Notes under the pieces: model-generated
Database searches by the model: none
Told to the model about the DNA's origin: nothing
What the model saw: only the letters and a program-made list of their open reading frames with translations
Shown here: positions 1-64,000 of the stretch, piece after piece
Layout of the letters: each line of letters begins with the position of its first letter
How positions within the stretch are numbered: the stretch's first letter is position 1
Origin: a virus
IMG/VR virus record: IMGVR_UViG_3300042940_003205
Coordinates: 39,318 to 103,317 of that record
Strand: one strand, 5' to 3'
DNA: 64,000 nt
Position numbers and translations under genes: made by a program

Positions 1-2918
1 TAACTTATTGCTGTTAATGGTCTTATAACACCGTACAAAGTGTAGTTTCCAGCATTGTCAAATACTTTTTTTCTTTCAAATGTAATATCTTCTAAGAACC
101 AACTTTCAGCGTTAGAGTTATAGTAGAAAATTTTACTTTGTCTATCATTTGGATTTTCAGAAATTTTACTACTAATAAATCCATCAGTAGCACTATATAA
201 TGTTCCATCGTGGTAAGTGAATAACCTAATTCCACCTGTTGAAGGAAGAACTACAGATTGATTAAAATCAATTACTTTATAGTTTGTGGGCTCATATTTT
301 TCACCAACAATGAAAGATACATCTGAATATCCAACTAAAGAATTTCCAGCATCATTATATAATTTTCCAAACTGAATGTATGGGTGATCATAATCATTAG
401 AATTAGCTGTCGAATCTAAATATTTCGGATTATATGTGTCTAGAGAAATAAAATTTTTCTTTTCAATAAATGGATTTTTTTGTTGACCAAGATAAATCTT
501 TATATCTCTATCTTCAACAATCCATCTTATTTTAGAAAGCTTGTTATTAATATCAAAGACATCTTCGTTAGATTGAATCTGTATTAAATCTATAAAAATT
601 TCGTCTGGTCTCTCATTATTTTCTGGAAGATCTGTAAACTCTATCTGCAATTTCCCAATAGTTCCCTTCCAAATAGGTGAGATTTTATATTGAATATAAT
701 CATCAGATGTATGTAATGCTGTTTCTGCGCTTATGTTAAAAATTCCACCATCATAAGCCCAATAAGCTTTGATCTTTCCAAGACACAACACTTTTGATTT
801 TGGTTTCGCTTTGACACGAATTGAAATAACTGAATTTAAATCAACATCCAAACTCAAGTTATCAATAACTATGGATGGGTTGCCAGTCAAAGCTGGAATA
901 ATTTTTAAGACATATTTGCTATATGAATCATTGAAAACATCATAGTTTATTTCTGTAGTTGCTGTTAGTTCTGTGATAAATTGACCAATAGCCCAAGACT
1001 GTACATCAGAAGAAACTGTACCGTTAGAAACAGAATAGAACTGCCAATCTGCTACTAGACCAGTTGTTGTTAAAGTCTTTTCAACAGAATTCATTCCACT
1101 TGATAATTTCAATGTTGTAGAATTGAATTCTATAGAGTATTGACCGTAAAGATCTGCAATTTGGAAACCTTGATATCCAATAAGTGAATTTGTTGGAATT
1201 TGTTCTGAACTATTTAATGTAGTTTCATTACGCAAATCTGATGAAGTGGCGGCTTGACTTGTATTTAAGTTTATAACTTTAGTTTCAAATGTGTAACTTG
1301 GTTTATAAACAACAAAATTTCCAGATAATAAATAATTAGAATAATTTAATAAATATCTATTTCCTGTGTTGATATATCCTGTTTCAATGTAAAAACCTAA
1401 AACTGTACTACCCGAAACGATGTATTGTGTAATATTTACTAATGATGGAGTATTATTGACCCCATTATAAACATAGACACCATTATAAATACCATTAGTG
1501 CCAGATGAAGTTTGATCTTTTAGTAGAAACAAGTCATTTATTACAAGATCGTGTCCATCAATTGAAGTGAAATTATTCCAACTTGATATTGCTTCCCAAG
1601 ATGCGCATTTCACATCAATATAGTTTTGGCTTGGAAGATTAGCTCTTAATAGTTGTTCCCAATCAGATCCTTCAGAAATTTCATATAATCTAGATCCAAA
1701 AGCAGTAGCACCAGTAGAAGATACTGTATTTCCCTTAATTACCAAAAATTCGTTAAATTGTTTAGGATTGTTATCTTGTGGAAATCTTGCAATAGCTACA
1801 TTGTCATCATTTCTAGATAAGATATTGCTGTCATATGAATAATATTGTGCTGGAGCTGGATCATTCATAAAAACTTCATCAAACCTTATAGTAGTCCAAC
1901 TTTCATCAGTTTCTGGATTTGATAATGGTATTTCAGAATAGGACCAAATTTCTGGCTTTTTGTCTATTCCAGCTAATACTTGGTTTTTTCCAACTGATAA
2001 GCATCTAATACCAAAATCTATTGCTTCATAATCAGTAATATTGTTTGAAATGATGGTAGATGTTTCTAAAGATTCTGTTTCAGTTTCTTTAATAATCACT
2101 TCTTCTGTAATTAAATTTGTAGGCTCTGATAATGAAATTGAAAGTGATCTTGAATATCTGTGTATTTTTTTATTTAAACAACCCAAGAATAATTTATTGT
2201 AAGCAGAAACCATAGAAAGAATGCCACCAGAATTTGAAGCTAATTCTCCAGATGGATAAACTTGCTCCCATTGACTTCCACTATATGCAGTGCTTAATTT
2301 CGATCTAAATAATCTTGGTAATTGATCAGAAGCAACATACAAATATGATTCAGCTTCGTGTTCAAATTTATGTGTAATCATAGATGAAGCGGATAAATCT
2401 ACACTATTTTCTTGAAGAATAAAAATAGGCCCACTTACATATTCGCCATTATAAAACCAAATTTTTCCAGATACACCAGCTAAATAAATTCCGTCATCAG
2501 AAGCAATCATAGAAGTAATTGCTCTTTCACCCTGATTAGAAAAGTCAATAATTTTTTCAAAAGATACAAGATTAGCTGTATGTATTGAAGCGTAATATCT
2601 TTCTAAAACTACATTGATAGTAGAAGCAGTAATAGGAGTTTGGAAAATTAGATAATTCTTATAATCATCAACACCATAATTTACAGAAGAGTTTACAGTA
2701 AGTTCGTCTTGTGAATTTACTTTGTAGATTCTTCCTAAATCATCTGAATTGGTGCCAACAAGTTTAAAAGCAGTTCCAGCAGCGTAGGCAGGATCTAAAC
2801 TGTCTACTAAGGAAATATTTGTAATTCTTTTCTTTGTGATTCCAGAAAAGTATAATATTTTCTCGCTATCGTTAGGACCTTTCCAAGAACAACTAGCAGT
2901 AAAAATTGTTGGCACCAT
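1..2918 (-). CDS. Large virion structural/tail-fibre-like protein, 3' end runs off the window (>970 aa); absent from the ORF track
   Basis: ATG at 2918 overlaps the upstream TAA (TAATG). My translation begins MVPTIFTASCSWKGPNDSEK and is in the same frame at the window edge (...RPLTAIS). It contains propeller-like segments (IYLAGVSGKIWFYNG, MVSAYNKLFLG) and the fibre motif SIDGHDLVINDLFLLKDQTSSGTNGIY. Confidence 0.8.
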   Translation of the reverse strand, partial: MVPTIFTASCSWKGPNDSEKILYFSGITKKRITNISLVDSLDPAYAAGTAFKLVGTNSDDLGRIYKVNSQDELTVNSSVNYGVDDYKNYLIFQTPITASTINVVLERYYASIHTANLVSFEKIIDFSNQGERAITSMIASDDGIYLAGVSGKIWFYNGEYVSGPIFILQENSVDLSASSMITHKFEHEAESYLYVASDQLPRLFRSKLSTAYSGSQWEQVYPSGELASNSGGILSMVSAYNKLFLGCLNKKIHRYSRSLSISLSEPTNLITEEVIIKETETESLETSTIISNNITDYEAIDFGIRCLSVGKNQVLAGIDKKPEIWSYSEIPLSNPETDESWTTIRFDEVFMNDPAPAQYYSYDSNILSRNDDNVAIARFPQDNNPKQFNEFLVIKGNTVSSTGATAFGSRLYEISEGSDWEQLLRANLPSQNYIDVKCASWEAISSWNNFTSIDGHDLVINDLFLLKDQTSSGTNGIYNGVYVYNGVNNTPSLVNITQYIVSGSTVLGFYIETGYINTGNRYLLNYSNYLLSGNFVVYKPSYTFETKVINLNTSQAATSSDLRNETTLNSSEQIPTNSLIGYQGFQIADLYGQYSIEFNSTTLKLSSGMNSVEKTLTTTGLVADWQFYSVSNGTVSSDVQSWAIGQFITELTATTEINYDVFNDSYSKYVLKIIPALTGNPSIVIDNLSLDVDLNSVISIRVKAKPKSKVLCLGKIKAYWAYDGGIFNISAETALHTSDDYIQYKISPIWKGTIGKLQIEFTDLPENNERPDEIFIDLIQIQSNEDVFDINNKLSKIRWIVEDRDIKIYLGQQKNPFIEKKNFISLDTYNPKYLDSTANSNDYDHPYIQFGKLYNDAGNSLVGYSDVSFIVGEKYEPTNYKVIDFNQSVVLPSTGGIRLFTYHDGTLYSATDGFISSKISENPNDRQSKIFYYNSNAESWFLEDITFERKKVFDNAGNYTLYGVIRPLTAIS

Positions 2919-5900
2919 TATACTTTTGGTCTCCTAATTGCATTCCACTTAACTTCAGGTTGTGTAATATTATTTCCAAAATCTCTAAATTTAATTTCGA
3001 CTTTTTTAACTCCATCACTTTCGCCTGTAAAATCAACCTTTACATATGAAGAGTAAGGTATCCATTCTGACCAATCACCATTTCCAGAATCTAATAATCT
3101 TCTTATTTGGAAGTCTTTTATGCCAGTTACTAAGTCAAAACCATCAATTTTCATCCAAGATTCAGGCAAGTTAGATAAAAAAGTTTCTTGATTTGTTTTA
3201 GGATTAAAGAAATTAACTGTTCCATAAGGTTCTTGTGTGTCAACTAATGCTTGAGAAGTGGCGACAAAACTTAATGGATTAGATTCAGAAACATTACCCA
3301 TATAATCCATTAATTGCACCCAGATTTTTCTTTGACCAGAAAATCCAATATTTTGATTTTGGAATGCTGTGTTTTGTGGTCCTAATGCATAATAATTCAA
3401 ATGACCATAAAGATATAAATAATATGAATTTTCGCTGTTAATTATAAATTTATTCCAGGGTAACCAAGATGTGTAGTTTATAAAAGAATTATCTATTTCT
3501 TTTCCAACTCTAAATGCAAGAATTCCAGAGTCATTATCTTCTGCTTGAATTGATAATTGCACCATTCTCAGAGTAGATTCTGTAGCAACCAAAATGTTCG
3601 GTGCTTGTCCAAGATAAGATGGAGCATTAATGTCAACTCTTGATACGCTACTTAATTTAGTAGGGTAACTTGAAATATTACCGTGAGAAATTGCTCTCAC
3701 TCTATACTGGATTGCATTATTTTGAGTAGAATTAGCTGCCTTTTCCTCATATTTAGTATGAAGTTTATGCCAAAGGTTGTTTGCTCTTCTATATCCAGTA
3801 AATTCGCCATTTTGAATATAGTCAACATCAGAAAGTTCTATACCATTAGCTCTGCCAAGTGCTGAGTTAAACGGTGCAGATATAGCTACCCAAATTACAT
3901 CAGATTGAGAAATATTACTATTCCAATCTGAATCATCTAATTTCACTTGAACTAAATTATTATTAGGACTATTGGTAAATCCTGCTAGAAATGGATTGTA
4001 AGAAATAGATTTCCAAGATGTCAATGGATTACTGTAGTCTGGTAAAGAACCAATATTTCCAAAGAATCTTATTTTTAATTGGTCCATTGGGAAAGATTTA
4101 TCATTAGCATCCCAATGTAATTTAAATTCAAATAATTTTGGTTTTGTTGAAGATACAAAACTTGAAATTTCACCAATAGTTATAGATTTAAAGAAAGTAG
4201 TGCTTATAAATCTGTCAACTAAATTACCATTGAATGTAACATTGGATTTGTACCAATTTGTGTTAGCATTTATGGTTCCTCCAGTAACTCTCAAAGGCAT
4301 ATTGTAATCTGTAGTGGTTATAGCGAATCCTGAAACAGATTTGATATAAACTCCATTTTCAGTGTTGTCTATTTGATCTTTGACAAGAATCTTACTTCCA
4401 ACTGTTAGAGATGACAGTGCAGTTCCATCGATTGTCAAAGAAGTTATGTTAGTAATTGAAATATTAGTACCAGTAGTTGTTAAAGAAATCTGATCTGGAG
4501 TTGGTTGTGTAGCACTAAATGTCAAATTAGAAGTTCCTAAAGTAATAGGATCAGGTGTTGTTAAATACCATTTTGTACTAGCCAAATTATAATCCATTGG
4601 AATTCTAACAAGCATTCCTGGATAAACTTCTTCGCTAGCATTCATTTCAGAAACTCTATCTAATCTCCAAGTTGTTGTTGCTGTTCCAACTCTTGATTGA
4701 TAATAAACGCCATTTTGTGATGTAGTTGCTTGACCTGCTACAAAGACATAATCTGATGTAGACGTTACAAAACCACCATTTAAAACTAAAGTGCCAGCAG
4801 TTCCAGCACTCAATCTATTAGATGAATATGTTGGAGTGTTTGGTAATGGTGTGAAACTATAATATTTAGCATCAAGAGTTAATTTTGGTAAAGTACTTGC
4901 AGTCTCATATTGAAAGTCAATTAAGTCAGTTAGCCCACTTAATAATTTTTGACCCAAATAGTGCTTTGAATTTGTAAATCCTTCGTCTGACAAAAGTGTA
5001 GTTTTGATTGTACTATCATTATCAAATTGCTCTTTGAACAAATTGGGAATTCCAGACCATTTAAGATCTTGGAAATATGTAGAGCCATCAGAATTATAAG
5101 AGCTTTTTCTTACACCAAAACTAGCAAAATAGCCTAATCCTGAAGTGTTTGAGTTGATAGGTAAAAGCATATCAACAACACCAACAACATTGATACCACT
5201 TCCGGTAAGTTCCTTAACTAGCAAGAATGTTCCAGTATATGTTTTGTTCTTGAATCTACCAGTGTAAGAATTTGGTAATTGATCTGTAATTTCAAATAAG
5301 AATTTTGTAATATCTGCTTGAGGCTGATATGATCTTAATACTTGTCTCTTAAGTTTGTTATCTTCGCCTCTGTAGGAAACAGAAATTTCATTCTTTTCTC
5401 CACTAAACTTAACTAAAATAGTTGGAGCATTAAGTGGAGCATCAGAATAAGCAAATCCATCATCACATCTTACGCCAAAAGGTCTATCCCAATTTACGGT
5501 GAGATTGTTCTGAGTATGTGATCTGTATGAGGAAACTGAACTAAAAGCAACATATACATCATCAGATCCGTGTTTGAAAGCTAATTCAAATCTACATCTG
5601 TTGCTTAAGGATGGTTTATATAATTGAAGTTCATAATGTACTGGAACTGCATATGTCCCTGTGCTATCCAACTTGTCAATTTCATATAACTGAGGGGTAA
5701 CATTAGTAGTGAAAGTTAAATCAGAAGGAGCATCAGTAAGTACAATAAAATCTTCATTTACAGAATCACTCCAGCCATACTCGATTTCTGTCACTGGTGA
5801 ATTAATAATTGATATGTCATCATTAGTACAGTCACCAATGTCAATAGAAAGTTTAGATTTTCCCTGAGCTATAAATAGCTCCTCAAGAACTAATCCGCCA

Positions 5901-7270
5901 GAAAAAGTTGTTCCTGTAGCTTGGGAAATTTGATAGCCGAAAGCACTACCTACAGATGAACTACCAAAAGATGTCAAAATAGCATTGCCTAACAAATAAC
6001 TCTTCTTTGATGCTACAGATTGATCTAAATATGGTGTGTAATAAGCTTCTACCATACATAAATTTGTAGTACCCATTGAGGAGTAATACATTTCCATAAC
6101 ACCGCCGGATTGTAATAACGGTAGAATACTGTGAGGTAATGTAGTAGTTTGTTTGCTAGCACTGTCTGAACCATTTATTCTTGTGTAAAGATATGCTATA
6201 GGATTGTCATTGTTTGGTATATCTACTCTACAAACAATTTCATTACCATTTGCACTTGTATCAGGAGCAGCATAAAGTTTCATAAATGCTTGTGAAGTTA
6301 CTGCAACTCCAGAAGTTGTGAATGAAAATCCAGCTTGTGTATAGAAATCAGTTTTGTTTGTAGATGATGCTAATTTTGTTCTGCTGTAGAAAAATGCACC
6401 TTTACCATAACTTGCACTTGTTAGTCCAATGTTTGCACCTAAAGAAAGTGATGAAGAAGAATAATTTCCATCAAAATATCTAAATGTATTAAGGGTTGTA
6501 GATGCTATTGAAGCTGATGGGATAAGTGTTCTTTTGACACTATTACGAGCAGAATAAGCATCGTATGTTCCACCAGTATTAGAAATTTCATATACACTTG
6601 CTACATATCTTCCAATTCCTGAAGATTCTGTTTGTGCTGCTACTTGATTTCCACTTACAAAAGATAAGAGTGTATTTTTGCCAGTATATCCAGTTTTTGC
6701 ACTTGGAATTTCTGGAAAATCAGGATTTACGGGTATTTGTCCTTCCCACCTAATTTGATCAAAAATTCCATAACCCATTGGATACTCAATATCGGTACCA
6801 TTGGGGCCTTCAAGCACTGCCTTCATATAAACAGTTGAAAGACCACCAGATGCGCTTAAAGGCCAATTGTAAACCTTGAATAAACCAGTACCAGCTATTG
6901 GAGCGGCCATTGTTCCTTGATTTAATGTGGTGTCAAAGAAATATAATGGGTTTAAGGTGTACTCATAGTCATAGTCAGGATCATAAACATAAGAGCTTGA
7001 GGGCCAGTTAGATATGGCTATAGTTGATGTTGAATCAAATTCTGGATCATTTGAAAGATACAGAGTTTTTATTCTTCTTAAATAGGATAACTCACGGGTG
7101 CCACTATCTCTTACTTCAAAACTAAAAGTAAGAGTATTTTTATTATTATCAAGTGTAGGATCTTTAGAATATGAATTGCTAGAGTAAGGTTCACCTAGAT
7201 TAATAAATTCAGATTGAAGATATCCACTTGTAAGATTATTGGGTAAAATTATTGAAACGTTATATGGCAC
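2918..7270 (-). CDS. Tail fibre/baseplate-associated structural protein (1450 aa) with Ig-like modules
   Basis: Two copies of the fibre motif (VFVAGQATTSQNGVY; TIDGTALSSLTVGSKILVKDQIDNTENGVY). Ig-like modules ending in WVQLMDYMGNVS and VEIKFRDFGNN. S/T/G-rich. GTG start. Confidence 0.7.
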   Translation of the reverse strand: MPYNVSIILPNNLTSGYLQSEFINLGEPYSSNSYSKDPTLDNNKNTLTFSFEVRDSGTRELSYLRRIKTLYLSNDPEFDSTSTIAISNWPSSSYVYDPDYDYEYTLNPLYFFDTTLNQGTMAAPIAGTGLFKVYNWPLSASGGLSTVYMKAVLEGPNGTDIEYPMGYGIFDQIRWEGQIPVNPDFPEIPSAKTGYTGKNTLLSFVSGNQVAAQTESSGIGRYVASVYEISNTGGTYDAYSARNSVKRTLIPSASIASTTLNTFRYFDGNYSSSSLSLGANIGLTSASYGKGAFFYSRTKLASSTNKTDFYTQAGFSFTTSGVAVTSQAFMKLYAAPDTSANGNEIVCRVDIPNNDNPIAYLYTRINGSDSASKQTTTLPHSILPLLQSGGVMEMYYSSMGTTNLCMVEAYYTPYLDQSVASKKSYLLGNAILTSFGSSSVGSAFGYQISQATGTTFSGGLVLEELFIAQGKSKLSIDIGDCTNDDISIINSPVTEIEYGWSDSVNEDFIVLTDAPSDLTFTTNVTPQLYEIDKLDSTGTYAVPVHYELQLYKPSLSNRCRFELAFKHGSDDVYVAFSSVSSYRSHTQNNLTVNWDRPFGVRCDDGFAYSDAPLNAPTILVKFSGEKNEISVSYRGEDNKLKRQVLRSYQPQADITKFLFEITDQLPNSYTGRFKNKTYTGTFLLVKELTGSGINVVGVVDMLLPINSNTSGLGYFASFGVRKSSYNSDGSTYFQDLKWSGIPNLFKEQFDNDSTIKTTLLSDEGFTNSKHYLGQKLLSGLTDLIDFQYETASTLPKLTLDAKYYSFTPLPNTPTYSSNRLSAGTAGTLVLNGGFVTSTSDYVFVAGQATTSQNGVYYQSRVGTATTTWRLDRVSEMNASEEVYPGMLVRIPMDYNLASTKWYLTTPDPITLGTSNLTFSATQPTPDQISLTTTGTNISITNITSLTIDGTALSSLTVGSKILVKDQIDNTENGVYIKSVSGFAITTTDYNMPLRVTGGTINANTNWYKSNVTFNGNLVDRFISTTFFKSITIGEISSFVSSTKPKLFEFKLHWDANDKSFPMDQLKIRFFGNIGSLPDYSNPLTSWKSISYNPFLAGFTNSPNNNLVQVKLDDSDWNSNISQSDVIWVAISAPFNSALGRANGIELSDVDYIQNGEFTGYRRANNLWHKLHTKYEEKAANSTQNNAIQYRVRAISHGNISSYPTKLSSVSRVDINAPSYLGQAPNILVATESTLRMVQLSIQAEDNDSGILAFRVGKEIDNSFINYTSWLPWNKFIINSENSYYLYLYGHLNYYALGPQNTAFQNQNIGFSGQRKIWVQLMDYMGNVSESNPLSFVATSQALVDTQEPYGTVNFFNPKTNQETFLSNLPESWMKIDGFDLVTGIKDFQIRRLLDSGNGDWSEWIPYSSYVKVDFTGESDGVKKVEIKFRDFGNNITQPEVKWNAIRRPKV

Positions 7271-7302
7271 TTGTAACCACCGCTAAACAGGGAATATTAA
7301 AA

Positions 7303-7329
7303 TATTCTTTGCCAGCCGATGTAGCCCCT
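7303..7329 (-). promoter_or_regulatory. Candidate phage promoter AGG-N19-GAATA
   Basis: The minus strand reads tAGGggctacatcggctggcaaaGAATAtttt upstream of the 1450-aa gene. The same spacing recurs at about 33,080 and about 36,560. Confidence 0.35.
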
Positions 7330-8293
7330 ATAAAAGTTGAAAATCAAACTGGAAAGGTATTGATTTTTGTACAGTTAATGGGCAATGTACATCAAAATAC
7401 ATAAATCCATCTACATAATCTATATTGTTGTATCTGCCCTGCTTATAAAAAGTGTATGAAGCAGAATACACTGATATGTCATTAGTTGAGTCAGAAGAAA
7501 CAAAATACATATCAACATACACTGGTGCTTTCACTGTATCCAGGCCATTAGGAAGATAAACCTTGAGTTGCAGATTAGGTGAAATATCTCCAGCAGAAAG
7601 AGTACTTTCTATAATTGTATTACAAAATATTTTAAAATAAATTGTTTTAGACACTGGACCAAAACCAGTATTATAATATTCGATATCATCTGTTGAAGAG
7701 TTTGCGTCAATCAATGCTGGAACAGTGGAAATAACAGGGTTTCCTTGTCTTACTGGTCTTGGCATAGACAAAGCTGAATCATCATAACTTCCAATAGAAA
7801 ATTCAGGCATTTTGCAAGTGTCATCTATAATAAATGGGTTGGTTGCATTAAAGGCTTTAAAATTTTGAGATTCAAAACTCTTAGCGAAAAAGTTTAATTC
7901 AGAAACCATCAAACTATTATCAGGTTTATCTAAAATAATGATCAATGTGTCATTAGATTCAAAACTATATTTTGTATTTTTAAAATCAATTACATAATCC
8001 TTATCACCCTTAGAAAAAATTATGTAATTATTATGGATTTCAATAATAGAATCAAACTTAAATTTAAGTGATACAAATTGGATATAAGAAATTACTTTTT
8101 CAAAATTTATTTCAAGAAAATTTTCTGAAATATTTAAATTTGCAACAGTTTGTTTTTTCAATAACAATCTTATATTGCTATCATTTTGACTAATTAAATA
8201 ATTTTTATCATAAGATATAAATTCAAATGATAAAATATTTTCATCGTCAACTACGTTTACTGTTGGTTTATTGTTTTCTATTTGAAGATTCAT
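7328..8293 (-). CDS. Hypothetical protein, probably structural (321 aa)
   Basis: Long ORF in the structural operon, beta-strand-rich, no recognised motif. Confidence 0.6.
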   Translation of the reverse strand: MNLQIENNKPTVNVVDDENILSFEFISYDKNYLISQNDSNIRLLLKKQTVANLNISENFLEINFEKVISYIQFVSLKFKFDSIIEIHNNYIIFSKGDKDYVIDFKNTKYSFESNDTLIIILDKPDNSLMVSELNFFAKSFESQNFKAFNATNPFIIDDTCKMPEFSIGSYDDSALSMPRPVRQGNPVISTVPALIDANSSTDDIEYYNTGFGPVSKTIYFKIFCNTIIESTLSAGDISPNLQLKVYLPNGLDTVKAPVYVDMYFVSSDSTNDISVYSASYTFYKQGRYNNIDYVDGFMYFDVHCPLTVQKSIPFQFDFQLL

Positions 8294-8296
8294 AAT

Positions 8297-11200
8297 TTAT
8301 TCCGATATCAAAATATTGTCATTTGAGATAATACGCATACCTTTAGGGTGGAATAACTCATTATTATCTCCCCAAGTTGATAATATTGTTCCAGAATTAT
8401 TAACTAAATGCAATCTTGAATTTGCGCCAAAGTTAATTACATCATCAGTTAAAACATAGAAGTTAGAATAGTCTGTTGCTGGTCCTGGAAGTGCTTTGAT
8501 TACATCATTATTAAATGTAAGTTTAGTTTCAATATAGCCATTAGAAACATTGTAAACTTGTAATTTTCCAGTGTCATTTGTATCTGATGCTGGGCTACCT
8601 AAAAGAACATTACCATTGGCAAGCAAATATGCAGATCCTAACTTGTTATCATAATAGTTGACAATATCTGATGTAATAGCCCATTTCAATGTTAATTCTG
8701 TGTCATCTACATAGCACAACACCGAATTGTAATGAGGTTGAGCAATTACAACAAGTGAATCTGCTTCATCATATTGAACAGAGAGTGGATTGTAGATGTT
8801 GGCAAAATATATTGGTCCTTGCAACAAATCTAAAATAATATTATCCGTTTGAGAATTTGGACCATACATTGCAGTGGTTGATACAACACCATCACCATTA
8901 TAGTCAGTAACAGAATTTACAACATTAGTAGTAGCAGGCAATCCTGTAGTAATTGTTGATGTGCCTGTAATTGATGTGCTTATACCAGCTACAAATTGTT
9001 CTGTCCTATTAGTTGTTGAGACTGTTGAAGTTGGAATAGTTGCTGACAATACTGTATTTGTATTTATAGAAGATCCAGAATTTGTAAAGCATCCTTTATC
9101 CAATCTAACCTTTTTTGTAAGAGCATTACTTATAGCTGTGTTTAAAGCAATTCCTTCAACTGTATTGTTGATAGTAAATACGTATGTTGCAGAAGAATCA
9201 AATATTGGTTCTAAATAATCGCCAGAAAGCCTAGTATCATCTCCTCTTACAGAAATGTTATTATAAGTGATATAAATTTTTGTCAAATCTACAAATGATA
9301 TATTTTGCGAGAAAGCAATATAGATTTTTCTTGTTTCTGGATTAAATGAAGCAGACAAAGCGACAAAGTCTCTGGAAGTGAGTTTAAGCCTTATATTACC
9401 TTGAATTAATTTTGTGAATACTCCATTGATATCTGTCATTATAATTCTGTCATTCTTACTATCACAAATTATATTTCCACCTGTAGGCAATGATTGATAG
9501 TCAGTAGGTGTATCCAAACCATAATTTGTAGACTTCAGAAAAATCTGATTAGGGGTAAGATAATTTCTCAAGGTTCCAGCATCAATTCCATCTTCTACTG
9601 TTGTTTCAAGAACATTACTTGCTGCAGATATTAAGTTATTGTTTCTTAAGTAAATCCAATTTCCTACGTTTGAAGTATCAAAGATTCTTAAATAGTTTGT
9701 ATTGTCTGGATTTGTAATTCCGTATCCAGCATTTTTGTTATAGTAAACATCACTTACCCAACCAAATTTTTGATTTGTAGTATCAGTAAGATTTCTGTCA
9801 TAAGTTCTAGTTGTAGCACTACCAACAGTTGAATAGTTGATTCTTAAATTATTTACAATTGGAGCTAAACTCTGAAATTCATTGGAATAAAGTGAGAACA
9901 ATACATCCAAGTATCTTCCAGTGCTTGAACTTGTATTTGGGGTAGCGATAATTACATCAGTTTCAGAAACAGTTTTAAAATTATAGAAAAGATCTGAACT
10001 AACATTAGATCTACTTTGTATAGTATATTTAGTTCCCAAAGGAACATCAATATCATACTGTATTTGATTGTATTGGGTATTTGAATCTCCAGAGTCAAAT
10101 CTCATTAAAAAATTAGCATTCTTATATCTATATGTGTCATTCCAAACGAAAACAGCAGAAGTTTGATCTGTGGTATTTCTTCTTGCTAATACTAAACTAT
10201 CATTGCTGCCTGATGCGTTAATCTGTGCATCTGTTGGGGTGAGTAATTCAAATTTTGTTTGCTTTTCAGCGTTCCACCCTTGATCTGTTGAAAAATAAAA
10301 ACCAAAACCCAAAACTGAAGATTTTAAACTACTATCACCAAAATCAGATAAATTTATAGAAGAATATGTTGCTGTTGAACCTATATATCCATAAGTTGTG
10401 TCATCAAATATCTTCACACTTGTTGCTGGAGTTATATAAATCGTCGAATATCCAGTTCCAGTATTAGGAGCAAAATCAATTTTTTGATCATATTGTAAAT
10501 TTGGATCTGTACTTCCATTACCAACAACCAAGAACATATAAATTTTACCTAAAGCTGCACCTGTTTCTCCAAGACCTGCAGAAAAACCAAATCCAACTTT
10601 AGAATTTAAATCCAAAGATACTGGTTGATTGAAAAGAGTGTAAGCATATAAACTAGTATCAACCTTTACTTTGTTTGAAGTGTAAGTAGTTGTAAAAACT
10701 AACCCTGTGTCCCAAGATCCAGTTGTGTCAAAAACGCTTGAAACTGGCTGCGTAAGTGTCAAGTAGTTCAAAGGAGTATCTATTGTGAAGCTACCTGTTG
10801 TTGCTGAGCCTGAAATAATAATATTACTAAAGAATGAGTTGGTAGTAGATCCCAAAGATGCTGCTACTGTTTTAGCTTGCAAGAAATCATTCTGTACTAC
10901 AAAAGATTTATCTCCCACAAAGCTGCTTGATGTGACAGAACCACTAATTCCTGACCCTGATGCGTTTGGAGCAGTGTCATAAATTGTTGCTAAAGTATAT
11001 TGGCTTGGTACTGATGTAGTTTGCTTAAAATTAGCAGAATTACCAGTTGAAGAGTTTGCCGAAGTGTTTGGGTAAATACCTGGAACATAAGTTAAGGTAT
11101 TTATTTGCGTTGAGTCAATAAAAGTAAATCCAACTCCACCGGATTTTTTTAAAGCTATCAACATTTGTAATCTGTTAGCTATTGAAAGATCTGACATCTT

Positions 11201-11962
11201 GTCATTAGCATCATTGTTTACAACAGCCAATAAAGCAGTTTCTAATTGATCGTGTGTTAAATTGCCTTTATCTTCTAAACTATTATGGCTTATATTTGGG
11301 AGTCTTGATGAGTCTAAGATACCTGTTGTAATTTTTGCAGCATCGACGGAACTTATATTTTCACTTGTTAATTGATTTTTAACTTCAATCGATAAATCTA
11401 TTGGAGAAGGATTACCTGTTCCACCAATATGTTTATGATTCTTAATAAGATATGAAAGCGTTGAAAATAAAGTTATATCTTGTCTGTTTGTTTCAAATAA
11501 ATTTACAAGATTGCTAGCTACGTCAACTTCAAGATATCCTAAAGAGATGTAATTTACTGTGTCATTTATTTCAGTTAATGAAGCAACAAAATCGACATCT
11601 CCAGTTATAGCAGTGTTTGCATTTTCATAAGCATAAACATAAACTTTTGAGATTCCAACTGTGGTGGGAATTGTGGGCAAGGTCACGTCTTTAGAAGAGG
11701 TGGTATTTCCAGCCTTATAAGAAACAAAGCCTTTTCCCGAAGTAATTGTAATTTTTGTTAATTTAAATTCGTTTGAGTAAGTTTGAATACGCCAAGATGG
11801 GACTGATGGATCTTCTTCTATAATTCCATTTTTAAAAATTTGATACAGATTGTACATTTGATTCTCAATGGCTTTAAAGCGAAGCTCGTCTAAATCAATG
11901 TTTTCTGAAAGGTCTTGGTTTGGTTCTATATATCCAAACCCATAAATTGGTGTATTTCCCAT
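8297..11962 (-). CDS. Tail fibre/baseplate protein (1221 aa) with C-terminal NHL-like beta-propeller
   Basis: Fibre-like N-terminal segment (NHKHIGGTGNPSPIDL...DAAKITTGILDSSRLP). Propeller blades (LDTPTDYQSLPTGGNIICDSKNDRII; LFHPKGMRIISNDNILISE). Confidence 0.65.
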   Translation of the reverse strand: MGNTPIYGFGYIEPNQDLSENIDLDELRFKAIENQMYNLYQIFKNGIIEEDPSVPSWRIQTYSNEFKLTKITITSGKGFVSYKAGNTTSSKDVTLPTIPTTVGISKVYVYAYENANTAITGDVDFVASLTEINDTVNYISLGYLEVDVASNLVNLFETNRQDITLFSTLSYLIKNHKHIGGTGNPSPIDLSIEVKNQLTSENISSVDAAKITTGILDSSRLPNISHNSLEDKGNLTHDQLETALLAVVNNDANDKMSDLSIANRLQMLIALKKSGGVGFTFIDSTQINTLTYVPGIYPNTSANSSTGNSANFKQTTSVPSQYTLATIYDTAPNASGSGISGSVTSSSFVGDKSFVVQNDFLQAKTVAASLGSTTNSFFSNIIISGSATTGSFTIDTPLNYLTLTQPVSSVFDTTGSWDTGLVFTTTYTSNKVKVDTSLYAYTLFNQPVSLDLNSKVGFGFSAGLGETGAALGKIYMFLVVGNGSTDPNLQYDQKIDFAPNTGTGYSTIYITPATSVKIFDDTTYGYIGSTATYSSINLSDFGDSSLKSSVLGFGFYFSTDQGWNAEKQTKFELLTPTDAQINASGSNDSLVLARRNTTDQTSAVFVWNDTYRYKNANFLMRFDSGDSNTQYNQIQYDIDVPLGTKYTIQSRSNVSSDLFYNFKTVSETDVIIATPNTSSSTGRYLDVLFSLYSNEFQSLAPIVNNLRINYSTVGSATTRTYDRNLTDTTNQKFGWVSDVYYNKNAGYGITNPDNTNYLRIFDTSNVGNWIYLRNNNLISAASNVLETTVEDGIDAGTLRNYLTPNQIFLKSTNYGLDTPTDYQSLPTGGNIICDSKNDRIIMTDINGVFTKLIQGNIRLKLTSRDFVALSASFNPETRKIYIAFSQNISFVDLTKIYITYNNISVRGDDTRLSGDYLEPIFDSSATYVFTINNTVEGIALNTAISNALTKKVRLDKGCFTNSGSSINTNTVLSATIPTSTVSTTNRTEQFVAGISTSITGTSTITTGLPATTNVVNSVTDYNGDGVVSTTAMYGPNSQTDNIILDLLQGPIYFANIYNPLSVQYDEADSLVVIAQPHYNSVLCYVDDTELTLKWAITSDIVNYYDNKLGSAYLLANGNVLLGSPASDTNDTGKLQVYNVSNGYIETKLTFNNDVIKALPGPATDYSNFYVLTDDVINFGANSRLHLVNNSGTILSTWGDNNELFHPKGMRIISNDNILISE

Positions 11963-12189
11963 TACTTAATTTCTTGTGGCTTGTATTCTGATGTTACTTT
12001 TTCAACGCCCCAGTTTGCATATCCCCAGCGTACAACATCTTGTTCTTCTATTATATTATTTTTATTTACGTTAATGACTTGTAAAGCTTGTGTCACATTT
12101 GACCTTAAAGTCAAACCGCTTTGCATATTGATTGTATTTTGTCTAATTTGATCATTTATTACAAAAGACAAAGATTGAAATAATGGCAT
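11962..12189 (-). CDS. Small hypothetical virion-associated protein (75 aa)
   Basis: Fills the gap exactly: TAATG-coupled to the downstream gene and 1 nt from the upstream stop. Confidence 0.6.
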   Translation of the reverse strand: MPLFQSLSFVINDQIRQNTINMQSGLTLRSNVTQALQVINVNKNNIIEEQDVVRWGYANWGVEKVTSEYKPQEIK

Positions 12190-12190
12190 T

Positions 12191-15127
12191 TTACGCTCCT
12201 CTCAAAGAAATTGGTAAATTAGTACCTGATACGATAGCAGTGATTAAGTTATCTGATTTATTATATGAGTAGTTTATAGATCTATAAACATATAGATCTG
12301 TGGCGTTTGTAGTAGTTCCAAATACACTAGATCCCAAAAAAACATTTATTTTGAATTTTCCGTGAAAATTAAGAGGTTTTGACACATAGCAAGAAAATGA
12401 AATATTACTTATTGGAGTTTTAGAAACTAATTCTATACTGTCAGTTACTCTTTTTAAAACTTGATAGTCAGGGATTTCATTTCTTTGTGTAGCCCAGTTT
12501 ATATATTTTTTAAAACCAACATAAGTAGGTTGTGATGGATCTTTAGGAGCGCCTGCTAGATATCCCAACAAATCTACTTGCTTTTGTAATGGTAAATTAG
12601 TCAATGAAACTGATCCTGGAGAAAATCTTTCATCTGCTAGAAAACCCGTAATAGCAACACCAAAAACTCTTACACCAGATGAAAGTAAATTCATATCTGT
12701 ATCTATAGTGTATTCGTCAATAAGCAATCCATGAATATCTTTTTTAAATCTATCAAGATACTTAGTTGTGTTTAAGGCATTACTATCAAACGAATATCCA
12801 GTACCTGCCGAATTTAAACCTGTAAATTTCAAATCATCGTCTATATTGTTATTTCTGCATTCTAATTTAAATCCGTAATTCTCAGCCCATCTAAAAGTTG
12901 GCAATGAATATGGATTATTGAGTCTTTCTAAGAGTTTGTCTAATTTATCAACAATCTTATCTAATGGATTTAATTTTATGAGGTCTTGATTATTTGTTGA
13001 ACTACTATTAAGTCTCAAATCAATACCGTAAATTGAACCACCATTAGCTAAATCTGCGTTATTTCTTGAATAATAAGACCAAAATCCAGATGCAGCCATA
13101 ATTGAATCAAGAGCAAGATCATGTCTCATTCCTGCAATCATCATATTTTTTTCAAAATAAACATTGCTCAGAGTAAATGTTCCAACGTCAACACAAGTTA
13201 ATTCAAATTTACTGTCATTACCGCTTCTTGAATAAGATGTGCTTGTAATAAAACCCTGAAAATATGTTTGTAAATCACCATATCCAGAATCTATAGTTAC
13301 TACTAATAAATTATTTTCGATAGCATCTATAAATTTTTGACCCTCTTGTGAATCAATATTTCTAAGCGTAATTGAGGCAGTCTTTTTAATTCTTGATAAA
13401 TTTGACAATGATGATGAATCACAGTTTACAGACCATCTTTCAACCCATGAAGTAATATCCCCAACAGAATAAAACAATTGATTCAATATAGGATTTACAA
13501 ATTTATAATCTGTTGCACCACCGCTACCAGTACCTACATTTGGAAAATTATTAGCAGCAAGTACTCCTGGGTGTGGAACCTCAATTTGCATAAATGCTGG
13601 ACCTTCAATTGTAGTTTTATAGAATAATTTAAACAAAACAGTTTTTTTATCTGGATCAGCGCTGCTTGATATAGGTTCTTTGAAGATTGTTATATCTTCA
13701 AACTGATTACCAATTAATCTCAAGTCTGCAAAATATGAAATGTTTTTATCTTTTGGGTTTGTTGTCTCATTGAATCCAGTGTTTTGTGGAGAAAGATTAA
13801 TTCTATAAGATGACAGTTCAAACCAAGCTTTTATAACATTCAAAAATTCTTGAAGTTTTTCATTTTCATTTTTGGGATTTATTTTTTTCTGAGAATACTT
13901 AAACTCGGCTACAATATAATTTTTTCTTAAATTTGCTGGCTGATCATTATTAAAATTATTAAATATCAAAGCTGAATATCTAAACTTTATATTTGTATTA
14001 GATAAAGATATAGAAACTTCTGTATCTGACGGGCAAAATATTTCTCTATTGCTAAAATTAATTATTGTGTTCCATCTAGTTATATCTGGACTGAAGCCCA
14101 ATAACATATTTGGTCCTACAAAATGAACATAAATATCATATGAGTCCATACTGTTTTTATCAAGAATAGGAGCAATTAAATCTGTTTGAGTTATATAGTC
14201 TTTGATGTTTGGATCATAAATTTTTAATACTGGTTTACTATCAATCTTAAACTCAATATAAAAATCATTTATAAATTTATCGTTTATAATTTGAGGCATA
14301 ACTGATATTCTGAAAGCAGATGTATTAATCTGCATATTACTTACAGAAAAATTTATATGAAAACCATTATTACCACTATATCCTCTAGCTTGTATAGGTT
14401 CGCTAGTGCCATCTGGATTATATATTGTTGCTCCAGGCTGATAAACTGCGTCATAAGAAGTTGGAAAAATTCTCTTTATAAAGGTATTAGTTTTTTCAGA
14501 AGTAACTTCTATTTGTGCCCCGTAAGCTGGATCTTTAACGGTTCTTAGTGTACCTGTATTGGCTCCACTTATTGCTGGGCCAATATATTTATATGCGTCT
14601 CTGCTACTATCTACTACCTGCCATATATTATATGTAGTAAGCACTGGCACCGATGATGCATTATCATTATCAAAAAATGGGATTTTTGGCACATGTTGAG
14701 ATGGGTCATTAAAATTTTCTGATTGAGCCTGTACGTTGCCTTGAAAGGGAGGACTGTCAACAAAATTTGGATTATATCCCTCAGATGGTCCTTTTAATTT
14801 GTTCAGTACTGGATCAACTTCTCCAGGAGCAATTGCTCCAAAAGCAAATGTACAGGATGATGCACTAATTGCTGTATTAATTTCTGGAATTCTAGCATTT
14901 TGTAAAGAAGATAGGACTCTTAATCTTCTGCTATATTTTGGTTCTGTAGTTCCATCTTTGTAAGTATAAGAAGGATGGAAATCATAGTTTAAGACATTTA
15001 AGTTGTCTTGTGATTTTGTTGCAGTGGAAGATGTATATTCCCCAGAAAAGAAACCACTTTCAGGAGCATTCAAAATACTTAAAGTGACTTTTGTTTTTAA
15101 TTGTCTTGGATCTGGGGAAAGGTTCAT
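12191..15127 (-). CDS. Baseplate hub-like tail protein (978 aa)
   Basis: C-terminal half has a hub-type pattern: GDITSWVERWSV...TASITLRN...VTIDSGYGDLQTYFQGFITS...FELTCVD. Confidence 0.55.
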   Translation of the reverse strand: MNLSPDPRQLKTKVTLSILNAPESGFFSGEYTSSTATKSQDNLNVLNYDFHPSYTYKDGTTEPKYSRRLRVLSSLQNARIPEINTAISASSCTFAFGAIAPGEVDPVLNKLKGPSEGYNPNFVDSPPFQGNVQAQSENFNDPSQHVPKIPFFDNDNASSVPVLTTYNIWQVVDSSRDAYKYIGPAISGANTGTLRTVKDPAYGAQIEVTSEKTNTFIKRIFPTSYDAVYQPGATIYNPDGTSEPIQARGYSGNNGFHINFSVSNMQINTSAFRISVMPQIINDKFINDFYIEFKIDSKPVLKIYDPNIKDYITQTDLIAPILDKNSMDSYDIYVHFVGPNMLLGFSPDITRWNTIINFSNREIFCPSDTEVSISLSNTNIKFRYSALIFNNFNNDQPANLRKNYIVAEFKYSQKKINPKNENEKLQEFLNVIKAWFELSSYRINLSPQNTGFNETTNPKDKNISYFADLRLIGNQFEDITIFKEPISSSADPDKKTVLFKLFYKTTIEGPAFMQIEVPHPGVLAANNFPNVGTGSGGATDYKFVNPILNQLFYSVGDITSWVERWSVNCDSSSLSNLSRIKKTASITLRNIDSQEGQKFIDAIENNLLVVTIDSGYGDLQTYFQGFITSTSYSRSGNDSKFELTCVDVGTFTLSNVYFEKNMMIAGMRHDLALDSIMAASGFWSYYSRNNADLANGGSIYGIDLRLNSSSTNNQDLIKLNPLDKIVDKLDKLLERLNNPYSLPTFRWAENYGFKLECRNNNIDDDLKFTGLNSAGTGYSFDSNALNTTKYLDRFKKDIHGLLIDEYTIDTDMNLLSSGVRVFGVAITGFLADERFSPGSVSLTNLPLQKQVDLLGYLAGAPKDPSQPTYVGFKKYINWATQRNEIPDYQVLKRVTDSIELVSKTPISNISFSCYVSKPLNFHGKFKINVFLGSSVFGTTTNATDLYVYRSINYSYNKSDNLITAIVSGTNLPISLRGA

Positions 15128-15162
15128 ATTAATATTATAAAAAATAAAATGGGTTTACACCT

Positions 15163-18100
15163 TTAATCAGCTGCTTGAGTAGTTGGGTAAATGGTTAAAT
15201 TATTTACTGAAGGATATCCTCCAGGCCTTATTACAGTGAAATTGTTACCTGTAGGCTTTACATTAGATGCTAAGATTATTGAATGAGAACCTGCTGTAGT
15301 AATATCATATGCCCCAATAACACTATCATTGCTTGATATAAAATATTTTGGTAAATTATTTTGTAAATTATATTGTTCTGAACTATTGAAAGATTGTGGT
15401 AATCCCATACAACCATTTTGGTTTACACCATAAGCAAAAAAATGATTTTGAGATAAAGCCAAAAGTGCAGAGGTGCCTTGAGATATTTTTACAAAATATT
15501 CTCCTGGATAGCTAGATGATACAAGTTGTGATGCACCTAAAAATTGTGGAGTTTCATTGTTATATAATTCATAAAAAACAATACTACGGTCAAATTGATC
15601 TTGAGTTGCTGATATAATGTTTATTAAACCATTGTTTGTTGAAATATCATAAGCATAACCCCAACCTCTCAATCTAGTTATTCCAGTAAACCACACTATT
15701 TGATTGTCAATATCATAACCAATTCCTGAAACAAATCCTCCTAGAGAATTAATTCCACTAGTGTTTCCTACTGACAGCTTAAAAGGATTAAGATAATTTG
15801 TACTTCCTATTTGCAAATCTGGATTTGGGTCAATATTTATTGGAATAAATCCATTATCAACAACTCCAGTTTTGTTTGTGTAATTATGAAGTCCTGCTAC
15901 CCAAACTTGTTTATTGTCTATAAAAGCAAGTATTTGATTATTACAAGAAATATCCTGTAAACTATTATTAGAAGTATAGCTGGCACCATTATTTGTAATA
16001 TTTCTCTCAATAATAGGCTGAAAATTATATATATCTGTTTTTGGTAAAGATTGCCCAAAAATTCCACCGATATTAGAACCGCAAACCAATAGAACTTTTT
16101 TATTGATTGATATATCTTCTGCAATTATAGCTGATTGAAAATCTCCAGCAGAAACTTTTACAACTTTATATTTAGATGCTAAAGGAACTAGCGTCAAAGA
16201 ATTCAATTGAGTGATACTGGACGGGAAACCTAATTGACCATTAGAATTTGATCCACTTGCATAAAGTTTTCCATCTACATCAACTACTAATGTATGTCTA
16301 AGACCAGCTGCTATAATTGTGTATTGTTTTGTATCATCAACTAACTGGAATCCATATCTGTCTGGAGTATTTAAACCACTTGCAATTGCTCCATAAAAAG
16401 CTTGTCCTGATGAAAACAATTTATTTGCTAAAGGGTTAGGTGCTGCAGAAACATTTACATTAACAGAATATCTTTTTTCTAAATTGGTTGTCGGAGTTGA
16501 AGATAATTTTTGCGTATCAAAAACCAACAAGCTTACAGTAAATATACCTATAGTATTAAATTGATTTGTAAAAGTTGAATTGTATCCAGATTTAACTCCA
16601 TCTATTGACCATTCAAAAGTTATATTAGATCCATCTTCTGGGTCATAGGAAGTGGTGCCGTCAAAAGTAAAACTATTGCCGACTTTGAGTTCTATATATC
16701 CAGAAACAGAAGGCTCATTTCCAAGAATTGCTACTGGGTTCTTATTTATTGGTGGAGGTGGAGGAGCTGACACTACGAATATTGTTTTTGACACAGATTC
16801 AGACTCTAAACCTAAATTATCAAAAACTGAAAGAGTTACAACGTGATTACTGGTTGTACTAAACGATGTTGATAAGGTTGATGTGTTAGAGTTTTGATTT
16901 ATACCATCAACTAACCATTTATAACCATTAATAAATTGATTAGTATCATTATCATAACTTCCTTGTGACGTATACGTTAATGAAGTGTTTATTTGTACTT
17001 GTGTAATTCCTGAAGGCACTGTATCTAATACTGCCACTGGTTTACTATTTTTCACAATGTAATCAAGAGTTGCAGTATTTGTTGCAGCTAGATTATCTGT
17101 AACAGTTAGAGAAACTTTATATGTGCCTGGATTGTTATAGACTGTTGTTGCATTGACTTGATCTGCAACACTTCCATTTCCAAAATCCCAAGAATAGATT
17201 AAGGGACCACCAACATTATCAGGATCATAACTACCGGCAGCTGAAAAATTTACAGAAACAGGAGCTAAACTTGTATTTGATTGAGGATTAGCTGATATAA
17301 CTGCTACAGGTGGAATATTTGGAAAATTTACCTTAACTCCAATATTTACAACATCACTCCAGTCCCCATCATCATCTTGAACTTTTAAAGTTACTGTGTA
17401 TGGAGTGAATCTTGGAGAATTGAAAGTGTAAGTAAAAGATTTATTAGTAAAAGGTGTACCAACTAACCCATTTATGTACCATTCATAATTAGCTACGGTA
17501 CCGTCAAGATCATATGAATTAGAATCAAATGTAACTGTGAATGGGGATATTCCAGTAATTACATTATTTCTTGGTGTGCTGCTTGTTGCAATAACAGCAA
17601 ATGGTTTTCTATTATTTATGCGGATAATTTGAGATGTTGTACTTGATATCTCAAAGTTATCATAAACAGTAAGAGAAACAGTGTAATCTTTATTGCCTTT
17701 ATTATAAGACTTTGTTGGATTTTTTTGTAATGGATCATTGGTTGTAAAGGAAGTTCCATCACCATAATCCCATGACCATCTAGATAAAGCATTTTCTGGA
17801 TCGCTAGAATTATCAATGAATGTGATTGGATCAAAAGTAAATGCATTTACAGGACTAAATGAAAAATTTGCAATTGGTGGCTGATTGTTTATTGTAATTA
17901 CTTGAATAGAATTTGCTGTTTCTAAGCTAACACCAGTTCTATTATCAGTAACAATTAATTTTGCAGTGAAAACACCAACTGTTTTATATATGTGAGAAAT
18001 TAAAGCAGAATTTACAAACTGTGTAAAAGTGCCATCTCCAAAATCCAATCGATAAAGAATAATAGAGCCATCAGGATCTCGAGAGCTTGAAACATCAAAA

Positions 18101-21100
18101 ACGAATGTATCATTAATAACTCCAGAATTTTTATCTACAGATAGAACTGCTATTGGAAGTATATTATCAGGAGGAGTGACATTAACTGAAATGCTTGTAG
18201 TGTTTGTGGCACCAAGATCATCAGTTACAGTAAGAGATACAACATATGTGCCTTGTGTCGTAAAATTTATTGTTGCATTAGGTGTTGACGCAACAACTGT
18301 ATTTGAAACACTCCAGCTATAAGAAGCTATCAAACCATCTTCATCTGTTGATGTATCACCATTAAATGTCAAACTTCCTGGTGCTTTCACAGTCAAAGTT
18401 GTGTAAGTTATTCTTGCTACTGGATTTCTATTTGTAACATTAATTAATAAATTGGCAGTAGAGCTATCACCTATGTTGTCAGTAACAGTTAATGACGCAT
18501 CATATGTTCCAGGTTTTGCATATGTATGAGATTCTGTAGTTTTTCCTTGAGAAATAATTGTCCCGTCACCAAAATTCCAAGCATATTTAGTAATATTTCC
18601 ATCACTATCAAATGAGTTGTTTCCAAAGAAATTAACTTGAGTCTTAGATAATACTGGATTTGGAGAAGCTGTGAGTATTGCAGCAGGAGGATTATTTTTA
18701 ACTACAATGTCTAAAATATATATACTTTGCAAATTGCCATCATCAGTAACAGTCAATTTTACTGGATATGTTCCTGATCTTGTGAAAGTATGAGAAACAG
18801 TTTTTTGATATGTTTGAGCATTAAAGAATGAGGTGCTACCTGTTTCAAACTCCCAAAGCCAACTTACTATTTTTCCATCAGTATCAGTGGAAGTATCTGT
18901 GAATAATATTTTAGCTGGTGCCAAAACATTATTGGAATCAACTGTGAATAAAGCTACAGGTGGCTGATTTGCTGGTGGCGGAGCAACAGTAAATCTAATA
19001 GAAGAAGTTGATGTTTTTTTGTTTGTTCCGTCAGGTAAACCATCATCAGTTACAGTAAGAAAAACTGTGTATGTCCCTGGAAAAAAGTAAATATTTGTTG
19101 GATTTTTTAAGGTTGGATCACTTGTAGAAAAAACGTGTCCATCACCAAAATTCCAGTCCCATTGAGTAATAAAACCATCTGAATCTGATGATGTTTCAGT
19201 GAATTTTACAATTAAAGGTTTAAAACTTGTTTGATTTCCTGTTACGTTCGAAATTATTGGTGCTTGATTTACTAATGGGCTTACTATAACATTTTTAGTT
19301 ATAAAACTTGATTTACCGCCATTATCAGTGACAGTAAGAGTAACTTCATATCTACCAGCTGAAAAATAAGTATGAGATGGATTTTGAACAGCACTAGTAG
19401 AGTTATCACCAAAATTCCAATTCCAAGAAGTTATCATTCCATCTGTGTCTGATGATGTGTCTTTGAAATCAATTACTAACTTTCTGTCTTGCTGAGAAAA
19501 TAAGAAATTTGCTATAGGTGGATTATTGCCTGGTGGAGCAACTGTAATTTCAATTGTTCCTGAAGCTTGAAGTCCTCCAGAATCAGTGACAGTAAGAATC
19601 ACTCTATATTTACCAGGGTCAGCATAAATATGTTCTGGGTTTTGAACGTCAGCTGTTTGGTTATCTCCAAAATTCCAGTTCCAAGCTACTATAGGCCCCT
19701 CGTCATCACTTGAAGTGTCTGTAAATTGAACTTTCAATGTTGGTGCAAATGATGTTTGTGCCCACTTGAAGCTTGGTGAAGGAGGGGAATTGACCACTCC
19801 ATTAACATTGATTGTTGGACCAATAAACTTACTTGACAAACGGGCTAAATTATCTTTAACAATTAAAGTTGGTGTGAACGATCCTGCTCTTGTATAGTCA
19901 TAAGTAAATGGTAAATTATCAAATTTAATTGCAGTTTCACCATCTCCAAAATCCCATTCATATGTCTGTATGAACGAACCATCATTTGCGGGATTAGATT
20001 GATCTGCAAAAGATACGCTTAAGGTTACATCCCCCGAAGTTGGAGTAGCAGAAAACTTAGCTTGTGGTGATAGATTATTTATTGGCGCTGGGTTTACTGT
20101 TATCAATACTGATGCAGGATCACTATTGAAACCATTTGAATTTGTCACAATCAAAGTGACCTTAAAAATAATTGGACTTATAGTATTGTTAATAAAAGTA
20201 TGCGATGGATTTTCTTCAGTTGATTGTGTTTCATCACCAAAATTCCAAGCGTAAGATAATGCACTGCCACCTGGATCATAGGAATTTGTTGATAGAAAAT
20301 TTACAAAAAGTGCTGATTGGCCACTATTAGGATTTGCCTGTATATCAGCAATAGGTTTAGTATCCTGTATTGTAGAATCAATTGTGTTTACACATTCTAT
20401 ATCAAATCTTCTTGTTCCAATAATTTTTGTAAATGGGTGAAATAGTATCGCTTCAATGTAGCATTTACCCGTATCATAAGCAATCAATACTTTCCCGTCA
20501 TACTCTTGTTTCTTACAACTTATGATTGCTGGTTTTTGCTTTGGTACTTCAGCATTTAAATCGCTGTCAGAATTAAAGTAAGTAATTATATTTCTTCTAT
20601 TAGTTAATTCTGTAACTAAATTTTCATCTAATTTACCTTTGATTAAGTGTATTTTATCTGATCTTTTGCTGACTAATGAGCTTGAAGATACAGGGTATTC
20701 AAAATAATAAATTCCACCATTACACCAAAAAACAGACCTAAATAACCGTAGTTTTTCATCATAATCAGATGACAGGCCATAAATGTTGTATCTATCTGAA
20801 AGTGTATTTCCAGTGAGTGCATCTAAATCAAGAAGTGTATTTTTACTTAATGCTCTATAATTTGAAATTATCTTAAAATTTATAGTTCGTGGAGTTTTAT
20901 CCATCGTATAGGCTACAATATATTCTCTTGATGAGAGTTGAGCTACTGCAGGGAATGATGAATATGCAGTTCCTGATGAATTTATGGGCTCTAGCAATCT
21001 AAAATCAGAGATGTATGTAGGAGCAATACCATCAATAAAAATAACTTTATCAGTTACTGGAGGGTTTATATTTGTTGTATTTAAAGATATTGACCTAAAA

Positions 21101-24100
21101 ATAATAGCTCCAGGATCAGCATATCCTACATTAATAACTTGAGGAGCCTGATCTGTTATGGAATAAGAATTGTATTTTGTGCCAACAAATGCTTTTGATA
21201 AAGTTGAAAAATTAGCATCAGTTTTTGCATGTCCATCTATAAAAGGATGCCAAGAAAATTTATTCCTCATATCTGTATTTGCAGAAATAAGGTTGTCGTA
21301 ATAATGAGAATTAGTAGAATTAGAATTTGAGCTTCTTTCTGTAAATAGGAAAGTATTAACTCTGTAAGTTTGATTGATGTGAGTTTCTGAACTGACTAAA
21401 ACAGGAAATTCTCCTCTTAAACTTACACCAGTTCCAGTGACGGTATTAAAACCAACTGGATATTTTTCATATTGTTTACTAAAGAAAGAGTCAGTGGAAA
21501 TGATTGCTGTTTGATTTTCTTGTCCAGGTTTTGTTGAAGGCACAGTGTAGGCAATAACGATTGATTTTTCAAAACCAGATTCGCAAGCTGTGACATTTGT
21601 AGCAACATTTTGTTTTCCTCCCTTAAAAGATGCTCTTTCTCTTTTAGATTGAGACATATTTCTGTTTGTACTTCTGTAATCTGAAGGAGTTGGAAAATTT
21701 TTGGATCTTTCTAATTCAATGTAATGGTCTATTTTATTTTTTCCATAAATAGAACCAGTTTCAAAGAATCCTTTCGCATCGGATTCAGATGATCCAACGT
21801 TCAATCTCGAGACAGATTCTATAAGATTTGCTTTTCTTAAGTTATCTGGTGTGCTTTTTTGAGGAGGTAGTATTAAGCCATAACCAGGACCTCTCGCAAT
21901 CAATCCACCTCTAAGATGTAATGTTGATTCTTGGACTGTGCCATCATCATTTCTCAAGGATGTATTGCCAAATAAATCAGGTTTACCGGGAGGAAAGTCT
22001 GCATTTATTCTATGAAATATAGTTTGTGCCAAGATGTTTTGTAATTGATTGAAATTGACATCAATAGCTTGAATGTAGCTTGTCCCACTGCCAGAATTTT
22101 TACCACTTGGAACTGCTAATAGGCCACCTCCAAAAATCCATGTAGCATAGCCGGTTTCTGAATTCAAATACTCAGGATCTAAATTATATGTTGTTATAGT
22201 TTGTCCAGTGATAGGATCAATCGTTTCTCTTTTAGGTACTTTTTGTGCTTTCCAACCTGGATGTCTGTAGACAGATGAATAAGCATTTGATGAATTCAAC
22301 CATCTTGGAGCAACATAGCTGTCTTTTTTGTTTATACTATCGCAAAGATCTGAAATTGATTTTGGATTGAGACTAATTTGATCCTCACCTGTGACAGATC
22401 CAGTCGTTATTTGCCAGTCAATATCGCCTTCTTCTTCGTCTCTGCTATCAGTATTTTGTTGCCAAAATCTTCTAGTGAAATATGAAGTTTCTAAAGTCGT
22501 TGATGGTTTGAATCTTGTTTGAGATTCAAATGTATTATTATTTCCTGAATAAACAAAATTGGATAAAGAATTGTTTCTTATTAATTTTATCTCTCCAAGT
22601 TCTAAAGCATCTGAAATAAGTTCGATTTTCTTAATTCTTGAAATTCCATAATAAGGTCCGTTAGAAGCTTCATCTTCTGGAAAATCATCTATAGCATTTA
22701 CTTCATTGTCGCTTACTATATTTGTTGCAATGTTGGTTCTTATTTCAGTGTCAACGGGAAAAGTAAATTCAACTAACTTAGGTGGAACTAATGAAATTAC
22801 TGGTGCATTAGTTGAATAATAATTATATTGACCATTAGTTTGATAGGGTATACCATCGTAATCAGGCACATCATTAATTGCTAACTTTGCGTACTCAAGA
22901 GTGGCTACATACTGATTGCCAAACTTATTTATTGTTTTGAATTTTACGAAAATTGTCCTAAAACTATCATCACTTTCGCTATCATAAAAACAAAATTTGA
23001 TGTTTGTATTATTAGAAACAAATCTTAAGTTTGGATCAAAAGTTTCAAAATTTACTCTAAGAAATGTTTTTCCAGAATTTAAGGTATCATTAACATACTC
23101 AATAATTTTATATTTTTTGCTTACTTTAGTTGTTGGATTTTCTAACAATATTGCATCATATGGAACAATTATATTATTTTCATATGCAGTAATTGGATTA
23201 ACAAACATTATTGTTGAGCCATCAACATAATCTGCAGTTAATTTAGTTATATTCTCAGAAACATCAGGAACACCAGGGTCATAATCATAAATTTGATACT
23301 CATCTGGGTAATTTCCGTTTTTGTCTTTTTTTATAAAATCTTCAATAGTTTTATTTTTTGTAATATCATTTTGCGGTATATAAAGATATAATGTTTTTCT
23401 ATAATCAGGATTTCTAGAATTAGATCCTTCTAATCCATTCCAGTATCTAGCAAGCTTTATTCTGCCATTATAAACTCTTGGTTTTCCATAAATAACGTTA
23501 GTCCCACCAATGCTTGGAAATTTTCGAGTATTTACTTCAAAATAATCTACCACTTCCGAAGTTTTATCAGTAAGATAAATGTATCCAGAATCAATAATTC
23601 TTTGCTTGATTGTTTGATCTATCCATTCTTTTGAAGAACTTATGAGTGAAGGTTTTACAATCAAAAAATCATCTTTTGGTCTATTGCTTTGCGCTAAAAA
23701 TCCCAAAACATCTGATTCTTGAGGTCTAGATGTAGTGTAAGTATTTAGTCTCGGATAAGGAGAATCTTGATTGTCTACAAAATCAATTTTATTATTAGGA
23801 TTACAAAGATCAATAATTATATTTTCAAAAGTTTTGGATTTTGTTGACACAGACCAAGTTTTTATATCTTCATTTGTTCGAGTATCCCCCTCTATCGAAG
23901 GACCCTTAGAAGTAGATGTGATATCAAAATTTGAACTATGATTTTCACCATCCTTTGAACGAATTTGAATACTTAAGTATCTATATCCTGATAAATTTTC
24001 TGCACCATAAAAATATGGATTTTGAGCTGTCCCACTGTAATTTCTTAGATTTCCTGTTCCCATCAAAAGCAAACTTGGCTCTTGATACAAGGACATGGCG

Positions 24101-25569
24101 TTGAACTTCCATCCCCTCAATGGAATTGGAACAGGATTACTTGTAAGCTCATAACCATCTAAAGTAAGTATTTGATTGAGCTCATTAATGTTGGTACAAC
24201 CATTAACTTGCACCCATTTATCAGGGTAATCATAATGATCAACAGGCATTTCAGTTGTATCAAATTTTTCTTTTGATAAATTGTTATCTAAAACTGCATG
24301 TATCCATTTTTGCCTATTATCAAATTTTAATTTGCTTCCAGGCTTTGGTCCAACTTTTCCTGTACGATTATCAGAAGCAATCATTTCTATGATTTCATAA
24401 AATCTATAAGTTTGACTTCCTGATATTATGCCATTAGTTGTTTCTACTTTTTGGAAAGTAGGAAAAGGATATTCTCTTCTTTTGTAAGAAAATGTTTCAC
24501 CCTTGCTATCGAAACCAACAATATACGCTGTTAATTTATCAGAATAATTTTCTTTCCATTGTTTAATTGAGCTTTCAAAAGTTGCTTTTCTTGATGCTTG
24601 AGTTATCATTTCAAATCTTGCAAATGATTTGGGGTTAGGGTCGCCAAAAGTTGCATCAGGATGTGCTTTTACATCAAAGAATTCTGTATCAACATACGAA
24701 TAAGGCGTTTGTGCAAATATTTTTTCATCTGAAGTTGAAAATGGAACACTTGAAGAAACTGAAACATATCCTGAATTTGGCAAAGTGCCTGCAAAAAAGT
24801 TTGCTTGTTTATTGACAGTGTAATCTGCTGGAATTGTAGATGTATTTCCATAAAAAGATTTTGAATAAAATTGAGTTTTACCTTTAGAATCTGTGTGTTT
24901 GATAAGAATTCCCATAACAGACTTTTTAGTAGTGTCAGGAGCTTCAAACCAATTAAGTGTTGTATACTTTGGCCATTGTCTGACTGTATTTTTATCAAGT
25001 TTTTTTGGCTTCCAATATTCATCATCTCCGCAATTTGAAGAAGACGGTAAAAAATAATTTTCTGATGGATAGTATTCATCTATACCAACAAATTCATTCA
25101 TAGGAGTACCGTAATACATCACTCCTTCAATTGTTCCAGAAACAGCAACTACATCTAAATTACTTGGATTAAATGGGACTGTTGCCAAAATAAAACTATC
25201 TCTAACTGTTCCTGGAGTTTCTCCTCCAAATCCCTCGGCTTTTAGATTATAACTGAATTTTACTGATGCTGTTTTATTATCCGTATCGAATAAATTGGGA
25301 CCAAAATCAGATATAGCTCCATCACCATTAAAATACAATGCGACATTAGAAGTTTCTCCTTCTGGATCTCTATTTATAACTGCACAACTGCCAGTAAAAA
25401 TATCTCCATATTCAAACTTGATATATGATCCTGTAGTAAAAAAAGTTTTACCAGCTTTTATTCCAGCTATTTCTCCAGCTTGCTCATTTCCAAAAACTAC
25501 TTCATAGTTAAATTTGAATTTACCTATGAAACTTATATTTCTGGAGCGATCAATTTTATATACGGCCAT
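15163..25569 (-). CDS. Giant adhesin-like virion protein (3468 aa): long unique N-terminus, about 14 PKD domains, RCC1-like C-terminus
   Basis: Repeated N-x-P-P-x-A...W[DN]FGDG...H-x-Y...G-x-Y-x-V-x-LTVTD. RCC1 signature IAAGLRHTLVVDVDGKLYASGSNSNGQLG. Confidence 0.85.
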   Translation of the reverse strand: MAVYKIDRSRNISFIGKFKFNYEVVFGNEQAGEIAGIKAGKTFFTTGSYIKFEYGDIFTGSCAVINRDPEGETSNVALYFNGDGAISDFGPNLFDTDNKTASVKFSYNLKAEGFGGETPGTVRDSFILATVPFNPSNLDVVAVSGTIEGVMYYGTPMNEFVGIDEYYPSENYFLPSSSNCGDDEYWKPKKLDKNTVRQWPKYTTLNWFEAPDTTKKSVMGILIKHTDSKGKTQFYSKSFYGNTSTIPADYTVNKQANFFAGTLPNSGYVSVSSSVPFSTSDEKIFAQTPYSYVDTEFFDVKAHPDATFGDPNPKSFARFEMITQASRKATFESSIKQWKENYSDKLTAYIVGFDSKGETFSYKRREYPFPTFQKVETTNGIISGSQTYRFYEIIEMIASDNRTGKVGPKPGSKLKFDNRQKWIHAVLDNNLSKEKFDTTEMPVDHYDYPDKWVQVNGCTNINELNQILTLDGYELTSNPVPIPLRGWKFNAMSLYQEPSLLLMGTGNLRNYSGTAQNPYFYGAENLSGYRYLSIQIRSKDGENHSSNFDITSTSKGPSIEGDTRTNEDIKTWSVSTKSKTFENIIIDLCNPNNKIDFVDNQDSPYPRLNTYTTSRPQESDVLGFLAQSNRPKDDFLIVKPSLISSSKEWIDQTIKQRIIDSGYIYLTDKTSEVVDYFEVNTRKFPSIGGTNVIYGKPRVYNGRIKLARYWNGLEGSNSRNPDYRKTLYLYIPQNDITKNKTIEDFIKKDKNGNYPDEYQIYDYDPGVPDVSENITKLTADYVDGSTIMFVNPITAYENNIIVPYDAILLENPTTKVSKKYKIIEYVNDTLNSGKTFLRVNFETFDPNLRFVSNNTNIKFCFYDSESDDSFRTIFVKFKTINKFGNQYVATLEYAKLAINDVPDYDGIPYQTNGQYNYYSTNAPVISLVPPKLVEFTFPVDTEIRTNIATNIVSDNEVNAIDDFPEDEASNGPYYGISRIKKIELISDALELGEIKLIRNNSLSNFVYSGNNNTFESQTRFKPSTTLETSYFTRRFWQQNTDSRDEEEGDIDWQITTGSVTGEDQISLNPKSISDLCDSINKKDSYVAPRWLNSSNAYSSVYRHPGWKAQKVPKRETIDPITGQTITTYNLDPEYLNSETGYATWIFGGGLLAVPSGKNSGSGTSYIQAIDVNFNQLQNILAQTIFHRINADFPPGKPDLFGNTSLRNDDGTVQESTLHLRGGLIARGPGYGLILPPQKSTPDNLRKANLIESVSRLNVGSSESDAKGFFETGSIYGKNKIDHYIELERSKNFPTPSDYRSTNRNMSQSKRERASFKGGKQNVATNVTACESGFEKSIVIAYTVPSTKPGQENQTAIISTDSFFSKQYEKYPVGFNTVTGTGVSLRGEFPVLVSSETHINQTYRVNTFLFTERSSNSNSTNSHYYDNLISANTDMRNKFSWHPFIDGHAKTDANFSTLSKAFVGTKYNSYSITDQAPQVINVGYADPGAIIFRSISLNTTNINPPVTDKVIFIDGIAPTYISDFRLLEPINSSGTAYSSFPAVAQLSSREYIVAYTMDKTPRTINFKIISNYRALSKNTLLDLDALTGNTLSDRYNIYGLSSDYDEKLRLFRSVFWCNGGIYYFEYPVSSSSLVSKRSDKIHLIKGKLDENLVTELTNRRNIITYFNSDSDLNAEVPKQKPAIISCKKQEYDGKVLIAYDTGKCYIEAILFHPFTKIIGTRRFDIECVNTIDSTIQDTKPIADIQANPNSGQSALFVNFLSTNSYDPGGSALSYAWNFGDETQSTEENPSHTFINNTISPIIFKVTLIVTNSNGFNSDPASVLITVNPAPINNLSPQAKFSATPTSGDVTLSVSFADQSNPANDGSFIQTYEWDFGDGETAIKFDNLPFTYDYTRAGSFTPTLIVKDNLARLSSKFIGPTINVNGVVNSPPSPSFKWAQTSFAPTLKVQFTDTSSDDEGPIVAWNWNFGDNQTADVQNPEHIYADPGKYRVILTVTDSGGLQASGTIEITVAPPGNNPPIANFLFSQQDRKLVIDFKDTSSDTDGMITSWNWNFGDNSTSAVQNPSHTYFSAGRYEVTLTVTDNGGKSSFITKNVIVSPLVNQAPIISNVTGNQTSFKPLIVKFTETSSDSDGFITQWDWNFGDGHVFSTSDPTLKNPTNIYFFPGTYTVFLTVTDDGLPDGTNKKTSTSSIRFTVAPPPANQPPVALFTVDSNNVLAPAKILFTDTSTDTDGKIVSWLWEFETGSTSFFNAQTYQKTVSHTFTRSGTYPVKLTVTDDGNLQSIYILDIVVKNNPPAAILTASPNPVLSKTQVNFFGNNSFDSDGNITKYAWNFGDGTIISQGKTTESHTYAKPGTYDASLTVTDNIGDSSTANLLINVTNRNPVARITYTTLTVKAPGSLTFNGDTSTDEDGLIASYSWSVSNTVVASTPNATINFTTQGTYVVSLTVTDDLGATNTTSISVNVTPPDNILPIAVLSVDKNSGVINDTFVFDVSSSRDPDGSIILYRLDFGDGTFTQFVNSALISHIYKTVGVFTAKLIVTDNRTGVSLETANSIQVITINNQPPIANFSFSPVNAFTFDPITFIDNSSDPENALSRWSWDYGDGTSFTTNDPLQKNPTKSYNKGNKDYTVSLTVYDNFEISSTTSQIIRINNRKPFAVIATSSTPRNNVITGISPFTVTFDSNSYDLDGTVANYEWYINGLVGTPFTNKSFTYTFNSPRFTPYTVTLKVQDDDGDWSDVVNIGVKVNFPNIPPVAVISANPQSNTSLAPVSVNFSAAGSYDPDNVGGPLIYSWDFGNGSVADQVNATTVYNNPGTYKVSLTVTDNLAATNTATLDYIVKNSKPVAVLDTVPSGITQVQINTSLTYTSQGSYDNDTNQFINGYKWLVDGINQNSNTSTLSTSFSTTSNHVVTLSVFDNLGLESESVSKTIFVVSAPPPPPINKNPVAILGNEPSVSGYIELKVGNSFTFDGTTSYDPEDGSNITFEWSIDGVKSGYNSTFTNQFNTIGIFTVSLLVFDTQKLSSTPTTNLEKRYSVNVNVSAAPNPLANKLFSSGQAFYGAIASGLNTPDRYGFQLVDDTKQYTIIAAGLRHTLVVDVDGKLYASGSNSNGQLGFPSSITQLNSLTLVPLASKYKVVKVSAGDFQSAIIAEDISINKKVLLVCGSNIGGIFGQSLPKTDIYNFQPIIERNITNNGASYTSNNSLQDISCNNQILAFIDNKQVWVAGLHNYTNKTGVVDNGFIPINIDPNPDLQIGSTNYLNPFKLSVGNTSGINSLGGFVSGIGYDIDNQIVWFTGITRLRGWGYAYDISTNNGLINIISATQDQFDRSIVFYELYNNETPQFLGASQLVSSSYPGEYFVKISQGTSALLALSQNHFFAYGVNQNGCMGLPQSFNSSEQYNLQNNLPKYFISSNDSVIGAYDITTAGSHSIILASNVKPTGNNFTVIRPGGYPSVNNLTIYPTTQAAD
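16440..20365 (-). repeat. Tandem array of about 14 PKD (Ig-like) domains
   Basis: Counted cores: YAWNFGDE, YEWDFGDG, WNWNFGDN (x2), WDWNFGDG, WLWEFETG, YAWNFGDG, YSWSVSN, YRLDFGDG, WSWDYGDG, YEWYING, YSWDFGNG, YKWLVDG, FEWSIDG. Boundaries approximate. Confidence 0.85.
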
Positions 25570-25570
25570 G

Positions 25571-28500
25571 TTAACTTCTTAAGAATCTTTCTAACATAGT
25601 TTGTACAGTCTGCTGAGTTTCCTTACGAAGCTCTTGTATCCTTTCTTCTGTCTTAATTTCTATGTTGAAAATTTCTTGGATTATTTCTTTTTTGATAGTG
25701 TTGAATTCATTTTTAGTGATTACATTGGATACTAAATTATTTGTTACATTTTCAATTTTCTTGACAAGCAACTCTTCTACTTTGTTTTCAACTATCTTCT
25801 CTGTCTTTTTTTGCTCTTCTTTCTCATGATGATAATTGTTTGAAGTGAAAGTTTGACGATTATCTACCTTGTAATAATTGTCTTTCTTCTCTCTATAAAC
25901 ATCAATTTTAATCTGTGAATTATTATTTACAATGCGATTTTGAACTTGTTCAATCTTTTGAATATTTTGTGTGACTTTTCTTTCACTAGTGCTTTTTTGA
26001 ACATTCAAGACATCCAGCAATTGAAAGAAATTATTTACCTTCCTATCTTTGCTTGTCTTATTTACCTTTTGTTCGCTATAGAAATTCATCATATCAAAGA
26101 AGTTCTGCTCAACTTTATATGAATTACCCTGGACTTTTATAGTTTCTTTATTCATCCTATCTAAACGCTTGGATATACGTGCAAATTCTTTTTCAGTTCG
26201 CTTTTCTTGCTTAATTTGCTGTGTCAGATTAAGTTCTGTAAATAAATTAGAAATATTCTTTTTATTACTCTCAAAGCTATAACGATTTAATATGGTTGTA
26301 TTTTTTTCAGTTTCAAGTAAATTAAGATTCTGGATATATTCTTGTAATTGAACTTTTTGTGTTTTATTTATTATTTGGACAGTTGAATTATTAACTTCAT
26401 TATTTACAATGTTGATATCTTGTAAGGTTTCTCTAATCTTTTGTCTTTGAGAAATATTGCTAATCTTGCTTTCAAATCTATTAAAAGATTGGATATAATT
26501 CTTACTTAAATTGATAGCAGTAATGAATTCTTTTTGATCAATCTTACTTGTTCTATTTACAATATTGTTTTCTTGAATTATATTGTTTACATAGTTTAAA
26601 TTCTTTACTATTTGGTCAACATTCTTAACTTGCGCAATTTTATTTATTTGCTGAACACTTGTCTTAAATTCTTGATAGTTCTGTGAAATCAAATTTAAGT
26701 CTTTAGTAATTTGATTGATATTATTGGTGTTTGAAATCTTAGAAATATTCTGAGCAGTTTCTTGTGTGACATTTACAGTGTCCAAAATTTCAACATTTTT
26801 AACAAGATTTGAAATCTTATTGTAGATCTTTCTTTCTTGCAGAGTCTTTGTCAAATTTACAATATTAAGTAAATCTTTGCTTTCAATATTAGAAATCTTT
26901 TGGACAACTTCTGTTATTTGATTTACACTGGATAACTTAAAGTTAGATATATCATTGGTTTTTGTTAGATTGATTATCTTATTCAATTTATTGATATTTT
27001 CAAATTGGCTTATCTGTTTGACAACATTTACTTGTTCTTGAGTCAAGTTATTTATCTTACTTATTTGGCTTAATTTTTCAATATTTTCAGACACAAGATT
27101 TAATTGAGAAACTTTTAAGTTTTTAACATTTGACACATCTATATTTTTAGAAACATTGATAAGATTTTTTAAGTTTTGAATTTCAGTTTTAAATTCTGAA
27201 CTATTCAAATTACTTATCTCATCAATGTTTTCTGTTATCTGATTGACATTGTTGTATTTTGCAAGTCTGGTAATTTTTCTTACAATATTTTCAGTTTTTT
27301 TAATATCTTGTGTAACGTTGATATTTTTTAGTAAATTAATTTTTTCTGTAATATTTTCTGTGTTAAAATTTGAAAGTTTTTCCACAGTAAAACCAATATT
27401 AGATTTGTTTACTGTTTGATTAAAATTTTCAACATTTTTCTGGTCAACACGAATAGTAGATATCTTAGGATAAATAAAATTTGTATTTAAATTTTCAATT
27501 ACATTCGAGATATTTTTATAACTTTGCGCTATTCTGGTAAAGGATTTTGATTCTGATAAATTTACAAAAGATTTAAATTCTTCAACATTTATAGAAGATA
27601 ATTTATTGACAATTTGATTTTCAGTGTTGTTATAATCAACAACATTTTTAGAAAGACTAACTAGATTCTTTATGTTCTCTACTGTGGAACTTGAAACTTT
27701 GGTTATTTCTAAATTATTATTTTTAGAATAATTTAAAATATCAACCAAATTCTTAATATTTGAAGTGTTGATATTACTTTGTCTCAACACTGTGTAAATA
27801 CTGTTCAACTGTTCTTCATTTGTAACCAGAGATAGCAAAGCTCTTATTGTTTGATTATTAGATATATTGCTTATTTTATTTACAATTATGTTAGAATATT
27901 CATCTACATAGTCTGTATTATTTAAAACATTCTTTATTTCTTTAGCTACAAAATTACTAGTTTTTTCTTGAATATGAACCATTCTGTGATGGACAAAAGA
28001 AATGTTTTGTTGAGCTACATTTAATTCATTTTTGATTTTTGAAATTTTATTTTCAACATACTGATTACTATTTTTGATTGTCTTTAAAACTGCATATTGA
28101 AATTCATAATCATTGGCAGTATATTCATAATTTACATTTTTGGTTAAATTTAAAATATTTTTGTAATGGTTATTTTTGTGAGTTACACTGTGTCTATGAA
28201 TATTCTGATAGGTGTTTTTAAGGTTGACTTCAGTTTGTCTAATTTGCTGCACTGTGTCATTGAAGAAATTTAAGTTCTGAATAAACTCTCTGTATCTATT
28301 TTCAATATGCCTGTAAAAATTATAAGAGGTAGACAGGTTCTTTAAATTTGTCTCATAAACAGTTTTTTCAGAATGGTTAAGAATTCTATTAAACTCAATG
28401 CTTAAGTTTTTGCTGTGCTGGTTGACTATCTTGAAGAATTGATTTTCAACATTAGGCGCAATATTTAAGTCTTTCAAAAAAGCCTTATATAAATTTTCAA

Positions 28501-29458
28501 AATCAATTTTAGTAGCTTCAGAAAATTTACTTACATTGGTTACTTGCTGATTAACAGTTCTATTGGTATTGTTTATAAAATTGAAGTCAGTGTTATTAGC
28601 AGTGTTAATATTATTTACTGTTCTTGAAGATCTGACTTTTAATTCTATTTTATTATTATTTTGTAAATTTAGTTGATTTACATTTGTAACTGAATTGTTG
28701 CTTATAGATCTTGTATTGTTTGCAATATTATTGGACAAAGATACATCTTGAAGATAAGCGTTTACTTCCTCCTTTTTTGCATTGCCTGGTCTTACTTCAA
28801 ATTTTTTTTTTACCTTAACTTCATTAGGATTGAGTCCTAGTTTCTTTATGGCCTCATTTATAAGAGTTTCATTTTCATTTAAAGATTCTTGAGATTCCGT
28901 ATCTTCAAAGTATTGATTGAATCCACCAGAACTAACTCCTGAGGTCAGCATCTCCATAAATCTTGGATACAATTGAAAAAAACCATTCATAACTCTTTCA
29001 TCAACTGATTCAAATTGCTCAATATTTAATTTTTTAATTGAATCATCTGATTTCAAGGATTTTAAGTTTTGTAAAGCCATCATAAATTCAATTTGGTCAG
29101 AGTTTAAACCAAATGAGCTATAATCTATAATTTTTTCTTTATATTCTTTTACTTTAGTTGGATAAATTATATCTGGGTCAATATTAACTTTATTTAGTTC
29201 TAAATTTTCAGAATAATTTGTGTGAAAAGGATTTATTCTGTAGAGTTTTCTCGGAAGAATTTTCGAAGAAACATCTGGAATTTTATAATCGTTAGGATCT
29301 TCAGTCGTGCCAGCGGTATGAAGTTCTTTCTTGATATTATAAGAAATTGCTTTTGTAGATGGTACGTATTGAAAATAACAATTTAATTCTGCAGACGTAA
29401 TAAATGCATCTGACTGAATTGAAATTTTATCATATTCGATAAAATCAATATCTGACAT
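25571..29458 (-). CDS. Asn/Ile/Lys/Gln-rich low-complexity protein (1295 aa), possibly tape-measure-like
   Basis: Long ORF with degenerate [IV]-N-L-[ST]-K repeats and very few G/P/C/W. The function is inference only. Confidence 0.6.
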   Translation of the reverse strand: MSDIDFIEYDKISIQSDAFITSAELNCYFQYVPSTKAISYNIKKELHTAGTTEDPNDYKIPDVSSKILPRKLYRINPFHTNYSENLELNKVNIDPDIIYPTKVKEYKEKIIDYSSFGLNSDQIEFMMALQNLKSLKSDDSIKKLNIEQFESVDERVMNGFFQLYPRFMEMLTSGVSSGGFNQYFEDTESQESLNENETLINEAIKKLGLNPNEVKVKKKFEVRPGNAKKEEVNAYLQDVSLSNNIANNTRSISNNSVTNVNQLNLQNNNKIELKVRSSRTVNNINTANNTDFNFINNTNRTVNQQVTNVSKFSEATKIDFENLYKAFLKDLNIAPNVENQFFKIVNQHSKNLSIEFNRILNHSEKTVYETNLKNLSTSYNFYRHIENRYREFIQNLNFFNDTVQQIRQTEVNLKNTYQNIHRHSVTHKNNHYKNILNLTKNVNYEYTANDYEFQYAVLKTIKNSNQYVENKISKIKNELNVAQQNISFVHHRMVHIQEKTSNFVAKEIKNVLNNTDYVDEYSNIIVNKISNISNNQTIRALLSLVTNEEQLNSIYTVLRQSNINTSNIKNLVDILNYSKNNNLEITKVSSSTVENIKNLVSLSKNVVDYNNTENQIVNKLSSINVEEFKSFVNLSESKSFTRIAQSYKNISNVIENLNTNFIYPKISTIRVDQKNVENFNQTVNKSNIGFTVEKLSNFNTENITEKINLLKNINVTQDIKKTENIVRKITRLAKYNNVNQITENIDEISNLNSSEFKTEIQNLKNLINVSKNIDVSNVKNLKVSQLNLVSENIEKLSQISKINNLTQEQVNVVKQISQFENINKLNKIINLTKTNDISNFKLSSVNQITEVVQKISNIESKDLLNIVNLTKTLQERKIYNKISNLVKNVEILDTVNVTQETAQNISKISNTNNINQITKDLNLISQNYQEFKTSVQQINKIAQVKNVDQIVKNLNYVNNIIQENNIVNRTSKIDQKEFITAINLSKNYIQSFNRFESKISNISQRQKIRETLQDINIVNNEVNNSTVQIINKTQKVQLQEYIQNLNLLETEKNTTILNRYSFESNKKNISNLFTELNLTQQIKQEKRTEKEFARISKRLDRMNKETIKVQGNSYKVEQNFFDMMNFYSEQKVNKTSKDRKVNNFFQLLDVLNVQKSTSERKVTQNIQKIEQVQNRIVNNNSQIKIDVYREKKDNYYKVDNRQTFTSNNYHHEKEEQKKTEKIVENKVEELLVKKIENVTNNLVSNVITKNEFNTIKKEIIQEIFNIEIKTEERIQELRKETQQTVQTMLERFLRS

Positions 29459-29477
29459 AAATTAATTGTAAAGGAGA

Positions 29478-30368
29478 TTATTTCTTTTTGAATCTATGAT
29501 GATGAATCTTGGTTGTCAATTCGTTTCTAGTTTCTTTTGGATGTTCCAGCGCTGTACCAAAATCTGGGCTACCTTCAGAGTCTTCATAAAGTTCATTATA
29601 GTAGTTTTCAATCACTTCATCAGCGTTTTTTTGCATATCATCTTCAGCTATCTTGATAAACTTAGAATTAGTATGAGCAATATTTGAAGAAAATAATGTA
29701 AACTCTCCACCAGTAACTAAATCAAAAATGTAAGAATCTAAATCTTCAATATTTTCTTTTCTGGCCCTAATTTGTCTTTCAAGAGAAGCTAAGTCTCTTG
29801 GACCTTGCCATCTGTAAGATTCTTCACTAGGATCTAATTGTAATGAAGCACCAACACCTGACGTATACAAAGCACTTAAAAAATCAGCATATTCACCAGT
29901 AAAAATTGGTTTATTTTCTAAATCTCTAACTTTACTCTCAAGTTTGCTTATGAAATCTCTAACCTTGACTTTTTTACCATCCATATCAAGAATTTCAGAA
30001 TTTTGATCTTGTATTTTCTTAAGTCTTTTGATTTCTGCTTCAACAGCATATCTATTATAATCAAATAAACGTTGATTTAAAATAGTTTTTGATAAATCTT
30101 TAGCTTCTGGCAATTTCATTAAAGATTCAGCTTCATCTTTTTTGTTCTGCTCTGTCTCTTCTTCTGTAGGCGGTATATATGGAGTAGATGAACTATTATT
30201 TGGAGTGTTAAATGCTTGCTGTTTATGAAAATCTATTTCATAATCATATCCATACTTTGACTTACCTTTTTTTCCTTGAGCTCTACCTAAGGACCAATCA
30301 ATATATTCAGGAGACGATGATCCACTAAATTGTGCTTTTTTTAAAAATCTGTTTTTTATCTTAAACAT
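29478..30368 (-). CDS. Hypothetical protein (296 aa), candidate internal head protein
   Basis: Charged and helical. Carries FLKKAQ near the N-terminus and FIKIAE internally. Confidence 0.6.
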   Translation of the reverse strand: MFKIKNRFLKKAQFSGSSSPEYIDWSLGRAQGKKGKSKYGYDYEIDFHKQQAFNTPNNSSSTPYIPPTEEETEQNKKDEAESLMKLPEAKDLSKTILNQRLFDYNRYAVEAEIKRLKKIQDQNSEILDMDGKKVKVRDFISKLESKVRDLENKPIFTGEYADFLSALYTSGVGASLQLDPSEESYRWQGPRDLASLERQIRARKENIEDLDSYIFDLVTGGEFTLFSSNIAHTNSKFIKIAEDDMQKNADEVIENYYNELYEDSEGSPDFGTALEHPKETRNELTTKIHHHRFKKK

Positions 30369-32865
30369 TATTTTCTCTTATTCTTTGCAAATCTGTAGGC
30401 GGAGTAGGAATACTTGCTTCACCAGTAGAGGTAGTTAAGTCTTGTCTAATTGTAGAATCAAGATCTACAGGCTTTTCATATTGAGAAACTCTCTTGTACT
30501 CTTCTAGAAGAATGTTTAAAGCATCCTCTTCTTCTTTTCTTATTAAGTAAAGCTGTCTTAAGAAACCATTTGGACTTGATATCAATGCTGCAGTAGATAA
30601 TCCTGCTTTCTTAAATTTAGCAATAGCTTTTTGAATTGGTCCTATCTTCTGCATTAATCTTAATTTTCTAGAAATTTGAGCTATGATCAAAGCAGTAGAA
30701 GAAATCTTGCCATATTCGTTTTGGAAAAATTTTAGATCTTTTTCAATATCAGCAATAGATGTTTGAATTAATTTAATTTTAAAAGGATCTAGTTTTTCCT
30801 TTGAAATTCTATTAAAAGCTCTTATTAATAAATCTTTTTCAAACTGTGTTTGTTTAATTATTTCAATAAGTAATTTTTTAAAATCTTCATATTTCTTTTT
30901 GATCTCTTCAGGTCTAGAAAGAGGTGTCTCACCTGATCCATCACCCAAATCTACTGCCATCTTGATATCATTTTCAAGATTCTTATTTGTGTTTTCAACT
31001 AATCGAATATTTTGCTTTCTTTTTTGAACTAGAACTATTCTCGCATTTTGTTCAACTTCTGTTGCAAACAAGATAGCATTTACTTGAGCTTCATTATCCA
31101 AAAGTATCAAACCTTCAGGTGTCAAATTTCCATTACTGTCTAGAACACCTGTCTGTGAAGGCAATTTTACGCCGCCAATACCTCTATTCAAAAGCTCTTC
31201 TTTGGCAAAACTAGCATTTATATTATTTGTTGCTTGAAACAACTTAACAATTCCAGACCAATTTCCATTTGCGTATACATTGTACGCTTCAGTACCAATA
31301 AATATGAGGCTAAATGTATCATAAACAGTCTTTATACGGCCTTCTAAATTTTTATCAGCAGCAACTGGGGTAACGTTTGTTTGCGAAGGTATTTGAGAAA
31401 CCTTAATGAAATTTTTAGAACTTGAAGTTTTAAGTGTTTTAGCTAATATATTTATTATTTCTTGACTTGAATTTGTAATTTGTTCTAATGTTGTAATAGA
31501 CTTCCAGTAATCTGATGATGCAGTTAATATGGAATCAATTATAGATTTTCCTTTTGGGGGTAAGTTTGGAATTTGAGTTGCAAGCTTGTTTTTTTGAGCA
31601 AGAAGTTCTTTAGAAATTATTCTGCCAACCTGATTGATTGCAGATGAAACCTCTGCTGAACTCTGAGCAATTCTAATATTTTGATTATTTTGAGATTCTC
31701 TTCTTCTGAAAATACCAGTACCTGTATTTGGTTCTGCTAAATCTGAATCACTCTCAGGTCTACCTCTTTGCTCTCGATCAGTTTGTCTAGGAGTTGTTGG
31801 TGAGGTATCCATATACAAAGAACCGTAAGCATCTAATATTTTTCGTGCAGCAGCAATATCATATAATATGCTTCTCAAGGCACGGTACATTGGGTCTGTC
31901 ATCAATTTTACAAAGACTTCTCCAAAGACAGTTATTTCCTTGGCTAGTACTTTGTCAACTTCAATAGTCTGTAAGATATCGACAAGAGCTCTTTGTCTGT
32001 TAGTTTGCTCTTGTATCTTTTGTAATCTATCTCTAACTTGTTGTTCTTGTCTGCGAATAACTTCATCTTCAGGTACTATTCTAAGCTGTGTAAGTTTTAG
32101 AACTTCTATCAAAGCTTTTCGCTTTTCATCATCTTCAATTAAGGGTATATATTCCAAGTCTGGAACCATACCTTTAGCTGATTCATTCATCATTTTAAAA
32201 ACTGGAACATCTGGACTAATAGCTTTTACTTGGCTGCCTAGTTTAGCCAAAGTTCTAGTCATGTCAGCATCTCTTTGCTCTTTGTAGTGTGTGAGCATAA
32301 AGGTAGCAACTTCTTTGTAAGATGTGTTAGCTTGTCCAGCGTAATTTAATGCATCTTCTAATAGAGTGAGCATTAATGTTTCAGGAACATCAGCATCATC
32401 AAAATCTTTAATAAGCCTTGCAATTTCATCAGGTCCAAAGCCAGAAGCTCTCAATCTAGAAATAATTTTATTTCTTTCAATAAGTTTTCTATTTAATGAT
32501 TGTCCTGCAACTCCTGTTTGTTCGCTATCCTCTATGGCTTGATTAATAACTCTTTCTATAAAAGAATCTTTGCTATTTGGTTCTGAGGAAGATGAACCTG
32601 ATTTAGATTCAATTTGTCTTGTAAAATCTTTTTGTTGTGATTCATCCAATTTTGGAAAATCTTCACGCATAATTCTAGCACGATCAGTTGCTGTGCCATC
32701 TTTATACTTTCTAATAAAATCTCTAAATTCAGAATCTGTAACTTGAGCAATTCTGACATTATTTTCCAAAATTAAGTTAGATGTCACGATAACAGATTCT
32801 AATTGTTCGCTTTTGGCAAACAAATTAGAATCTGAAGCAAAGATATCATTAAAGACAAATTTCAT
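30361..32865 (-). CDS. Helical coiled-coil protein (834 aa), candidate internal head/ejection protein
   Basis: Heptad-rich segments separated by VRIAQ, IRIAQ and FIKVSQ motifs. Confidence 0.6.
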   Translation of the reverse strand: MKFVFNDIFASDSNLFAKSEQLESVIVTSNLILENNVRIAQVTDSEFRDFIRKYKDGTATDRARIMREDFPKLDESQQKDFTRQIESKSGSSSSEPNSKDSFIERVINQAIEDSEQTGVAGQSLNRKLIERNKIISRLRASGFGPDEIARLIKDFDDADVPETLMLTLLEDALNYAGQANTSYKEVATFMLTHYKEQRDADMTRTLAKLGSQVKAISPDVPVFKMMNESAKGMVPDLEYIPLIEDDEKRKALIEVLKLTQLRIVPEDEVIRRQEQQVRDRLQKIQEQTNRQRALVDILQTIEVDKVLAKEITVFGEVFVKLMTDPMYRALRSILYDIAAARKILDAYGSLYMDTSPTTPRQTDREQRGRPESDSDLAEPNTGTGIFRRRESQNNQNIRIAQSSAEVSSAINQVGRIISKELLAQKNKLATQIPNLPPKGKSIIDSILTASSDYWKSITTLEQITNSSQEIINILAKTLKTSSSKNFIKVSQIPSQTNVTPVAADKNLEGRIKTVYDTFSLIFIGTEAYNVYANGNWSGIVKLFQATNNINASFAKEELLNRGIGGVKLPSQTGVLDSNGNLTPEGLILLDNEAQVNAILFATEVEQNARIVLVQKRKQNIRLVENTNKNLENDIKMAVDLGDGSGETPLSRPEEIKKKYEDFKKLLIEIIKQTQFEKDLLIRAFNRISKEKLDPFKIKLIQTSIADIEKDLKFFQNEYGKISSTALIIAQISRKLRLMQKIGPIQKAIAKFKKAGLSTAALISSPNGFLRQLYLIRKEEEDALNILLEEYKRVSQYEKPVDLDSTIRQDLTTSTGEASIPTPPTDLQRIRENNV

Positions 32866-32867
32866 AT

Positions 32868-33044
32868 TTACTCGGCTTTTGTAATTTTAAATGTTGATGT
32901 AGAACAATGTGGACATTTGCCTTGAAGTGCATGTCTGCTACTCTTCATAACAATTTTCTTAGGAGCTGAAACCATAACCATAGTTCTGCACTTTACACAA
33001 TACATATGATGGGTTGTTCCTGCGTCTGTAATTTCTGAACTCAT
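32868..33044 (-). CDS. DUF5679-like small zinc-ribbon protein (58 aa); below the ORF-track cutoff
   Basis: Translates as MSSEITDAGTTHHMYCVKCRTMVMVSAPKKIVMKSSRHALQGKCPHCSTSTFKITKAE*. Two CxxC motifs, AAGGAG Shine-Dalgarno upstream, and the stop is 2 nt from the next start. Confidence 0.8.
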   Translation of the reverse strand: MSSEITDAGTTHHMYCVKCRTMVMVSAPKKIVMKSSRHALQGKCPHCSTSTFKITKAE

Positions 33045-33067
33045 TTTTTGAGTACTCCTTTTATAAG

Positions 33068-33094
33068 ATTTCGAAAGATATTGTACAAATACCT
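33068..33094 (-). promoter_or_regulatory. Candidate phage promoter AGG-N19-GAAAT driving the leftward structural operon
   Basis: The minus strand reads cAGGtatttgtacaatatctttcGAAATcttataaAAGGAG in the divergent intergenic region. Confidence 0.4.
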
Positions 33095-33122
33095 GTATAT
33101 CTCTACCAATAAAAATTATAAT

Positions 33123-33467
33123 ATGCCTAGATACGAATACTTATGTGAATGCTCAAATGAACCTAAAACATTCACAATATCTCTTTCTTTTAGTGATTAC
33201 AAGCCTGCAATTCCTTGCCCTTGCGGTCAAGGAGAAGCTAAAAGAGTTTTTAACAGCTTTACAGTGCAAGATGGCTTGACTGCAAAAGAAAAACAATTTG
33301 GCACCACTGTAAAGCGTAAACAAATGACAGAATTTGTGAAAGATCAAAAAACTGTAAGAAAAAACTCTTATGATCCAACTTCTAGGGAAGCAAAATCAAA
33401 TGAGTATTGGACCGGAAAAGAAGGCTTGGACGGTATAACATCTTTACCTGTAAATAAAAAGGATTAA
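33123..33467 (+). CDS. FmdB-family zinc-ribbon protein (114 aa)
   Basis: MPRYEYLCEC...IPCPCG...AKRVF pattern. ATG at 33123 preferred over the TTG at 33048. Confidence 0.75.
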   Translation: MPRYEYLCECSNEPKTFTISLSFSDYKPAIPCPCGQGEAKRVFNSFTVQDGLTAKEKQFGTTVKRKQMTEFVKDQKTVRKNSYDPTSREAKSNEYWTGKEGLDGITSLPVNKKD

Positions 33468-33470
33468 AAT

Positions 33471-34256
33471 ATGAATGAAAGTGTAAATCAAGAACCAGAA
33501 TCATTTATCGTACAAAATGTAACTCTTGGCCCACATTATGTAAGCGATATAAGATTGAACTTCGGTCCTCTACAAGCAATTGATTTGACTTGGGAAGATC
33601 CAAAAGTTGTCAAGGCATCAAAAGACTTAAGAAATTCAATACGTCTTGGATTATTAAGAAAAATCACTCCTGATCAATTTGACTCTATTGAAGAAAGAGC
33701 TGCTATTAAGGGCAAGAAAGAGTTACTTAAGCAACAAAATAATAATAACCTTCGAACAGTTGATATCGATGGAAAAACAATTGAAGCAGAATCTATTGAT
33801 GCTGAAAAGGCTTATTCAAATAAAAATAATGTTACAACTGCTGGATATGCTAATGATTCTCTTTCTTATGCAATGGCTTTAGATATTGCTCAAACACAAG
33901 CTGAATTACAAGGTGAAGATCTAACAGTAGAACAATTCGCAGATAGAGTACAGAATAATCCAGGCATTATCAATCAACTTTTAGCTCAGCAAAAGCATCT
34001 TGATGCAAATAGTTCAATTTCAGGAGTTGAAACAAGAGGAAGAGCATTTGTAGCTGAACCACCAGGTGATGCTGTAAGAGGTTCTACAGTCAGAGAAGTT
34101 GAGATGACTAATTACAACAGAGATAGAAGAGTAGCTGGTGCAGACTTCAATTATCTTGACACACCTGAAGACGATGGCTATGATGCAATTGCTGATGCGA
34201 TTGATTTAGAGGCCGATATGGGTGATGGAGAAGAGGGCTCAATTAGAAGAGTTTAG
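33471..34256 (+). CDS. Hypothetical protein (261 aa) with acidic C-terminus
   Basis: AAGGA SD upstream, followed by an intrinsic terminator. Confidence 0.7.
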   Translation: MNESVNQEPESFIVQNVTLGPHYVSDIRLNFGPLQAIDLTWEDPKVVKASKDLRNSIRLGLLRKITPDQFDSIEERAAIKGKKELLKQQNNNNLRTVDIDGKTIEAESIDAEKAYSNKNNVTTAGYANDSLSYAMALDIAQTQAELQGEDLTVEQFADRVQNNPGIINQLLAQQKHLDANSSISGVETRGRAFVAEPPGDAVRGSTVREVEMTNYNRDRRVAGADFNYLDTPEDDGYDAIADAIDLEADMGDGEEGSIRRV

Positions 34257-34274
34257 AAAGTTTAATCTAGACTG

Positions 34275-34312
34275 AATAAAGGCTATCCAGTTGGGTGGCC
34301 TTTATTTTTTTT
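34275..34312 (+). terminator. Rho-independent terminator
   Basis: aataaaggctatcc-agtt-gggtggcctttatt hairpin (14-bp stem with two G-U pairs) followed by a T-run. Confidence 0.75.
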
Positions 34313-34321
34313 GGAGAAAAT

Positions 34322-35431
34322 ATGGCAAACGATTTTTCAGCTCAATCTTTTAATAACAGTACTTTAGTATATTACAACACTCAGCCAACTTACCCAGGAA
34401 TTTTTATAGAATGGGAAAGATCTGGAGCACAAAATGTTGCCTTCTATAAAATTCAAAAAAGCTCAAATTTTGAAGGCACATACACTACAATTGCTACTGT
34501 TACTTTCCCAGCAAATGAAGGAGTGGACGTTAACGGTTTACCTTCAGATTACTACAGAATTCAAGAAGTAGATTCAAACGGAAATGTTCTTAATACATCC
34601 TCTCCAATGCTAGGAGATGAATTACTCGTAAAAAGTAGTTTAAGATATGAATTAGAGCATCTTTTGAACATTCCTATCTATGACGAAGAAGTAATTTTCA
34701 GAAGAAGTAGAAGTGTTGGCTCTGTAGCTTTCTCTTTTTGGAATTCTGTACCTAAGCCAGAAATAAGAATTTCAGGACCATCTAATCAAGGTGACAGAGA
34801 CCCATTAATTCAATTATCAGAAACCGTTCCAATTTACTCAACAATCAATACTACTTACGACCCAATTATTAAGAATAGAGATGGTTATGAATCTCAATAT
34901 ACTAATGGAAATAACTACCCTGATGGCTTGATGGTGAAATATGATTTTATGGGAAATATCTATTTTATTGACGCAAACGGTGGTCCTGTAAATATTCATA
35001 GCTACGATAATGTTTTAGTGTCATATAGTATTAAAATGATTACAAATGACCATATGAATTCAAGTCTTTATATGGCATTGCAAGCAATAAATTCTCAACC
35101 TGGAGCAAGTAAGTACAGACAAGTAAGTGATGCACCATATTTTTATGACCCAGCTTTAGTTTATGGAGCAGCATATTATATCTTAAGAAGCTTACTTGTT
35201 TCTTTGACAAGCAGACAAAGAAGATTATTAATTGAAGACCCTGATGCAAGAATAGCAGATGACATTAGACAATCAGCAACAATGTACAAAGAAGAGTTTG
35301 AAAAGATGTTAGAAAAATTACCTATTGCTTTCTATCCTGGAATTAGATCAGTTGTTGTACCAGAGTTTAATATGCCTGGAGGAAGAAGTAGATTTTTCAG
35401 ATATATCTGGAATATTGGTACTGGAGGATAA
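34322..35431 (+). CDS. Putative neck/head-completion protein (369 aa) with N-terminal Ig/Fn3-like segment
   Basis: GGAG SD before ATG 34322. N-terminal IEWERSG...FYKIQKS...YYRIQEVD. C-terminal helical adaptor-like segment (LYMALQAINSQP...LVYGAAYYIL). Confidence 0.5.
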   Translation: MANDFSAQSFNNSTLVYYNTQPTYPGIFIEWERSGAQNVAFYKIQKSSNFEGTYTTIATVTFPANEGVDVNGLPSDYYRIQEVDSNGNVLNTSSPMLGDELLVKSSLRYELEHLLNIPIYDEEVIFRRSRSVGSVAFSFWNSVPKPEIRISGPSNQGDRDPLIQLSETVPIYSTINTTYDPIIKNRDGYESQYTNGNNYPDGLMVKYDFMGNIYFIDANGGPVNIHSYDNVLVSYSIKMITNDHMNSSLYMALQAINSQPGASKYRQVSDAPYFYDPALVYGAAYYILRSLLVSLTSRQRRLLIEDPDARIADDIRQSATMYKEEFEKMLEKLPIAFYPGIRSVVVPEFNMPGGRSRFFRYIWNIGTGG

Positions 35432-35438
35432 ATTGTTG

Positions 35439-35550
35439 TGTTGCTTAATATAGCAACAATTTAATTAAGAATTTTAAATTAACAATTTTCTTTTAAGATT
35501 AACGTTAATATACATTTTAATATTAAATGTTAATTCCCATTATTAATGGG
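35439..35550. repeat. Cluster of short palindromes in an AT-rich intergenic region
   Basis: tgttgct-taatat-agcaaca (35439-58), ttaattaa (35461-68), attaacgttaat (35498-509), tttaatattaaa (35516-27), cccatta-t-taatggg (35536-50). Confidence 0.7.
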
Positions 35551-35582
35551 TGTAAAAAAACAGAAAACTAAGAGGATGAAAG

Positions 35583-35999
35583 ATGAACAGAGTTATTAAG
35601 GTTTTGGATGACATAAAGACAAGAGTAGCACAAGTTAACCCTGAATTGGGAAACAAGATAAATGATGCTGTGTTTGATTTGGGAAGCACACCTCCTATGG
35701 AGACAGAAGATTCAACTATCGATACCAGAAGTAATCCAAAGATTGAATCTTTTGCCAGACCTCGACCAAATGTAAGCGTTGTAAGCGATGATGGAACAGT
35801 ACACAGCTTTGCAGTAGAAATCAAAGCAAAACACAATGGACCAATTCCAGACACGCAATTGATGAGCAAGATCTTGCAATCTATCGAAAGCCATTCAGAT
35901 ACTACGAAAGAATATGCTTCTGGAGATGATTCGGAATCAAATTCATTTGAAGTAGTTAGCTTCAAATACGAAAGAAGAGATGACAAAAAGAAGCAATAA
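35583..35999 (+). CDS. Hypothetical protein (138 aa)
   Basis: GAGGA SD upstream; contains KTRVAQ. Confidence 0.65.
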   Translation: MNRVIKVLDDIKTRVAQVNPELGNKINDAVFDLGSTPPMETEDSTIDTRSNPKIESFARPRPNVSVVSDDGTVHSFAVEIKAKHNGPIPDTQLMSKILQSIESHSDTTKEYASGDDSESNSFEVVSFKYERRDDKKKQ

Positions 36000-36015
36000 A
36001 CTGTAAAATCAGTTT

Positions 36016-36555
36016 ATGGACGAAGATCAGATCAAAGTATTACGACATTCTTTCACCAACCCTCATCGTGAAGATCTCCCCAAGCCAAAAGTAAACAAAT
36101 TTGGACATACAGTGCTTGGGGACGAGATGAAAATGGCTGATCAAGAAATTGACCTAAAAATCAATGAATTTGGGGATGTTAGTGCAGAACCTAAGCAAAG
36201 TCTTTTCGATAGTCCAGAATTTCAAAAATGGGCAGAAAATCAACCTGTTTTGAATGCATCTGAAGCTGAAATGGAAGAAGAAACAGATCGACAATCAAAA
36301 ATTGCTCCTAGTACAGTTAATATTGCAGATTTAATTTCTGAACTTGATGAAATGGACGGTACTATTGAACGTAATCAGAGTGAAAATCAGTGGTTCAAGA
36401 ATTGTCTTAATCAAAGTTGTTTGTACAATCTGCCAAAAGATGCTAAATTCTGCTTAAAATGTGGAACTGCTCAAATGCCAAAATTTTGCACTGAATGTGG
36501 TTACAGCTTTCCTGGAATGGAAAAATTTTGTCCAGATTGCGGAAACAAAAGATAG
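36016..36555 (+). CDS. Protein with C-terminal double zinc ribbon (179 aa)
   Basis: CLNQSC...AKFCLKCG...KFCTECG...KFCPDCG. Confidence 0.75.
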   Translation: MDEDQIKVLRHSFTNPHREDLPKPKVNKFGHTVLGDEMKMADQEIDLKINEFGDVSAEPKQSLFDSPEFQKWAENQPVLNASEAEMEEETDRQSKIAPSTVNIADLISELDEMDGTIERNQSENQWFKNCLNQSCLYNLPKDAKFCLKCGTAQMPKFCTECGYSFPGMEKFCPDCGNKR

Positions 36556-36580
36556 GTATTAAGCTTCGATACCTAGTATT
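36554..36580 (+). promoter_or_regulatory. Candidate phage promoter AGG-N19-GTATT
   Basis: tAGGtattaagcttcgatacctaGTATTtt just upstream of ATG 36590. The same stretch also folds as taggtat...ataccta. Confidence 0.3.
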
Positions 36581-36589
36581 TTCTTTATT

Positions 36590-37270
36590 ATGGAACGCTC
36601 CTGGTATCATATAGCAAAAGAATGCACAGCCCTTAGAAAAAATGTCTTAAGAGTTGATTTATGCGTATTTATTGACAAAGAAGAAGCTTTTTCAAATGAA
36701 GACTATTTAAACTCAACTATCAAATCAATTTTAACATCAGCAATTATTAATGGATTGGATATAGTTGGAGTTCTTTCTCCAGAAACACCTAGTGTAGGAT
36801 TGAGAGCAAAACAGATGGCTCAACAACAACAAATGGATATAGTTGTTGCTTCTGGGCAAACTTACATATGTTCTGGAAAAGAAGAATTATATATCTACAA
36901 TTTATTAGAACCAGTGCCTAGAAATCTTTCAATTGATAAAGCTTGCGGTTATGTTCATGACAAAAATGGATTTGTACTAGCCACAAATGTCCATTCAAAA
37001 TTAGCTCCAACTTTAAATAGATTGCAAGGAAGTAAATTTGCTCCTGATGGTGTTGAAATTTTCAACGCTAAAGCAGGAGGATATAGAGACGTAGACATTG
37101 ATTTTCCAAGATTCGTAAATTCAGGATCAACTTCAGCAAATGAATTAGATGATTCAAATGTTTTTACCTTAATGCCAAGAAAAACAGCACAAGAAATGGG
37201 ATTAATACAAGGTGATGAAGGTGTTGATTACACACCTAAATATTTAAAACCACAAACAGGAGTAGTATAA
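36590..37270 (+). CDS. Degenerate PHP-domain protein (226 aa), probably catalytically inactive
   Basis: PHP-like layout (RVDLCV, AIINGLDIVGV, VHDKNGFVLA, DGVEIFNA, SGSTSA), but the HxH, DH and SDAH metal ligands are missing. Confidence 0.55.
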   Translation: MERSWYHIAKECTALRKNVLRVDLCVFIDKEEAFSNEDYLNSTIKSILTSAIINGLDIVGVLSPETPSVGLRAKQMAQQQQMDIVVASGQTYICSGKEELYIYNLLEPVPRNLSIDKACGYVHDKNGFVLATNVHSKLAPTLNRLQGSKFAPDGVEIFNAKAGGYRDVDIDFPRFVNSGSTSANELDDSNVFTLMPRKTAQEMGLIQGDEGVDYTPKYLKPQTGVV

Positions 37271-37764
37271 TGCCACGTTCTTACTGCACAACTAATGATG
37301 TCAAACAATATCTTCCACCTAATGTCGTGACAGAAGGTGATAATCCAATTCCTAATTTTAGAAATCCTACCCCTGAATCTGCATCAAACATTAATCTAGA
37401 TTTCTTTATTCAGCAAGCATCAGCAGAAATTGATGCCAATCTTGCTACTATGTATGATGTCCCTTTGAAACAAGTAAATATTGGTGGAGATGTTTCATAC
37501 CCTCACCCAGTACCAGTTATTTGTGCTATTCTTGCAGCTCAAATGTACTATATGCAAGCACTTCAAGGAGCTGACCCACAATATTCTGAAGCTCAAAAAG
37601 TAAGATTTGACTTTGCTCAAAATGAAATTGTCAGAATACAAAATGGTGAAATAAGATTATTTGGCCAAAGAAATACTCGTGGAGATAGATTTGTTAGATC
37701 TACATTGAGAGGCGTTGTAAGTAATCCAACTGAAGGCAAACGATCAAAAGGTCAAAGTCAATAG
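37270..37764 (+). CDS. Head-tail adaptor, Mu gp36/DUF1320-like (164 aa)
   Basis: YCTTNDV...IQQASAEIDANLATMYDVPL...ICAILAA...IQNGEIRL matches the gp36 family pattern. Confidence 0.8.
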   Translation: MPRSYCTTNDVKQYLPPNVVTEGDNPIPNFRNPTPESASNINLDFFIQQASAEIDANLATMYDVPLKQVNIGGDVSYPHPVPVICAILAAQMYYMQALQGADPQYSEAQKVRFDFAQNEIVRIQNGEIRLFGQRNTRGDRFVRSTLRGVVSNPTEGKRSKGQSQ

Positions 37765-37773
37765 GTAAAATAA

Positions 37774-38550
37774 ATGCTTGAACGAGTTTACGATACCTTG
37801 AGGGGCATTTTGTTTTATGAATTACCAAAAAATGCCAAAGGTGAAGCAGTAATTTTTGATCGCCCTGTATCTGGATTTTATATTGGTGAGGCTGCTGTAA
37901 GACCAAATGGAATTGCAATAGTTTTTAAAGGCGCTAGTTCTCCATTGAAAGATATTTCATTTGGTTTGCAAGAATATGAGCACAATGTTAATATTGAGAT
38001 AAATGTTGGTGCAGATAATATTGAAACTACAGAAAGAGTGACTCAAGAAGCAACAAGAATCATTTTGTCAATTTTGAGAAAACACAGAAGAATTTGGGTA
38101 GTTGATATTTGCCCAATGTGTGAAAAATTTACTCTTACTCCAGCACACTTTACTGTAGATCATAATAGTGTTTTAAGTTCATATGCAACAACGGTTACAA
38201 ATGAATTTAATACTCTTTGGTCAGAAACCCATCCAGCAAATTTAGCAGCTCCGTCTTTACCTGATTCTGGTAAAGCAGCAGAAGCGTTTATCAGAATGTA
38301 TAACGATGTTGGAGTTGGAGCTACTGTAGCAAATTTAACAACAAAAGCAAGAAATAATATTTTAAGAATGCAAGCTGATAATGTTGAACCTGTAAGAATG
38401 CTTTACGATGTAATTTGTAATGACAATAAATCTTCAGATGACGCCACAGGTAAACAACTTTTTAGAAGTGGCACTATAACAATTAGTGCAAAAGAATTAG
38501 TAAGACAAATTTATTTTGGTCCAGATAACGTACCAACAACTGCATATTAA
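37774..38550 (+). CDS. Putative tail-completion/terminator protein (258 aa) with CxxC insertion
   Basis: Lies after the adaptor. Pattern EHNVNIEINV...EATRIILSIL...LFRSGTITISA. Internal CPMC. Confidence 0.45.
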   Translation: MLERVYDTLRGILFYELPKNAKGEAVIFDRPVSGFYIGEAAVRPNGIAIVFKGASSPLKDISFGLQEYEHNVNIEINVGADNIETTERVTQEATRIILSILRKHRRIWVVDICPMCEKFTLTPAHFTVDHNSVLSSYATTVTNEFNTLWSETHPANLAAPSLPDSGKAAEAFIRMYNDVGVGATVANLTTKARNNILRMQADNVEPVRMLYDVICNDNKSSDDATGKQLFRSGTITISAKELVRQIYFGPDNVPTTAY

Positions 38551-38552
38551 CA

Positions 38553-41500
38553 ATGAGTCTCGTATCCAAAAAAGGCCTTGAATTTATCATCAATCAAGTC
38601 GGAAAAGCAAAATACGCTTATAAAGATTTGGTTGGCGATTTGTCTTTGAATCACGGATACTATTTGGATTACGAAAGAGTTGTAGTTAAGTTTAGAGGAT
38701 CTACGATTTTTCACGACTATGATTTAGCTGGAAAAACACCTCAAGGATTAACAACAAAACCTTATCAAACCTTCGACACTATAGAAGATATTTCTTTTGG
38801 TTTTCAAGGTGGTCAATATACAGTTGATTCAAAAATTGCTAGCTTTGCCAACACAGGCGGATGGACTCCTCAATATTATAATCCTCCAGCAACAGAAGGA
38901 TGGGATGTTTGGGATTACAATGCGTGGCAATACTTTGTTCCACCATACAATGCTGCTGGTAATGCCAATACCGCTTACATAATTTATAATATAAATTCTG
39001 AACCTGGTAGTGGATCTGAAAGAACAAACTATGACTACCCTGTAAGATGGGATGGCAGTTTGTATAGAAGAGTAAATTTATTTAATTCTTCAAGATGGAT
39101 TTCTGTAAAAAATACAGGAACAGTATCAAATAATGAAGCACATATTGTAATTCCAAAGTCTTATTTTGAAAGCGCACAATACATAAATCCTCTCACTAAT
39201 ACTCCAAAAGATTTAGGTATTGCTTCTCACGTTAATCTTAAAACTCAAGGTATAGGATCAACTTTTTCTCTTGGTGGAAGTATGGCAGGTTTAGCTTTAA
39301 CTTATCTTGCTTACAATGTTTCAGAAGTTTCATCCACTGGTTCAACAACTGCTAGAATAAGAGATCATTATTTATTTAAGGTAAAAACACCAGCAACTTG
39401 GACAGCAGATTATTGGTATCATTTAGCCTTCTACTGGGATACCCACGATACAAATTTTCTTTCTTCTTATCCAACATACACTTCTGGAACTGCTACCACT
39501 TTCAATTCAAGCAACTTAACTTCAACTTGGAATATTTATCCTAGAAAAACCTACTTACAAAAAGATATTCATAATTATATTGCATTTGATAAAACAGGTG
39601 TAAATGATACTAATGTTTATCTTTTTTCAAGAAGTAAGACAAATCAAAAGTATTATGATGGTGACTTTGTAACAACCAATGAACCTTTTAGATATTTGTA
39701 TCCTGAAACGTTTAGCGCATATGGAGACACTAATTCTTTAGCAAATTATGTTTCTTTAAGTTCTTTTGAATATCTTCCAGTTGTTATTGCTACTAAAAAT
39801 ATTATCTCTGGAAATCAATATGAAAATGGAGACATTGATTTTTATTTATTTTTTGGAAAAGCAATGCCCCAAGAATCTGTTCCTGTAGATTGGGATGATT
39901 TTGTAAACTATCCAACAATAGATAGTGATTATGACATTATCGCAAGAATTATTCTTTCTTATCCATCTTTTAAGACATCAGGAACAATTAAGAGCAAGAC
40001 AAGTATTACATATAACTTGAACAATGCATCAATTATTTATATTGATAGAAGAGCAGATAATTTTGCTGTTCCTCCAATTGGTGATAGTGATTTAATTAAT
40101 GACACTTTGCAAGACGTTATTGCAATGACTACATTTACCAGAAGTGATGAATACAAAAATATTTATGACAAATTAGGTGCAGATCTTGTAGCTCCATTTA
40201 CAAATTTTAAGTCTTATGGAACAAGCAGCTATGTTGATATAAAGAATAATAGTTTTAAGAAAACCAAGCTCTTACATAACTTATTGAAATACCCAATTGC
40301 ACCAGCTTTAAAATCCAATTTCCAAACAACGAAAGGTTCAGGAAAAATTACAATAGCTTCTGGAAATAATGTTGTTATTGGCAGTTCTTCTAAGTTTACG
40401 ACAGAAATTACTGAGGGTGATTATCTTTACAGCACTGATGGCACAATAATTTATGGTCAGGTGCTTTCAATCGTTACAGACACTTATTTAGTTTTAGAAG
40501 AAAATTACAAGTCCTCTGTAGATAATCTTACTTATGGTATTAAAAATAGTCCATTAGAAACAGAACCAATCAATATAGAAGTTGAAGAATCTGGCGCAAA
40601 TGCTATGATTTCTTGGCTATCAACTCCTCCAACAAAAATAGTTTTCAAATACGATGAAAACGGTATGAAACTTAATAACATAAATTTTGAAAGCGATACA
40701 GAATTTGAGTTTTACCAAGAAGTTTCAAACATACCAGATTTATTAGATCAAGAAACAACAGGAACTAAATTGACAAAAGATTATGCTTTTTCAATTGTGT
40801 TTCAAAATACCAGTAGCGATAAATTTATAAAAAATATTAAATTAAACTCATCCAAGTTCTTTATTACTGACGACGAATACCTGAATAGACAGAAGAAAAA
40901 TTTAACAACATCTGGATATTACAAACAAGGATCTCAAACAGAAAATAATAATAATGCGCCTGGTACTTTCAACTCTATAGAAGAATATAGGGTTTATGGT
41001 AGTGCTGCAATTATTCCAAATATGCAAATGGGACAAAGCAGAGCAATATTGACAAAACAAGTTCAGCCCACAGATTCAACTAAGCAAACAGAAGCAAATT
41101 TTATAGCTAATTTGAAATCTTCCAACCCAAACATTACAGAAACAGAAGTTCAAGATAAGGTTAGTGATTATGAATTAACTAAATCTTTTTACACCCCAGA
41201 CTCAAGTCAATTCTCAAACACTTTCTCAACAATAAAAGAAATGGGGATGACTGTTTCTAATTATGCATATAACAGAAGTAAACATTGGATTTCTAATTAT
41301 GATGAAGTAGTTGGTGCTGAAAAAGACAATAAAATATTTACAGCGCAGAATATTTTAGATTTAAGATCTGATTCTTTTATTATTTCTATAGCTGGATATT
41401 CAACTTCGGATGCTTCAATAAATAGTATAGAAAACATTTACAAACAACAGATATCTATAGTTGATGCTACAAATATTAATCAAACTACTCAGGGTAGTTA

Positions 41501-43256
41501 TAAGAGTGTAAATTATAATAAATTTGCTTTTAAGATTACGCCAAACGAATATCAAGATATAAAATCCCTCAAGGTTAGATTGCAAAGTTTAGCAGTTTGT
41601 AATAATCCTGATGCTTATATTCAGGTAAGTATTTGGGATAATTTTAACAGCCTTCCTAATGCTAAATTAATTACTGGCTCTAAAGTTTTTTACACAAGCA
41701 TAAAGAACTTTCTTGATGATGTTTATTTCTATGTAAATTATTCATTTACTAAAAACAGAACTTATTGGATTGTTTTTGAATCTAATACAAATCCACCTAA
41801 TTATGATGCAAAAACACTTGGATTAGTAAGTGTAAGTGGTACAGCAGTAAGCGGACTTTACAATTCAGCTAATAATACAACTGCAGATTTTAACAGATAT
41901 CAAAAGTATGCTTCAATTGGGTTTGGAAGTTCACTACCTAGTTCGATTTCTAATTGGTATGAAATCTCTTCTATAGGTTCGTCTTCAGTTATGACACTAT
42001 CTGGAAGTGCTGGAACGAGTGATAATCAAAATTATGTAATTAAATATGATCTTAGATTGCAAATACAAGAATCATCAACTCCGGTTACATCTAATATGGC
42101 CTTTTATGATGGATTTTCTTGGACATCATCTACAGGCACACCATATGTAGTATTCTATGGCTTAGATCACGAAATTTATGCTGGTTTCAATAGAGATTTT
42201 AAAGATTCTTCTTTAGTAATGCCAGCACCTAATAAAGCAAGAGCAAACAATACTGATTATTATGTAGATGAATTTTGGACAGTAAATAATCAAAATTTAT
42301 TTACACCATCTCAACTTTACATTTACCCAAGATCATTTGTTTCTAGAGTGATTGCAATTGGAGCTACTGGAACTTCTGGAACAAATCTTCTTTATATGCC
42401 AGAAGAAAATTTTGATCCTTCAGTAATGGTTGGTATAGCAGTGACTTCAGGGGTCTTAGCAAGTGGGACAGCAATAACAAACTTGATTTTTGATTCTAAC
42501 ATAAATCTATATAAGATTTATCTAAATAATAATTTATCAGGCTCAGCAAATACGCATTATTTTGGCGACAATACAAACAGACTAATCAAAAGAGCGAATG
42601 ACATACATTTGTATCTCAAATACAATGTTGATAATCAGTTACAAACAACTTACATAAAACTTGATAAATCACCAACTTGGGTAACTCAGTGGTACAAAAA
42701 ATCTTCTTGGAATTATCTTGAGCTAGACAGTTTTGTAATGAGTGATTTGACATCAGCTCATCACAATATAAATTTTGATAATTTTAGTGGACTTGGGCAA
42801 ACAAATTATTTCAATGGTCTTGCATCTGGAAATTTCACTGCTCTGTCATCAATTGGTGCAACTTTTGATTTCAAAGTTACTACAAATGGTGGTGTTAAAC
42901 TTTATATCAATAATGAAGAAAAACCATATATTAGTGATTGGACAAATAATTCATCAACTTCATTTACAACATCTTACGTTGCTACAGGCAGTTCACAACC
43001 AATAGCCTTAGAATTACAATTTAATAATTATCAAAATATTCATAATTTAAAATTAGAATGGAGAAAAACTGGCGAAATATCCTGGCAAGAAGTTAATAAT
43101 TCTTTCTATCAAGATGTTTCAGTTAGTCCAATATTGATTGATAGTGACAAAATTGAAAATATAACATACTTAGTTGTTGGTAAAACAATAGAAGAAATAA
43201 ATGATCAATATTATGGCTTTCCAGCTACTGACAAAATTGTGATCAGGAACAAATAA
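38553..43256 (+). CDS. Large structural protein (1567 aa) with C-terminal PA14-like domain
   Basis: C-terminal TFDFKVTTNGGVKLYIN...ISDW...LELQF...LKLEWRK. Phage tail motif VIGSSSKFTTEITEGDYL. Confidence 0.7.
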   Translation: MSLVSKKGLEFIINQVGKAKYAYKDLVGDLSLNHGYYLDYERVVVKFRGSTIFHDYDLAGKTPQGLTTKPYQTFDTIEDISFGFQGGQYTVDSKIASFANTGGWTPQYYNPPATEGWDVWDYNAWQYFVPPYNAAGNANTAYIIYNINSEPGSGSERTNYDYPVRWDGSLYRRVNLFNSSRWISVKNTGTVSNNEAHIVIPKSYFESAQYINPLTNTPKDLGIASHVNLKTQGIGSTFSLGGSMAGLALTYLAYNVSEVSSTGSTTARIRDHYLFKVKTPATWTADYWYHLAFYWDTHDTNFLSSYPTYTSGTATTFNSSNLTSTWNIYPRKTYLQKDIHNYIAFDKTGVNDTNVYLFSRSKTNQKYYDGDFVTTNEPFRYLYPETFSAYGDTNSLANYVSLSSFEYLPVVIATKNIISGNQYENGDIDFYLFFGKAMPQESVPVDWDDFVNYPTIDSDYDIIARIILSYPSFKTSGTIKSKTSITYNLNNASIIYIDRRADNFAVPPIGDSDLINDTLQDVIAMTTFTRSDEYKNIYDKLGADLVAPFTNFKSYGTSSYVDIKNNSFKKTKLLHNLLKYPIAPALKSNFQTTKGSGKITIASGNNVVIGSSSKFTTEITEGDYLYSTDGTIIYGQVLSIVTDTYLVLEENYKSSVDNLTYGIKNSPLETEPINIEVEESGANAMISWLSTPPTKIVFKYDENGMKLNNINFESDTEFEFYQEVSNIPDLLDQETTGTKLTKDYAFSIVFQNTSSDKFIKNIKLNSSKFFITDDEYLNRQKKNLTTSGYYKQGSQTENNNNAPGTFNSIEEYRVYGSAAIIPNMQMGQSRAILTKQVQPTDSTKQTEANFIANLKSSNPNITETEVQDKVSDYELTKSFYTPDSSQFSNTFSTIKEMGMTVSNYAYNRSKHWISNYDEVVGAEKDNKIFTAQNILDLRSDSFIISIAGYSTSDASINSIENIYKQQISIVDATNINQTTQGSYKSVNYNKFAFKITPNEYQDIKSLKVRLQSLAVCNNPDAYIQVSIWDNFNSLPNAKLITGSKVFYTSIKNFLDDVYFYVNYSFTKNRTYWIVFESNTNPPNYDAKTLGLVSVSGTAVSGLYNSANNTTADFNRYQKYASIGFGSSLPSSISNWYEISSIGSSSVMTLSGSAGTSDNQNYVIKYDLRLQIQESSTPVTSNMAFYDGFSWTSSTGTPYVVFYGLDHEIYAGFNRDFKDSSLVMPAPNKARANNTDYYVDEFWTVNNQNLFTPSQLYIYPRSFVSRVIAIGATGTSGTNLLYMPEENFDPSVMVGIAVTSGVLASGTAITNLIFDSNINLYKIYLNNNLSGSANTHYFGDNTNRLIKRANDIHLYLKYNVDNQLQTTYIKLDKSPTWVTQWYKKSSWNYLELDSFVMSDLTSAHHNINFDNFSGLGQTNYFNGLASGNFTALSSIGATFDFKVTTNGGVKLYINNEEKPYISDWTNNSSTSFTTSYVATGSSQPIALELQFNNYQNIHNLKLEWRKTGEISWQEVNNSFYQDVSVSPILIDSDKIENITYLVVGKTIEEINDQYYGFPATDKIVIRNK

Positions 43257-44110
43257 TGGCAATGAATTATGCGTCAGCAATCACAATGAATAATTTAGTG
43301 CTTGCTCTTGATCAAACAGCTAGTACAGTTGATATGGCATTAGCATCTCAAGAATACGCTTTGTCATACAATACAGCGGAAAGGAATTTGCAATTACTCT
43401 ACGGAATATCTGCTATCAAATCACAAAATTACAATATGATTCTTGATGTTTTAAGTTTTGGTAAAGGGCTTGTGAAAACTGCTTTATCAGCTACAAATAT
43501 TGAGCTTCCTGCTGGCAATGAGCAAGGCTATACAGTTCAAGAAGTCTTAGGTAATATTGATACAATGTCAGATGGTTATATTTTTGGAAAAGTATTCTTG
43601 ACATCTGATAATGTTGACGGAGAGGAACTAATATTTTCTTTAGCTAAACCAATAAACGATCCTAATGGTACCCCTTTAATTATAAGCAAAGATATTGACA
43701 TTGATACTGCAGAAGAAATTATAAGAACATCTCAAGAGTTATCTTTCACTACAGATAAAACATATAACTTAGAATTATATAAGTTCATTGCAGATGTTTC
43801 TTATTATGATCAAACAATTAAAAACTCAAGAGTATTTTTCAAACTGATAGATGAAAGATTGCCAAGAGGTTATTTTGGATACACAGAAGAGAATATTTCA
43901 AGAATCGTAATTTCATCTATCATAAGAAATTATGCATTAATTTCAGAACAATATAATACACAGAAAAATTTAACCAAAGATATTATTTCAAATTGGGTCG
44001 GTAGTTCAACTTGGGATCCTGATTTTACAACATACTGGAAAGCTTCAGGGCAATTATTACCAACTAGACTTTTATCTTACCTATCATCAGAGTTGAGTAT
44101 AAATATATAA
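43256..44110 (+). CDS. Hypothetical structural protein (284 aa)
   Basis: TAATG-coupled to the upstream gene within the structural operon. Confidence 0.65.
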   Translation: MAMNYASAITMNNLVLALDQTASTVDMALASQEYALSYNTAERNLQLLYGISAIKSQNYNMILDVLSFGKGLVKTALSATNIELPAGNEQGYTVQEVLGNIDTMSDGYIFGKVFLTSDNVDGEELIFSLAKPINDPNGTPLIISKDIDIDTAEEIIRTSQELSFTTDKTYNLELYKFIADVSYYDQTIKNSRVFFKLIDERLPRGYFGYTEENISRIVISSIIRNYALISEQYNTQKNLTKDIISNWVGSSTWDPDFTTYWKASGQLLPTRLLSYLSSELSINI

Positions 44111-44111
44111 A

Positions 44112-46562
44112 ATGGCAATTTCATCAAAAGTAGAAGAGATAGTTCTTGAATTAACAAAAACGGTAGGCAATATTTACGATGCTTTAAACTATGGTATTGG
44201 AGATATTGAAACTCCTGGATCTTCTATATTTGAAATTAATAATTTACTTTCTATGGCAAACTCAGGATTTCCATACTTTGGTATTCTTGAAACAGCTCCA
44301 TTAGGATGTGAAACAACTTACGATATAGCTTTTGATCCTTACTACGTAACTGTTAGAAGCGGACAATTAGCATACAATGGATCAGTAATTAATTTGCAAC
44401 CTCAAAAAATTCCTCTTAAAAAAGAATGGTCTAAAAACTATTCATCGGGCGGATTTGGTGCAAGTTACAAATATGGTGTCACTTTAGGTTTACCAATCTC
44501 AGAAGCTCAAAAAGCAACTCAAACTTGGGCAACTACAGTAAGTACAACTTGTTTATCTGGAACAAGCATCTTATATGTTAAAGATGCATCAATTGCTGTA
44601 AATCTTGGTTTTCCTATTCAAGCATTTGTTGGAAATTATTTAATAACTTTTTCAAATGTAACTGATGATCTTACTGGTTTGATTGTGGATCCATCTTATT
44701 ATAATGGTTCTTCTTTTGGAACATTACCAGCTACTTATTACCTGGACAATCCAGTAAACTTCTTATTTCAACCAAGAGTAAAATACATTACAGGCTTTCC
44801 AGTATTAGAAAATTCTGAAAATGTAAATACTTTTGATTACTTTCCTCCTCTGCCAAAAAGCTGGATTCCAATTAGTAAAGTAATGCTTAAAAATCCAGAA
44901 GATCCTATTGTTGTTGATTCTGGAACAGGACTTACAAGAACAGTAGTTGATATGCCAACAGAAATATCAACATATCAAATACTCGGAGATTCTACTGATA
45001 AAAGTTTAATTATTCAAAGTTGTAATGATGCAAATAATGCATTATTGACTTATCAGTCAAATGATTATATAAGAAATACAATAATATCAGTTAATAGATA
45101 CATAAGCACAATTTCTTCAAATGCTTTTTTATCTGATAGAGAACTTTTATCAACGCAACCTTTTAGAAAAACAGAGTTTTACTCAAAAGGCACATCATTT
45201 AGTGGACTTGAAAGATTTGAAATACCTTATAATTTTGCAAAAGCTCAATATGAAACATTGAGTATAGATGCTCAGCATACGTTTGCAATTTTTAGAGGAG
45301 ACTTAATAACATATAATGCAGCAATTGGTAGCAACAATACATCTTCTGCAACAGGATTTACAAACAAAGTAATACCTTGCTCAAATTATGTGTCTTCATT
45401 ATCAGCTGGGACTCAGATTTATGGGTTGACTGTTGTTTATAATATTTCAACAGATGAGTATGTCGAAAGCATACCAGTTTACAGCAATTTGGTTTCTTCA
45501 AACTATACCTCTAGTAATTACCTTGTTGAATTGAATTGGTCAGGCGCTGGAATAACAAATCCACTTTTTTATCATGTTTACAAAAAACCACAGCTATCTA
45601 GTGATTTGATTGAAAGAAAATTAACAAATATAAACGAAATTCAATACCCATCTTATAACACTATGACAACTGTAGAAGATGATACTGACTTATTATTGAG
45701 AAATGGTCTGACTGCTTTTAAAATTACTCCAAATGAAGATTGTTTTGTTGGTGGAGTTTCTTTAAAATTTAAATATTTGGCTGGTGGACAATTAACCGGA
45801 TCTGGTACAACTGGTCTTACAATCTCAATTTTTTCTGCTACTGGCTCAACTCCAACAACTAATGGAATGATTACAAGTTCGTCAGTTATAAGAAATTCTG
45901 ACATTCAACAAGGCACTAATGAATATACGATTAAGTTCAATGCTGGAGCGAATTTAGAACAAGGTACTTCATATTGGCTTATGATCAATAAACCTTCTGA
46001 TTTCACTACAGGTTTAGGATCAACAAGTTTGTATGCCAGAATAATTTCAGGTGGTTCAGGACAAGGATTAACATCAATCAATAATGGATCATCTTGGACA
46101 GGATCAGGCGGAACAGCATATTATAAGGTTAGAGGCTATCTTGATGACGGCAATGTTTCTGGAGAAATACTTAAGCGTGGAATAAAGCTAACTAACAGAA
46201 TTGCGTTGGAACCTAGAAAATTATCAGTATATGTGCCTTATGTTGAAGATTTAACTTCTTCTAATGTAGTTTTTAACGGATCTACAACTGGTATAGCAAC
46301 AACTGATGACCAAACAATCAAAAATGATCTTGTAGTAACTGTGATTGCTCAGAATGGTGAAAATGGAGAGCTCACTACGTTGACTACCACAGTTCCAAAA
46401 GGTACAGCAAGAAATCAAAGATTTGCTCTAGGAAATGATTTACAAGTATTTGACAGGGTCATTGATGCCTATGTAACCCCTGGTACAGATTTGACAAGAA
46501 TTAACAATGGTCCAATTTTATGGGATATTTATGATCTTATAACTATTGAAACTACACCTTAG
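44112..46562 (+). CDS. Structural protein (816 aa)
   Basis: Shares an AFKITPNE...YW[IL] beta-sandwich segment with the 1567-aa protein. Confidence 0.65.
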   Translation: MAISSKVEEIVLELTKTVGNIYDALNYGIGDIETPGSSIFEINNLLSMANSGFPYFGILETAPLGCETTYDIAFDPYYVTVRSGQLAYNGSVINLQPQKIPLKKEWSKNYSSGGFGASYKYGVTLGLPISEAQKATQTWATTVSTTCLSGTSILYVKDASIAVNLGFPIQAFVGNYLITFSNVTDDLTGLIVDPSYYNGSSFGTLPATYYLDNPVNFLFQPRVKYITGFPVLENSENVNTFDYFPPLPKSWIPISKVMLKNPEDPIVVDSGTGLTRTVVDMPTEISTYQILGDSTDKSLIIQSCNDANNALLTYQSNDYIRNTIISVNRYISTISSNAFLSDRELLSTQPFRKTEFYSKGTSFSGLERFEIPYNFAKAQYETLSIDAQHTFAIFRGDLITYNAAIGSNNTSSATGFTNKVIPCSNYVSSLSAGTQIYGLTVVYNISTDEYVESIPVYSNLVSSNYTSSNYLVELNWSGAGITNPLFYHVYKKPQLSSDLIERKLTNINEIQYPSYNTMTTVEDDTDLLLRNGLTAFKITPNEDCFVGGVSLKFKYLAGGQLTGSGTTGLTISIFSATGSTPTTNGMITSSSVIRNSDIQQGTNEYTIKFNAGANLEQGTSYWLMINKPSDFTTGLGSTSLYARIISGGSGQGLTSINNGSSWTGSGGTAYYKVRGYLDDGNVSGEILKRGIKLTNRIALEPRKLSVYVPYVEDLTSSNVVFNGSTTGIATTDDQTIKNDLVVTVIAQNGENGELTTLTTTVPKGTARNQRFALGNDLQVFDRVIDAYVTPGTDLTRINNGPILWDIYDLITIETTP

Positions 46563-46569
46563 GTCTGAT

Positions 46570-48042
46570 ATGAGAAAAAGTATTCGTGCAAGTTCGTTCA
46601 AATCAGATGTTAATGCTTTTGCTTTTGATCAAACATTAGTTGTTCCAAGCATAGGTAGCTCAGAGTCAGTTCCAAGTCAATATCTATATAAAGAAGCTTA
46701 CAACAATTTTAGTTCACATTTATATGCCCCAGCTTTTGAAACTGGTTATTATGATATTTTTGCATTATCTAGAGAATATTCTGAAGACCCTGATTTTAAT
46801 TTATCTTTTAATAACATAAATACAAATTATCTTTTCTCTATTGATAATTTCAACCTTCAAGGTGCTCAGGAGTCAGATGCTGGACAAAGATACGCTGGTG
46901 AAGGAGCAAATCCTAATACATTTCAATTAGGCCCAAAAGAATATAATGTTAGCTTTACATATCCTTTCAAGGTAGATAGTTGGGGATACTTGGATTTCTC
47001 ATTAGCTGCATTCTTTGATTATTGTATTCAGGCTTTCAAGGGTTCTCCAACATCATTTATAGGTAGATTTACAAGCGACAATGCTTCTACTATTACAGCT
47101 GGTACAACACAACTTTATATAGATAATATTGCTGAGTTTATGGGTTTGGATTTACCTTTTAATGCAAAAATAAAATCTGATATTAATACCAATTATGATT
47201 TGGTTGAAGTTACAGCAATAGATAAAACAAATAGACTACTTACTGTTGCAGCTGGAGTTAACGTTGCTTTTAGTAGAGACACTTCTTTTATTTCAGCTTA
47301 TCCTCAATCAACTGAAAGAGATGCATCATTTTCTTTATTCACGTTAAAACAAGGATTACTAAGTGGATGTCTTGTTGAAAAATTTGCAATAAATTTTAAG
47401 CCTGGAGAACAGATTACAGCTTACATTGATTTAAAAGTATTAAATGTTGATAGGACTTATCAGGTGCAAATGTTTAACAATTTTGCCTCTATAGTAGATA
47501 ATTATTTCAAGAAAAAACCAAGCTATATACTCAATGGATTCAATGTCAGAGTATACAAAAGCGCTCCAGAATATGGCCTATTTGGTTTAGGCACAATGAT
47601 TGATTCTAAACTATTTAGAGGATTTCAACAATCAAAATTAGATAGTATTTATGTCACTGAAATGGATATAAGTATTGAAAATAATTTGAAACCAATATTT
47701 ACATTGAACTCAAAAGGAAGCGATCAAAAACAAAATTTCTTTAAGAATTCATTACCTTATGGCTACTATTCAGAGGGACGTAAAATTTCGGGATCAATTA
47801 CATATACTGGGCCTATAAAACCTTGGGCTATGGTTGAATTCTTATCTGGACCAAGTAGCATAAATAATGACGGTATAACTTTTGATATGGGGCCAATCAA
47901 ATTAGAATTGCCTGAAGTTGTATGGTCAACTGTTTCTCAAGAACATTCTAGAGTGGAATATCAAAAGAATAAAGTTAATTTTTCAGTAGCAACTCAGAAT
48001 TACACATTTGACCCAGTATTAAAATCAACAGGAAGTTATTAA
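46570..48042 (+). CDS. Tail-tube-like protein 1 (490 aa) with inserted domain
   Basis: Tube-type patterns GCLVEKFAINFKPGEQITAYIDL and EMDISIENNLKPIFTL...GRKISGSITY. ATG at 46570. Confidence 0.6.
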   Translation: MRKSIRASSFKSDVNAFAFDQTLVVPSIGSSESVPSQYLYKEAYNNFSSHLYAPAFETGYYDIFALSREYSEDPDFNLSFNNINTNYLFSIDNFNLQGAQESDAGQRYAGEGANPNTFQLGPKEYNVSFTYPFKVDSWGYLDFSLAAFFDYCIQAFKGSPTSFIGRFTSDNASTITAGTTQLYIDNIAEFMGLDLPFNAKIKSDINTNYDLVEVTAIDKTNRLLTVAAGVNVAFSRDTSFISAYPQSTERDASFSLFTLKQGLLSGCLVEKFAINFKPGEQITAYIDLKVLNVDRTYQVQMFNNFASIVDNYFKKKPSYILNGFNVRVYKSAPEYGLFGLGTMIDSKLFRGFQQSKLDSIYVTEMDISIENNLKPIFTLNSKGSDQKQNFFKNSLPYGYYSEGRKISGSITYTGPIKPWAMVEFLSGPSSINNDGITFDMGPIKLELPEVVWSTVSQEHSRVEYQKNKVNFSVATQNYTFDPVLKSTGSY

Positions 48043-48428
48043 TGAGTATTTTTGTAGATGCTGGAAAGAGATTTGAATTAAAATTAAACTGCAATATCAT
48101 TAAAAATGATGATGGTGAAATTCTTTGTTACAAGATAGATCCAAATGGAAAATGTGAAATTTCTTGCGACGTCAAAGGAAGAAACTTCTCAGATATGTCA
48201 AATATTATAGAAGAAGCAACTATCATCAATTCAGTTACAGGTAATCCACTTTTAAGAACTTCTGTACTTTGTAAAAATATTATCACAAATTTCTTTTCTG
48301 TCATCAAGATAAAAGAAGAAGATAATGTGGAAACTTATTATCCAGATCCACACAATGTTAGTATGATCAGATATGAGTTAGTAAAAGCTTTGTCAAAAAA
48401 ATGGTTGGAAATGACAGGCGGAAAATAA
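48042..48428 (+). CDS. Possible tail assembly chaperone (128 aa)
   Basis: Small gene coupled directly downstream of the tube-like gene. Inference from position. Confidence 0.4.
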   Translation: MSIFVDAGKRFELKLNCNIIKNDDGEILCYKIDPNGKCEISCDVKGRNFSDMSNIIEEATIINSVTGNPLLRTSVLCKNIITNFFSVIKIKEEDNVETYYPDPHNVSMIRYELVKALSKKWLEMTGGK

Positions 48429-49652
48429 ATGCCAGATATTATAAACAATGTAATTAATAATTTGCCTGCTTCAGGACATAATATTTATGTCTGTGAACTA
48501 GCTCCTTTTAATCAAACAGGTTTATATACACAACAATTGAAATATTTTGGTGGATATAGAGTAGCCAAAAACTTAACTGGATCAAGATCGCATTTATGGG
48601 ATTTGTATTTACTTAGTGTAAATATGCTCAACCGAAGAGATTTGGGAAATTTTAAAACTAAAAGATTTTCTGAAGCTGATTACAAACCTTTATTTTGTTC
48701 AAACTTTTCAGATAATGCTGGATCTAGTATATACTCTCCAATACCAAACTTTTCAAAATTAACACTATTAAATCACCCCAATTTTGATCAATATAAATAT
48801 ACTGGTAGCTTTGCATTTAATCCAATACTTTCTACAAACTTCAATCAACAATGGGATGCTGAAAATATAATTTACAGAGCATCAATATATCCTTTATATC
48901 CTTTGTTATTTTGCTCGAGCATACCAACGCACAAATCTTTTGGTCCAGCTTTCATAAATTCATTTGAGATAAGTGTTGATGGTATGGATAATCTTGGTGA
49001 TGTTGAAATTAGATGTTCTTTATCAGGAGGAAGATCTGTTTTATCACCTGACAACATTCCTCCCAAAAGACCTAACCTAGATGCAAATGTTATTAAAATG
49101 AAAACTCTTGATAGTTCTGATGAAATCAATGAATTCAATAATTATCAAAACAAATACAGAGCAATAAACTTATCCGATTGTGCTTTTTGGCCAGGTTTAT
49201 TTCTTAATCCAAATGACTTTAAAAGAACTGTTCAAAATTCATATAATTCAAATGTCATGCCTCCATACAAAATTGTAGGTATGTCCTTAAGAATTCAACA
49301 GCAAGTTAATTTATTATTTACTTACCCAGGTTATTCAGTGCTTAATAGCATAATAGATTTTGGAGACATCCTTGGCCCTAGATTTGCTTCTTTAGGAGAT
49401 AGAACAGTAACTGGTACAATAAAATTATTTAGTCCACAAAACGTTAGTTTAATTAATACAAATGCATCATCACTTACTATGTTTTTTGGTAGTGCTTTTT
49501 ATTACACAATGAAGAATGTAGACTGGCAACAACCTTCAATAACAATAAATCCAGGCAATGGTTATTTTATAGAGTACGAATTTATTGCAAGAATGCCAGA
49601 AGAAATTTATTTCAATGGTTTTAATAATTCAAGAGTATCAGAATTTTTATGA
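48429..49652 (+). CDS. Tail-tube-like protein 2 (407 aa)
   Basis: AFINSFEISVDG...VEIRCSLSG and MSLRIQQQV...GDRTVTGTIKLF parallel the motifs of tube 1. Confidence 0.5.
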   Translation: MPDIINNVINNLPASGHNIYVCELAPFNQTGLYTQQLKYFGGYRVAKNLTGSRSHLWDLYLLSVNMLNRRDLGNFKTKRFSEADYKPLFCSNFSDNAGSSIYSPIPNFSKLTLLNHPNFDQYKYTGSFAFNPILSTNFNQQWDAENIIYRASIYPLYPLLFCSSIPTHKSFGPAFINSFEISVDGMDNLGDVEIRCSLSGGRSVLSPDNIPPKRPNLDANVIKMKTLDSSDEINEFNNYQNKYRAINLSDCAFWPGLFLNPNDFKRTVQNSYNSNVMPPYKIVGMSLRIQQQVNLLFTYPGYSVLNSIIDFGDILGPRFASLGDRTVTGTIKLFSPQNVSLINTNASSLTMFFGSAFYYTMKNVDWQQPSITINPGNGYFIEYEFIARMPEEIYFNGFNNSRVSEFL

Positions 49653-50239
49653 TGAAAGATTTTATTGAATTTTACGAAAAAAATAAATCGAACATAATAC
49701 ACATTATCAATATTGATTCAGTGAAATTTATTGTTCGTGAAATAACTTGGAAAGAAGGGTTATTGATAGATGCAAAATCTTTTAGGAAAAAAGATAATAT
49801 TGTATACCAAAATTCTGAATTTGAAAAAAGAGAAATTCTTAAGCTTGCAATCTTGAGAGCATATGATTCTTCCACAGATACAGATTATTTGCCTGATTTT
49901 GAAGTATCTTTATTGGAAAAGTTAGACTATACAATTATAGAAAGATTGTGGGTTGAATATCAAAATTATCTTTATTTGAATGCAGACGAAGCTAATTTTT
50001 ATTATATTGCAACAAAAAAATATTACAATCCAAATGATACAGAAACTTACCCCGTGCCACCATTAATTGTTGAAATTGATTATATGACACGAGGTTTAGT
50101 TTCTATGAACAAAGAGGAATTTTCTAATTTGAGTATGAAAGAATTTGAAACTATTCAGTTGATTTTAGCTACAAAAAATGAAGCTAAACCTGAATCAGCT
50201 GCAAATCTTGATATTGATTTAGAAAGAGAAATGGGCTAA
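49649..50239 (+). CDS. Possible tail assembly chaperone (196 aa)
   Basis: FIVREITWKE...LEKLDYTIIERLW chaperone-like pattern; follows the tube-like gene. Confidence 0.45.
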   Translation: MMKDFIEFYEKNKSNIIHIINIDSVKFIVREITWKEGLLIDAKSFRKKDNIVYQNSEFEKREILKLAILRAYDSSTDTDYLPDFEVSLLEKLDYTIIERLWVEYQNYLYLNADEANFYYIATKKYYNPNDTETYPVPPLIVEIDYMTRGLVSMNKEEFSNLSMKEFETIQLILATKNEAKPESAANLDIDLEREMG

Positions 50240-51036
50240 ATGCTAAAAGATAAAGTATTTTTTTGTTTATTTCTTATTTCATCCGCAAATTCTGTTCTAT
50301 CCCATTGATGAAATAGATAATACGGTTCACCTTGCATATTACAAGCTTCGCCATTAATAAACTGAATATCTATATTTTTGTACTTTATAGCCTCTCCAGT
50401 AGCACACAAAGCGCTGGTATATGGATGACAATAATCAACAGTTTTCAAGTCTTTTAGATAAGGATATAAGCTTGTGTAAATACTTTGATCAGAAATCATT
50501 CCAGGTGACTTTCTATTAGCATTAGTTATAGCAAGCAAAAGAATATACATAAAATCTTTTACCTTTCCACCTATAGTTCCGCCATTAGTTATTAAATTAT
50601 TAACTCCATCGTTGTTAGGAAAAATTTGTGTTGAAGATAATATATTATGCCAGCCTAAATTGAAATCGTTTTCTGAAACTTTCATACCTTCGCAGATCAA
50701 AAATAAATCCTTATCCTTTTTTGAAGCCATATAATCAAAGGGATTTTTTTGAATAATCACATCACGAGTATCAATATACATAGCATATTCGTAATCTTGT
50801 CCATATTGTCTCAAGATGTCATAAAATAAATGATAAACATAGTAAAAAGGAGCTTCTCCAAAAATAACTTCATCATATATAGATTCTAATTTTTTTAGGT
50901 TAGAATCTGAAACATTATTCGTAAGAACAAATTTGTCAGCATTTGTAATTTTTTTCAATGATTTAAAATAAATATCTAAATCAAGGTTTTCAAAAATTTT
51001 GTCACCTGAAATGTAATTGATTAATAAATTTTTCAC
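50236..51036 (-). CDS. GT-A-fold glycosyltransferase-like protein (266 aa)
   Basis: YIDTRDVIIQKNPF (DxxD), NGGTIGG, SDQSIY, HQWDR. Last gene of the sugar operon. GTG start. Confidence 0.65.
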   Translation of the reverse strand: MKNLLINYISGDKIFENLDLDIYFKSLKKITNADKFVLTNNVSDSNLKKLESIYDEVIFGEAPFYYVYHLFYDILRQYGQDYEYAMYIDTRDVIIQKNPFDYMASKKDKDLFLICEGMKVSENDFNLGWHNILSSTQIFPNNDGVNNLITNGGTIGGKVKDFMYILLLAITNANRKSPGMISDQSIYTSLYPYLKDLKTVDYCHPYTSALCATGEAIKYKNIDIQFINGEACNMQGEPYYLFHQWDRTEFADEIRNKQKNTLSFSI

Positions 51037-51851
51037 TATATTTCCTTTGAAATGATTTTGTAAAGCTCTTTGATGCCATACTCCAAACCGTCAAAAGCTA
51101 AACCTAAATCTGTATTTTTTCCGCAATAAGATAAGCCTAAATTTTCATCTAAAATATTGACATCAACTTTATAATTAGACAAATTATTTATGATATTAGC
51201 AATGTCACTTAATTTGTATTTGCTTTCATAAACGCAATCAATGGTACTTGGTAAGTCTTGATAATTTATATACATTTCTAAAATATTTAAAAAATCATCA
51301 ATATAAATAAAATCCATATACCTATCTTGATGAATTACAATTGGTGAATGGTTGATGTAATTATTGACATTACTTGCGATCATTCTATTTTTTTCTTCGT
51401 TCTCAGCAAAAACATTGAATAGTCTTAGATTATAAAAGTTATCATACTTTTCAAATAATCTTGAAATTATATTTTTGCTCAAACCATATGGATCTAAAGG
51501 TAATGAATTAAGGATATTAGAAGATTCATTGATTTCTTTTGATCTATCTAATTCTGCCCCAGAACCAAAATGAATTAGTTTTTTGTAACTTGCTCTGTTT
51601 TCAGCAATGTTCATAGAAATCAAAACATTATCGTAGAAAACATCTTTACTATCTTCAATTGATCTTCTTCCACCAACAATAGCAGTATTTATAACTACAT
51701 CAAAAAAATTTTTTTGAAAAAAATCGTCAACTTGTATTTTATTGGTTAAATCAAGTTCATTTCTAGAAATTGTAATAAAATTATATTCTTTTAATTTTGA
51801 AATTATATTCTTGGCTAAAAAACCATTAGATCCAGTTACTAAGATATCCAT
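51036..51851 (-). CDS. NAD-dependent epimerase/reductase (extended SDR), YerF-like candidate
   Basis: ILVTGSNGFLA; FGSGAE; YGLSK; LRLFNVF. Confidence 0.85.
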   Translation of the reverse strand: MDILVTGSNGFLAKNIISKLKEYNFITISRNELDLTNKIQVDDFFQKNFFDVVINTAIVGGRRSIEDSKDVFYDNVLISMNIAENRASYKKLIHFGSGAELDRSKEINESSNILNSLPLDPYGLSKNIISRLFEKYDNFYNLRLFNVFAENEEKNRMIASNVNNYINHSPIVIHQDRYMDFIYIDDFLNILEMYINYQDLPSTIDCVYESKYKLSDIANIINNLSNYKVDVNILDENLGLSYCGKNTDLGLAFDGLEYGIKELYKIISKEI

Positions 51852-51857
51852 AATAAT

Positions 51858-52859
51858 TTATTTTTTCTTAAAGTTTTGAGCGATTTCAAATATTAAATCT
51901 TCCTGTCCTGCAACAAGTTTTCTATTTCCAAGCTCAAAAATTAATGAAGAATATTCGATGTTGTAAAGCTTTGAAGCTTTGATAATTGGTTTTTCAAAAC
52001 CAGAAAACAACTTATTCAATCCTGTCAAAATATTAACTGGAGTAGAAACTGGTATTGTTGGGACAAGATATTCTAATGCATTTTCTGCTTCTTTTATAAC
52101 TTTGTTAAAATCAATATTTGTATTGAAATTATTTTTTTCTAACACTGGAATGATAAGTTCCAAAGGAGTGTTGCCAGCTCCAGCCCCAAAGCCACAAATA
52201 CAAGCATCAATAATTTTTGCTCCACATTCAACAGCCAATAAAGAATTAGCAACTGATAAGCCTAAATTATTATGCCCGTGAAATCCTACAGGCACATCTA
52301 AATTATCAACTAACAATGAAATTCTTTCTTGGATATCTTTGGGCATATAAGTACCAGTGGAATCCATTATAATAATAGCTTCAGCCCCATATGATTGCAT
52401 TATGAAAGCTTGTTCAAGAAGTTCCTTCGCTGATATTAATGCAGACATCATCAAAACACCTTGAACTTCAATATTTTTGTTCTTTAAATATTCAATATGT
52501 GTTTTTGACAAAGTTGCTTCAGTACAATGAGTTGCAATTCTAAATATATCAACTCCATATTCGATTGCTGGTTGTATATCGTCTTTTATTGTTGAAATTC
52601 CAGGAATAGAATGAACACTTAATTTAGTTTTAGAAAGATATTTTCTAGCTGTTTTAAGTACATCCTGATCTGAATGTAAGCTTTGACCAATTAAGATTGA
52701 TGAGGCACCTAAACCATTTCCGTGACCAACTTCAACAATAGGTATATTTGCGTTTTCAGCAAATATACAATACTTTTCTATACTTTCTAAATTGATTGTA
52801 TGTTTGACACTATGATTTCCATCTCTCAATGACGGATCACTTATGATTACAGTATTCAT
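51858..52859 (-). CDS. dmpG: 4-hydroxy-2-oxovalerate aldolase
   Basis: SLRDGNH, EVGHGNGLGASS, RIATHCTEA, GFHGHNNLG, LVAGQEDLI. Confidence 0.93.
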   Translation of the reverse strand: MNTVIISDPSLRDGNHSVKHTINLESIEKYCIFAENANIPIVEVGHGNGLGASSILIGQSLHSDQDVLKTARKYLSKTKLSVHSIPGISTIKDDIQPAIEYGVDIFRIATHCTEATLSKTHIEYLKNKNIEVQGVLMMSALISAKELLEQAFIMQSYGAEAIIIMDSTGTYMPKDIQERISLLVDNLDVPVGFHGHNNLGLSVANSLLAVECGAKIIDACICGFGAGAGNTPLELIIPVLEKNNFNTNIDFNKVIKEAENALEYLVPTIPVSTPVNILTGLNKLFSGFEKPIIKASKLYNIEYSSLIFELGNRKLVAGQEDLIFEIAQNFKKK

Positions 52860-53707
52860 AAATTCTCTAAAACTTTAATTGCTGCACAATTTATTATATC
52901 TAAATTCCCAGAATAAGAAGGCAAATAGTCTCCAGTTCCTTTCACCTTTACACTAAGCATCAATATGTCGTTCTCATTTATCATAGGTGGCATAACTAAT
53001 TCGTAGTAAGGAACATATTCTTTAATAAGTTTGAGCCGTTTGTAAACATTGTCCACTATATTTTCAAAATTTATATTTGAAAGATCTTTTAACTTGATAA
53101 AAATAGTAGTTTGCATATCTACACAAGGAATTGCTGGATTTATATTTAAAATTACTTTACAATTCTGAGCGTTAGAAAATTTACGAATTGCATATTTAGT
53201 TGTTTCAATATAATTATCGATATTAATACGTGTAGACATTCCAGCACTTTTAGAAGCAATTTGTGAGACAACTTCTATGTACAAAACATCTTCAATATCT
53301 TGGCAAATAGCATTGATCATAGGAAGTGATGCTTGACCTCCGCAAGTGATCATATTTATATTGTCATACTTTTGGATATCATCACCATTGATAGTAGGTA
53401 CACAAATGTGACCATTTTTAGCAGGTGTCAAATCAATAACTTTGATATTTAATTTACTTAAAATAGAATAATGTTCTATAGCGTCAAAAGCATTGGTACA
53501 GTCAAAAACAACATCATAATTTGTATTTTTTTTGAAATAATCAATACCTTCAGTAGATGAATTTACCCCCAATGAAAATGCTTTTTGTATACCTTCAGAA
53601 TTTTCTCTTCTTCCTACAAATGCAATATCTTTGTAGCCTAGTTTTATTAATTTTATTAATAAATCGGTGCCAATGTTACCAGTACCCAAAATTCCTATTT
53701 TTTTCAT
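52856..53707 (-). CDS. dmpF: Acetaldehyde dehydrogenase (acylating)
   Basis: GTGNIGTDL, DLTPA, NMITCGGQA (catalytic Cys), GDYLPSYSGNLDII. Confidence 0.93.
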   Translation of the reverse strand: MKKIGILGTGNIGTDLLIKLIKLGYKDIAFVGRRENSEGIQKAFSLGVNSSTEGIDYFKKNTNYDVVFDCTNAFDAIEHYSILSKLNIKVIDLTPAKNGHICVPTINGDDIQKYDNINMITCGGQASLPMINAICQDIEDVLYIEVVSQIASKSAGMSTRINIDNYIETTKYAIRKFSNAQNCKVILNINPAIPCVDMQTTIFIKLKDLSNINFENIVDNVYKRLKLIKEYVPYYELVMPPMINENDILMLSVKVKGTGDYLPSYSGNLDIINCAAIKVLENL

Positions 53708-55485
53708 CTTACAATTTGCTTTGATTTTTCACTTATGTTTACAATCATATTTTCTTTTAATTCTTCAAAAGAAATTATTGGAGACATTTCTTCTAATGAA
53801 GGGGCAAATATAGAGCCATCATTTTTTGAAACACCTTTAACTTTTGGTATAAAATCTTGTTCAGGATTCATAAATACTTCAAGTACAGATGGTTGATCAA
53901 ATGAAAGAAAATCTTCCATTGTCTTATCAAAATCTTCCATCGACCTTAATTCAAAATGCTTATACCCAAATGCTGTCATTAATAAATTGAAATTTGGTAA
54001 ACCCACACCAGTTTGAGCATTGACACCTACAAATTTTCCTTGAAACAACATTTTTTGTGTGTGTTTGATCATAAGATAGCCATCATTGTTAAAAATTATG
54101 ATTTTTACATTTAGTTTGTTATCAATTATTGAATGAGCTTCTTGAAGATTCATCATTATTCCGCCATCACAATTTAAGCACAGCACTGGTTTTTCAGGAC
54201 ACGCAAATGCAGCACCAATAGCACCTGGTAATCCGTACCCCATTTCACCTAATCCAAGCGAGGTAAACATTGTTTGGTTTTCTTTCAGCATTATTGTTTG
54301 ATGGCCACTTAATAATGCTGTGCCCATATCTGTGACAATAATATGGTTATCCGCTAATTTTTCTGATAGTTTGTCAATAAAAGAATATGAATTTACGTAA
54401 TTATCTTTTGTAAACGATTTATCAACTAAAGGATATTTTTCTTTTAAATTGTTGCAATAATCAATCCAGTCATCTTTCGGTTCAATGGCTTCGAAATTAA
54501 TTATATTTTCTAAAAAAGTATCGCAAGATTGAATATGAGTCTCAGTGTAAAAAGTAGAGTATTTTTCAATCTCTGATTCATCTATATCAACTACAATGAT
54601 TTTTGCTTCTCGTGCAAATTGCGAAAAATCATAACCTGCTTGAGGTAATGCTAACCTACTGCCAAGCACAACTACAACATCGGCATTTTGAACAATAAAA
54701 TTAGCAGCTCTTTGTCCATAAAGACCAAATCTTCCAAAATGTAATTGATGATAATTATCAATAACATCTATTGCAGACCAAGTCAAAAGAGTTGGTAAAG
54801 AATTTTTTTCTATAAACTTTTTAAACAAACTATGGGCATTTGATAACCTTACCCCATTGCCACAAACAATAACTGGTCTTTTAGAATTTTTTATAATTTC
54901 ATATGTACTATTGTAATTACTTGCAATTACTTCTTTTTTATCGAAATTCCAAGCTTTAATACTTACTAGCTTTGACTGAACATCAAATGGAATATCAATA
55001 AGAACAGGACCAGGACGACCATTGATTGTTTCAAAATATGCTTTAGATAAATGATTTTGTATTTCACTACAGTCATCAACTCTTACTCCATATTTGACAA
55101 CTTTTGATGTCATATGAACGATATCCAAGCCTTGAGTTCCATACATTCTTAGATTGGAATGAATTTTGCAATAGTTAGATGATTCTTGTCCACAAATGAT
55201 GAAGCCAGGTATAGAATCGGCCCAATTACTGACTATTCCAGTAACAGCATTTGTTGCTCCACCACCTGCGGTCACTAATGCTGCTGAAAGTTTACCTGAA
55301 GCTCTGAAATGAGCACCCATTGCCATAACACAAGCTTGTTCGTGGTGCAAAAAAACGATTTTAGTAAATCCAAGTTTAGTAATAGAATCGAATATGTGTG
55401 AATTGGCAGAACCTATTATTCCAAAAACAATCTTAATATCAAGTTCTTTCAAAAATTCTGCAATAACATCACTTACTTTATTCAT
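53704..55485 (-). CDS. ThDP-dependent acetolactate-synthase-fold enzyme, YerE-like sugar carboligase candidate (593 aa)
   Basis: HHEQAC (catalytic Glu), GRPGPVLIDIP, GQRAANFIVQNAD, GLGEMGYGLP, ThDP motif CDGGIMMNLQE...NNDGY. Start reassigned to MNKVSD at 55485. Confidence 0.85.
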   Translation of the reverse strand: MNKVSDVIAEFLKELDIKIVFGIIGSANSHIFDSITKLGFTKIVFLHHEQACVMAMGAHFRASGKLSAALVTAGGGATNAVTGIVSNWADSIPGFIICGQESSNYCKIHSNLRMYGTQGLDIVHMTSKVVKYGVRVDDCSEIQNHLSKAYFETINGRPGPVLIDIPFDVQSKLVSIKAWNFDKKEVIASNYNSTYEIIKNSKRPVIVCGNGVRLSNAHSLFKKFIEKNSLPTLLTWSAIDVIDNYHQLHFGRFGLYGQRAANFIVQNADVVVVLGSRLALPQAGYDFSQFAREAKIIVVDIDESEIEKYSTFYTETHIQSCDTFLENIINFEAIEPKDDWIDYCNNLKEKYPLVDKSFTKDNYVNSYSFIDKLSEKLADNHIIVTDMGTALLSGHQTIMLKENQTMFTSLGLGEMGYGLPGAIGAAFACPEKPVLCLNCDGGIMMNLQEAHSIIDNKLNVKIIIFNNDGYLMIKHTQKMLFQGKFVGVNAQTGVGLPNFNLLMTAFGYKHFELRSMEDFDKTMEDFLSFDQPSVLEVFMNPEQDFIPKVKGVSKNDGSIFAPSLEEMSPIISFEELKENMIVNISEKSKQIVR

Positions 55486-55489
55486 TTTT

Positions 55490-56443
55490 TTACCACATAA
55501 AATTTTCTTTGTAATATTTGACAATTGTTTTGATTTCTTCATCAAAGACACAATCAGGTTCCCAACCTAAAGCTTTAATTTTTGAATCATCTAAAGCATA
55601 TCTTACATCTTGTCCGGGCCTATGAACATCAAAATTTATAAAATTTGAATAATCATCAAATTCTTTACCATAAAATTCATTAATAATTTTTTTCACTGTT
55701 TCAATATTTGATTGTTCAAAACCACCAGCTATATTATAAATTTCATTATTCGCACCAGATTCAATAATTTTTACCACTGCTCTGGCTGTATCTTTAGCGT
55801 GTAACCAATTTCTGATAGGCGATCCATTATTATGCAAAGGTATTTGCCTTCCTAATGATAAAAATTTGCATGCTTTAGGAATAAGTTTTTCAACATATTG
55901 TCCACATCCATAATTATTAGTTGGACGAACAATTACATATGGTAATTCATAAGTTCTAGACCAAGCCATTATCAATTGATCTGCTGCAGCTTTTGTTGCT
56001 GAATAAGGATTTGAAGGTCTGAGCAAGTCAGCTTCGTTATGCGCTCCACCTGAAATATCACCATAAACTTCATCTGTACTAAAATGAATAAAGGTTGGTA
56101 ATACATAGCCTTCTTTCTTATAATTTTTAAGTAATTCTAGAATATTATAAACACCGACTACGTTAGAATGTAAAAAATCCTCACTTTTTCTAATTGAATT
56201 ATCTACGTGAGTTTCAGCTGCTATATTGATGAAATAGTCACAATCTACAAGCCTATCTAAATTGCATATATCTAATTTCTCAAATTTAAAGTTTTTATAT
56301 GAATCAAAAACTTCTTTGTAATTAAAATCCGAGGCGTATGTACAATTATCAATGCCATATACATACCATCCTTGGTCTAGACACAATTGTGTTACGTGCC
56401 TGCCTATAAACCCCAAGCAACCTGTTATATAGACTATTTTCAT
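55490..56443 (-). CDS. rfbB: dTDP-glucose 4,6-dehydratase-type SDR (317 aa)
   Basis: TGCLGFIG, AAETHVDNSI, STDEVYGD, PSNPYSATK, RPGQDVRYALD. Start reassigned to 56443. Confidence 0.88.
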   Translation of the reverse strand: MKIVYITGCLGFIGRHVTQLCLDQGWYVYGIDNCTYASDFNYKEVFDSYKNFKFEKLDICNLDRLVDCDYFINIAAETHVDNSIRKSEDFLHSNVVGVYNILELLKNYKKEGYVLPTFIHFSTDEVYGDISGGAHNEADLLRPSNPYSATKAAADQLIMAWSRTYELPYVIVRPTNNYGCGQYVEKLIPKACKFLSLGRQIPLHNNGSPIRNWLHAKDTARAVVKIIESGANNEIYNIAGGFEQSNIETVKKIINEFYGKEFDDYSNFINFDVHRPGQDVRYALDDSKIKALGWEPDCVFDEEIKTIVKYYKENFMW

Positions 56444-56483
56444 AAAATCATTATACGGATATATTAGGTATAATGTTTTTATG
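56441..56483. promoter_or_regulatory. Back-to-back divergent -10 promoters (leaderless type)
   Basis: Both strands read GTATAATG-x-TTTT-ATG, with TATAAT exactly 6 nt before each start codon, inside a 37-bp intergenic region. Confidence 0.7.
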
Positions 56484-56882
56484 AATCGCAAGTATCTTCC
56501 AACTTTATCTGAACTCGTTGACAGGCTTTCTATTGTTCAACTTAAAGAAGTTTTTATTTCAGATCACAAATCAGAATACGCTGAGGAAATAGCTGCAATT
56601 GTTCACGATATTCAAGCTCATATCGATGAAAATAATGTTGTTGTAGATGCTGAAGTTATTCGGGCAATTGTTGTTTTAGCTCAAATGAATCTGCATATTT
56701 GGCATAATGAAACAAATTATCGCAAGGGTATTAAGGATGGAAATAATCTTGAATTGACTCACGGATTGAATGGTATTAGAAATACTGCTAAAAACAAAAT
56801 TCAAGAAGTTTGTGGTGGTAGAAAAGATTACAAAATTGATTGTCTTGCTGCTGACTTCAAAGATTGGGAGATCAGTTGGTAA
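56481..56882 (+). CDS. DUF4254-like helical protein (133 aa)
   Basis: PTLSELVDRLSIVQLKE...NLHIWHNE...LNGIRN. Confidence 0.6.
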   Translation: MNRKYLPTLSELVDRLSIVQLKEVFISDHKSEYAEEIAAIVHDIQAHIDENNVVVDAEVIRAIVVLAQMNLHIWHNETNYRKGIKDGNNLELTHGLNGIRNTAKNKIQEVCGGRKDYKIDCLAADFKDWEISW

Positions 56883-57820
56883 TGGAAAAAGTTTTAATTA
56901 CTGGTGGGGCTGGATATTTAGGATCAACTCTTACAGAAGTTTTATTGTCTAAAGGTTATGCAGTAACTGTTTTAGATAACTTGATTTATAAGCAGCTTTC
57001 ACTCACTTCATTTTGTCATCATACAAATTTCAACCTTGTAGTGGGAGATGTACGAGATACCAAACTTCTTACAAGTCTGGTGGAAACTCATGACATCATC
57101 ATTCCATTAGCTGCAATTGTAGGTATGCCAGCTTGTAAAAAAGATCCAGACCTGACAGTGGCTGTAAATTATCAACAAATTAAAGACATTGTTGAAATAA
57201 TTCAACCAAGTCAGAAATTGTTAGTACCTAATACAAACTCTCAATATGGAAGTTCTGAAACAATCATTACAGAAGAAAGTCCATTCAATCCATTGTCACT
57301 TTATGCAAAAACGAAATGTGATGCTGAAAAGCGTGTTTTAGAATGGGGTAATGGAATTTCTTTGAGACTGGCTACAGTTTTTGGAGTTTCTTACCGACAA
57401 AGAATGGATCTATTAGTAAATGATTTTGTTTACCGTGCATTTACAGATGAATTTTTAGTTCTTTTTGAATCACATTTTCTTAGAAACTATGTTCACGTAA
57501 GAGATGTTTCCAAAGCATTCATCCATTTGATTGAAAATTATGATCAATGCAATAACAATGCTTTCAACGTAGGTCTCACTTCTGCAAATATGTCTAAGCT
57601 ACAACTCGCTCAAAAAATTAAGGAATTTGTTCCAAATTTAGTAATTATTGAAGAGCAATTCAAGGAAGACTTTGATAAGAGAAATTATGTTGTGTCAAAT
57701 GAAAAGCTAGAAAGTACTGGTTGGTCTTGTGACTTTTCTTTAGACAGAGGCATTCAAGAATTATTGAGTGCTTATAAAATGATTTCGAATTTTAAAAATA
57801 AGGATTTCACAAATTTATGA
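56882..57820 (+). CDS. NAD-dependent epimerase/dehydratase (extended SDR, 312 aa)
   Basis: LITGGAGYLGS, LAAIVGMPAC, YAKTK, LRLATVFG, RMDLLVNDF. TAATG-coupled. Confidence 0.88.
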   Translation: MEKVLITGGAGYLGSTLTEVLLSKGYAVTVLDNLIYKQLSLTSFCHHTNFNLVVGDVRDTKLLTSLVETHDIIIPLAAIVGMPACKKDPDLTVAVNYQQIKDIVEIIQPSQKLLVPNTNSQYGSSETIITEESPFNPLSLYAKTKCDAEKRVLEWGNGISLRLATVFGVSYRQRMDLLVNDFVYRAFTDEFLVLFESHFLRNYVHVRDVSKAFIHLIENYDQCNNNAFNVGLTSANMSKLQLAQKIKEFVPNLVIIEEQFKEDFDKRNYVVSNEKLESTGWSCDFSLDRGIQELLSAYKMISNFKNKDFTNL

Positions 57821-59328
57821 AAAAATTAGATGTATTGTTTGTTCACCCTAATGCTGCTAAGCAAATTTATCAAGATTTGCATAAAAATCATTCAGCAATA
57901 GAACCTCCTATTTGGGCTGGAATGCTAGCTAATCATTGTAGGGTTAATAATTTTGGTGCAGCTATTCTAGATTGCGAAGCAGAACATTTATCTTGGGAAG
58001 ATTCTGCAAAAATTATTATCGAAATTAATCCAAGGTTAATTTGTTTTGTAGTTTATGGACAGCAGCCTAGTGCTTCTTCACAAAATATGACTGGAGCTGT
58101 TGGTACTGCAGAATTAGTAAAACAACTTCAACCAAATTCAATTATTTCTTTTGTCGGTGGACATGTAGCTGCGTTACCCATTGAAACATTAAAAGAAAGC
58201 TGTGTAGATGTTGCCTTTTTAAATGAGGGAGTGTATGCACTAAGTAATTTATTGAAAACTGATCTATCTTTTGAACAAATCAAAAATGTAAAGGGAATCG
58301 GCTACAAAGAAAATGGAATTCCAGTTTTAAATGAACCTGAAAGATTAGTGCCAAAGTCATTGTTAGAGCAAGATCTTCCAGGAGTTGCTTGGGACTTACT
58401 TCCTAGTTTTGATAAATACAGAACATCTGGATGGCACGGTTGGGCAAACAATGCTGAAAATTCTCCTTTTGCCTCTCTTTATACTTCTTTAGGCTGTCCT
58501 TATAAATGTTCATTTTGTATGATTAATATCATTAATAGAACAAGTAATTTACCTATGATTACATCACAAGATAGCAATATGTTCAGATGGTGGAATCCAG
58601 ATTTTATAATCAAGCAATTTGATTTGTTCGCTGAAAACAATGTTAGAAATATCAAAATTGCAGACGAATTGTTTGTTTTAAATCCAAATCATTTTTTGAA
58701 AATTTGCGACTTAATTATTGAGCGTGGATATGATTTCAATATTTGGGCTTATTCAAGAGTTGATACATGCAAACCTCAATATTTAGATAAATTAAGAAAA
58801 GCTGGTGTCTTATGGCTTGGTTTAGGTATTGAAAACCCAAATCAAGCATTAAGACAAGAAATCCATAAAGACCATTTTGTTGATGTAAAAATTACTGATC
58901 TTATGAACAGTATGAGAGATGCCGGAATTTATGTTGGAGCAAATTATATTTTTGGTCTTCCTATGGATACACATGAATCTATGCAAGCAACTTTAGATTT
59001 TGCTATGGATAATATTACTGAAAATACAAATTTCTATTGTGCAATGGCTTATCCTGGTAGTCCATTATATAAAACAGCTATAGAAAAAGGCTGGGACTTA
59101 CCACAAACATATGAAGGCTACAGTCAGCATTCATACGAAACTTTGAATTTATCTAATTCAAATTTATCTGCTGCAGAAATTCTTGCGTTTAGAGATAAAG
59201 CATTTATTAAATATAACAGTAATCCAAAATACTTAGAATTTTTAGAGAATAAATTTGGTCTTCCAGCAAGAAAAAATTTGGAAGACACACTTAAGATTGA
59301 AATAAAACGTAAATTATTGGGTGACTGA
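57817..59328 (+). CDS. B12-binding-domain radical SAM enzyme (503 aa)
   Basis: N-terminal EPPIWAGMLA...VGGH. GCPYKCSFC (CxxxCxxC). IADELF, LGIEN, YIFGLP, AYPGSPLY. Confidence 0.88.
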   Translation: MKKLDVLFVHPNAAKQIYQDLHKNHSAIEPPIWAGMLANHCRVNNFGAAILDCEAEHLSWEDSAKIIIEINPRLICFVVYGQQPSASSQNMTGAVGTAELVKQLQPNSIISFVGGHVAALPIETLKESCVDVAFLNEGVYALSNLLKTDLSFEQIKNVKGIGYKENGIPVLNEPERLVPKSLLEQDLPGVAWDLLPSFDKYRTSGWHGWANNAENSPFASLYTSLGCPYKCSFCMINIINRTSNLPMITSQDSNMFRWWNPDFIIKQFDLFAENNVRNIKIADELFVLNPNHFLKICDLIIERGYDFNIWAYSRVDTCKPQYLDKLRKAGVLWLGLGIENPNQALRQEIHKDHFVDVKITDLMNSMRDAGIYVGANYIFGLPMDTHESMQATLDFAMDNITENTNFYCAMAYPGSPLYKTAIEKGWDLPQTYEGYSQHSYETLNLSNSNLSAAEILAFRDKAFIKYNSNPKYLEFLENKFGLPARKNLEDTLKIEIKRKLLGD

Positions 59329-59374
59329 ATATTTATATAATTACTACAAAGGTATAATTAGATTAGAGAAAATT

Positions 59375-59917
59375 ATGAAAAAAGCGTTAATTATTACTTG
59401 GGAAAAATATCAGGATCATGAACTAATTTATCCATATTTTTCATTAAAGGAACATGGTTATGAAGTAGATATCATGGCTAATGCAGTTGGTAAGATTTGG
59501 GGAAGTTTAGGAACCCATATGCCTTGCACTGTCGAAGCATCCATTTTTAACAACGAAGAAAATATAGACCAATTTTTAGATGAATATGAAATTTTAGTCG
59601 TGCCTGGAGGAGTTAAAGCTCTTGAGAAGGTAAGGCAAGAAAAAGGTGTACTTGAATTTATCCGTCGATGGGATTCAAAGAAAAAAACTATTTTCTGCAT
59701 TTGTAATGGAGCTCAACTATTGATTTCTGCAAAGATTTTAAAAGGTAGGATTTTATCTGGATATTATTCTATTGATGTAGATATTGAAAACGCTGGTGCA
59801 ATTTATGACAGATCCCCTGTTGTAGTTGACGATAATATTATTTCGTGTCCACACTATGATTTTATGGGCGCTTGGATGAAAACTGCATTTGAAGTACATG
59901 AAAACAGGAACATATAG
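59375..59917 (+). CDS. DJ-1/PfpI-family protein (180 aa)
   Basis: QDHELIYP, LVVPGG, nucleophile elbow ICNGAQLL, VVVDDNIIS. Start reassigned to 59375. Confidence 0.85.
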   Translation: MKKALIITWEKYQDHELIYPYFSLKEHGYEVDIMANAVGKIWGSLGTHMPCTVEASIFNNEENIDQFLDEYEILVVPGGVKALEKVRQEKGVLEFIRRWDSKKKTIFCICNGAQLLISAKILKGRILSGYYSIDVDIENAGAIYDRSPVVVDDNIISCPHYDFMGAWMKTAFEVHENRNI

Positions 59918-60572
59918 TAATAATATCATCAAAAAGCCTTGGGGATATGAATACTTAGTTTTTGAAAATGAACAAGTAGCATTGTGGGCTTTATTTATAG
60001 CTGAAAATCAACAGACATCAATGCACTGTCATCCAAATAAAACTACAGGATTGATAGTGCTTGATGGTACGTGTGAAGTCAATTTTTTTTCAAATAAATT
60101 TATAGTCAATGAACTTGATAAAATTATGATTAGAAAAGGTTTATTTCATTCTACAAAGTCTTTAAGTGAAAATGGATCAGTTATTTTTGAAATTGAAACT
60201 CCAAATAATAAGCAAGATTTAGTTAGATTTGATGATTCATATGGTAGAAAAGGTTTACCGTATGAAGGAAAAGAATTTGAGCAACCTAAAGCCAACGACT
60301 GCTTATGGATAAATGAAAACTATGATTTGAATTTTTCTAAATTTGCAAATTGTAAACTAACAATTTATTCAGTTGATAATATTGATTTTTTTAATAAGTT
60401 TGATGATTCAGCAAATTTTATAGTATTGAATGGTGGTATTATGACTGATTATGATGTTGCTCTTGTAAATCCAGGCGATATCATAAATAATGTAATTGCT
60501 AAAAAAATTACAAGCGTTTTTAAAAATATTATTCCGAATACAAAATTTTTATTTATTCAAAAAAATAAATAA
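59898..60572 (+). CDS. Cupin-domain protein (sugar isomerase-like, 224 aa)
   Basis: KKPWGYEY, TSMHCHPNK, GLFHS, EIETP...DLVRFDDSYGR. Confidence 0.8.
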   Translation: MKTGTYSNNIIKKPWGYEYLVFENEQVALWALFIAENQQTSMHCHPNKTTGLIVLDGTCEVNFFSNKFIVNELDKIMIRKGLFHSTKSLSENGSVIFEIETPNNKQDLVRFDDSYGRKGLPYEGKEFEQPKANDCLWINENYDLNFSKFANCKLTIYSVDNIDFFNKFDDSANFIVLNGGIMTDYDVALVNPGDIINNVIAKKITSVFKNIIPNTKFLFIQKNK

Positions 60573-60598
60573 ATATACAATTATTTTGAGGTTATAAA

Positions 60599-61519
60599 AT
60601 GTCTAGTTATCCTGAAAGAAAAAAAAGATTTGAAGAGCTTAAACAAGCTTGGTCACTCAATCAATTGGATGATCTTATGCTTCAATTTGATCCACCACAA
60701 GATTTATTATCAGAATTTAAATTTGCCGTTATGCTTTACATTTGTAAAGCATTTGATTTTGAATTCACTTCTGATGAAACTGATTTTATGAAAAGACTTG
60801 ACAGTAAGAGATCTTTCAAGGATAACATTACTCCAAACGGAGCTGTTGTACCAAAAAAAGAGTATCAACTTGAATTCAATATGGTTCTAAGAAGTTGGTC
60901 AAAGTTAGTACAAAATATGATTTCTGGTAATCCAAGTTTACTTAATAAAATAAGAATGACACCTAATGTTAGAATCAAGTTTGGAGTAGAACTTGAAGAA
61001 AATTATGGTAGACCTTTGAACACCAGTATTCCTCATTCAGATGCTTGGATAGATGGACCTTGGGGAATTATTTGTTTTACTCCACTTCTTGGTGACGTAG
61101 AAAACAATAATTTATATCATTACAAGCCAAAGAATGTTGATGAATTTAGTGACGATTGGCTTGCTTTATCTCCAACATTTGGTGATATGCAATGGACTCT
61201 CGAATATTACGAGCAGTCTGATGAAATTACGCCAATTAAGGGCAAAGTTCACTTAGTTGATTATGCCTTGATTCATGGGACACATAGAAACGAAAATTGT
61301 GGAACAAGAATTTCAATTGACACCACAATCTATGTGGGTAATTATGATGTTCACCAAGATAGACAATCTGAATATATTGATGAAATGAAAATTTTTGGAG
61401 AAGACGTTTTCATTACAACCAATAGATCAATTTTTGAAAACCAAGTATTTGACAAAAAAACTTCGTTCTCACATTACACATCGGGCACTTTAAAAATCCA
61501 TAATTGTAATAATGACTAA
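60599..61519 (+). CDS. 2OG-Fe(II) oxygenase-like protein (306 aa)
   Basis: HxD (PHSDAW), distal His (IHGT) and RxS (TRISID). GAGG SD. Confidence 0.7.
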   Translation: MSSYPERKKRFEELKQAWSLNQLDDLMLQFDPPQDLLSEFKFAVMLYICKAFDFEFTSDETDFMKRLDSKRSFKDNITPNGAVVPKKEYQLEFNMVLRSWSKLVQNMISGNPSLLNKIRMTPNVRIKFGVELEENYGRPLNTSIPHSDAWIDGPWGIICFTPLLGDVENNNLYHYKPKNVDEFSDDWLALSPTFGDMQWTLEYYEQSDEITPIKGKVHLVDYALIHGTHRNENCGTRISIDTTIYVGNYDVHQDRQSEYIDEMKIFGEDVFITTNRSIFENQVFDKKTSFSHYTSGTLKIHNCNND

Positions 61520-62342
61520 TTTTTGTTTAGACACCTTTGAAAAAATTTCATATTGTAGACATTTTGAAAATTTTGTATATGAAAAAATTCAAGATAAAAC
61601 AATAAAAATACCAGTTTATTTATCAGCTGGACAAGAAAGCATACCTTGTTCAATAGCTACATATGTAAAAGACAAAATTTCAAATCCCAATATTTTCATA
61701 CAACATAGAGGTCATTCTACGTATCTTGCTTTTGATGCACCTCCTGAAAAATTAGTAGATGAATTATTGGGATTAAAAACAGGTTGTTCTTTTGGCATGG
61801 GTGGCTCTGCATCAATTCAGTCAATTGAAAAAAACATTTATGGTCACGATGGGTTGATGGGGTCACAAGTACCCATAGCTGTTGGGCATTGTTACGAAAC
61901 AAAACACCCTACTATTGTCTTTATGGGAGATGCTTCTGCTGAGGAAGATTACGTTGGTGCAGCTATAGGATGGGCTTCTACCAAAAACTTACCCATACTT
62001 TTTGTGGTAGAAGACAACAATTTATCAATTTTAACAGAAAAAAAAGTAAGAAGAAATTGGCATATGCATGAATTGGCTAGAGGATACAAAGTTGACGCAT
62101 ATGATATAAGTGATGATCCTTTAGAAATTTCTAATCATCTTAAAAATGTTTTCAATGGTCCTTTATTATTAAATATAAGGACTATTCGAAAGTACTGGCA
62201 TGCAGGAGCCGGAATTGATGGTGAGTATTTTGACAGATACGAATGGCTCAAAAAAACCTTACCATCTGAAGTTTTAGAAGTTGATAAATATAATAAAAAC
62301 AAGGTAATCCAATTATGGCAATCACGCTTAGAGAAACTATAA
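61512..62342 (+). CDS. ThDP-dependent E1 alpha-like subunit (276 aa)
   Basis: PVYLSAGQE, HRGHSTY, GMGGS, ThDP motif MGDASAEE...VEDNNL. Confidence 0.85.
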   Translation: MTNFCLDTFEKISYCRHFENFVYEKIQDKTIKIPVYLSAGQESIPCSIATYVKDKISNPNIFIQHRGHSTYLAFDAPPEKLVDELLGLKTGCSFGMGGSASIQSIEKNIYGHDGLMGSQVPIAVGHCYETKHPTIVFMGDASAEEDYVGAAIGWASTKNLPILFVVEDNNLSILTEKKVRRNWHMHELARGYKVDAYDISDDPLEISNHLKNVFNGPLLLNIRTIRKYWHAGAGIDGEYFDRYEWLKKTLPSEVLEVDKYNKNKVIQLWQSRLEKL

Positions 62343-63238
62343 AATCAGTAGTTAAAAACCACCTTGTTAACAAAAAAGGCAAAGCATACGGACAATGCCT
62401 TACTGCAGTTGGTTGGGTAGGTGGAACTCTTCCTGAACTTTATGAAGAAGATGGTATGGTTGAGCTATCAATGGCTGACGTTGCTGGCGGATCAATTGTT
62501 GTTGGAGCAGCACTTTCAGGTACAAAACCATTTTATGTTGTCAGGTATCAAGGATTTCAGTGGTACAACTGTGTTTCTATTGTAAACTACGCTGCAAAAT
62601 CAAAATCATTATGGAATAGACCTTGTCCAATATTTGTGAGATCAATTGCAATGGAAGGAGGAATAGGACCAGTAGCTGGATCATCACACCATTCATTAGT
62701 CTATAGAATGCCTGGAATCAAAGTTGTTAGCCCTATGACTTCAAAAGAATATTTATCAGTTTATGATAAATTTTTAAGTGAAGATGATCCATATTATGTC
62801 TCGGAACATAGAAAAAGCTACGATAATATAGAAGATTTAAACGATATTGTACTTCACGAAAAACCTGATTTTACTTTGTTCCCAATTTCTATCACAAGAT
62901 TTGAAATGGAAAAACTTTTGAAAATTATGGATTCTTATAATGTCAAAATAAATGTTTTCAATATTTTTTGGTTAAAGCCACTTTTCATATCTGATGATGC
63001 AATTCAAAGCTTGTTTAATAGTAAGTATGGAGGACTTGTTCTGGATGATGATTATGTGTTAGGTTGCCAATCAAGTATAGCAAATATATTGTCTGATAAA
63101 AGTAATAAAATTGTAAGATGCTTAGGTATTCAAGATAAAACTGCCGGATTTTATTCTAACGTAGATAATTTGCCACCGTCTGCAGATCAAATAGCAGAAC
63201 ACTTATTACTTGTAAAAAATAAAATATACCCTTCTTGA
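62315..63238 (+). CDS. E1 beta/transketolase-like subunit (307 aa)
   Basis: ELSMADVAGGSIVVGAAL, GSSHHSL, MPGIKVVSP, DPYYVSEHR. Confidence 0.8.
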   Translation: MAITLRETIKSVVKNHLVNKKGKAYGQCLTAVGWVGGTLPELYEEDGMVELSMADVAGGSIVVGAALSGTKPFYVVRYQGFQWYNCVSIVNYAAKSKSLWNRPCPIFVRSIAMEGGIGPVAGSSHHSLVYRMPGIKVVSPMTSKEYLSVYDKFLSEDDPYYVSEHRKSYDNIEDLNDIVLHEKPDFTLFPISITRFEMEKLLKIMDSYNVKINVFNIFWLKPLFISDDAIQSLFNSKYGGLVLDDDYVLGCQSSIANILSDKSNKIVRCLGIQDKTAGFYSNVDNLPPSADQIAEHLLLVKNKIYPS

Positions 63239-63334
63239 TAATTGTTTCTAAAATAAAAAACAGGGTAGTTAGTTGAAATATCTTATTGCAAATAATAGCA
63301 AGTAGATTATCTACATAAAAAGAGGCTTAAGTAA

Positions 63335-63847
63335 ATGGACGTAGTTAATTATATAGAATTATTGAAATCATCTGTATTAGAATGGCATAATAAAAATTTG
63401 AAAATCTTTGAAAATAATGATTTGAATAACTCTGATCTAGCATCAACCTTAGTAAAACTATCATATCACAATTACGTGACTTGGCATATGATTGAAGAAT
63501 ATCAAAATGCTGACAATGACGTTGTTAAATTTGTATACGAAGGTGGATTAACTCACAATAGTGCAAGAAATTTTTGTATGCAAGTTGTAGACGAGCATTA
63601 TGTAAAAATTCAAAATGATGATGCTGAATCACATAGTGAGGGTATGGGAAATATTTTTGACAAGCTTTCTAATGATTATATTAAATATTTGCACTTAGTT
63701 GAAAACAAAGATGAAAGAGCGTCACTATTAGAAAAGCAAGTTTTGTATTTTGAAAACTGCTTAATTAAACTTGATTCAGATTTAAGAAATGGTAAAAAAA
63801 GCATAATTGTTTTTCAAAAATTTAAAGTCAGCGGATATAATGAATAA
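63335..63847 (+). CDS. DUF4254-like protein (170 aa)
   Basis: NYVTWHMIEE...HNSARN...SEGMGNIFDKLS...FQKFK. AGAGG SD. Confidence 0.6.
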   Translation: MDVVNYIELLKSSVLEWHNKNLKIFENNDLNNSDLASTLVKLSYHNYVTWHMIEEYQNADNDVVKFVYEGGLTHNSARNFCMQVVDEHYVKIQNDDAESHSEGMGNIFDKLSNDYIKYLHLVENKDERASLLEKQVLYFENCLIKLDSDLRNGKKSIIVFQKFKVSGYNE

Positions 63848-63905
63848 ACTATTTGCATTAGTAAAAAAGTTTTTTAAAATACCGTAATTTGAGAGTATTG
63901 ATGTA

Positions 63906-64000
63906 ATGAAAGAATATACAGAACAAGAGTTGATTGATTTTGAGACTGAAATTGGTGAGTATTTCAACAATGGCATAATAAAATCACCAGTACATTTATA
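63906..64000 (+). CDS. Second ThDP E1 alpha-like subunit, 5' part only; absent from the ORF track
   Basis: MKEYTEQELIDFETEIGEYFNNGIIKSPVHL parallels FENFVYEKIQDKTIKIPVYL of the first E1 alpha. Confidence 0.7.
   Translation, partial: MKEYTEQELIDFETEIGEYFNNGIIKSPVHL

Follow-up and report, generated by a model that had tools for sequence, protein, structure and literature searches.

The six genes between positions 50236 and 56443 of the stretch of DNA analyzed here (64,000 nucleotides, referred to as the window) probably represent, judging from their sequences, an erwiniose-type branched-sugar module of a large tailed phage. A branched-sugar pathway had already been put forward in a first-pass annotation and was supported in every computational test that was run; all of its steps were deduced from homology and gene context.

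Gene organization and proposed pathway

All six open reading frames are present on the minus strand (Table 1) and, according to the ORF list, they are co-directional and overlap or nearly abut each other, in line with the tight coupling described in the first-pass annotation. The overlap is 4 nt at the ThDP/DmpF and DmpF/DmpG junctions and 1 nt between the SDR gene and the sixth gene, while a gap of 6 nt separates the DmpG-like and SDR genes. Five of the six genes were confirmed by Pfam and NCBIfam. The ATG of the RmlB-like gene was read in the sequence; the mechanical ORF reaches a TTG at 56491. For the ThDP enzyme, whose mechanical ORF begins with a GTG at 55551, the ATG located 5 nt past the RmlB stop gives a protein matching the length of its relatives. 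The catalytic motifs previously described as intact were seen in the RmlB-like protein, the SDR, the ThDP enzyme, DmpG, and DmpF, and the reported absence of ilv and meta-cleavage genes nearby was confirmed among the scanned neighbours. In the divergent intergenic region, 6 nt separate a TATAAT sequence from the downstream RmlB ATG.

Table 1. Features of the cassette and its surroundings (window positions).
Feature	Length	Position	Strand	Remark
RmlB-type NDP-glucose 4,6-dehydratase	317 aa	55490..56443	-	ATG at 56443
JanthE-type (CDG motif) YerE-like ThDP carboligase	593 aa	53704..55485	-	ATG at 55485
DmpF/BphJ-like acylating acetaldehyde dehydrogenase	283 aa	52856..53707	-	
DmpG/BphI-like class II pyruvate aldolase	333 aa	51858..52859	-	
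Short extended-SDR reductase	271 aa	51036..51851	-	
GT-A-fold glycosyltransferase-like protein, unnamed family	266 aa	50236..51036	-	
Tail-tube or baseplate-tube-like protein	407 aa	48429..49652	+	ESM Atlas; one gene from cassette, convergent
Divergent intergenic region, cassette versus plus-strand tailoring arm	37 bp	56444..56480	.	sequence read
Divergent sugar-tailoring arm		56481..64000	+	Pfam; runs off contig end

In the proposed pathway, the RmlB-like protein would convert host-made NDP-glucose, probably dTDP-glucose, to NDP-4-keto-6-deoxyglucose. The DmpF-like protein would form acetaldehyde from acetyl-CoA, and the DmpG-like protein would combine it with pyruvate to 4-hydroxy-2-oxopentanoate, probably the 4R form. 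The JanthE-type ThDP enzyme would decarboxylate this acid and join the C4 acyl-anion equivalent so formed to the sugar at its C-4 ketone, yielding a tertiary alcohol with a 3-hydroxybutanoyl branch. Reduction of the branch ketone by the SDR would then give a 4-C-(1,3-dihydroxybutyl)-6-deoxyhexose nucleotide, with or without the 3-OH, and the soluble GT-A protein would move the sugar to an acceptor, for which a virion (tail) protein or its glycan is our favoured guess. ErwE, ErwF, the BphI-like ErwI, and the BphJ-like ErwJ build erwiniose by the same logic (PMC9306805).

All ten best PDB matches of the RmlB-like protein are dTDP-glucose 4,6-dehydratases (top match 2hun, 241 bits), and the TDE and YSATK motifs are retained. 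The nucleotide carrier is uncertain, however, because the score for TIGR01181 (300 bits) is below the curated cut-off of 365. The SDR contains the Pfam domains Epimerase and RmlD_sub_bind, the motifs GSNGFLA (GxxGxxA) and YGLSK, and shows weak PDB similarity to GDP-fucose synthases. It is found after DmpG in about 35 viral cassettes (35–49% identity) and is proposed, from its sequence, to be a YerF/ErwF-like reductase of the branch C-1′ ketone. Neither a nucleotidyltransferase nor an RfbH-like 3-dehydrase was found in this contig, which is about 29% complete; the latter result agrees with the earlier remark that no C3-dehydratase is visible. In many relatives an RfbH-like 3-dehydrase adjoins the cassette.

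The sixth gene and the possible acceptor of the sugar

The 266-aa protein had no matches in Pfam, NCBIfam, or PHROG, and none of its 74 metagenomic homologue clusters is annotated. Its designation as a glycosyltransferase in the first-pass annotation gained support from an AlphaFold (AF2) model (pLDDT 92.8), for which Foldseek returned the retaining GT-A families GT6/GT8 with a probability of 1.0 and an E-value of about 1e-9, the match being moderate (TM 0.5–0.6). D89 and D92 are invariant, the acidic pair forming a DxxD rather than the textbook DxD motif, and a membrane segment was not found in the protein. Based on this model, we propose that it is the transferase for the branched sugar.

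One gene away from the cassette, on the side of the sixth gene, lies the 407-aa protein, which has an ESM Atlas feature score of 0.96 to Uroviricota clusters, some members of which carry Phage_tube_2 or Baseplate_Tube_p140. The same junction is present in the sister phage contig L075, where the glycosyltransferase gene (68% identity) is followed by four tail-side genes with 65, 41, 64, and 58% identity, including a 41% identical copy of the 407-aa protein at the same place. In two T4-like phage genomes with a completeness of at least 99%, the cassette is part of glycosyltransferase-rich islands.

Even with a correct pathway, we consider it rather unlikely that the sugar goes to phage DNA, to a small molecule, or to surface polysaccharide of the host, where it would cause serotype conversion or superinfection exclusion. 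The known sugars of this class all occur in bacterial LPS or LOS (PMC9306805), and the polysaccharide loci that house the bacterial relatives L003 and L004 also contain RfbF/G/H and GT2 genes, both of which observations speak for such an acceptor. Three observations argue weakly against it: an initiating phosphoglycosyltransferase and a Wzx flippase are absent from both of the T4-like genomes mentioned, all six cassette proteins are predicted to be soluble, and two independent contigs show tail-like genes right next to the cassette.

Proposed donor supply, the ThDP enzyme, and distribution in viruses

The DmpF-like protein scored 303 bits with TIGR03215 (cut-off 282), matched 7z3s, 8ih7_B, 4jn6_B, and 1nvm_B in the PDB, and has kept the active-site Cys in TCGGQA. 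The DmpG-like protein scored 320 bits with TIGR03217 (cut-off 286), matched 4jn6_A, 8ih7_A, and 1nvm_A, and contains the DmpG_comm domain, the conserved Arg12, Asp13, and His16, and the HGH metal site. The pair is thus intact, as previously stated, but the stereo-determinants are non-catabolic: His83 and Phe285 stand at the positions of BphI Leu87 and Tyr290. Among the cassette aldolases, His occupies the Leu87 position in 67 of 67, and Tyr occurs at the Tyr290 position in none of the 67. BphI is 4S-specific, whereas its engineered L87N/Y290F variant is 4R-specific (PMC3962088). By analogy to this variant, which the His/Phe pattern resembles, the product is probably the 4R enantiomer, the one used by ErwE.

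The ThDP enzyme has all three TPP_enzyme domains (Pfam) and its best solved relative is JanthE (8rph, 550 bits); PpYerE (5ahk) scored 266 bits and E. coli ALS I 258 bits. The JanthE alignment spans residues 25–613 of the ORF counted from its mechanical start. A rare CDG...NN cofactor motif, of which CDG is shared with JanthE, and the catalytic Glu are present. In a phylogenetic tree, the cassette ThDP clade was split from Salmonella IlvB/G/I with 100% SH-aLRT support and long branches. The kinship to erwiniose enzymes is judged via JanthE, PpYerE, and bacterial RfbFGH-linked loci in place of the ErwE, YerE, ErwI, and ErwJ sequences. Scores, tree, and motif bear out the predicted grouping with YerE/JanthE-type sugar-cluster enzymes, apart from IlvB/G/I. 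JanthE uses 4-hydroxy-2-oxovalerate as donor (PMC12188165). Since it accepts pyruvate and other 2-oxo acids too, the donor choice of the phage enzyme is deduced from context.

The genes for the ThDP enzyme, DmpF, and DmpG occur together in about 64 IMG/VR contigs of T4-like phages and prasinovirus-like NCLDVs. At 35 viral loci DmpF directly follows the ThDP gene, and most of these retain the order RmlB-ThDP-DmpF-DmpG-SDR; at 29 further viral loci DmpF adjoins the ThDP gene with DmpG close by. The recurrence of the five-gene order across about 35 independent viral contigs indicates that the arrangement is not due to chance. All four group-A contigs tested encode T4 gp23, and the DmpF-ThDP/DmpG contigs tested carry several NCLDV capsid paralogues, their ThDP, DmpF, and DmpG proteins being 50–59% identical to those of the window.

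It is improbable that the branch is a two-carbon, yersiniose-type unit derived from pyruvate, with DmpF/DmpG serving another purpose, for example supplying pyruvate or acetaldehyde, or balancing acetyl-CoA. The broad donor range of JanthE, the closest characterized enzyme, would allow this, and the viral cassettes L018 and L019 keep RmlB, ThDP enzyme, and SDR without DmpFG. However, 64 of the 69 viral relatives combine the ThDP gene with DmpF and DmpG, in the window with 4-nt overlaps, and the ThDP enzymes of the DmpFG-less loci L018, L019, and L004 form a separate subclade. ErwE, from the same genetic context, requires 4-hydroxy-2-oxovalerate and refuses pyruvate (PMC9306805). In L075, the RmlB...SDR-GT frame is retained, but DmpFG and the JanthE-type enzyme are swapped for another ThDP enzyme and a PanB-like enzyme, an adjacency found in 24 viral contigs including L075. 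PanB yields a different gamma-hydroxy-2-oxo acid, so that in these contigs another maker of such an acid fills the slot.

A role of the genes as auxiliary metabolic genes for branched-chain amino acid synthesis, combined with aldehyde detoxification or catabolism, is very improbable. Relatives are automatically annotated as 'acetolactate synthase', corresponding prasinovirus genes are filed under amino acid synthesis (PMC5371798, PMC5454428), and NCBIfam acetolactate synthase models score highest for the ThDP enzyme, yet all of them far below their cut-offs (e.g., 341 versus 738). Together with the long branches, the CDG motif, the lack of ilvC, ilvD, and a regulatory small subunit in a Pfam scan of the genes flanking the cassette, the coupling to a sugar dehydratase, SDR, and glycosyltransferase, and an aldolase without the catabolic Leu87/Tyr290 pair, this indicates at the sequence level that the ThDP enzyme is not an acetolactate synthase.

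The contig, an IMG/VR record of 103 kb from a very large tailed phage, carries genes for PhoH, a UvsW-like helicase, gyrase, Hsp70, and DnaJ, and has PHROG matches to baseplate-hub and Ig-decoration proteins. The viral origin assumed in the first-pass annotation was thus upheld by phage-type genes and tail-like neighbours, but terminase and T4-type or NCLDV capsid families were not found in the 103 kb. Although this result and close homologues in Flavobacteriaceae MAGs would fit bacterial DNA misassembled onto phage DNA, or a non-viral contig, such an origin is hardly credible, since the junction recurs in the independent contig L075, which argues against a chimeric join, the GC content is even across it, the 407-aa neighbour is tail-tube-like, gp23 accompanies the cassette in the group-A contigs tested, and, of 401 Flavobacteriaceae genomes sampled, only 1 contains the ThDP gene.

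The divergent arm encodes a 133-aa ORF, an SDR epimerase-like protein (87% identical to one in contig L006), a B12-radical SAM protein, DJ-1/PfpI, a cupin, a 306-aa ORF, E1-alpha- and E1-beta-like ThDP subunits (61512–63238), DUF4254, and the start of a second E1-alpha; the last 93 bases of the window match an E1-alpha-like gene of L006 by 77%.

Comparison with known systems

Catabolic pairs such as DmpG/DmpF, BphI/BphJ, and HsaF/HsaG (1nvm, 4jn6, 8ih7) share with the phage pair full-length subunits, the Arg/His residues, metal site, communication domain, and Cys, and the phage pair passes the NCBIfam equivalog cut-offs. Unlike these, the phage locus has no meta-cleavage genes among the scanned neighbours and is proposed to serve synthesis rather than cleavage. 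AviB1/AviB2-type E1 alpha/beta pairs put C2 branches on sugars (avilamycin); the similar pair found here belongs to the neighbouring arm, outside the six-gene cassette.

JanthE of Janthinobacterium sp. HH01 (8rph, 8rpi, 8rpj) accepts ketone acceptors, but according to PMC12188165 its natural substrates are not known, whereas the genes around the phage enzyme point explicitly to a sugar and to donor supply. YerE/YerF of Yersinia pseudotuberculosis likewise perform ThDP-dependent acyl addition at C-4 of an NDP-4-keto sugar and SDR reduction (yersiniose A), but the donor is pyruvate, giving a C2 branch, and the acceptor is of the CDP-3,6-dideoxy type. PpYerE is about as similar to the phage enzyme as E. 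coli ALS I. The prasinoviruses MpV1 and MpV-PL1 possess acetolactate synthase, acetaldehyde dehydrogenase, and oxovalerate aldolase, which the literature reads as amino acid and aldehyde metabolism and not as sugar branching (PMC5371798, PMC5454428); the likeness was established here via IMG/VR contigs. A widespread viral cassette had thus been annotated as amino acid metabolism.

The erwiniose cluster of Pectobacterium atrosepticum contains the same four enzyme types beside a nucleotide-sugar 4,6-dehydratase and a glycosyltransferase, and shares the synthetic use of the aldolase to form 4-hydroxy-2-oxopentanoate, the ThDP-dependent addition to a 4-keto sugar, and the reduction of the branch ketone. 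It differs in that the phage dehydratase is of the RmlB and not the CDP-glucose type. In this class, the 4-C-branched LPS sugars known so far are built on a CDP-3,6-dideoxy acceptor; RfbF and RfbH were not found in the phage contig. Further differences are the JanthE (CDG) type of the phage ThDP enzyme, the viral carrier, and the compact arrangement of six genes in one overlapping cassette. The chemistry itself is not new, because the logic of DmpFG in reverse with a ThDP carboligase was published for Pectobacterium erwiniose (Steitz 2022, PMC9306805); the distribution of the cassette in viruses appears to be the new part.

Organization of the cassette and identity of its products

The first-pass annotation had described six tightly coupled, co-directional genes, and a mechanical ORF list of the window confirmed that all six are in place with tight junctions. 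Two of the ORFs, those for the RmlB-like protein and the ThDP enzyme, begin too early in that list. The RmlB-like gene starts with the ATG at position 56443 and has a TATAAT motif 6 nt upstream, whereas no obvious Shine-Dalgarno sequence was seen before this ATG (56441-56460). The ThDP gene starts with the ATG at 55485, located 5 nt past the RmlB stop codon, which gives a protein of 593 aa; nearly all of its relatives have this length. The ThDP and DmpF genes and the DmpF and DmpG genes overlap by 4 nt each, DmpG and the SDR gene are separated by 6 nt, and the SDR gene and the last gene, encoding a 266-aa protein, overlap by 1 nt. This last gene also overlaps the stop codon of a convergent plus-strand gene by 4 nt. 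At 37 bp, the gap between the RmlB-like gene and the divergent gene could accommodate no more than a minimal bidirectional promoter.

Pfam and NCBIfam name five of the six genes. The RmlB-like protein is an extended SDR that scored 300 bits with TIGR01181, below the cut-off of 365, and only 72 bits with the model for CDP-glucose dehydratase. It contains the motifs TDE at residue 123 and YSATK at residue 147, and all ten of its PDB matches were dTDP-glucose 4,6-dehydratases. The fifth gene encodes a further extended SDR of 271 aa. The 266-aa protein gave no match in Pfam, NCBIfam or PHROGs, and none of its 74 metagenomic homologue clusters is annotated. In an alignment of 43 members of this family, D89 and D92 of a DxxD motif were invariant. 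The AlphaFold (AF2) model calculated from this alignment (pLDDT 92.8, pTM 0.90) was matched by Foldseek to GT-A retaining glycosyltransferases of families GT6 and GT8 (probability 1.0, E ~1e-9, TM 0.5-0.6), including BoGT6a, the blood-group enzymes GTA and GTB, alpha-1,3-GalT, glycogenin, and LgtC. At the level of the fold, the model and these matches support the earlier designation of the sixth gene product as a glycosyltransferase; it is probably a GT-A-fold enzyme.

The ThDP enzyme and the DmpF/DmpG-like pair

The ThDP gene is flanked by the RmlB-like and DmpF-like genes, and its product contains the Pfam domains TPP_enzyme_N, M, and C. In a phmmer search of the PDB, the protein scored 550 bits with JanthE (8rph), 266 bits with PpYerE (5ahk), and 258 bits with E. 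coli acetolactate synthase (ALS) I. JanthE is a YerE-like, ketone-accepting carboligase (PMC12188165). The catalytic Glu (HHEQ) and the xDG...NN motif were conserved in all 76 aligned sequences, save for one Asp at the position of the first Asn. The unusual CDG motif of JanthE, in place of GDG, was present in all 70 viral enzymes (the window enzyme and 69 viral relatives) and in two Flavobacteriaceae enzymes, while IlvB, IlvG, and IlvI of Salmonella have GDG at this position.

A maximum likelihood tree (quick IQ-TREE run, LG+G4, 76 rows) was calculated without ErwE, YerE, MMAR_2332, and JanthE, such that JanthE and PpYerE were compared by phmmer scores only and the yersiniose/erwiniose type was represented by stand-ins, namely the bacterial enzymes of loci L003 and L004 encoded directly after rfbF, rfbG, and rfbH. 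The ThDP enzymes of the cassette loci formed a clade separated from IlvB/G/I by long branches with 100% SH-aLRT support. The enzymes of L003 and L004 were placed inside this clade, and the window enzyme was sister to that of the viral locus L006 with 100% support. Every NCBIfam model for ALS remained far below its curated cut-off (e.g., 341 versus 738). No ilvN- or ilvM-like ORF was found by the ThDP gene; Salmonella ilvB, ilvG, and ilvI each have one.

Grouping with true acetolactate synthases, which the first-pass annotation had named as an argument against its own proposal, was thus not observed, as judged from the tree, the ALS models, and the CDG motif. A function as ALS in amino acid synthesis was dropped in view of the missed cut-offs, the fully supported split from IlvB/G/I, and the lack of a regulatory subunit. 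Judged by its sequence, the window enzyme is not an acetolactate synthase, and its proposed activity would be the addition of a decarboxylated 2-oxo acid to an NDP-4-keto sugar.

The DmpG-like protein scored 320 bits with TIGR03217 (cut-off 286) and 54 bits with DmpG_comm, and the DmpF-like protein 303 bits with TIGR03215 (cut-off 282). Both could be aligned over their full length with HsaF/HsaG, DmpG/DmpF, and other solved pairs, and the catalytic Arg, Asp, and His residues, the HGH metal site, and the active-site cysteine are conserved. The aldolase BphI is strictly 4S-specific; the exchange Y290F leads to a loss of stereocontrol and the double exchange L87N/Y290F to 4R specificity (PMC3962088). 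Counted along the alignment with HsaF, His83 and Phe285 of the window aldolase correspond to Leu87 and Tyr290 of BphI. Among 67 aldolases of cassette loci, the Leu87 position was occupied by His in every case and the Tyr290 position by Phe (43), His (15), or Met (9), but never by Tyr, and the BphI-type 4S pocket formed by Leu87 and Tyr290 was present in none of them. ErwE, the ThDP enzyme of erwiniose synthesis, uses the (R) enantiomer of 4-hydroxy-2-oxopentanoate (PMC9306805). By analogy, we infer that the cassette aldolases form a distinct subgroup whose pocket would fit the enantiomer needed by the sugar pathway.

No meta-cleavage genes were detected among the scanned neighbours of the cassette, which agrees with the initial observation that neither meta-cleavage nor ilv genes lie nearby. 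A catabolic role of the pair was dropped on the basis of this result and of the missing Leu87/Tyr290 pocket. The pair probably works like DmpFG, yet the His83/Phe285 pattern and the lack of meta-cleavage genes in the neighbourhood suggest that it belongs to a separate subgroup with an anabolic context.

Viral carriers and exchange of the proposed donor module

The window record is an IMG/VR entry, and the contig encodes PhoH, GyrB and GyrA as a full pair, Hsp70, DnaJ, and an UvsW-like helicase besides many giant ORFs without families. Terminase_6N, Terminase_6C, and Gp23 were not found in this contig of 103 kb, for which CheckV estimated a completeness of 29%. Among 28 neighbouring proteins, searches against PHROGs produced hardly any matches, the weak ones being to a baseplate hub and an Ig-like head decoration protein. 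The 407-aa protein encoded one gene from the cassette is tail-tube/baseplate-tube-like (Atlas score 0.96, Uroviricota clusters). Its gene and those for proteins of 128, 196, and 498 aa hold the same place beside the cassette in the viral contig L075. This repetition of the junction between cassette and tail genes in an independent contig argues against a chimeric assembly, which was dropped also in view of the even GC content across the cassette region. For L006 and L075 (42 kb each) a completeness of ~12% was estimated, and all three contigs point to a genome of ~350 kb, i.e., to a huge-phage lineage.

The sugar region of the window runs off the contig end. Its last 93 bases match an E1-alpha-like gene of L006, where genes for an E1-beta-like protein, an aminotransferase of the DegT type, an epimerase similar to RmlC, and a PfkB kinase come next. 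Together with the content of the divergent arm, this gene order points to a second branching system that would share the locus with the cassette.

Location and content of the features in the window and in the related viral contig L075
Feature	Contig	Position	Strand	Content
Cassette	window	50236-56443	-	RmlB-like, ThDP enzyme, DmpF-like, DmpG-like, SDR, 266-aa protein
Gene for 407-aa protein	window	48429-49652		tail-tube/baseplate-tube-like
Divergent arm	window	56481-64000	+	SDR epimerase-like, B12-binding radical SAM, DJ-1/PfpI, cupin, 306-aa ORF, E1-alpha/E1-beta-like ThDP pair, DUF4254
Second E1-alpha-like gene, first 31 codons	window	63906-64000	+	last 93 bases match L006 (77%)
L075 cassette	IMG/VR 3300032297_001097	7720-14337		RmlB-like, ThDP in two ORFs, PanB-like, SDR, GT

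When IMG/VR was scanned with the ThDP enzyme as the query, 71 viral contigs were obtained, with identities of 34-66%. In 35 loci (group A), DmpF directly follows the ThDP gene, and the full order RmlB-ThDP-DmpF-DmpG-SDR is retained in most of these loci; RmlB is 60-72% identical, DmpF 56-61%, DmpG 66-71%, and the SDR mostly 35-49%. All four group A contigs tested (131-183 kb, 75-100% complete) contain a T4-type major capsid gene, and in these T4-like phages the cassette is located within islands of GT2, GT10-like, GT11, and GT4-like transferases, DegT-family enzymes, and FkbM methyltransferases. In group B (~29 contigs; L026-L054, L059, L064, L072, L074) the order is DmpF-ThDP with DmpG on the opposite strand, and both contigs tested (L038, L043) encode several NCLDV capsid paralogues. 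The Micromonas virus MpV-1 was reported to possess an "acetolactate synthase", an acetaldehyde dehydrogenase, and an oxovalerate aldolase, and MpV-PL1 the first two; these genes were classed under amino acid synthesis or aldehyde metabolism (PMC5371798, PMC5454428). This label looks like a misreading.

Among the cultured phages of INPHARED, no JanthE-type enzyme was found, all matches being true ALS with at most 32% identity. Many of these ALS matches lie on bacterial contigs that had been filed with the phages, several of them Salmonella whole-genome shotgun contigs with lengths of 98-582 kb. Of 401 Flavobacteriaceae species genomes, only one, the centre genome from which L003 derives, has a JanthE-type ThDP enzyme (E ≤ 1e-100), compared to at least 70 viral copies in IMG/VR. 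The scan of bacterial genome contigs was pattern-limited and returned three bacterial loci. In a limited literature search, by which absence is not proven, we found no paper tying the viral copies to branched sugars.

In L075, the RmlB-like protein, the SDR, and the glycosyltransferase are 73, 51, and 68% identical to those of the window, and four convergent tail-side genes occur in the same order (65, 41, 64, and 58%). Between RmlB and SDR, L075 has neither a JanthE-type enzyme nor DmpFG. Its ThDP enzyme is split into a 340-aa part with the N and M domains and a 250-aa part with the C domain (~34 and 29% identical). The next gene encodes a PanB-like ketopantoate hydroxymethyltransferase (PF02548, 316 bits). 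The product of PanB, 4-hydroxy-3,3-dimethyl-2-oxobutanoate, is also a gamma-hydroxy-2-oxo acid. Adjacent ThDP and PanB genes were found in 24 viral contigs (L081-L104, listed with L075), none of which contains DmpFG; in many, the pair is preceded by RfbH-like and RmlB-like genes and followed by an SDR gene. The PanB cassette predicts a 4-C-branched sugar with a side chain of the dimethyl-hydroxypropyl type, and we know of no such sugar from nature. A third arrangement is represented by the viral loci L018 and L019 (RmlB, ThDP, SDR) and by L004 from a Flavobacterium MAG (RfbFGH, ThDP, SDR), all without DmpFG. Their ThDP enzymes group together with 94% support and are candidates for pyruvate-using enzymes of the yersiniose type. 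The swap in L075, the ThDP-PanB loci, and the DmpFG-less cluster fit a scheme in which a donor-acid maker is combined with a matching ThDP carboligase, and are hard to fit to a role in amino acid metabolism or catabolism.

Proposed pathway, acceptors, and relation to erwiniose synthesis

According to the shared plan, a ThDP carboligase would be combined with a 4,6-dehydratase, an SDR, a module for a gamma-hydroxy-2-oxo acid that can be exchanged (DmpFG or PanB-like) or absent, and optionally a 3-dehydrase. The first-pass annotation had interpreted the cassette as an operon for a C-branched sugar of the erwiniose/yersiniose type. Within the reach of sequence analysis, structure prediction, phylogeny, and comparative context, this interpretation is supported. 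It had also noted that no C3-dehydratase was visible and had proposed to search the contig for a nucleotidyltransferase and RfbH/DdhC; in the whole 103-kb contig (~29% complete), no NTP_transferase and no RfbH-like gene were found. A nucleotidyltransferase was likewise absent from a 99%-complete T4-like genome carrying the cassette. The starting point is likely a sugar nucleotide made by the host. The bacterial loci L003 and L004 carry RfbF/G/H, and an RfbH-like gene (435-455 aa, 40-45% identical to bacterial RfbH) lies near the cassette in 19 viral loci. In L006, such a gene is located directly upstream of the ThDP gene, in the slot taken by RmlB in the window.

With respect to the acceptor of the sugar, two T4-like cassette genomes (≥ 99% complete) have no initiating phosphoglycosyltransferase and no Wzx flippase of their own, none of the six cassette proteins has a membrane-like segment, and the cassette adjoins tail-like genes in two contigs (the window and L075). 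For these reasons we lean toward transfer of the sugar to a virion protein. Attachment to host glycans instead seems unlikely to us.

Taken together, one may read the branched-sugar cassettes of one plan as a widespread mobile viral trait of huge phages, T4-like phages, and prasinovirus-like giant viruses, in which donor swapping diversifies the side chain of a rare sugar on virions or infected cells, the PanB variant makes a sugar not yet described in nature, and the prasinovirus genes serve sugar branching rather than amino acid metabolism. We put forward this joint reading tentatively, giving it slightly less than an even chance. If viruses produce long-branched 4-C sugars, phages and algal viruses would be able to build rare, possibly antigenic or receptor-relevant glycans from acetyl-CoA, pyruvate, and one host sugar nucleotide. 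For JanthE-type enzymes, which are of value as biocatalysts but lack an identified physiological substrate, this would supply a physiological setting as well as hundreds of natural variants that differ in their donor module, and the recurrent labels 'acetolactate synthase' and 'amino-acid synthesis' in viruses and metagenomes would need correction. The compact cassette of six genes is a handy set for reconstitution in vitro.

To our knowledge, the long-branched 4-C sugars erwiniose, caryophyllose, and gastriose have been found in bacterial LPS or LOS only; the logic of their biosynthesis was reportedly worked out in 2022. For Pectobacterium atrosepticum, Steitz et al. (2022) described ErwE (ThDP enzyme), ErwF (reductase), ErwI (BphI-like aldolase), and ErwJ (BphJ-like acetaldehyde dehydrogenase), whose genes adjoin those for a CDP-3,6-dideoxy-4-keto sugar; ErwE accepts 4-hydroxy-2-oxopentanoate and rejects pyruvate (PMC9306805). 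The pathway sequence proposed there is exactly that of the first-pass annotation, and since this logic was already published, the chemistry of the cassette is of a known kind. Like the erwiniose cluster, the window combines a ThDP enzyme, a pyruvate aldolase, an acetaldehyde dehydrogenase, and a reductase; unlike it, the dehydratase is of the RmlB type, and an acceptor supply of the RfbF/RfbG/RfbH type was not found in the ~29%-complete contig. What is new compared with the known erwiniose-type logic are its viral carriers, a front end of the RmlB type, a physiological context for a JanthE-type enzyme, and the exchangeable donor module.
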